24,000 nt of DNA, from assembly GCA_048938445.1 (NCBI GenBank), contig JBHLME010000003.1, positions 26,293-50,292 on the forward strand, read 5' to 3'. Below are positions 1 through 24,000 of this stretch, piece by piece. The stretch comes from Promethearchaeota archaeon. Its GTDB lineage: Archaea; Asgardarchaeota; Lokiarchaeia; Sigyniarchaeales; SOKP01. The notes under the pieces were generated by a model. It saw only the letters and a program-made list of their open reading frames with translations, did no database searches and was not told the DNA's origin. The position numbers and the translations under genes are program-made. Positions within the stretch are counted from its first letter, which is position 1; each line of letters opens with the position of its first letter.

Positions 1-184
1 TAGATGGAATTATGTATTTCTTCTTTAATTCCTCCCTTCGAATTTTTTCTTCTACCAAGCAAATAATAGACAACTCATCGAGTTTTTCATTGTCCTGGAT
101 TTTATATCCCGTCATCACTCCAACAACATTAGGTTTCTTAAATAATTCTTTTTCATGAACTTTTTTTATTTCCTGTATACTCAT
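1..184 (-). CDS. hypothetical protein, N-terminal part only (gene runs off the left edge)
   Basis: Not in the ORF track. There is a reverse-strand ATG at 184-182 preceded by GGAGGG (200-195). The frame stays open for 61 codons to position 1 (MSIQEIKKVHEKELFKKPNVVGVMTGYKIQDNEKLDELSIICLVEEK...). No family recognised. Confidence 0.4.
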   Translation of the reverse strand, partial: MSIQEIKKVHEKELFKKPNVVGVMTGYKIQDNEKLDELSIICLVEEKIRREELKKKYIIPS

Positions 185-276
185 ATTTTTTCTACCCTCC
201 TTTTAATATATTATAATTTATCATTATAAATTCAAAATATTTGAATATAATAAATACGATTTAAAAAAAAGTTGAT

Positions 277-1368
277 TTAAATTTGTGGTGCTATAAGTTC
301 AGGCATGTTTTTCACATCAATTTTTCCTTTATGGAAGATTCCCGCATAAGAAGGTTTAACATGCTGCCATGCGCCAACATTTATTATTTCTACTAGTCGG
401 TCATTTATAATGGCATCTCTTATATCCATGTCATGCGAATGACCATATACTATATAGTTTACCATTGAAAAATCGTGATCTTCATCCTCTAGGAAGTCTT
501 TTATACCGTCTAAATAATACTCAGGAGTTCTGGAGGATTGCCATAGATTTAAGATTCTCATTTGTAATTTCAATAATTCAAAATCAATAAATTTTAATTT
601 TGAAAATTGAGAATTAATAACATCGGTAGAAATCATTTTCCTGTTAATTAAATAATCTTTCATTATCCTTATCGTAATAGGACCAATTTCTTTTTTGCTT
701 TTAATTATCTCATTCCAAAAATAATCGTAAATTTGTTTGAGAATTATATTGTCTGAGTTGATTAATGATTTCCAATATGGACCTATAAAAAATCGGACTA
801 AATTATTCTCAAATTGATAACCATGCATCATCAGACATATATAACTACTATCTAAATCTAGACCATTGATTTTAATTTTTGAAATGGGTTCATTAAAAAT
901 CTGATCTCGGGAATCATATAACAGGAGCATATCCTTATTTTTCCACTTTTTTAAAACTATATATTGACAAAATGATGTTTCATCAAATAACTTGTTAAAT
1001 TTACCATCTTTAAACTTATTTAGAAATTTGTCTTTTCTACCTTTAAACTTCTGGTCATAGGTACCTGTTATAATATTACCGGTAATAGGAACCTCATGAT
1101 TTCCCAGTGCAATTATTACCGCTAATTTTCTTTTGATTTCAATTAACAGTCTAAAAATTCTCTGGATTGTGCCATCTTCCAGAAGAGTTTCTGGAATATC
1201 TGTAATCAAATCGAAAAAATCTCCTAAAATTAACAGAGCTTTTAATTGATTTCCAAATTCTCCATTATTGATATCTTCAAGAAAATTTACAAATGAAACT
1301 AAATCACTTTTTATAGCACCTAAATGAACATCTGAAACAACCAAGACTAAAGGATCGTTTTCGTACAA
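277..1368 (-). CDS. calcineurin-like metallophosphoesterase
   Basis: The ordered metallophosphoesterase motifs are present: SDVHLG (DxH), ILGDFFD (GDxxD), LGNHE (GNHE), MMHGY and YGHSHD (GHxH). A roughly 150 aa insert lies between GNHE and the distal His motifs. Confidence 0.8.
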   Translation of the reverse strand: MYENDPLVLVVSDVHLGAIKSDLVSFVNFLEDINNGEFGNQLKALLILGDFFDLITDIPETLLEDGTIQRIFRLLIEIKRKLAVIIALGNHEVPITGNIITGTYDQKFKGRKDKFLNKFKDGKFNKLFDETSFCQYIVLKKWKNKDMLLLYDSRDQIFNEPISKIKINGLDLDSSYICLMMHGYQFENNLVRFFIGPYWKSLINSDNIILKQIYDYFWNEIIKSKKEIGPITIRIMKDYLINRKMISTDVINSQFSKLKFIDFELLKLQMRILNLWQSSRTPEYYLDGIKDFLEDEDHDFSMVNYIVYGHSHDMDIRDAIINDRLVEIINVGAWQHVKPSYAGIFHKGKIDVKNMPELIAPQI

Positions 1369-1776
1369 TTTAATACCCTCGTTAAAGTAAATATTTTACA
1401 TGTGAATATAGTATTGTTAATATTTAAATTTTACACTTTTGTCAAAATATTGAATAAGGATTCAACAATACAATTTCAAGGATTTAATATAAACCATTTA
1501 ACACTTCAACCTATTTCATATTTATACCATGGAATTAATTTGGTGAAGCATTTGTTAAGAAATTTGCATTTTTTTAATAAAACTTTAAAAAAAATCATTT
1601 GCGTTAGTAAATTCTATTATTAAATCTTATCAATCAATTTTTTATTTATAATAACTTCTATAATCACTTAAAAATTCTAATTACACATTTCTCATTTCTT
1701 GCATAATTTTAATTAAAACATATATTATTCTAATCATTGAAAATTTTATTAACACATCAAGAAGGTAATTGACCAT

Positions 1777-2466
1777 TTGTACGACTATTTTTTATTTGAC
1801 TTAGATAATTGTTTATTACACATACCTAATCCTAGCGATTACTTTGATAATATTTTATTAAAAACTTTAAAGAAATTATCAATTAAAAGTACACTACCTA
1901 ATAGAAAGGAACGAAATTCATTTTGGCTTTCTGGAGAGAACTACTTGAATTTATTAAAGAAATGGGGAATAACTGATAGTCAATATTTTTGGAAATATTT
2001 TGATGAAATTGATTTTCAATATAGAAAGCAACTCTTTGATAATGGGGAGATATACATCTATAATGATGTTATGAAAACACTTAAAGAATTAAGAAATATG
2101 AATAAAAAAATAGGTTTAGTATCAAATACAGCAGATTATATAGTTGATTATTTCTTAGAAAAGCTAAATATCTCTCTTTTTTTTGATGAAACTTTAGGTT
2201 TAGGATTCGATAAAGACCAATCAATTGCTAAACCATCCCCAAAAGGAATTATATTTGTATTAAATAGTTTAAATTTCAATCCTAAAAATTCGAAAGCAAT
2301 CATGATAGGTGATTCACGCGTGGATATTTTCGCAGCAAAACGAGCAAATATTACTGCTTGCTTGCTTAAAAGAGATGAATATAAATACCCAAATAGAAAT
2401 GACTGGGAATCATTTCCTGATTATGAAATAGACTCCTTAAATGAGCTTTTTCGGATTCTGGATTGA
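1777..2466 (+). CDS. HAD-superfamily hydrolase (phosphatase-like)
   Basis: HAD motif I is FLFDLDNCL (DxD), motif II is LVSNT, and motif III/IV is K...MIGDSRVDIFAA. The track start is TTG, so the exact start is uncertain. Confidence 0.8.
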   Translation: MYDYFLFDLDNCLLHIPNPSDYFDNILLKTLKKLSIKSTLPNRKERNSFWLSGENYLNLLKKWGITDSQYFWKYFDEIDFQYRKQLFDNGEIYIYNDVMKTLKELRNMNKKIGLVSNTADYIVDYFLEKLNISLFFDETLGLGFDKDQSIAKPSPKGIIFVLNSLNFNPKNSKAIMIGDSRVDIFAAKRANITACLLKRDEYKYPNRNDWESFPDYEIDSLNELFRILD

Positions 2467-2585
2467 AAGGTTTTTATTTAAAGTTCTAATTTTTGTTGAT
2501 ATAACTGGTATTTGACTTTAATTAAACAAAAACTTTATTAATCTTAGACATTTTTGTAAAGAATAATGATAATAATCAACAAAAA

Positions 2586-3194
2586 ATGAAAAAACGATCT
2601 AAGATGTTAGATAAATTACATGATAAAATGGAATGCTTTTTTGGATTTTTTGGAGTCATTATCGCGGGTATATTTGTCATAACCGCTGCATTTCTCACTC
2701 CTGGGTATAATCCAATATTTAATAATGTGAGTGATTTATTAGGAGGGACTGCAAAATCATTATTCAGCATTGGATTTGTTATTGGCGGTTCTTTAGGAAT
2801 CCCTTTTTATATATATCTTGAAAGAAAATTAACTGGAATAAATGAAATTATAAGGAGAATTGCTACTGGTGTCTCAATTTTTACGTGTGTATGCATTGCT
2901 TTGGTTGCAATAGGTCCAGAGGGCGCTTATCCGGATCTTTATATGGTTTTTCATGGATTCGTAGCATTTATTTCCTTTGTAGGATCGGTTACTTATATTG
3001 GATTTTTCAGTATTTTAATGATAAGGGATGAAAATACTTATTTTCCAAAATACTATGCTTATTTTGGATTTATAATCGTTATTGTCTTAGGAATTTATTA
3101 CTTAACTTTATCATTACCCTTGATTCAATGGACATTAACCATTTTAATACTTGCATGGATTTTGTTGATAAGCACGCATTTAATTTTGCATTAA
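2586..3194 (+). CDS. integral membrane protein (about 6 TM), unknown function
   Basis: Six hydrophobic helices are spread along the 202 aa. The layout is reminiscent of small DUF998-type membrane proteins, but that assignment is from memory only. Confidence 0.55.
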   Translation: MKKRSKMLDKLHDKMECFFGFFGVIIAGIFVITAAFLTPGYNPIFNNVSDLLGGTAKSLFSIGFVIGGSLGIPFYIYLERKLTGINEIIRRIATGVSIFTCVCIALVAIGPEGAYPDLYMVFHGFVAFISFVGSVTYIGFFSILMIRDENTYFPKYYAYFGFIIVIVLGIYYLTLSLPLIQWTLTILILAWILLISTHLILH

Positions 3195-3436
3195 CATTTT
3201 AAGAAAAATAATCAAATGATCTTGAATCTAATGATATCCTGAATGTATGATATTATAATCCAGTATGTTGCCAATAAATTATGCAATAATCTAATATTAC
3301 ACGTGCCTTTTTTATAATTTTCTTTAATTTCGTCGATTATTCGCATTTTTTCATTAAATTCTTTTATTTAAATAAAATTAAATAATCTCACTGATTTTTA
3401 TCCAATACCAGATATAATAATTGAAAAAAATATATA

Positions 3437-5155
3437 ATGAAAAACGAAGAAGAGTCTTTAAGGTTAAAAGTATGGCGGATAGTGAATTTAGTCCAATCAA
3501 ATCAATTATATGTCCATTCCAAATTCTTGGAGATTAATTTTTTAAATGAAAAAGGAAAACTAACAAAAAAAATTCTCCCTGAAATATTGACTTTATGCGT
3601 TTTAAATGCAATTGTTCCAAACTCCGCAATGATTTTAATTGGAGGTCATGGCGGTGGTAAAAGCACCATTTGTAAGTTTCTAGGGCGAATGTTTACAGGG
3701 AGCTCAATGAATGAGGTTGAGCAAGCAATAATCCGGGGACATCCACAACTAACAGAAGAAAAATTAGTTGGGACTCTAAAACTCGGGAAGTTAATGAAAG
3801 AGGGAAAGGAAGAGGTTGTATGGAGAAAATTTATCACCTCTTTTTGGAAAATTATTGATGAGGTTAATAGGTTAACTCCTCATGCACAAGATATCCTTCT
3901 TTCTCTTCTTGCAGAGGGTACAGTTAAGTATTATGATGAAGTTACCGCAATTAATAAATACTGTCTATTTGCTACTATTAATCCTCAAGATGTAGGAACC
4001 TTCGAATTGAGTTTTCCTTTTTTGGATAGATTCAGTATTTCTGTCCAGATCTCAATGCCTAAAAGCCATGACCTACAATTAATACTTTCAGGTAAAGATA
4101 CCAAATATTCAGGAATCGATGAACTCATTCAAGTTCCAAAGATTCTAAGTATTGAAGAATTAATGGAAATATGGTATTATGTAAATAGAATCGATTTTGC
4201 TAATGAAGTTAATAATTATATTCATGCCATCATTAGGGAGTTCAATCTTTGTATTAGAATTGATAAGGGAAATAGTGAAAATCTTAAACCAAGCACGGGA
4301 TTATGTTCTGGATGTCATTTTAACACCGATCAGAATATTTGTAATAAAATAGACTCCATTTTAAGCGTGAGAGTCGCAAAAGATCTATTAAGATATTCCA
4401 AGGCATTAGCTTGGTTACTGGGTCTCAATCAAATAGATGTTAATATTGTGAATACGATAGCACCTTATATTTTCTCTCATAGGATTGCGTATGTTCCAAG
4501 AGAATTAGAAAAGGCTCCTTATTGGGGTAATAAATACGAATTCTCTGAAAAGATGTTAGAATTGATACAAAAAAGGTTTAAAAATAGAGAGCCTTGTTAT
4601 CAAATTGTTGAAAGGTATAGAAATGGAAGTCCAAAAGAAATAGACTTAGCAGAGTTAAAAAAGTATGAAAAAAATGATTTAATCGTCAAAAACGACCTCA
4701 TACCATTTGTAAAAAGGGTAAATAATAAAGAATATTTCGAACTTGCTCAAAAAATTAAAAATGCTGGAAAAACAGGAAAAATTGAAGAATTAGCGAAAAT
4801 GAGGAATAATTTAATGGAAGATTTTAAAATTCCTAACCGTTCAGATCTGATTAATTGGTGTAATCAAGAACTTTATAAACAAACGGTTACAGATTATGGA
4901 ATTGAATTTCAGCACTGGAAAGAATTATGGGCGGATGTAATCACGGAATTTCCAGACTTAAATGAACCTTTCAAGGAGTTATTCAGCCAAAGACAGACTA
5001 AGCAGATACGAACTGAAGATTTATTGATTGAAGTAAATGTTACTGGAACAAATGCTAATTCATTAGTTAACATCCAAATTTCAGGTGGATCTAATGCTTT
5101 AAAATTAAGGGAAATCCTTGATAGATCAGAATATATTCAAAAAGAATCAAAATGA
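3437..5155 (+). CDS. MoxR-like AAA+ ATPase with a roughly 220 aa C-terminal extension
   Basis: Walker A is GGHGGGKST (3641-3667) and Walker B is IIDEVNR (3851-3871). Sensor and lid regions are MoxR-like: ATINPQD...FPFLDRF and VAKDLLRYSKALAWLLGLNQIDVNIVNTIAPYIFSHRI. The adjacent VWA partner gene is typical of MoxR loci. Confidence 0.85.
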   Translation: MKNEEESLRLKVWRIVNLVQSNQLYVHSKFLEINFLNEKGKLTKKILPEILTLCVLNAIVPNSAMILIGGHGGGKSTICKFLGRMFTGSSMNEVEQAIIRGHPQLTEEKLVGTLKLGKLMKEGKEEVVWRKFITSFWKIIDEVNRLTPHAQDILLSLLAEGTVKYYDEVTAINKYCLFATINPQDVGTFELSFPFLDRFSISVQISMPKSHDLQLILSGKDTKYSGIDELIQVPKILSIEELMEIWYYVNRIDFANEVNNYIHAIIREFNLCIRIDKGNSENLKPSTGLCSGCHFNTDQNICNKIDSILSVRVAKDLLRYSKALAWLLGLNQIDVNIVNTIAPYIFSHRIAYVPRELEKAPYWGNKYEFSEKMLELIQKRFKNREPCYQIVERYRNGSPKEIDLAELKKYEKNDLIVKNDLIPFVKRVNNKEYFELAQKIKNAGKTGKIEELAKMRNNLMEDFKIPNRSDLINWCNQELYKQTVTDYGIEFQHWKELWADVITEFPDLNEPFKELFSQRQTKQIRTEDLLIEVNVTGTNANSLVNIQISGGSNALKLREILDRSEYIQKESK

Positions 5156-5703
5156 GCTTCATTTAATTTATCAATTATCATATCAAGTGCTTTATTAACA
5201 TTCAATCCTGTTTTACTCGAAATTAAAAGATAACCAAAAACTTCTTCATAAGTATCTACGATTGTTCCAAGAATTTCCGTAAATAAAGCCTTTGTTTCAT
5301 CATCAACCTCATCTTCCTTGGTCCCTAGAATTAGAAGGGGGATGTCTCCACTTTCAGATAAAATATCCATCCATTCTTCTACTTTATCCAAAGTATTAAA
5401 ACGTGTCATGTCAAATAAGAAAACGGCAACGCTGGAACCATCTACAAAATCTAGTAATAATTTTCTGAACCGATCTTGTCCTCCAAAATCCCAAAATATG
5501 AGCTCATAATCCTTACCGTGATGACTCATTGTTATTTTCTTGTTAAAAAATTCTACACCCCTGGTTAATTGAGATTCATCATCAAAAGTATTATTTATTA
5601 CCTTGTTTAGAAAAGAGGTTTTACCGACTCCTCCCTCTCCACAGATTACTATCTTGATATACGAACCATTGATATTGTTCATTTTCAGATCTATATGTGT
5701 CAT
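5137..5703 (-). CDS. Ras-superfamily small GTPase (Rab/Ras-like)
   Basis: G1 is GEGGVGKT (5617-5640), the switch I Thr lies in QLTRGVEF, G3 is WDFGGQDRF, G4 is the variant GTKED (NKxD with Asn replaced by Thr) and G5 is SSKTG. It is 188 aa with no C-terminal Cys lipidation motif. Confidence 0.85.
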   Translation of the reverse strand: MTHIDLKMNNINGSYIKIVICGEGGVGKTSFLNKVINNTFDDESQLTRGVEFFNKKITMSHHGKDYELIFWDFGGQDRFRKLLLDFVDGSSVAVFLFDMTRFNTLDKVEEWMDILSESGDIPLLILGTKEDEVDDETKALFTEILGTIVDTYEEVFGYLLISSKTGLNVNKALDMIIDKLNEAHFDSF

Positions 5704-5788
5704 ATATGTTTTTTTAAATATATTCGTGAGATTTATATTTAAGAATATTATACTTAGAATAAAAATGTATAAAATTAATATTTAACGG

Positions 5789-5805
5789 TTCTATGACCCA
5801 TAGAA
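5789..5805. promoter_or_regulatory. inverted repeat TTCTATG-ACC-CATAGAA in the divergent GTPase/VWA intergenic region
   Basis: The 7-bp arms are perfect with a 3-nt spacer. The repeat lies 74 nt upstream of the VWA ATG and 86 nt upstream of the GTPase ATG. Function unknown. Confidence 0.3.
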
Positions 5806-5878
5806 TATCGATTCAATAAACTTTATAAGATATTATGATCATGAATCATCTTAGAAAGATAAATGAATAGATGTTATA

Positions 5879-7582
5879 ATGATTGAAATCGACAAAAAAA
5901 GTGAGGATAAGGTTCAAAAAAGGATAAAGGAACTTGCTAAGCGTGCTTGGGCTAAAACTTGTAAAAATTTTTACTATCCTCCTTTAAATGAGCCTCTTTA
6001 TATTTTTGATTATACTCGAAAGGAAGGTTTCTATATTGATCCTAAACATTGGCAGATAACCATGAATCTAGCCAATACGCCCCCATTTACAGAAAATAAA
6101 GAATATTTCAATTATTTTCATGCAATTACATTACACGAGGTTTCTCATTATCAAATAATCCCCTATGATGGATTATTGAACGCTAAACTATTACGAATGG
6201 CCATAAAACATGTAAACCAAATATTTGCTCCCATAGTCGTTAATATTTTTTCAGATTTAATAATAGATACGAAATTATTTCAAGATTACCCCGATCTCAT
6301 GAAATGGGAAATTGAAACCACCTATAATTATGTTATTCAAGGAAATAAAAATCAATTGAGTAAATTTAGCATGTTCTTGTTTAAAGCTTATGAAAAAATA
6401 TTTAATATTAATTTCATTGGGAGCGAACTTTATCCCGAATTAGATCTTCTAGTCGATAAAATTATTAAAATTATTTCTAAAGATTTTGAGGATGAGACAA
6501 AATGGGAGCAAAAAGTCTCAAAAGTAGCCTATCATTTAAGAGGATTAATTAATGAGACTTTTACTTTAATCAGTCCAGGAGTTTCGACTAGTAAGGGGAA
6601 AAGAAGAAAAAAAACTGATGAAAGTATTATTATCGAACTTCCAGAAGACATTTTAGAATTAATGGATAATCCTTTTGAAAATAAGAATTCAGATAAATTA
6701 AACCGTGATAATATAGATGGATTAAACGTTAAAGCAGAAGAATTTGCAAAAAATGTTCCTTATTCAGAATTTGGAGCTCCTGCAAGTCAAGCAGGTATTT
6801 TAATAGATGGAAATTCTCTTGCTACTTGGTATAGAGGTATAGCAAAAGACTTGATAAATATAAAGATATTTGAAAAAAGACCAAGTGGAAAGGTTCCAAT
6901 TTATCCCGAAACATGGAGAATTGGAGATCCAATGGAACAATTAGATGTACCCCTTTCTTTAAGTAATTATCCTGTAATGATACCAAATATTACCACTAAA
7001 AAATGGGTACTAGAAGAGGGTTCTGGGATGATGGTTGAAAAGCAACTTCCTGACATTTTAATCGTTCTAGACTCTTCGGGCTCAATGAGATGGAATATTA
7101 AAGGAAAGACGGATAATGCCCGAGGACAATATCACACGGCAATAATAGCTTCATTTGCTGCCTTACATCAAGCAGCAAGTAAAGGTGTAAAGTTTAGCAT
7201 TATTAATTTCTCTAATCATCCTGATATTTGTCAGTGGACTAGGAATATCTATGAAGCAGAAAATACAATTTTAAGATACCAGGGAGGTGGAACTGTCCTA
7301 CCAATTAAAGGAATGGTGGATCAATGCAATAAAGCTGAGAAGAAAGTTCTTGTATTATTAATTACAGATTTTGGATTATATAACTGGGAAAAATCTAAGA
7401 AGAAATTTTTAGAACTAGCCAATAAAGGCCATTTTATCATAGGGTTTTTTATTGGCGCTCAAAAAATTCCTAAAAGTAAGTTTAAAACCTTGCTTGATAA
7501 AGTAAAATTCTATCCAATAAAAAATATTAAAAAATTAATCGATCTCGTTATAGAAAACGTTAATGAGCATTTTTCCATTTGA
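5879..7582 (+). CDS. VWA-domain protein with an N-terminal HExxH putative metallopeptidase-like domain (MoxR partner)
   Basis: HEVSH sits at 6134-6148 within FHAITLHEVSHYQIIPYDG. The MIDAS motif is LIVLDSSGSM (DxSxS at 7069-7083), followed by VLVLLITDFG, which is typical of a VWA Rossmann fold. A basic patch KGKRRKK separates the two halves. Confidence 0.8.
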   Translation: MIEIDKKSEDKVQKRIKELAKRAWAKTCKNFYYPPLNEPLYIFDYTRKEGFYIDPKHWQITMNLANTPPFTENKEYFNYFHAITLHEVSHYQIIPYDGLLNAKLLRMAIKHVNQIFAPIVVNIFSDLIIDTKLFQDYPDLMKWEIETTYNYVIQGNKNQLSKFSMFLFKAYEKIFNINFIGSELYPELDLLVDKIIKIISKDFEDETKWEQKVSKVAYHLRGLINETFTLISPGVSTSKGKRRKKTDESIIIELPEDILELMDNPFENKNSDKLNRDNIDGLNVKAEEFAKNVPYSEFGAPASQAGILIDGNSLATWYRGIAKDLINIKIFEKRPSGKVPIYPETWRIGDPMEQLDVPLSLSNYPVMIPNITTKKWVLEEGSGMMVEKQLPDILIVLDSSGSMRWNIKGKTDNARGQYHTAIIASFAALHQAASKGVKFSIINFSNHPDICQWTRNIYEAENTILRYQGGGTVLPIKGMVDQCNKAEKKVLVLLITDFGLYNWEKSKKKFLELANKGHFIIGFFIGAQKIPKSKFKTLLDKVKFYPIKNIKKLIDLVIENVNEHFSI

Positions 7583-7689
7583 TTAAGTTCTTAGATTTTT
7601 AACTATAATTTAAATTTTTTAAATTATTATTTTTAATAGGTAAAAATATTTAAAAAAAATACAGTACTCAATTTTTTATTAAAAAAAAC

Positions 7690-7703
7690 TGAAGGATCCT
7701 TCA
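7690..7703. promoter_or_regulatory. perfect 14-bp palindrome TGAAGGATCCTTCA abutting the start codon at 7704
   Basis: Read directly from the sequence. It is relatively GC-rich within a pure A/T leader and contains a GAAGGA SD-like element. Confidence 0.35.
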
Positions 7704-8066
7704 ATGCCTTTTAGTATCGACATCAATAAAGAAAAAAACAGGGTGTTATTATCTTTATCTGGGATTATTCAAAAATCTGAAGAAGAAGATATGATTAAAC
7801 AAATCCAGAATGTCGATATTGAATTAAAGAGAAAATATTCTATCTTACTTGATTTAAGAGATTTTAAGATGATGGAAGATCTTCCTTATATGATTAATAA
7901 GATTAGCAAAACTTTTAAACATTTAAGATATTCTGCCTTAATTGTTCCACATTCTTATATTGGAAATAACCAAATACAAACCTTATTAGTTAAGACTAAT
8001 CATAAAGTAGAAAACCATTTTTGTGTTGATCTCAATGAAGCTAATTTATGGCTTGATTCTCTTTAA
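7704..8066 (+). CDS. small hypothetical protein, possibly STAS/SpoIIAA-like fold
   Basis: The 120 aa follow the pattern FSIDINKEKNRVLLSLSGII...ILLDLRDFKMM...ALIVP...EANLWL, which resembles STAS-like alternating strand/helix proteins. The fold call is weak. Confidence 0.4.
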   Translation: MPFSIDINKEKNRVLLSLSGIIQKSEEEDMIKQIQNVDIELKRKYSILLDLRDFKMMEDLPYMINKISKTFKHLRYSALIVPHSYIGNNQIQTLLVKTNHKVENHFCVDLNEANLWLDSL

Positions 8067-8140
8067 ATATTTATATTGAATATTGTTTTGAATCCCTGAT
8101 AATATACTACTAAAAAAAAAAGAATTTTTAAAAAAATATT

Positions 8141-8869
8141 TTAGGGTAAGGAGATTTCATTTGTATTCTCATCTAGGTTGATAAGACCTTTTAAAGCGAG
8201 CTGCTTGATAGTTCTAACCAGCATAATAGGAGGGATATCCAAGCTTTTTTTTAAATTGTCTAAATGAATATTTCCTTTTTCCATAATAGTTGCAATTATA
8301 TCAACTTCTGAAATCTCTTCGGGAGCATGATCATAGACAAACATTGGAAAGAAATTTTCCTGTTTTAAACGTGCTATTTGTTTCTCTAATTCTGCCATCC
8401 TCGCTTTTTGATCTCCTGATAATTGATTTTCTTTATTCTCATTATCAATTTTCTTTTGGTCAAGTTCCGCTTTTTCTGCTTCTTTTGCTGAAATCTTTTC
8501 GTTCAAACCATCGACTTTAGAAACAAGATTTTCAAGCTCAAATTGGGGTTTTTTGGAATCTGAAATGATTTTTTCGAGGTCTGCATTTAACTCTTGCATT
8601 TTTAATGTAGACTCTTCCTTCTTTGATCTTAATCCCTCAATTTTATTATCCATTTCTTCTGATTTTGTTTTCAAGCTCGTTAATTGGCTGTTCAATACAG
8701 ATATTTCATTATTTAATTCTTCATTTTCTTTTTCAAGAACTTTCATTAATTTATAAGTCTCGCTTAAACCTTTAATCAATTCATCATATTGTTTTTTCCA
8801 TGCTTGATTATACGTATCAAGAACTCCTTCAAATTGTTCAATAGCTCCTAACATGTCTTTAATGACCAT
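8141..8869 (-). CDS. coiled-coil protein with C-terminal winged-helix-like domain
   Basis: About 170 aa are heptad-rich and E/K/L/N-rich, followed by EVDIIATIMEKGNIHLDNLKKSLDIPPIMLVRTIKQLALKGLINLDENTNEISL (wHTH-like). Its ATG (8869-8867) directly abuts the stop of the upstream gene. Confidence 0.65.
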   Translation of the reverse strand: MVIKDMLGAIEQFEGVLDTYNQAWKKQYDELIKGLSETYKLMKVLEKENEELNNEISVLNSQLTSLKTKSEEMDNKIEGLRSKKEESTLKMQELNADLEKIISDSKKPQFELENLVSKVDGLNEKISAKEAEKAELDQKKIDNENKENQLSGDQKARMAELEKQIARLKQENFFPMFVYDHAPEEISEVDIIATIMEKGNIHLDNLKKSLDIPPIMLVRTIKQLALKGLINLDENTNEISLP

Positions 8870-9619
8870 TTAAAATCCCACCTCCTCTTTTAATAAAACA
8901 GTTCCCGCCGCTTCATTAAATTCAATCGGTCCTCCTTCACTGACTATGTCTCGAAGGATCTGTTTTGCTTTAGCTTCAGGAAGGTCAATACCAATACAGA
9001 GTGGTTTTATTTCTGTTTGAGTCCCAGGAATTAATGCTTTAATTAACGTTAGGTGTTGAGTTTTGATATAGTTCATTTTTATAAGAGCTTTTATTGAAGC
9101 AACCCTATGACCAAAAGAACTGAGATAATTTTCTTTTTTCTCGAGTTCTTCTCTGAGAATTGATTCAAGATTTTGTAATCTTTCAGCAAATTTTTTATCT
9201 TCCTTAATTGCTTCGTGAACTGCATCGTCTAATTCATTTAATCTAGCTGTTCTTGTTTCCAATTCTTCTTTTTTAGTCTTAATTTTTTCATTCATGTCGG
9301 TTAATTCATTTTGAGCTGTTTGTATTTTATCAAGTAATCCTTGGCGTTCTTTGGTTAGTTCATTATTTTCTTCCTCTAATTTAGCAATATCTCTTTCATC
9401 TTGAGCAATTTTATTTTTCAGTGAATTAATCTCGTCTTTATTTGCTTCTTTTTTGTTTAAATTTGCTGTTTTTTGTTCCTCATAACTTGCAACGAGGTTT
9501 AATAGATTATTCGGTGATTCTAATATTTTTGGAATGGAATCAGTATTGATTGCTTGAAGCTCTTCAAGAACAGAAATGATCTTTTTAAGATTTGATTTTG
9601 TATCTGTTAGTTCTGACAA
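8870..9619 (-). CDS. coiled-coil protein with C-terminal winged-helix-like domain (same architecture as the downstream gene)
   Basis: A long coiled-coil segment (EINSLKNKIAQDERDIAKLEEENNELTKERQGLLDKIQTAQNELTDMNEKIKTKKEELE...) is followed by LTLIKALIPGTQTEIKPLCIGIDLPEAKAKQILRDIVSEGGPIEFNEAAGTVLL (wHTH-like). Confidence 0.65.
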   Translation of the reverse strand: MSELTDTKSNLKKIISVLEELQAINTDSIPKILESPNNLLNLVASYEEQKTANLNKKEANKDEINSLKNKIAQDERDIAKLEEENNELTKERQGLLDKIQTAQNELTDMNEKIKTKKEELETRTARLNELDDAVHEAIKEDKKFAERLQNLESILREELEKKENYLSSFGHRVASIKALIKMNYIKTQHLTLIKALIPGTQTEIKPLCIGIDLPEAKAKQILRDIVSEGGPIEFNEAAGTVLLKEEVGF

Positions 9620-9770
9620 TATAAATACCTCTTATATCGAAATTTTTATAAAATTAAGTATGAAATTTAAAAAAATAGTAAAATAAGTTGTATATATATC
9701 TTCTTAAAACAAATTATTTTAAAATAAGGATATGATTCGTTCGATTGGTAAATGATTATAAAATTAGAGA

Positions 9771-10043
9771 TTATTCCCTTTTATTTCTACGAGCAATATC
9801 TTTTAAATATAATTTCATGAAATATCTTTCTGAATTACAGTAATCTAACCGTTGCGATGTTGTCAAATCTTGATATTTTTGTAGAGTCTTATGCAACTTT
9901 CTTAAAATTAAAAGATTATCATTTAAAGGATTTTTCCAATTTTCTTTTAAATAACTTGATAACTCCTCATCTATTTCATTTAATCTTGATAAGCTAGATT
10001 CCTTTATATTCAGTTCTTTCCTATCAGGTATTCTTATACTCAT
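9771..10043 (-). CDS. small hypothetical helical protein
   Basis: A 90 aa ORF with no overlap with other genes. It is predicted helical and has a basic C-terminus (ARRNKRE). No family recognised. Confidence 0.4.
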   Translation of the reverse strand: MSIRIPDRKELNIKESSLSRLNEIDEELSSYLKENWKNPLNDNLLILRKLHKTLQKYQDLTTSQRLDYCNSERYFMKLYLKDIARRNKRE

Positions 10044-10400
10044 TTATTCTCAAGAATTAGAACAATTATTTTTTGGCATCATAATTCTGGGATAAAACTA
10101 TATGAAAGATATAAAATGTTTAATTTGAAAGAAAGTAATATTTATGTAATATATGGGCAATCGATAGTAATGAAATTTAAACATAAAAACTGAAATTTAT
10201 TTAGTCTTTAAAAAATATTTCATAAAAAAAAGCTATATATAATGGAAGAATTAAGGATAATTAGTTTGGAGAAAAAATCTTATTTTTTATGATTCTCAAT
10301 ATAATTATTTATCCATTGGAGGGAAGAATTTAACATAATTAATTACATTACTTCTGTAAATTTCATTGAAATTAAGTTAAAAAAAAGTAAAAATTAGAAA

Positions 10401-11150
10401 TTAAACATTCCATCCTTTTTTCTTCAATATATAGTTTTTTATACGTTCAGGCAAAGCAAAGGTAATATATAAACCGAACATTGCAACAACATAGAGAGCT
10501 CTACTAATGAATAAAAAAATCGCTATTTTAAATGAAAATTCAAATACTGAAGCTATATTTGAAACAATCAAATAGAATAAAAAAGTTATACCCTTTAGTT
10601 TTACTACTGGATTTTCCGTTTTTAGAGAGTTTACGATAAAAATCACTCCTGTAATGATAAAGATAAATGTAAATATAATTACAGGGATATAATAAATTGG
10701 TGCAAAATCCAATTCAAAATCAGGTGTGTAACCCGTGCCAAAAAGATGTCTCTGTCCTAATATTATTACGATTAAAGTAAAACAAAGATAAATCGCAATA
10801 TATGCAATATAAATCCCCACAATAATTTTTTGTTTTTCCTTATAGAGGAGGTTAGTAAAAAGTAGTAACCATGCTGTAATTCCAACTGCACTAAAGATAA
10901 ATAGTATCAAAAAATCAAGTTCAGGTAAAATATCGATACCACTTAACATGTAAAAAAAATAATTTATCGCAGAAATGTAGGAAAAAATAGCAAAAAAACT
11001 TATATATATCGCTACTAAAGCAATATTTTTATCCTTGATTTTGTAGGATTTATATAATAAATAGGTACTTGCAATGGTAAATAATATCACCTGTAGTATC
11101 GTTAACATTAAATTAATTTGTTGTATGTCAAGTATTCCAATACCGTCCAT
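10401..11150 (-). CDS. polytopic membrane protein (about 7 TM), unknown function
   Basis: The 249 aa consist almost entirely of about seven hydrophobic helices with short loops and no soluble domain. Confidence 0.6.
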   Translation of the reverse strand: MDGIGILDIQQINLMLTILQVILFTIASTYLLYKSYKIKDKNIALVAIYISFFAIFSYISAINYFFYMLSGIDILPELDFLILFIFSAVGITAWLLLFTNLLYKEKQKIIVGIYIAYIAIYLCFTLIVIILGQRHLFGTGYTPDFELDFAPIYYIPVIIFTFIFIITGVIFIVNSLKTENPVVKLKGITFLFYLIVSNIASVFEFSFKIAIFLFISRALYVVAMFGLYITFALPERIKNYILKKKGWNV

Positions 11151-11385
11151 TTTTTTTTCATTCCAAATTTTTTATTTTTTTATATTTTAACTATTCCTTC
11201 AAAAAATAATTCAATTGTTTTATTAATAAATTGATAATATTATTTAAAATGATTAATATAAAAAAATATTCCCAAAATCTATGATTTTTTCAACGAATCT
11301 TCGTGAAAAATGAATAAACCTAAATTTTAAATATGTTATAGATCATTACTAGAATAATTCAAACATCTAAATTTGGTTTTTTTTC

Positions 11386-12249
11386 TTGATTTCTTCTGAT
11401 GATTTATCAGTTAAAATAGTAGTTCGCTGTCCAATCTGTAATACTAAAGGTCAAATGAATATTGAAAAAAACATTATTGATCAAAATACAAAGGGAATTA
11501 CGGCAATTAATGTTGCAGAAAATCTCATATGTGAACATTCATTTGTAACCTATGTTGATAAAAATCTCGTCATAAGGGATTCATTCGTTTGTGATTTTAA
11601 GGTTGAAATACCCGAGATTGAGGATCCCGAATTAGAAAGATTTGAAGCACCAAACCTTTTTGATATAAGCATTATAAAATTAAATTTAATGCCTTCAGTA
11701 CTCGCTAAGTTAATTAAAGCGATACTTTTAGGAGAAAAAATTGTTTATATCTCAGATCAAGAACATTTAAATGAGCATTATCTTAAGTTTTTACAATATA
11801 TCTTTGGAGACACTTTTAATATAGAAATAATTTTTCTCCCACTTAGAGAATATAAGAGAAGTTCTAAAGATTATCGAGAATATTTCGTTTTAAATGGAAA
11901 TAACATTCTAAGAGATAATAATAAAATAATTGAACAAGCAAAATTGAAGATTGAAAACTCTATTGTACAAAAATTTTTTAGGGATTATGATGATATTTCG
12001 AGTTTAATCCTCTTTAAAAATGAAATCAATAAAATTGAACGAATAATACATCAAATACTCAAGTATCATAAATCGCAAAAAGAAGGACAAGAATTTAGGA
12101 CACCAGAAGCTATTTCTTATTTGAATAACATTTATAAAATTAATATACCACTTTCTTACTTTAACTTCTTATTAGACATCATTGAATCTTACTTTGTTTT
12201 GGACTTAAATAGGCCCTCAAAAATGACTGACTTTTTAGGGTTACTCTAA
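11386..12249 (+). CDS. Zn-ribbon-like N-terminus plus uncharacterised alpha/beta domain (possible DENN-core-like)
   Basis: CPIC...(30 aa)...CEH forms a putative metal-binding knuckle pair. The central segment is LMPSVLAKLIKAILLGEKIVYISDQEHLNEHYLKFLQYIFGDTFNIEIIFLPL. The track start is TTG, and the first in-frame ATG (11455) would remove the CPIC motif, so a non-ATG start is likely. Confidence 0.55.
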   Translation: MISSDDLSVKIVVRCPICNTKGQMNIEKNIIDQNTKGITAINVAENLICEHSFVTYVDKNLVIRDSFVCDFKVEIPEIEDPELERFEAPNLFDISIIKLNLMPSVLAKLIKAILLGEKIVYISDQEHLNEHYLKFLQYIFGDTFNIEIIFLPLREYKRSSKDYREYFVLNGNNILRDNNKIIEQAKLKIENSIVQKFFRDYDDISSLILFKNEINKIERIIHQILKYHKSQKEGQEFRTPEAISYLNNIYKINIPLSYFNFLLDIIESYFVLDLNRPSKMTDFLGLL

Positions 12250-12513
12250 AATATTTTACGATGATGCTTTTTTAATCTACTACAAGTTTTGTTCAACCTT
12301 AAAGACATTCTTTGGTTTTTTATTGAAATATAAATATTTTTAGTGTAGGGTATATCATATATGCCACTAAAATTAGGTTATAAAGTGTTTTTAAAAATAG
12401 TTAAAAGTCTTACATATGAAATTTTACATTTTTTATCTAAAAATAAAATTAAAAGAAAGTTATAATATATATAGACTGTCAAAAAAAATAAAGTATTTAG
12501 TCGTCAAGTTTCT

Positions 12514-13689
12514 ATGATCATTGAAGTCTTAATCTGTGCTGATATGGCATACAAAAGAAAAGCGTTGAGCACGTTCATTTCCTCAAATCCATACATGGTT
12601 ATCGTGAATATTGCACGAAATGGGATTGATGCCATGAAGATGGTAGAAAAATACTCACCAGACATCATGGTGCTTGATATTAAAAGTGATAACCTAAAAT
12701 TCTTATATGGATTTAAAGAATTAAATAAAAATCATATCCTTCCAACGATCTTTATCTTAGAGTATGATGATGATATCAATTCAATTGGAAATATTTTATT
12801 AAATTTAGATTTTAAAGAATTCTATTATGTAAGAAAACCTGAAGGAACTTACCAAGAGCAATACAAAGGGATAATCGATCCTTTGACCAATAAAATTCTT
12901 AAGATCACGAGAACGAAGTATAAAAAAATAGAAGAAAAAAAAAAGTATTTAAGAGAAACATTAAATCAACGAGATGACTTCTATTATAACAAATTCCAGA
13001 AAAAAGATACAGTAATAGATACAAGTCCCACGAAGATTGAAAAAGATGAGTCTAATGAGCTAGATCTCACTGATGTGTCTTTAACTCCTGATCTAGATAT
13101 CCATTTAGAAACAAATATAATTGTAATGGGTGCAAGTGTTGGTGGTCCAAAAACGTTTAGAAAAATTCTGAAAGAAATACCTCCTTCATTTCCTAGTCCT
13201 ATTTTATTAGTTCAGCATTTAGATCATTTTTTCATGCGTCAATTTGCCGTAAACCTTAAACGTGATTGTAATCTATCCGTTAAAATACCTCGAAATGGTG
13301 AACAAATAGAACCACAGACAATTTATGTTTCTCCAGGGGGATATCACATGGAGATAATAGTTCTAAGTAATAAACCATGTATAAGAATATTTGAAGGAGA
13401 ACCAGTGAATTTTTGTAGACCTTCCGTGGATGTACTTTTCAATTCAGCAGCTCGAGTATATAGAAATCACACATTAGGTATCCTTTTAACTGGTATGGGT
13501 AAAGATGGTGTTAATGGGCTCTTAGCAATAAAAAAAATGGGTGGAAAAACCATAGCAGAATCAGAGGAAACTAGTATTTTATATGGAATGCCTAAAATGG
13601 CAAAAGAAAGCAAAGCTGCAGATAACATTCTTCCCAATTACAAGATTAAAAATTATATGATTAATTTTGCTAAGAGATTACATGAATAA
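12514..13689 (+). CDS. cheB: CheB-like protein-glutamate methylesterase/deamidase with atypical receiver domain
   Basis: The C-terminal domain carries the CheB catalytic triad context: GASVGG (Ser208, 13135-13137), VQHLD (His235) and GMGKDG (Asp331, 13504-13506). The Ser-His-Asp spacing is 27/96 residues. The N-terminal CheY-like receiver retains VLDIKSD (Asp55) and RKP (Lys108), but has CAD in place of the DD acidic pair. Confidence 0.8.
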   Translation: MIIEVLICADMAYKRKALSTFISSNPYMVIVNIARNGIDAMKMVEKYSPDIMVLDIKSDNLKFLYGFKELNKNHILPTIFILEYDDDINSIGNILLNLDFKEFYYVRKPEGTYQEQYKGIIDPLTNKILKITRTKYKKIEEKKKYLRETLNQRDDFYYNKFQKKDTVIDTSPTKIEKDESNELDLTDVSLTPDLDIHLETNIIVMGASVGGPKTFRKILKEIPPSFPSPILLVQHLDHFFMRQFAVNLKRDCNLSVKIPRNGEQIEPQTIYVSPGGYHMEIIVLSNKPCIRIFEGEPVNFCRPSVDVLFNSAARVYRNHTLGILLTGMGKDGVNGLLAIKKMGGKTIAESEETSILYGMPKMAKESKAADNILPNYKIKNYMINFAKRLHE

Positions 13690-13718
13690 ACAGATTTAAA
13701 AATAATAAATAGCTTAGT

Positions 13719-14423
13719 ATGTATATGAAGTTGTATAAGATTAGTGAAGAGGGAACTCTAAACGAGGTTAATAAATTAGACTTCATAGAAGATGATGTTT
13801 ACATCGTAGATGATGATAAAACTATTTATATTTGGGTTGGGCTTAAGGTCCCTCAATCATTAAAAGATACAACAGCAAGCACTGCGCGTCAACTTGATAA
13901 AGAAAGGGGCGGAGCATCAAAAATATTAATCATGAAACAAAACCGGGAATATGGATCATTTTTAGCTATTATGTCTCAATTAAAAAAAGGCTTGAAAGCA
14001 GGGATTGACGTTGAACGGCGACCAGAATTAGAATTAGAACCTCCAGATGTAATTAAATGGTTAAATCAACTTAAAAAATATCGTAAAATTGCACCAGAAC
14101 TTAAATATGCTGTCTTTAGGGAAGGATACCCGGTAATTGAAGAGGAAGAAGTTCAAGAAGAACTTAATTTTGAAGAGCAAGTGAGAGTTGCCGCATATTA
14201 TCTATCTAAAGAGGATTATACTTATGATGAGTTATGCTGGATGCTTGCAGAACGAATTATGAAACAAATGACTCGATTAGCCTCAATTGAGGATATAAGA
14301 CTCAAAGCAGAAGAAGTCTTTAGATCTTCCAGTACATATGATGAACTATGTTGGTTAATTGGAGAACTTGATATTCTAAATAAATTCAATTTTTTTGAAG
14401 ATGAAATTACTCCTACCCTTTAA
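13719..14423 (+). CDS. gelsolin-domain protein with a roughly 140 aa C-terminal helical extension
   Basis: The N-terminal roughly 90 aa match the gelsolin/villin repeat pattern: KLYKISEEGTLNEVNKLDFIEDDVYIVDDDKTIYIWVGLKVPQSLKDTTASTARQLDKERGGASKILIMKQNREYGSFLAIM. The extension carries two QLKK motifs and two TYDELCW repeats. The gene starts 29 nt after the cheB-like stop. Confidence 0.75.
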   Translation: MYMKLYKISEEGTLNEVNKLDFIEDDVYIVDDDKTIYIWVGLKVPQSLKDTTASTARQLDKERGGASKILIMKQNREYGSFLAIMSQLKKGLKAGIDVERRPELELEPPDVIKWLNQLKKYRKIAPELKYAVFREGYPVIEEEEVQEELNFEEQVRVAAYYLSKEDYTYDELCWMLAERIMKQMTRLASIEDIRLKAEEVFRSSSTYDELCWLIGELDILNKFNFFEDEITPTL

Positions 14424-14855
14424 CGTTTTTAATATTCAAATGTTATACCAATTTATTTTTTCTATTTTCATTAAAAATTTTTAAAATTTCATCATATTCG
14501 AGATTTAATATAACTTTCAAAAAGATTATTTCTAAATAATTTGGTAGTATTAAAAGAATAAAAAAAAATGATTACAATTACTTTACAATTTTGTATATAG
14601 AAATTCAAGATAATTCATTACTTACTGTTTTTTTAAAAATGCTTCTTCCTAAATGTTTGAGATAAATAGTCTTCCTAAAGAAAATTATTAAAAAATGGTA
14701 CTGAGAGAACTAATCAAACAAAAGATGAATCCAACTCCCATTATTTGCTCTATACTTCATTTAGTCATTTTTCTTTTTTTTCAAGAAAAATTTGCGAAAA
14801 ACTTTTAATGACATTTAAATAGGAACTAGTGATAATTATATAATTGAGAGAAAAA

Positions 14856-17138
14856 ATGCCATGTTCAAGGAAAAATAAAAGTATTGCAATATTTATCTTT
14901 TTTTTATTGATTCTATGCTTAATTTTGTTTAGTAATGTCAGAATTTCATATGCGTTAGATAGTAGCGATTCTTTAATAGTCGATTTAAATTTCCTAACTC
15001 ATGAATTCTCTGATAAAAAAGAAACAATGAATAATGTAAGCGCGATTAATATTGAATTGCCCTCATCAACTTGGAATATTACCCAATTAGAAATTAATTT
15101 TACAAATATTGAATATTATAGCCGAGAGCTGAAAACTATTGAAGATTATCCAAATAGTGATGAATTTTTTGTAGACAAGCAAAACACAGAAGGAATTGGA
15201 GTTCAAATTAGTATAAATGAGATTACAACGATTTATGGTGCTTATCTTAATTTAAAGATATTAGATATCCATATGCATGATGAGCTATATGTTCGAATAA
15301 GAGGTTATGATTCATCAATCAATGCACCAAATAATACAATCTATGGAGAAGTAACTTTAAATAATACCATAATTGATGGTTGGAATTATCAGAACTTTTC
15401 ATCATCCATAAGACTCCCTAAAGGTAATTATTTTTTAGTACTGGAAGGATTTATTCAGGCGGAAGGTAAATATCATTGGTATTGTAATGATTTAAATCCT
15501 AATAATCCCAATTTATATATATCAAAAAAAAGCGGATCTGGTTGGAGCAATGGAATTCAAAATTCACCATTTTTATATAAATTAGATCAAGAGATAAAGA
15601 AGAATAATGCTACCCCAGAAGAATTCAATATGACTGCTGAAATAAATGAAGCATCTTATAATATCCTCAATGGTCCATATAATGGTTCTGGAACACTTAA
15701 TTTAAAAGCTATCAATTTTTCTCCTCAGGAGGAAATTTTTCATATTAATGTGAAACCAAACAAATTCTTCTTTAATTTGAGTTATTATATTAAATTGAAA
15801 AATCAATTCTATTCTAATGGTTTCGTTAATATAACGGAAAATCAAGATAATTTATGGAAAATTATTCCTGATATTAATAGGTGTAATTATAATTATAGCG
15901 TCAAGATTAAATTACCAAATAATTATTATGATTTAATGGTATTGAAAGACAGTGTAGATATTACTCTATCTGAGAGTATTTTGAATGATGGATATTTTTT
16001 ATATATATTGAATGATACCATTGATAATGATGTTAACTGGGAAATCATGGTAAAATCACCACAAATCGATTTAACTTTAGATCTCAGTAGAGGTACTGAA
16101 TTTGAATTAGGTAAAGAATTAATTTTTTCTGCCATAGCTCCAATTAGAGAAGGAAATTTTACCTTTATTGTTTATAATGAACTTGGAGCGGAATTGGAAC
16201 GAACTATAATACCTGTAGTTTTAGATGAAACTATTTATTCTTTCAATATAGAACCAACCGCTTCTCTTGGAGTTTGGTCCGTCTATATATATTGGAACAA
16301 TTATTATGAGGCTAGCGTTAAATCTCAAGAATTCACTATTATTCCCCCTTCCTCTGGCAGTTCCTCTCCGCTTGATCTAAATCCTATTCTAATAATTATA
16401 ATAGCTTTAATTTTAATTAGTGGTACAATAAGTGTTACTGGTTACCAAACTATAAAAAGAAAAAAGAGAGGAAGAGACTTAAAAATTAAGAAAATTTCAA
16501 ATAAATTTAAGGATATACTCAGTCTAAATTATTTAATGATTTCTGATATTAGATCTGGAGTAAATTTATTCGAACAATTCTATATGGGAAAATCAATGGA
16601 ACCAAGTCTAATTTCAGGATTTTTAGATGCTATAAAAAATTTTGGGATTGAATTAACCGGTTCTTATAGAAAAACTGAAACATTAACTCTGGATTATGAA
16701 GATTCAATAATTTTAATGAATGAATGTTCAAATTTCAGGTTAATTATAATAACTTCAGATAAACCTTCAGAGGAATTGACAAATTCAATCACTAATTTAG
16801 CAAATGAAATTGAAGAAAAATATGGGGATCAGATTCAAAAATTCAGTGGAGGACTAATAACTCAATTTAGAGGTATAAAAGAGTTAATAGAAAAGCATCT
16901 GAACGTTTCGTTTGCCTCTCCATTAAAAATAATTCAATCTACGAAAATAAAACTTGATGCTAGGGAAAAAGTAATCATAGAAAGAGCTAAAGAAATTATG
17001 AAACAAACTAATTTAAATTATTTTTATACAACATTTCTGATGCCTGATCAACAATTCGATCTTGGAACTACTAAAACCATATTTAATTTGATTGAAAAAA
17101 ATATATTTAAACCAATTAATTTAAATTTTAAAGAATGA
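14856..17138 (+). CDS. type-I single-pass membrane protein: large sequon-rich ectodomain, TM, cytoplasmic longin/roadblock-like domain
   Basis: The track start is TTG at 14844, but ATG 14856 (MPCSRKNKS...) is more plausible. A signal/anchor (IAIFIFFLLILCLILFSNVRISYA) is followed by a roughly 480 aa ectodomain with 15 N-x-S/T sequons. The TM segment is ILIIIIALILISGTISVTGY (about 16381-16443), followed by KRKKRGR. The cytoplasmic module (LNYLMISDIRSGVNLFEQFY...LISGFLDAIKNFGIEL...TLTLDYEDSIILMNECSNFRLIIITS...) has longin/roadblock-like beta-beta-alpha-beta-beta-beta-alpha order (about 16524-16850). Confidence 0.75.
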   Translation: MPCSRKNKSIAIFIFFLLILCLILFSNVRISYALDSSDSLIVDLNFLTHEFSDKKETMNNVSAINIELPSSTWNITQLEINFTNIEYYSRELKTIEDYPNSDEFFVDKQNTEGIGVQISINEITTIYGAYLNLKILDIHMHDELYVRIRGYDSSINAPNNTIYGEVTLNNTIIDGWNYQNFSSSIRLPKGNYFLVLEGFIQAEGKYHWYCNDLNPNNPNLYISKKSGSGWSNGIQNSPFLYKLDQEIKKNNATPEEFNMTAEINEASYNILNGPYNGSGTLNLKAINFSPQEEIFHINVKPNKFFFNLSYYIKLKNQFYSNGFVNITENQDNLWKIIPDINRCNYNYSVKIKLPNNYYDLMVLKDSVDITLSESILNDGYFLYILNDTIDNDVNWEIMVKSPQIDLTLDLSRGTEFELGKELIFSAIAPIREGNFTFIVYNELGAELERTIIPVVLDETIYSFNIEPTASLGVWSVYIYWNNYYEASVKSQEFTIIPPSSGSSSPLDLNPILIIIIALILISGTISVTGYQTIKRKKRGRDLKIKKISNKFKDILSLNYLMISDIRSGVNLFEQFYMGKSMEPSLISGFLDAIKNFGIELTGSYRKTETLTLDYEDSIILMNECSNFRLIIITSDKPSEELTNSITNLANEIEEKYGDQIQKFSGGLITQFRGIKELIEKHLNVSFASPLKIIQSTKIKLDAREKVIIERAKEIMKQTNLNYFYTTFLMPDQQFDLGTTKTIFNLIEKNIFKPINLNFKE

Positions 17139-17238
17139 ATATTAGAATTAGAGTAAATGTAATCAACAAATATTTTAATTGAAAAATCCTAGAATAATTA
17201 ATTTTACATCAAAAAATAATATAAAATAGTATTATATA

Positions 17239-17682
17239 ATGGACGAAATAATTTGGATTTATATCATTGATAAATCTGGAGCAACAATTTTTAGTTATGA
17301 AAATTATATCAAGGGAACTTCTCAAGTTAACCATGCTTTGTTATCTCATTTTATTCATGCGTTACAATCAGTTGCAAATAATATTAAAGAGGATGAAATT
17401 AAAGAAGTTCTTATAGATAAAAATAAATTCTTCCTAATTAAAGAAAAATTAACAAATTTTCTCTTTATTTTAAAAACTAAACTAAATACTGAATCTGAAA
17501 TTATTAATCCAATATTGAAAAAAATTAAAGATATGTTTATTGAAAGATTTGCAGGACATTTCACTTTGCCTATTCAAGAAAAGGTAAAGATTTTAAAATC
17601 TTTCAAGGAAGATGTTAAAAGAATAATTGAGGGTAAAAACAACGTGTCATCCTTGATTGATTCACTCTCAAGAATGAATTGA
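17239..17682 (+). CDS. small longin/roadblock-like domain protein
   Basis: In this 147 aa protein, IIWIYIIDKSGATIFSYEN (beta hairpin) is followed by the helix ALLSHFIHALQSVANNI, three strands (EVLIDKNKFFLIKEKLTNFLFILKT) and C-terminal helices. This is the secondary-structure order of longin/SNARE-like domains. Confidence 0.6.
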   Translation: MDEIIWIYIIDKSGATIFSYENYIKGTSQVNHALLSHFIHALQSVANNIKEDEIKEVLIDKNKFFLIKEKLTNFLFILKTKLNTESEIINPILKKIKDMFIERFAGHFTLPIQEKVKILKSFKEDVKRIIEGKNNVSSLIDSLSRMN

Positions 17683-17870
17683 GACCCTTAAACTGAATCA
17701 CGTTAATTCATTTTATATTTACATTCAGTTGTTTTAAATTCTTAGAAGAATTCGTCGAAGATGAGTTGTTGATCATCCAAATAATGATCATTTGTTAAAT
17801 GAATCACATTCAAGGATTAGAAATAATATTTAGATCACCTAGAAGAAGGAATAACTCCTACAGATTAATA

Positions 17871-18800
17871 TTATATTTGTTTGAATGCTTTCTCTAATAC
17901 CTCTTGAAATTTCTCAAATTCTTTCTTTATTTGAAAATGTTCAGCTTTATTTGTCGTGAGACCTAAATAAAAAACATTATCACCGTTTTCAGATTTGACT
18001 TCAAATTTTTTGACATATTCCTTTTGATCATTAAAAAATGAGGTTCTTTCAGAAAAGTGAACTTTTTCATTCACGAGACTCTGAAAAAACTCTAAATCTT
18101 CACTAATTTTCGTACTTATTTTTTGTTCAAAATCCCTAGTGTCAGTTATCTCAGAATAATAGTCTGCTATGATTAATCCTGATTCATCATATAAGATAAT
18201 ATAGTTTGATTCTAAGCTTTTTCCAAGGTCTTCAATATATGAATTGACACCATTCAAGTTTATTAATTGACTCAATGAGTATGATACTGCTTTTGATAAG
18301 GAGGAGATATCATAATAGGTGGTATCAAAAAACTTGAATCTCATGTGACTATTTTGTTCTAATATTAATTTTTTTAATCTATCCCGACGAGTTATTATTT
18401 CTACATCTTGCTTTAAATTTGGATCAAATTTGCTAAAACACACCATTACTTCATGGGAGTATTCCATATCATTATAAATAATTAAAAGTTTCTTCAAATA
18501 AGCAAGTGAATCTTCAAACTTACTTTCATCTTGAATGTCAATGATATAGTATAGAAAATCCGTTTCTTCAAAATAAACAAGGTTTTTTACGTATAATTGC
18601 CTGTATTTAACTTGCCCTCCCATATCCCATATATTTATTGCGAAAAGATTCAAAAAATTAAATGAATTAAATTCTATTAATTTCGTGGGTAATAATTCCT
18701 TCACTAATTCATAAAAATTATATTTCCTTCTCAGGGCAATTAAAAAACTGGTTTTTCCAGCATTGTCCAAACCCGTAAAAGCAATTTTTATCTCTTTCAA
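17871..18800 (-). CDS. Rag/Gtr-like (Arf-type P-loop) GTPase with C-terminal roadblock domain
   Basis: G1 is GLDNAGKT, switch I is PTKLIEF, G3 is WDMGGQ and G4 is the variant FSKFD. It continues with TTYYDISSLSKAVSYSLSQLIN and a C-terminal roughly 125 aa alpha/beta module (NYIILYDESGLIIADYY...), collinear with eukaryotic RagA/Gtr1 as I recall them. At 309 aa it is similar in length to Rag GTPases. Confidence 0.8.
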   Translation of the reverse strand: MKEIKIAFTGLDNAGKTSFLIALRRKYNFYELVKELLPTKLIEFNSFNFLNLFAINIWDMGGQVKYRQLYVKNLVYFEETDFLYYIIDIQDESKFEDSLAYLKKLLIIYNDMEYSHEVMVCFSKFDPNLKQDVEIITRRDRLKKLILEQNSHMRFKFFDTTYYDISSLSKAVSYSLSQLINLNGVNSYIEDLGKSLESNYIILYDESGLIIADYYSEITDTRDFEQKISTKISEDLEFFQSLVNEKVHFSERTSFFNDQKEYVKKFEVKSENGDNVFYLGLTTNKAEHFQIKKEFEKFQEVLEKAFKQI

Positions 18801-18887
18801 GATATGCGAATTCCAACTTAATAAATAATATTAAAAATATTATGAAAAAAGAAGTATTTATGTTTTTTGTAATCGTAAATGAATAAT

Positions 18888-19532
18888 TTAAAAAATTCTA
18901 CTTACAAATTCTTCAAATTTCATGCTTCTCAATTGTTCTGCCCAAAGTGTCTTTAAATTTGGTTTATCTGGCAGAATATTTTCAGTTTTTAAAAGTTCAT
19001 AAAGTTTTTCAACGGTTCTTTCAATTAACAATGCTTGAAAAGTAATTTTATCTTTCACATCCTTAGTGCTTTCATCTATTTCATTTTTCATTTCTTTAAT
19101 TATCCTCATCCAGTTCTCTGCAAACTTCATGATCAATTGATCAGTTTTCATTAATTCTTCCATTTTATAAATGGGAAAAGTAATTTCATATTTTTCTCCA
19201 TCAAATTTTATCAAATCATTCCATTCAAGGATTAATAAGTGATTTTCGAGGGTTTTGTTTTTCCACTGGTAATTAACATTACATTTATATTCATCGTTTT
19301 GAATTAAAAGAGGTCTTGGTGAAAAATTAATAGTATCATGAAGTTGTTGAAAGGTTTTTGGGCCATCAGCAAGTTTAATGAGTATCTCTCTTCGAACCTT
19401 ACTTTCGACTACCCAAGGTATTTCAGAATCATCCCAGGGTTTATTCGATGCAAAATCGAACCATGGTTGTATTTCATCTACATTTATTTTTCCTACAAAT
19501 CGATAATCATTATATTTTGTATTTTCTTTCAT
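18888..19532 (-). CDS. hypothetical protein with ArsR-like winged-helix segment
   Basis: VRREILIKLADGPKTFQQLHDTINFSPRPL resembles the wHTH of ArsR/PadR-type regulators. A strong GGGAGG lies 6-11 nt upstream of the ATG (19539-19544 on the + strand). The start is 23 nt downstream of the SufB-like stop on the same strand. Confidence 0.5.
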   Translation of the reverse strand: MKENTKYNDYRFVGKINVDEIQPWFDFASNKPWDDSEIPWVVESKVRREILIKLADGPKTFQQLHDTINFSPRPLLIQNDEYKCNVNYQWKNKTLENHLLILEWNDLIKFDGEKYEITFPIYKMEELMKTDQLIMKFAENWMRIIKEMKNEIDESTKDVKDKITFQALLIERTVEKLYELLKTENILPDKPNLKTLWAEQLRSMKFEEFVSRIF

Positions 19533-19555
19533 GTTTATCCTCCCTTAACAAGAAT

Positions 19556-20518
19556 TCATTCCTCTCCCAACATTGCCTCAATTAATACTTCCGTGGCTTC
19601 TTCTTCAGTCAAACCTTTGGCCATTATTTCATCTAACCACTTTTGTGGAAAGCGACCTAAAGAAGCCTCATGAGAAACGCTAGAAGTTGGATCAGTAGCC
19701 CGGATAAATGGTCTTGCCCTGCAAATAGATCCTTTTCCAAGAACAATTTCACTACACTCAACATGACCATTACAATGTGGAGCATTACCTTCCGTTATGC
19801 CATACATCAACACTTCTCCCCCATCACGTGCGGCAGCTTTCATTTTCAGAATACTTCTTGCGTTTTCTCCTTCTAAGTAGATTGCATCTCGAATTCTCAC
19901 GGAATCATTTTTATTCTTGCCAAATGCTTTTATATTAGATCTGATGACACTATTTTCCATAGCATAAATATCTAGCATAATTTTTACCTTACCTGGAGTT
20001 CCTTTAGTTAAATTAAAATTATTTTCAAACACGCTATTTTCTCCAATATACATATACCCAACTGGTGCAACTAACGCTCCACTATTCTCTCCATGATAAT
20101 GAGTTTCACTGTAAGTAAAATTACAATTTTTTCCTATATAGAAATGTCCAAACATTTTATGAATCAGTCCATTTGCATTAGGAAAACTACAATGTGCTTG
20201 AACAATTACATCAGTATTGTCCTCCGCAATTATTCGCGGAAAAATCTCTTGAATTCCCGTTTGCTTGTTAACACCAAAGCATAAATGAACGGGTTCTTCA
20301 ATTTTAGTTCCTTCCTTGATGACTATATCTGCTACAATTCCATTAGGAATTTCTCTTCCCTTGAGGATTATTCCCTCATATTGCTCGACACCCTTAATTT
20401 TGTTAAAATCTAAAAGTAATTTGGCACCTTTTCCATGACCTGGTATGAAATCATTAATATCAATATTATAATCTTCTAAACTTTCCAATATTTCTTCGGG
20501 ATAATCACTATTGGTCAT
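19556..20518 (-). CDS. sufB: short SufB/SufD-family Fe-S cluster assembly scaffold (minimal archaeal SufB/SmsB type)
   Basis: A beta-helix-like repeat region is followed by the conserved C-terminal block ARPFIRATDPTSSVSHEASLGRFPQKWLDEIMAKGLTEEEATEVLIEAML, matching the SufBD pattern P.l.i....v..sHea..G.........L..rGl.eeeA. There is a 4-nt ATGA overlap with sufC. Confidence 0.75.
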   Translation of the reverse strand: MTNSDYPEEILESLEDYNIDINDFIPGHGKGAKLLLDFNKIKGVEQYEGIILKGREIPNGIVADIVIKEGTKIEEPVHLCFGVNKQTGIQEIFPRIIAEDNTDVIVQAHCSFPNANGLIHKMFGHFYIGKNCNFTYSETHYHGENSGALVAPVGYMYIGENSVFENNFNLTKGTPGKVKIMLDIYAMENSVIRSNIKAFGKNKNDSVRIRDAIYLEGENARSILKMKAAARDGGEVLMYGITEGNAPHCNGHVECSEIVLGKGSICRARPFIRATDPTSSVSHEASLGRFPQKWLDEIMAKGLTEEEATEVLIEAMLGEE

Positions 20519-21312
20519 ATATTCTCCTCTCCTGCAAAAATTCGATCAATATAATCTTCTGGAAAGCATGCTTTTCCATTTCTATAAAGGGTTCTCTTAC
20601 AAAATTCCTTCAAACCCGCTTTTTTACAATATCTTAACATTACCCGAGGAAACTCATCCGTGATTAGTGTATCACCATGCCATATGAGTGTACCATAATC
20701 CGCAACCATTCCAATTTCTTCTCTATGGGTTATAAGCAAGATTGTCATGTTTAAGGTTTTAATTTTATTAAAAATGTTGAAGAAATCTTCGGTAATAATC
20801 ACATCTAATCCACTATCGGGTTCATCTAAAATTATTAATCGGGGTCTCATGGCAACAACAGCTGCCAGTTCAATCCTCTTCCTTTCTCCTCCACTGAGAG
20901 TTTCATCAACATATCTATTAATATACTTATCTGGAGGTAAATTGACAATATCTAAAGCTTCACGAACCTTTTCTCTTAAATTTATTTTATCTTTAATACC
21001 TAGTGAAATGTATTTTTTTACGGATAAACCATCAATTCGTGCTGGTTCCTGCCAAGCTAATGTAATACCTAATTTAGCTCGTTCAGTTATACTCATTTCG
21101 CTAATATCTATACTATCAAAAAATATTTTTCCATCGGATGGTTTATAATTTTGAAGGCCCATAATTGTATAGGCTAATGTGGATTTACCTGAACCATTTG
21201 GCCCTATGATTGCGTGGATGGATCCTTCTTTTACTCCAAATGAGGTTTTATTTATAATGATTTGTTTATTATCTAGCGTTGGAATTGTTAATTCTTGTAA
21301 TTCTAAAAGCAT
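20515..21312 (-). CDS. sufC: SufC-like ABC ATPase of the Fe-S cluster assembly system
   Basis: Walker A is GPNGSGKST, the Q-loop is AWQEP, the signature is LSGGERKR, Walker B is LIILDEPDSGLD and the H-loop is ITHRE. It is coupled to the SufB-like gene and has a 3-Cys C-terminal tail. Confidence 0.85.
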   Translation of the reverse strand: MLLELQELTIPTLDNKQIIINKTSFGVKEGSIHAIIGPNGSGKSTLAYTIMGLQNYKPSDGKIFFDSIDISEMSITERAKLGITLAWQEPARIDGLSVKKYISLGIKDKINLREKVREALDIVNLPPDKYINRYVDETLSGGERKRIELAAVVAMRPRLIILDEPDSGLDVIITEDFFNIFNKIKTLNMTILLITHREEIGMVADYGTLIWHGDTLITDEFPRVMLRYCKKAGLKEFCKRTLYRNGKACFPEDYIDRIFAGEENI

Positions 21313-21331
21313 GAAGAGATCACGTTCTTTT

Positions 21332-21344
21332 TTTAAATATAAAA
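21332..21344 (-). promoter_or_regulatory. candidate archaeal TATA box for the sufC operon
   Basis: The minus strand reads TTTTATATTTAAA, centred about 26 nt upstream of the sufC ATG (21312). This fits a leaderless or very short-leader transcript. Confidence 0.3.
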
Positions 21345-21451
21345 AATATCATGATTATAAATCATTAAATTTTTCCATATATTTATTATGCTATACAATT
21401 TTGATTTGAAATATCTAAAATAATTTATACAAATAGATTTAATATATCTTC

Positions 21452-21474
21452 TATTCTAATAATTTATTAGAATA
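21452..21474. promoter_or_regulatory. perfect 23-bp palindrome TATTCTAATAA-T-TTATTAGAATA, candidate operator
   Basis: It has 11-bp perfect arms around a single central T. It sits 32 nt upstream of the PAC2-like ATG (21507), in the sufC/PAC2 divergent intergenic region. Confidence 0.45.
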
Positions 21475-21506
21475 ACAAGAAAAAATAACATGATGTGAAC
21501 AATTAA

Positions 21507-22295
21507 ATGGTTCGTAAAGAATATATATGCAAGAAGGGAAAAAGAAGTAGCGTTATAATAGAAGATGTAAGTATTGACATTCAAGAAAATTCTACTTTAA
21601 TTATTGGTTTCGCAGGTATTGGATTATTAGGGCCAATAATATGTAATGCGTTAATTGAACAAATTCCTGATGTCAAAGAAATTGGATTTATTACTTCTGA
21701 ATATTTACCACCAATTTCAGTATTCTATGAAGGTGTATTAAAGCATCCATTTAGACTTTTATATTCACCTCAACATAACATTCTTATTGCTATCTGTGAG
21801 GTTCCATTTCAAGTATCTTCGGCATATTCAGATTTAGCTAAAACAATTTGCAATTGGGCTTTATCTGAAGATGTTAGAGCTAAAGAGATCGTAGTTTTTC
21901 AAGGTATCCCTCATAGAGGTGTACTTGATGATTATCCAGTATATTTCGCTGCTGAAGAAAAATTAATGGAAACATTACAGAAATATGGAATTGAGAAAGT
22001 AAATAAAGGAGTTATATTAGGTCCTGAAGCGACGATCCTAAATGAAGCTCTTACAAATCGATTAAATGCTTATGCACTCTTTACTCCTGTTTTAGAAATC
22101 CCTACTCCCGAAGGTGGTGCAGCAATATTAGAAGTCTTAAATGAGATTTATAAATTAAATATTGATACAAAACCTTTAATTGAACAAGGAAAAGAAATAA
22201 AAGCTAAAATGTTAGAATTAGCCCAGAAAACACAAGAATATCAGCAACAACAATTACCTGAAGCTGGAAAGGGCTATACTCAATACTTTCAATAA
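21507..22295 (+). CDS. PAC2-family proteasome assembly chaperone-like protein
   Basis: The protein matches the PAC2 family pattern in TLIIGFAGIGLLGPIICNALIEQ...EIGFITSEYLPPISVFYEG...PFRLLYS, then GPEATILNEALTNRLNAYALFTP...PTPEGGAAILEVLNEIYKLNID. The C-terminus YFQ is HbYX-like, with Phe rather than Tyr in the penultimate position. Confidence 0.75.
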   Translation: MVRKEYICKKGKRSSVIIEDVSIDIQENSTLIIGFAGIGLLGPIICNALIEQIPDVKEIGFITSEYLPPISVFYEGVLKHPFRLLYSPQHNILIAICEVPFQVSSAYSDLAKTICNWALSEDVRAKEIVVFQGIPHRGVLDDYPVYFAAEEKLMETLQKYGIEKVNKGVILGPEATILNEALTNRLNAYALFTPVLEIPTPEGGAAILEVLNEIYKLNIDTKPLIEQGKEIKAKMLELAQKTQEYQQQQLPEAGKGYTQYFQ

Positions 22296-22405
22296 ATTAA
22301 TATTCTTCTTTTCTTTACTCTTATTTAATTTTACTTTAATTACCTCATTAAAAATTTAATATTTTATAAGAAAAACTTTTATCTTCACTTATTTATTTTA
22401 GATTA

Positions 22406-22855
22406 ATGAAAATGCCTAAGGAAAGATTTGTCCCGATTCAGATTGACCAAGAATTATGCTTGAAATGTGAACGCTGTTTGAAAGCATGTAAAACTAACAA
22501 AGCAATTTATTTTAAAAATAGCATCCGACTTGTTGATTATAAGAAATGTAAGGGATGTTTGAATTGTGTACAGGTTTGTCCCAGGAACGCAATACAAGTC
22601 ACGTCCGTGATGCCTAATCAAGTTTTAAGTATGAAGATTGATCATGATAAATGTAACATGTGTGAACTTTGCTTGGATGATGAGGGTAATTTCTGCCCTA
22701 AAAATCTTTATTATAAAGATAAAATAAAGAAGGATGGAAAAGAAATTGATGGAATTAGATTTAATTTTAAAGAAATCGCAAAATGCCAAGCATGTTTAGT
22801 TTGCGAATCTTCATGCCCTGAAGGAGCAATAGAATCAGTTGTTTTTGATAATTAA
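22406..22855 (+). CDS. 4Fe-4S ferredoxin-domain protein (four cluster motifs)
   Basis: Four CxxCxxC motifs are present, each followed by a distal Cys: CLKCERCLKAC, CKGCLNCVQVCP, CNMCELC...FCP and CQACLVCESSCP. Confidence 0.85.
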   Translation: MKMPKERFVPIQIDQELCLKCERCLKACKTNKAIYFKNSIRLVDYKKCKGCLNCVQVCPRNAIQVTSVMPNQVLSMKIDHDKCNMCELCLDDEGNFCPKNLYYKDKIKKDGKEIDGIRFNFKEIAKCQACLVCESSCPEGAIESVVFDN

Positions 22856-24000
22856 TTGTTTTTATTTGACTTCTTTTTTGATCCTAAAACATAACCTACC
22901 AACCACTCAAGAGATCCTATACCACCTTTCCCATACCTGTACCATATAAAAGTTAAAATGCCTAAAAATCCAATAAAAGGGAAGACAGTTGTCAAGAAAT
23001 CTAAAACGCTAAACCTCCATAAAAATAATGGGATAAAGATGTATTCAATCAAGAAAAGTGTGAGAGACGCTTTTCCATAAAATTTTAACATTCTAACGAA
23101 GATATTATCCTTTTGCATGATATCAATTATGTAAAAAATAATTGCTATCGTGATCAAGTCTAAACCTAAAGTATAAAGCACGTTAGAATAAGTTCCAGTT
23201 ATCAAGAATTTAACAAGTCCTGTAACTGGTGCAATGTTTTGCTGATTCCACTTATAAAGCAAATCCATGTAAGGATATGCACTTCCAAATTGATATAAGT
23301 CATCAGTAAAATATTTCTGCTCCAAGCCGATAAATATTCCCATGAGAGCAAGAATGATTCCCCACATTAAAAATACCTTTACAAGGTGTTTATACTTCTC
23401 ATCAGTACCTTCAATCATCGTATCATAAATATATTCACCAACAACAGGTGCTATAAAGCAAACAGAAAGCCAAGGTAGGAGGGTAACCTCTGGTTGTGGT
23501 GATGAGATAATAAAATTAACAATCCAAAAAAAAGGATTAATATTTTGTAAGGTCCAAAAAAAATCTCTAATATCTTCAGAGCTAAAAAGTATTATCAAAC
23601 CAATTATAATACGTGGAAATTTTCTCAGTTTTAAAGCATAATATGTAAAGATTTGAGCAAATCCAATGAACATCAAGATGTTCCAACCCCAAATATTAAG
23701 GGAAAATAAGTTATACAAGAAACCGATGATTATAATAAATAAACCTCTCATATAAATAGAATTTCGAATTACACTTTCGGGAACTTTTCCTTGTTTGCTT
23801 TTCGTGGTGAAAACTACACTTATGGTTGAGAGAACTATAAACATTCCTGGTCCTAAAAATTCTAAAAATATTTGGCCTGCCGCGGCGATAAAAACAACGT
23901 TCTTATCTAACCACGCAAGGCAGAAGTGGAGTAGAATGATAAACATCATGGCTACTCCTCTCGTAACGTCTAAAGAGTCTATTCTTCTAGGTTTTGTTTC
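22852..24000 (-). CDS. HGSNAT/DUF1624-like polytopic membrane acyltransferase, N-terminus beyond the right edge
   Basis: There are at least 10 hydrophobic helices. The frame upstream of the track start (23949) stays open to position 24000 and encodes ETKPRRIDSLDVTRGVAMMFIILLHF. This matches the family's N-terminal R-x-x-S-(L/V)-D-x-x-RG-(I/V)-A motif (human HGSNAT has RLRSVDTFRGIA, from memory). The true start is therefore upstream or off-window. Confidence 0.7.
   Translation of the reverse strand, partial: ETKPRRIDSLDVTRGVAMMFIILLHFCLAWLDKNVVFIAAAGQIFLEFLGPGMFIVLSTISVVFTTKSKQGKVPESVIRNSIYMRGLFIIIIGFLYNLFSLNIWGWNILMFIGFAQIFTYYALKLRKFPRIIIGLIILFSSEDIRDFFWTLQNINPFFWIVNFIISSPQPEVTLLPWLSVCFIAPVVGEYIYDTMIEGTDEKYKHLVKVFLMWGIILALMGIFIGLEQKYFTDDLYQFGSAYPYMDLLYKWNQQNIAPVTGLVKFLITGTYSNVLYTLGLDLITIAIIFYIIDIMQKDNIFVRMLKFYGKASLTLFLIEYIFIPLFLWRFSVLDFLTTVFPFIGFLGILTFIWYRYGKGGIGSLEWLVGYVLGSKKKSNKNN

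Follow-up and report, generated by a model that had tools for sequence, protein, structure and literature searches.

A conserved longin-tailed receptor and free longin gene cassette in Promethearchaeota-type Asgard archaea, and its genomic links to small GTPases

The window analysed here, a stretch of 24,000 nucleotides from a Promethearchaeota archaeon, encodes a 760-aa membrane protein followed by a free 147-aa protein, both predicted to contain a longin fold, and these two genes constitute a tightly conserved cassette of Promethearchaeota-type Asgard archaea. The 309-aa GTPase encoded beside them is a chance neighbour and not a conserved partner, and the region comprises two independent units, namely the cassette (14856-17682) and a SufC-SufD-214aa-Rag-like GTPase block (17871-21312). 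The receptor and free-longin family is, however, genomically linked to small GTPases, since divergent cassettes carry a GTPase of ~185 aa. The link between GTPase and longin receptor proposed in a first-pass annotation of this DNA therefore holds for the GTPase of the divergent cassettes and not for that of the window. The best reading, which is drawn from analogy and which we consider moderately probable, is that the cassette would provide a membrane-anchored longin heterodimer serving as a small-GTPase platform.

Organization of the locus

ORF calling located the three genes at 14844/14856-17138 (+), 17239-17682 (+) and 17871-18800 (-), the same positions and strands that the first-pass annotation had given (Table 1). 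The large membrane protein comprises 764 aa when read from TTG 14844 or 760 aa from ATG 14856, and its full-length orthologues, present in more than 25 loci, are mostly ~757-764 aa long, several being exactly 760 (tblastn/phmmer). The 147-aa ORF begins exactly 100 nt downstream of this gene.

Table 1. Features of the locus, in positions of the window
Feature	Position	Strand	Basis or remark
CheB	12514-13689		Synteny anchor together with gelsolin
Gelsolin-domain protein	13719-14423	+	Pfam; synteny anchor together with CheB
Surface glycoprotein, type-I-like single-pass, 760 aa	14856-17138	+	ORF, hydropathy, sequons
Signal-peptide-like segment of surface glycoprotein	14856-14954	+	Hydropathy
Ectodomain of surface glycoprotein	14955-16376	+	15 of 17 NxS/T sequons
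TM segment of surface glycoprotein	16377-16454	+	Hydropathy
Cytoplasmic tail of surface glycoprotein	16455-17135	+	Hydropathy
Predicted longin-fold core of tail	16524-16841	+	AF2, Foldseek, alignment conservation
Helical, possibly winged-helix-like, C-terminal sub-domain of tail	16857-17114	+	AF2 secondary structure
Free 147-aa protein, predicted longin fold	17239-17682	+	AF2, Foldseek, weak Pfam, homologues
Rag/Arf-like GTPase, 309 aa	17871-18800	-	Pfam, family profile, synteny
G domain of 309-aa GTPase (GLDNAGKT, WDMGGQ, SKFD, TTYYD)	18255-18800	-	
Probable roadblock-type C-terminal domain of 309-aa GTPase	17874-18254	-	
214-aa protein, function unassigned, weak ArsR-type HTH match	18888-19532	-	Pfam, synteny
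SufD/SufC	19556-21312		Beyond the 214-aa gene as seen from the 309-aa GTPase

The surface glycoprotein and its tail

The N-terminal hydrophobic segment of the 760-aa protein has an 'SYA' site resembling that of a signal peptide, 15 of the 17 NxS/T sequons fall within a stretch of about 475 aa, and a single TM segment at about residues 512-537 is followed by KRKKRGR and a 227-aa tail. The protein has no Pfam match at E<1 and belongs to no NCBIfam family. In the AF2 model of the tail (pLDDT 79), a juxtamembrane helix precedes a beta-beta-alpha-beta-beta-beta-alpha core, which carries the conserved helix 'SLISGFLxAIxNFG' in family alignments, and a helical C-terminal sub-domain. In a Foldseek search of the PDB, the tail matched longin/roadblock proteins at probability 1.0, among them Sec22b, zeta-COP, AP sigma, VAMP7, LAMTOR, MglB, the Rag CTD and GATOR1 chains; the latter head the list over 250-290 columns, but with low TM-scores (0.31-0.35). 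Core topology and structural matches thus agree in assigning a predicted longin fold to the tail, as had been proposed when it was first described as a longin-type module.

Conservation extends over the full 227-aa module, in 1431 clusters at 50% identity; the module lies at the C terminus in 136 of 150 members and is preceded by a TM segment within 70 aa in 114 of 116. Longin core and helical sub-domain are one conserved juxtamembrane C-terminal module, which defines a large, unannotated family and behaves as a modular juxtamembrane output module. The ectodomains of this family vary: of eight long members that were scanned, three show weak Ig-like (Big) matches, and one TM-anchored member, P0352, has an FG-GAP match (Pfam) that exceeds the threshold.

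The free longin protein

The AF2 model of the 147-aa protein (pLDDT 82) shows the same core as the tail plus additional helices, and its top Foldseek matches are the longin domains of VAMP7, Ykt6 and Sec22b together with sedlin (TMq up to 0.66). Neither longin domain has an N-terminal helix, in accordance with the longin topology, a beta-beta-alpha-beta-beta-beta-alpha(-alpha) sandwich with no helix ahead of the first strand, and VAMP7, Ykt6, Sec22b, sedlin, AP sigma and zeta-COP were matched at probability 1.0. The suggestion that the free protein is longin-like is thereby upheld at the level of predicted structure, where it resembles sedlin and the SNARE longins. The roadblock topology of the Ragulator small subunits (alpha-beta-beta-alpha-beta-beta-beta) was rejected, since both models start with two strands, and LAMTOR and MP1/p14 rank below the longin proteins (TMq 0.33-0.47).

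At the sequence level, 82 homologues of the 147-aa protein were found; it matches no NCBIfam family and stays below the Pfam gathering thresholds, with E-values of 0.0077 for Sybindin (16.7 bits, cut-off 25) and 0.048 for Robl_LC7 (13.8 bits, cut-off 23). No invariant arginine is present in the alignments of either longin domain and, consequently, an NPRL2-type arginine-finger GAP is not indicated.

The 309-aa GTPase and its neighbourhood

The 309-aa protein was assigned to the Rag/Arf-like GTPases by its Pfam scores, Gtr1_RagA (2.3e-18, 66.9 bits, cut-off 22) being nearly tied with Arf (2.8e-17, 63.2 bits, also above cut-off). A profile of its family matched two solved 'GTP-binding protein' chains, 8yl2 and 8zla, over the full length (8yl2: 5.9e-36, 8-310 versus 40-339), followed by RagA (2.2e-16, 9-240 versus 6-236), which ranked above all Arf and Arl chains. 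The Rag-like identity originally given to this protein is thus corroborated. The Asgard GTPase classes include RagGtr, ArfL and ArfR (10.1101/2024.02.28.582541). The RagA alignment reaches residue 236 and takes in the first ~55 residues of RagA's C-terminal roadblock domain; however, the C-terminal domain used as a lone profile found nothing significant in the PDB or Pfam, and for this reason its roadblock fold is only probable.

The earlier proposal was of a single Ragulator-Rag-like module made up by the three neighbouring genes, in which the tail and the free longin would dock the 309-aa GTPase through its roadblock domain. All three proteins carry, or probably carry, longin/roadblock-type domains, as this proposal expects, but the adjacency is conserved neither from the GTPase side nor from the cassette side. 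Orthologues of the GTPase belong to a SufC-SufD-214aa-GTPase block convergent with gelsolin-CheB, in which the 214-aa gene keeps its place upstream of the GTPase gene and in the same direction, between it and SufD/SufC. The cassette was absent from all nine GTPase-centred loci: L028 and L029 retain the synteny of the window, with the block directly convergent with gelsolin-CheB; L026 and L030 have the Suf/214aa-GTPase block; L027, identical in sequence to L026, shows only the GTPase and a SIR2-TPR neighbour; and L056-L059 have the GTPase in a different, non-Suf context. Conversely, no orthologue of the 309-aa GTPase was found at any other cassette locus, and in L008, the closest relative of the window's cassette, whose free longin is 81% identical, the 4.3 kb downstream contain no GTPase gene. 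Since gelsolin and GTPase, which flank the cassette in the window, are direct neighbours in relatives, the cassette-GTPase adjacency is lineage-specific. Additionally, the cassette and the GTPase gene are convergent and therefore not co-transcribed.

Within the window's branch, several cassettes have a Ras-like small GTPase next to them (L013, L015, L012, L020, L032), so cassettes may cluster loosely with GTPases in general, the window's neighbour included. In 3 of 18 cassettes the next gene downstream encodes a small GTPase, which favours the three-gene module at a genome-wide GTPase density of ~2% (P ~0.005), a background based on the 74 GTPases of MK-D1 (PMC10933270), but this enrichment vanishes at the local density of these loci (~8% of genes; P=0.17), and the other GTPases beside cassettes belong to different families. 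Taken with the unconserved adjacency, this makes a single Ragulator-Rag-like module of the three genes unlikely.

Conservation of the cassette and its embedded GTPases

Among the 43 free-longin genes with readable upstream sequence, the gene is directly preceded by the membrane protein in 32, with gaps of 7-162 nt, by an Arf/Rag-like GTPase in eight and by another copy in one, with the remaining two unassigned. Hence, of the three-gene neighbourhood initially described, the pair is kept while the adjacency of the 309-aa GTPase is not.

In a divergent branch, an Arf/Rag-like GTPase of ~185 aa lies directly upstream of the free-longin gene, and wherever upstream sequence was available it falls between receptor and longin (L021, L024, L025, L052; also L023, L048, L053). 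L025, for instance, has the receptor at 914-3226, the GTPase at 3230-3772 and the longin at 3794-4216, and L021 has the order receptor, GTPase, longin, GTPase, longin; the remaining five are arranged similarly. GTPase and longin are same-strand neighbours separated by 12-32 nt in all seven loci and were duplicated as a unit in L021, L023 and L052. The embedded GTPases, which consist of a G domain without the C-terminal domain, score on Gtr1_RagA and Arf at 1e-18 to 1e-28 (Pfam), and their closest solved relatives are 8yl2 and 8zla, as for the 309-aa protein, a kinship that also speaks for the three-gene module. A free homologue of the tail domain, P0015, is likewise encoded directly downstream of a Ras-like GTPase with a C-terminal extension (L002, L003).

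The embedded GTPases also exceed the Pfam SRPRB cut-off (38-53 bits versus 25), and the SRX longin domain of eukaryotic SR-alpha binds SR-beta, so that a membrane-held SRX-like longin with an Arf-like, SR-beta-like GTPase might dock a cytosolic machine such as the ribosome or translocon rather than signal. However, the SRPRB scores lie well under the Arf and Gtr1_RagA scores of the same proteins, it is here the longin protein and not the GTPase that bears the membrane anchor, such a system leaves no room for an ectodomain that is large, variable and glycosylated, and no SRP54/FtsY-type NG domain was found with Pfam or NCBIfam, which renders this SRP-receptor-like arrangement highly improbable.

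Most cassettes, that of the window included, carry no GTPase (32 of 43), and a GTPase-independent role is therefore possible. In the window's branch, the glycoprotein could be an adhesin or envelope protein whose longins act in sorting, trafficking or cytoskeletal anchoring, much as SNARE longin domains do, or the AP sigma and zeta-COP subunits with their cargo and coat partners. The structures that best match both domains are SNARE longins, AP sigma, zeta-COP and sedlin, and not roadblocks bound to GTPases; the glycosylated ectodomains, with the Ig-like and FG-GAP matches of relatives, suit adhesion, and the gene just upstream of the cassette in the window encodes gelsolin. Nevertheless, the gelsolin adjacency is not kept at other cassette loci, a small GTPase is the only recurrent extra gene inside cassettes, a GTPase gene also accompanies the gene of the free tail-domain protein, and eukaryotic longin proteins of these kinds mostly work with Arf, Rab or Sar GTPases. 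We thus regard a cassette unrelated to GTPases as rather unlikely.

Proposed working of the cassette

According to the preferred reading, that of a small-GTPase platform, the tail longin and the free longin would form a side-by-side pair, the usual arrangement among longin and roadblock proteins (NPRL2-NPRL3, Mon1-Ccz1, LAMTOR2-LAMTOR3, MglB dimers). This pairing is proposed from fold analogy and co-encoding, since tail, 147-aa protein and GTPase have no significant mutual sequence similarity (BLASTP E=0.048 and 5.4; hhalign P=0.024). The pair would form a membrane-anchored platform recruiting or regulating a small GTPase, and its input, whether a ligand or contact with a surface, would come through the variable ectodomain. 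In the divergent branch, the client GTPase would be encoded within the cassette, between receptor and longin protein, and in the window's branch it would be encoded elsewhere. We infer heterodimerisation, GTPase binding and the direction of signalling, as well as anchoring versus GAP versus GEF activity.

Comparison with known systems

The cassette is best read as a variant of known longin/roadblock-GTPase systems and not as a homologue of Ragulator-Rag (LAMTOR1-5 with RagA/B-RagC/D; yeast EGO-Gtr1/Gtr2). It resembles the latter in that membrane-anchored small longin/roadblock domains would serve a Rag-type GTPase, and both the embedded GTPases and the 309-aa GTPase score on Gtr1_RagA. However, the anchor is a transmembrane glycoprotein instead of a lipidated LAMTOR1 wrap, the predicted topology is longin and not roadblock, the roadblock C-terminal domain by which Rags dimerise and dock is missing from the embedded GTPases, and conservation does not tie the Rag-like GTPase of the window to the cassette. 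No LAMTOR sequence homology was detectable with Pfam and no lipid-anchored LAMTOR1-like wrapping subunit is present among the ORFs in 13000-21000, where the TM helix is the candidate anchor. The Ragulator analogy offered in the first-pass annotation therefore fails in its details, both in topology and in the wrapping subunit.

By TM-score, the 147-aa protein is closest to TRAPP longins (sedlin/TRAPPC2, Bet5, synbindin; 0.66, 2j3w/1h3q), and its Pfam scores include the weak, sub-threshold one for Sybindin, but no Bet3/TRAPPC3 partner is encoded near the 147-aa gene. As in GATOR1 NPRL2/NPRL3 and the Asgard NPRL2-like longins, the tail combines a longin domain with a small domain C-terminal to it, although its TM-scores are low and it has no conserved arginine finger. 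Asgard NPRL2-like longin domains are fused to prokaryotic signalling domains (Liu et al., 10.1101/2020.10.19.343400), whereas the tail is fused to a TM segment and ectodomain and not to two-component modules. The same study described an Asgard operon in which a LAMTOR1-like roadblock protein is encoded together with a Rab-like GTPase and a DENN protein, likewise a conserved neighbourhood joining roadblock/longin-superfamily proteins with a small GTPase; however, it includes no membrane receptor, and the cassettes have neither a DENN domain nor a Rab-like GTPase. The GTPase genes of MK-D1 do not, as a rule, share operons with roadblock or longin genes (Tran et al., PMC10933270).

MglA-MglB (and MglC) of Myxococcus/Thermus offers a prokaryotic operon of a small Ras-superfamily GTPase and a ~140-aa longin/roadblock protein, and MglB and MglC are among the Foldseek matches. 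In the window, the convergent orientation and lack of conservation of the GTPase ruled out an operon of this type, while the seven divergent cassettes show this adjacency. Their GTPase is Arf/Rag-like and not MglA-like, their regulator is of predicted longin type, and they always add a third, transmembrane component with a longin tail.

Conservation of the receptor and longin genes

Loci carrying the cassette, that is, the gene of the single-pass membrane protein (receptor) followed by that of the free 147-aa longin-like protein, were collected from contigs encoding homologues of the receptor tail and from a genome scan and a metagenome scan with the 147-aa family. With duplicates excluded, 47 copies of the 147-aa gene were obtained, and upstream sequence was readable for 43. 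A membrane protein was encoded directly upstream in 32 of these 43 (gap of 7-162 nt), an Arf/Rag-like GTPase of ~185 aa in eight (gap of 12-32 nt) and a further 147-aa copy in one, the upstream gene being unknown in two. The first-pass annotation had counted the convergent 309-aa Rag-like GTPase as the third member of a three-gene neighbourhood, a proposal that is not supported, since, in the neighbourhood survey, its orthologue was absent from all other cassette loci, including the 4.3 kb downstream of the cassette in its closest relative (L008, 147-aa protein 81% identical). The receptor gene is often doubled, in tandem or divergently, beside a single 147-aa gene (loci L007, L010, L024, L047, L050 and L054), and it is split into two ORFs, by frameshifts or assembly errors, in L001, L004 and L007.

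Coordinates of features in the window and in compared loci (L) from other genomes and metagenomes
Locus	Feature	Coordinates	Strand
Window	MoxR-like AAA_5 ATPase	3437-5155	
Window	Ras/Roc-type small GTPase, 188 aa	5137-5703	-
Window	567-aa protein	5879-7582	
Window	CheB-type and gelsolin-domain genes	12514-14423	
Window	Receptor, 760 aa	14856-17138	+
Window	147-aa protein	17239-17682	+
Window	309-aa GTPase	17871-18800	-
Window	214-aa protein	18888-19532	-
L028	CheB-type and gelsolin-domain genes	6929-8998	
L029	CheB-type and gelsolin-domain genes	2995-5036	
L030	Insert at gelsolin/GTPase junction	3052-3988	
L007	Doubled receptor genes	52-2334; 2584-4541	-; 
L025	Receptor; embedded GTPase; longin	914-3226; 3230-3772; 3794-4216	
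L021	~203-aa ORFs after the cassette	10554-11914 (10554-11165; 11300-11914)	
L023	~203-aa ORF after the cassette	1892-2503	
L013	~515-aa multi-domain protein	10692-12248	
L012	~515-aa multi-domain protein	13203-14750	
L032	~515-aa multi-domain protein	1544-3091	
L002	Ras-like GTPase and free tail-domain homologue	2-1690	
L003	Ras-like GTPase and free tail-domain homologue	602-2191	

The 309-aa GTPase and its synteny

The 309-aa GTPase matched the Pfam models Gtr1_RagA (2.3e-18) and Arf (2.8e-17), and its G motifs are GLDNAGKT, WDMGGQ, SKFD and TTYYD, the last two of which we take to resemble the Rag-type HKxD and TSIWD. When a family profile built from 39 members was searched against the PDB, full-length matches were found to two solved 'GTP-binding protein' chains, 8yl2 (5.9e-36) and 8zla (1.3e-27), followed by RagA (2.2e-16), which ranked above all Arf and Arl chains. 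In the C-terminal roadblock domain of RagA, the alignment covered helix one, two strands and the beginning of helix two, ending at residue 236. Literature searches turned up no paper on 8yl2 or 8zla. Since a profile of the C-terminal domain alone found nothing significant in the PDB or Pfam, a roadblock fold for this domain is considered no more than probable. The family is large, with at least 321 homologues of ~314 aa, and architectures of this GTPase-roadblock kind rank second in size among the GTPase classes of the cultured Lokiarchaeon MK-D1 (Tran et al., PMC10933270).

The gene order in the window is CheB-gelsolin-[receptor-147aa]-GTPase-214aa-SufD-SufC. L028 and L029, whose GTPases are 65-66% identical to that of the window, present the same order without the cassette, with SufC-SufD-214aa-GTPase directly convergent with gelsolin-CheB, so that the cassette fills the gelsolin/GTPase junction in the window. 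Because the same synteny is kept without it, the adjacency of cassette and GTPase is specific to the window's lineage, and the GTPase has its conserved companion in the 214-aa protein instead of the cassette. In L026 (79%) the GTPase gene is followed by a SIR2-TPR gene, and the GTPases of L056-L059 (54-56%) lie in a different context, without the cassette. Located between SufD and the GTPase, the 214-aa protein has no family assignment and shows a weak match to an ArsR HTH model (E=0.09); in L026, L028 and L029 its gene immediately precedes the GTPase gene on the same strand, with another gene intervening in L030, and the protein may be the real operon partner of the GTPase.

The adjacent, co-directional genes for a CheB-type methylesterase/response regulator and a gelsolin-domain protein were ruled out as cassette partners, being syntenic with the GTPase block and not with the cassette. 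The association between a chemotaxis-type enzyme and an actin-regulator-like protein appears to be conserved. In L030, the closest GTPase relative with flanks (80%), the gelsolin/GTPase junction is occupied by a Ras-like GTPase and a 124-aa protein whose zinc-ribbon match is weak and sub-threshold, and the site seems to vary and to gather GTPase-related genes. A search for mobile-element repeats at 14350-17950 returned short AT-rich chance matches alone, with no terminal repeats or target duplications. The window encodes a second small GTPase, of Ras/Roc type, between a MoxR-like ATPase and a 567-aa protein whose sole match, to VWA_2, is sub-threshold.

Receptor topology and the tail family

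In this AT-rich DNA (GC 24-34%), ORF calling recovered all three genes exactly where the first-pass annotation had placed them. The large ORF opens with a TTG at 14844, and the ATG at 14856 yields 760 aa, a start that agrees with the lengths of full-length receptor orthologues (about 757-764 aa, several exactly 760). Hydropathy analysis revealed two hydrophobic segments. The first, at the N-terminus behind basic residues, has 'SYA' at its end and is read as a putative signal peptide, and the ~475 residues after it hold 15 of the 17 NxS/T sequons of the receptor. The second, at residues ~512-537, is the sole transmembrane (TM) segment and is directly followed by KRKKRGR, because of which the 227-aa C-terminal tail is predicted to be cytoplasmic under the positive-inside rule.

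A tail profile searched against 1.84 billion cluster representatives matched 1431 clusters (50% identity) at E<=0.001, 615 at E<=1e-10 and 130 at E<=1e-30. Of the best 150 matches, 136 had the tail domain ending no more than 25 residues before the C-terminus, a TM-like segment lay within 70 residues upstream of it in 114 of the 116 proteins with more than 60 residues upstream, and the median length was 752 aa, some proteins reaching 1100-1470 aa. Eight of the longer ones (928-1468 aa) were compared with Pfam: four had no match at E<=0.001, three showed weak, sub-threshold Ig-like (Big) matches and two gave above-threshold FG-GAP matches. This C-terminal placement, with a TM segment upstream and varied ectodomains, identifies the tail as a modular juxtamembrane cytoplasmic module carried by varied extracellular domains, an architecture as expected of a receptor or adhesin output domain. 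Two tail-domain proteins, P0352 and P0367, contain FG-GAP/beta-propeller and Ig-like regions, the latter also matching the Itfg2, DDRGK and PCI models, which represent integrin-like or KICSTOR-like domain combinations. The Pfam family PF18422, found on some tail homologues, was discarded as uninformative, since it models the TNFR16 transmembrane helix and matches their TM segment.

Longin folds of the tail and the 147-aa protein

The receptor had no Pfam match, the 147-aa protein had sub-threshold Pfam matches alone (Sybindin 0.0077, Robl_LC7 0.048), and neither matched NCBIfam; the tail module and the 147-aa protein thus have no present model in either database. The AF2 model of the tail, built from a 20-sequence alignment (pLDDT 79, pTM 0.74), comprised a juxtamembrane helix, a beta-beta-alpha-beta-beta-beta-alpha core and a helical C-terminal sub-domain. 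Compared with the PDB by Foldseek, it gave 46 matches at E<=0.001, every one a longin or roadblock protein, including zeta-COP, Sec22b, AP sigma, VAMP7, Fuzzy, LAMTOR, MglB and Rag C-terminal domains; the best were GATOR1 chains, with 250-291 aligned columns and low TM-scores. The model of the 147-aa protein (pLDDT 82, pTM 0.77) presented the same core plus three helices and matched SNARE longin domains, sedlin (TMq 0.66), AP sigma and zeta-COP, with LAMTOR and MglC ranked below the longin proteins. Because both models open with two strands and no preceding helix, the topology of both is longin rather than roadblock, which bears out the earlier claim of longin/roadblock-type modules in them. 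In the family alignments, an arginine is invariant in neither longin. Comparisons among the three longin-type modules were non-significant (BLASTP E=0.048 and 5.4; hhalign in register, P=0.024), and their shared origin is not demonstrable at this level.

Small GTPases within and near cassettes

GTPase-containing loci with longer upstream sequence present the order receptor-GTPase-longin (L024, L025 and L052), extended to receptor-GTPase-longin-GTPase-longin in L021. They form a divergent branch, with 147-aa proteins 38-54% identical to that of the window, in whose own branch no GTPase is encoded within the cassette. Both types occur in the MAG DZ2S.378 (L019 and L021) and are therefore paralogous. 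The embedded GTPases match both Gtr1_RagA and Arf, and among solved structures they are closest to 8yl2 and 8zla, as is the 309-aa GTPase. They have no C-terminal domain, and no obvious anchoring motif was seen when their short N-termini were read by eye. One or two same-strand ORFs of ~203 aa follow GTPase-containing cassettes and are possible effectors; the second of L021 and that of L023 gave many weak coiled-coil Pfam matches, the latter also a weak zinc-ribbon match, and the first of L021 had no Pfam match.

Other small GTPases near cassettes were detected by phmmer with four GTPase queries. In the window's branch, a 518-aa multi-domain Ras-like GTPase lies 248 nt downstream of the cassette in L013, L012 has an orthologue of it 2.8 kb downstream, and in L032 one lies on the opposite strand, ~1.5 kb upstream. 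In all three loci this ~515-aa protein, which has a Ras-family G domain and is extended at the C-terminus, is within 3 kb of the cassette in varying position and strand; its N-terminal region is read as roadblock-like, with no Pfam Robl_LC7 match. In the same branch, a 184-aa Ras-like GTPase is encoded convergently 41 nt downstream of the L015 cassette, with an orthologue 1.4 kb away in L020. A small GTPase as immediate cassette neighbour in 3 of 18 cases is unusually frequent against a genome-wide background of ~2% of genes (P about 0.005), a background that uses the 74 GTPases of MK-D1 (PMC10933270) and a total gene count, but it is not unusual against the local GTPase density of ~8% of genes (P=0.17). 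In L002 and L003, the gene of a Ras-like GTPase extended at its C-terminus by ~190 aa stands 13 nt before that of a free, TM-less tail-domain homologue (P0015, 208 aa, 42% identical), and a radical-SAM/SPASM gene comes after the latter.

Proposed mechanism and comparison with known systems

Side-by-side platforms are exemplified by LAMTOR2/3, NPRL2/3, Mon1-Ccz1, MglB2-MglA and SRX-SR-beta. Longin and roadblock domains typically pair in this way as a platform for small GTPases (PMC3747258). By analogy, the tail longin and the free 147-aa longin would pair as a heterodimer on the cytoplasmic side of the membrane, which could bind an Arf/Rag-like G domain, with the ectodomain modulating this platform. 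The platform may serve as anchor, GAP or GEF. A protein anchor would supply the membrane localisation of the embedded GTPases, as suggested by their lack of a C-terminal domain and of an obvious N-terminal anchoring motif. That the cassettes are surface receptors with varied ectodomains, relaying an outside signal to an Arf/Rag-like GTPase via a membrane-tethered longin heterodimer, is proposed tentatively and is somewhat doubtful; that the neighbouring 309-aa GTPase is the client of the window's cassette is decidedly improbable.

Few eukaryote-like gene families of Asgard archaea have expanded as much as those of the small GTPases and the longin/roadblock proteins, and because these genes are rarely co-encoded, hardly anything indicates which of them regulates which (PMC10933270). 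The cassettes offer a testable trio in the same operon, formed by a transmembrane longin-tailed protein, a free longin and, in one branch, an Arf/Rag-like G domain, suggesting that a GTPase could be held at the membrane by a protein anchor and not by lipid modification or an amphipathic helix. If the interaction is real, this would be a candidate ancestor-like state of membrane-platform GTPase signalling and an entry point to the partners of dozens of orphan Asgard GTPases. If the whole proposal is true, prokaryotic receptor-to-small-GTPase signalling at a membrane platform would predate lipid-anchored eukaryotic platforms such as Ragulator, the TRAPP/Mon1-Ccz1-type longin GEFs and SR-alpha/SR-beta.

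Among described Asgard systems are an operon in which a LAMTOR1-like protein is encoded with a Rab-like GTPase and a DENN protein, and NPRL2-like longin domains fused to two-component modules (Liu et al., 10.1101/2020.10.19.343400). GTPases of MK-D1 are generally found outside operons with roadblock or longin genes (Tran et al., PMC10933270), and the classes RasL, RagGtr, ArfL, ArfR and MglA have been distinguished by Vargova et al. (10.1101/2024.02.28.582541), in the searched text of which nothing is stated on gene neighbourhoods. The literature, incompletely covered, yielded no account of a free longin and a GTPase encoded together with a longin-tailed transmembrane protein, and the cassette proteins may already be catalogued as asCOGs. 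Compared with Ragulator-Rag, the cassette differs in topology, anchor type and conserved association, and because all three fail it is not a member of that system. The Ragulator-Rag-like module first proposed was therefore the right kind of system, but with the wrong GTPase and a eukaryotic analogue wrong in detail, and the cassette is better described as a new form of longin/roadblock-GTPase module.
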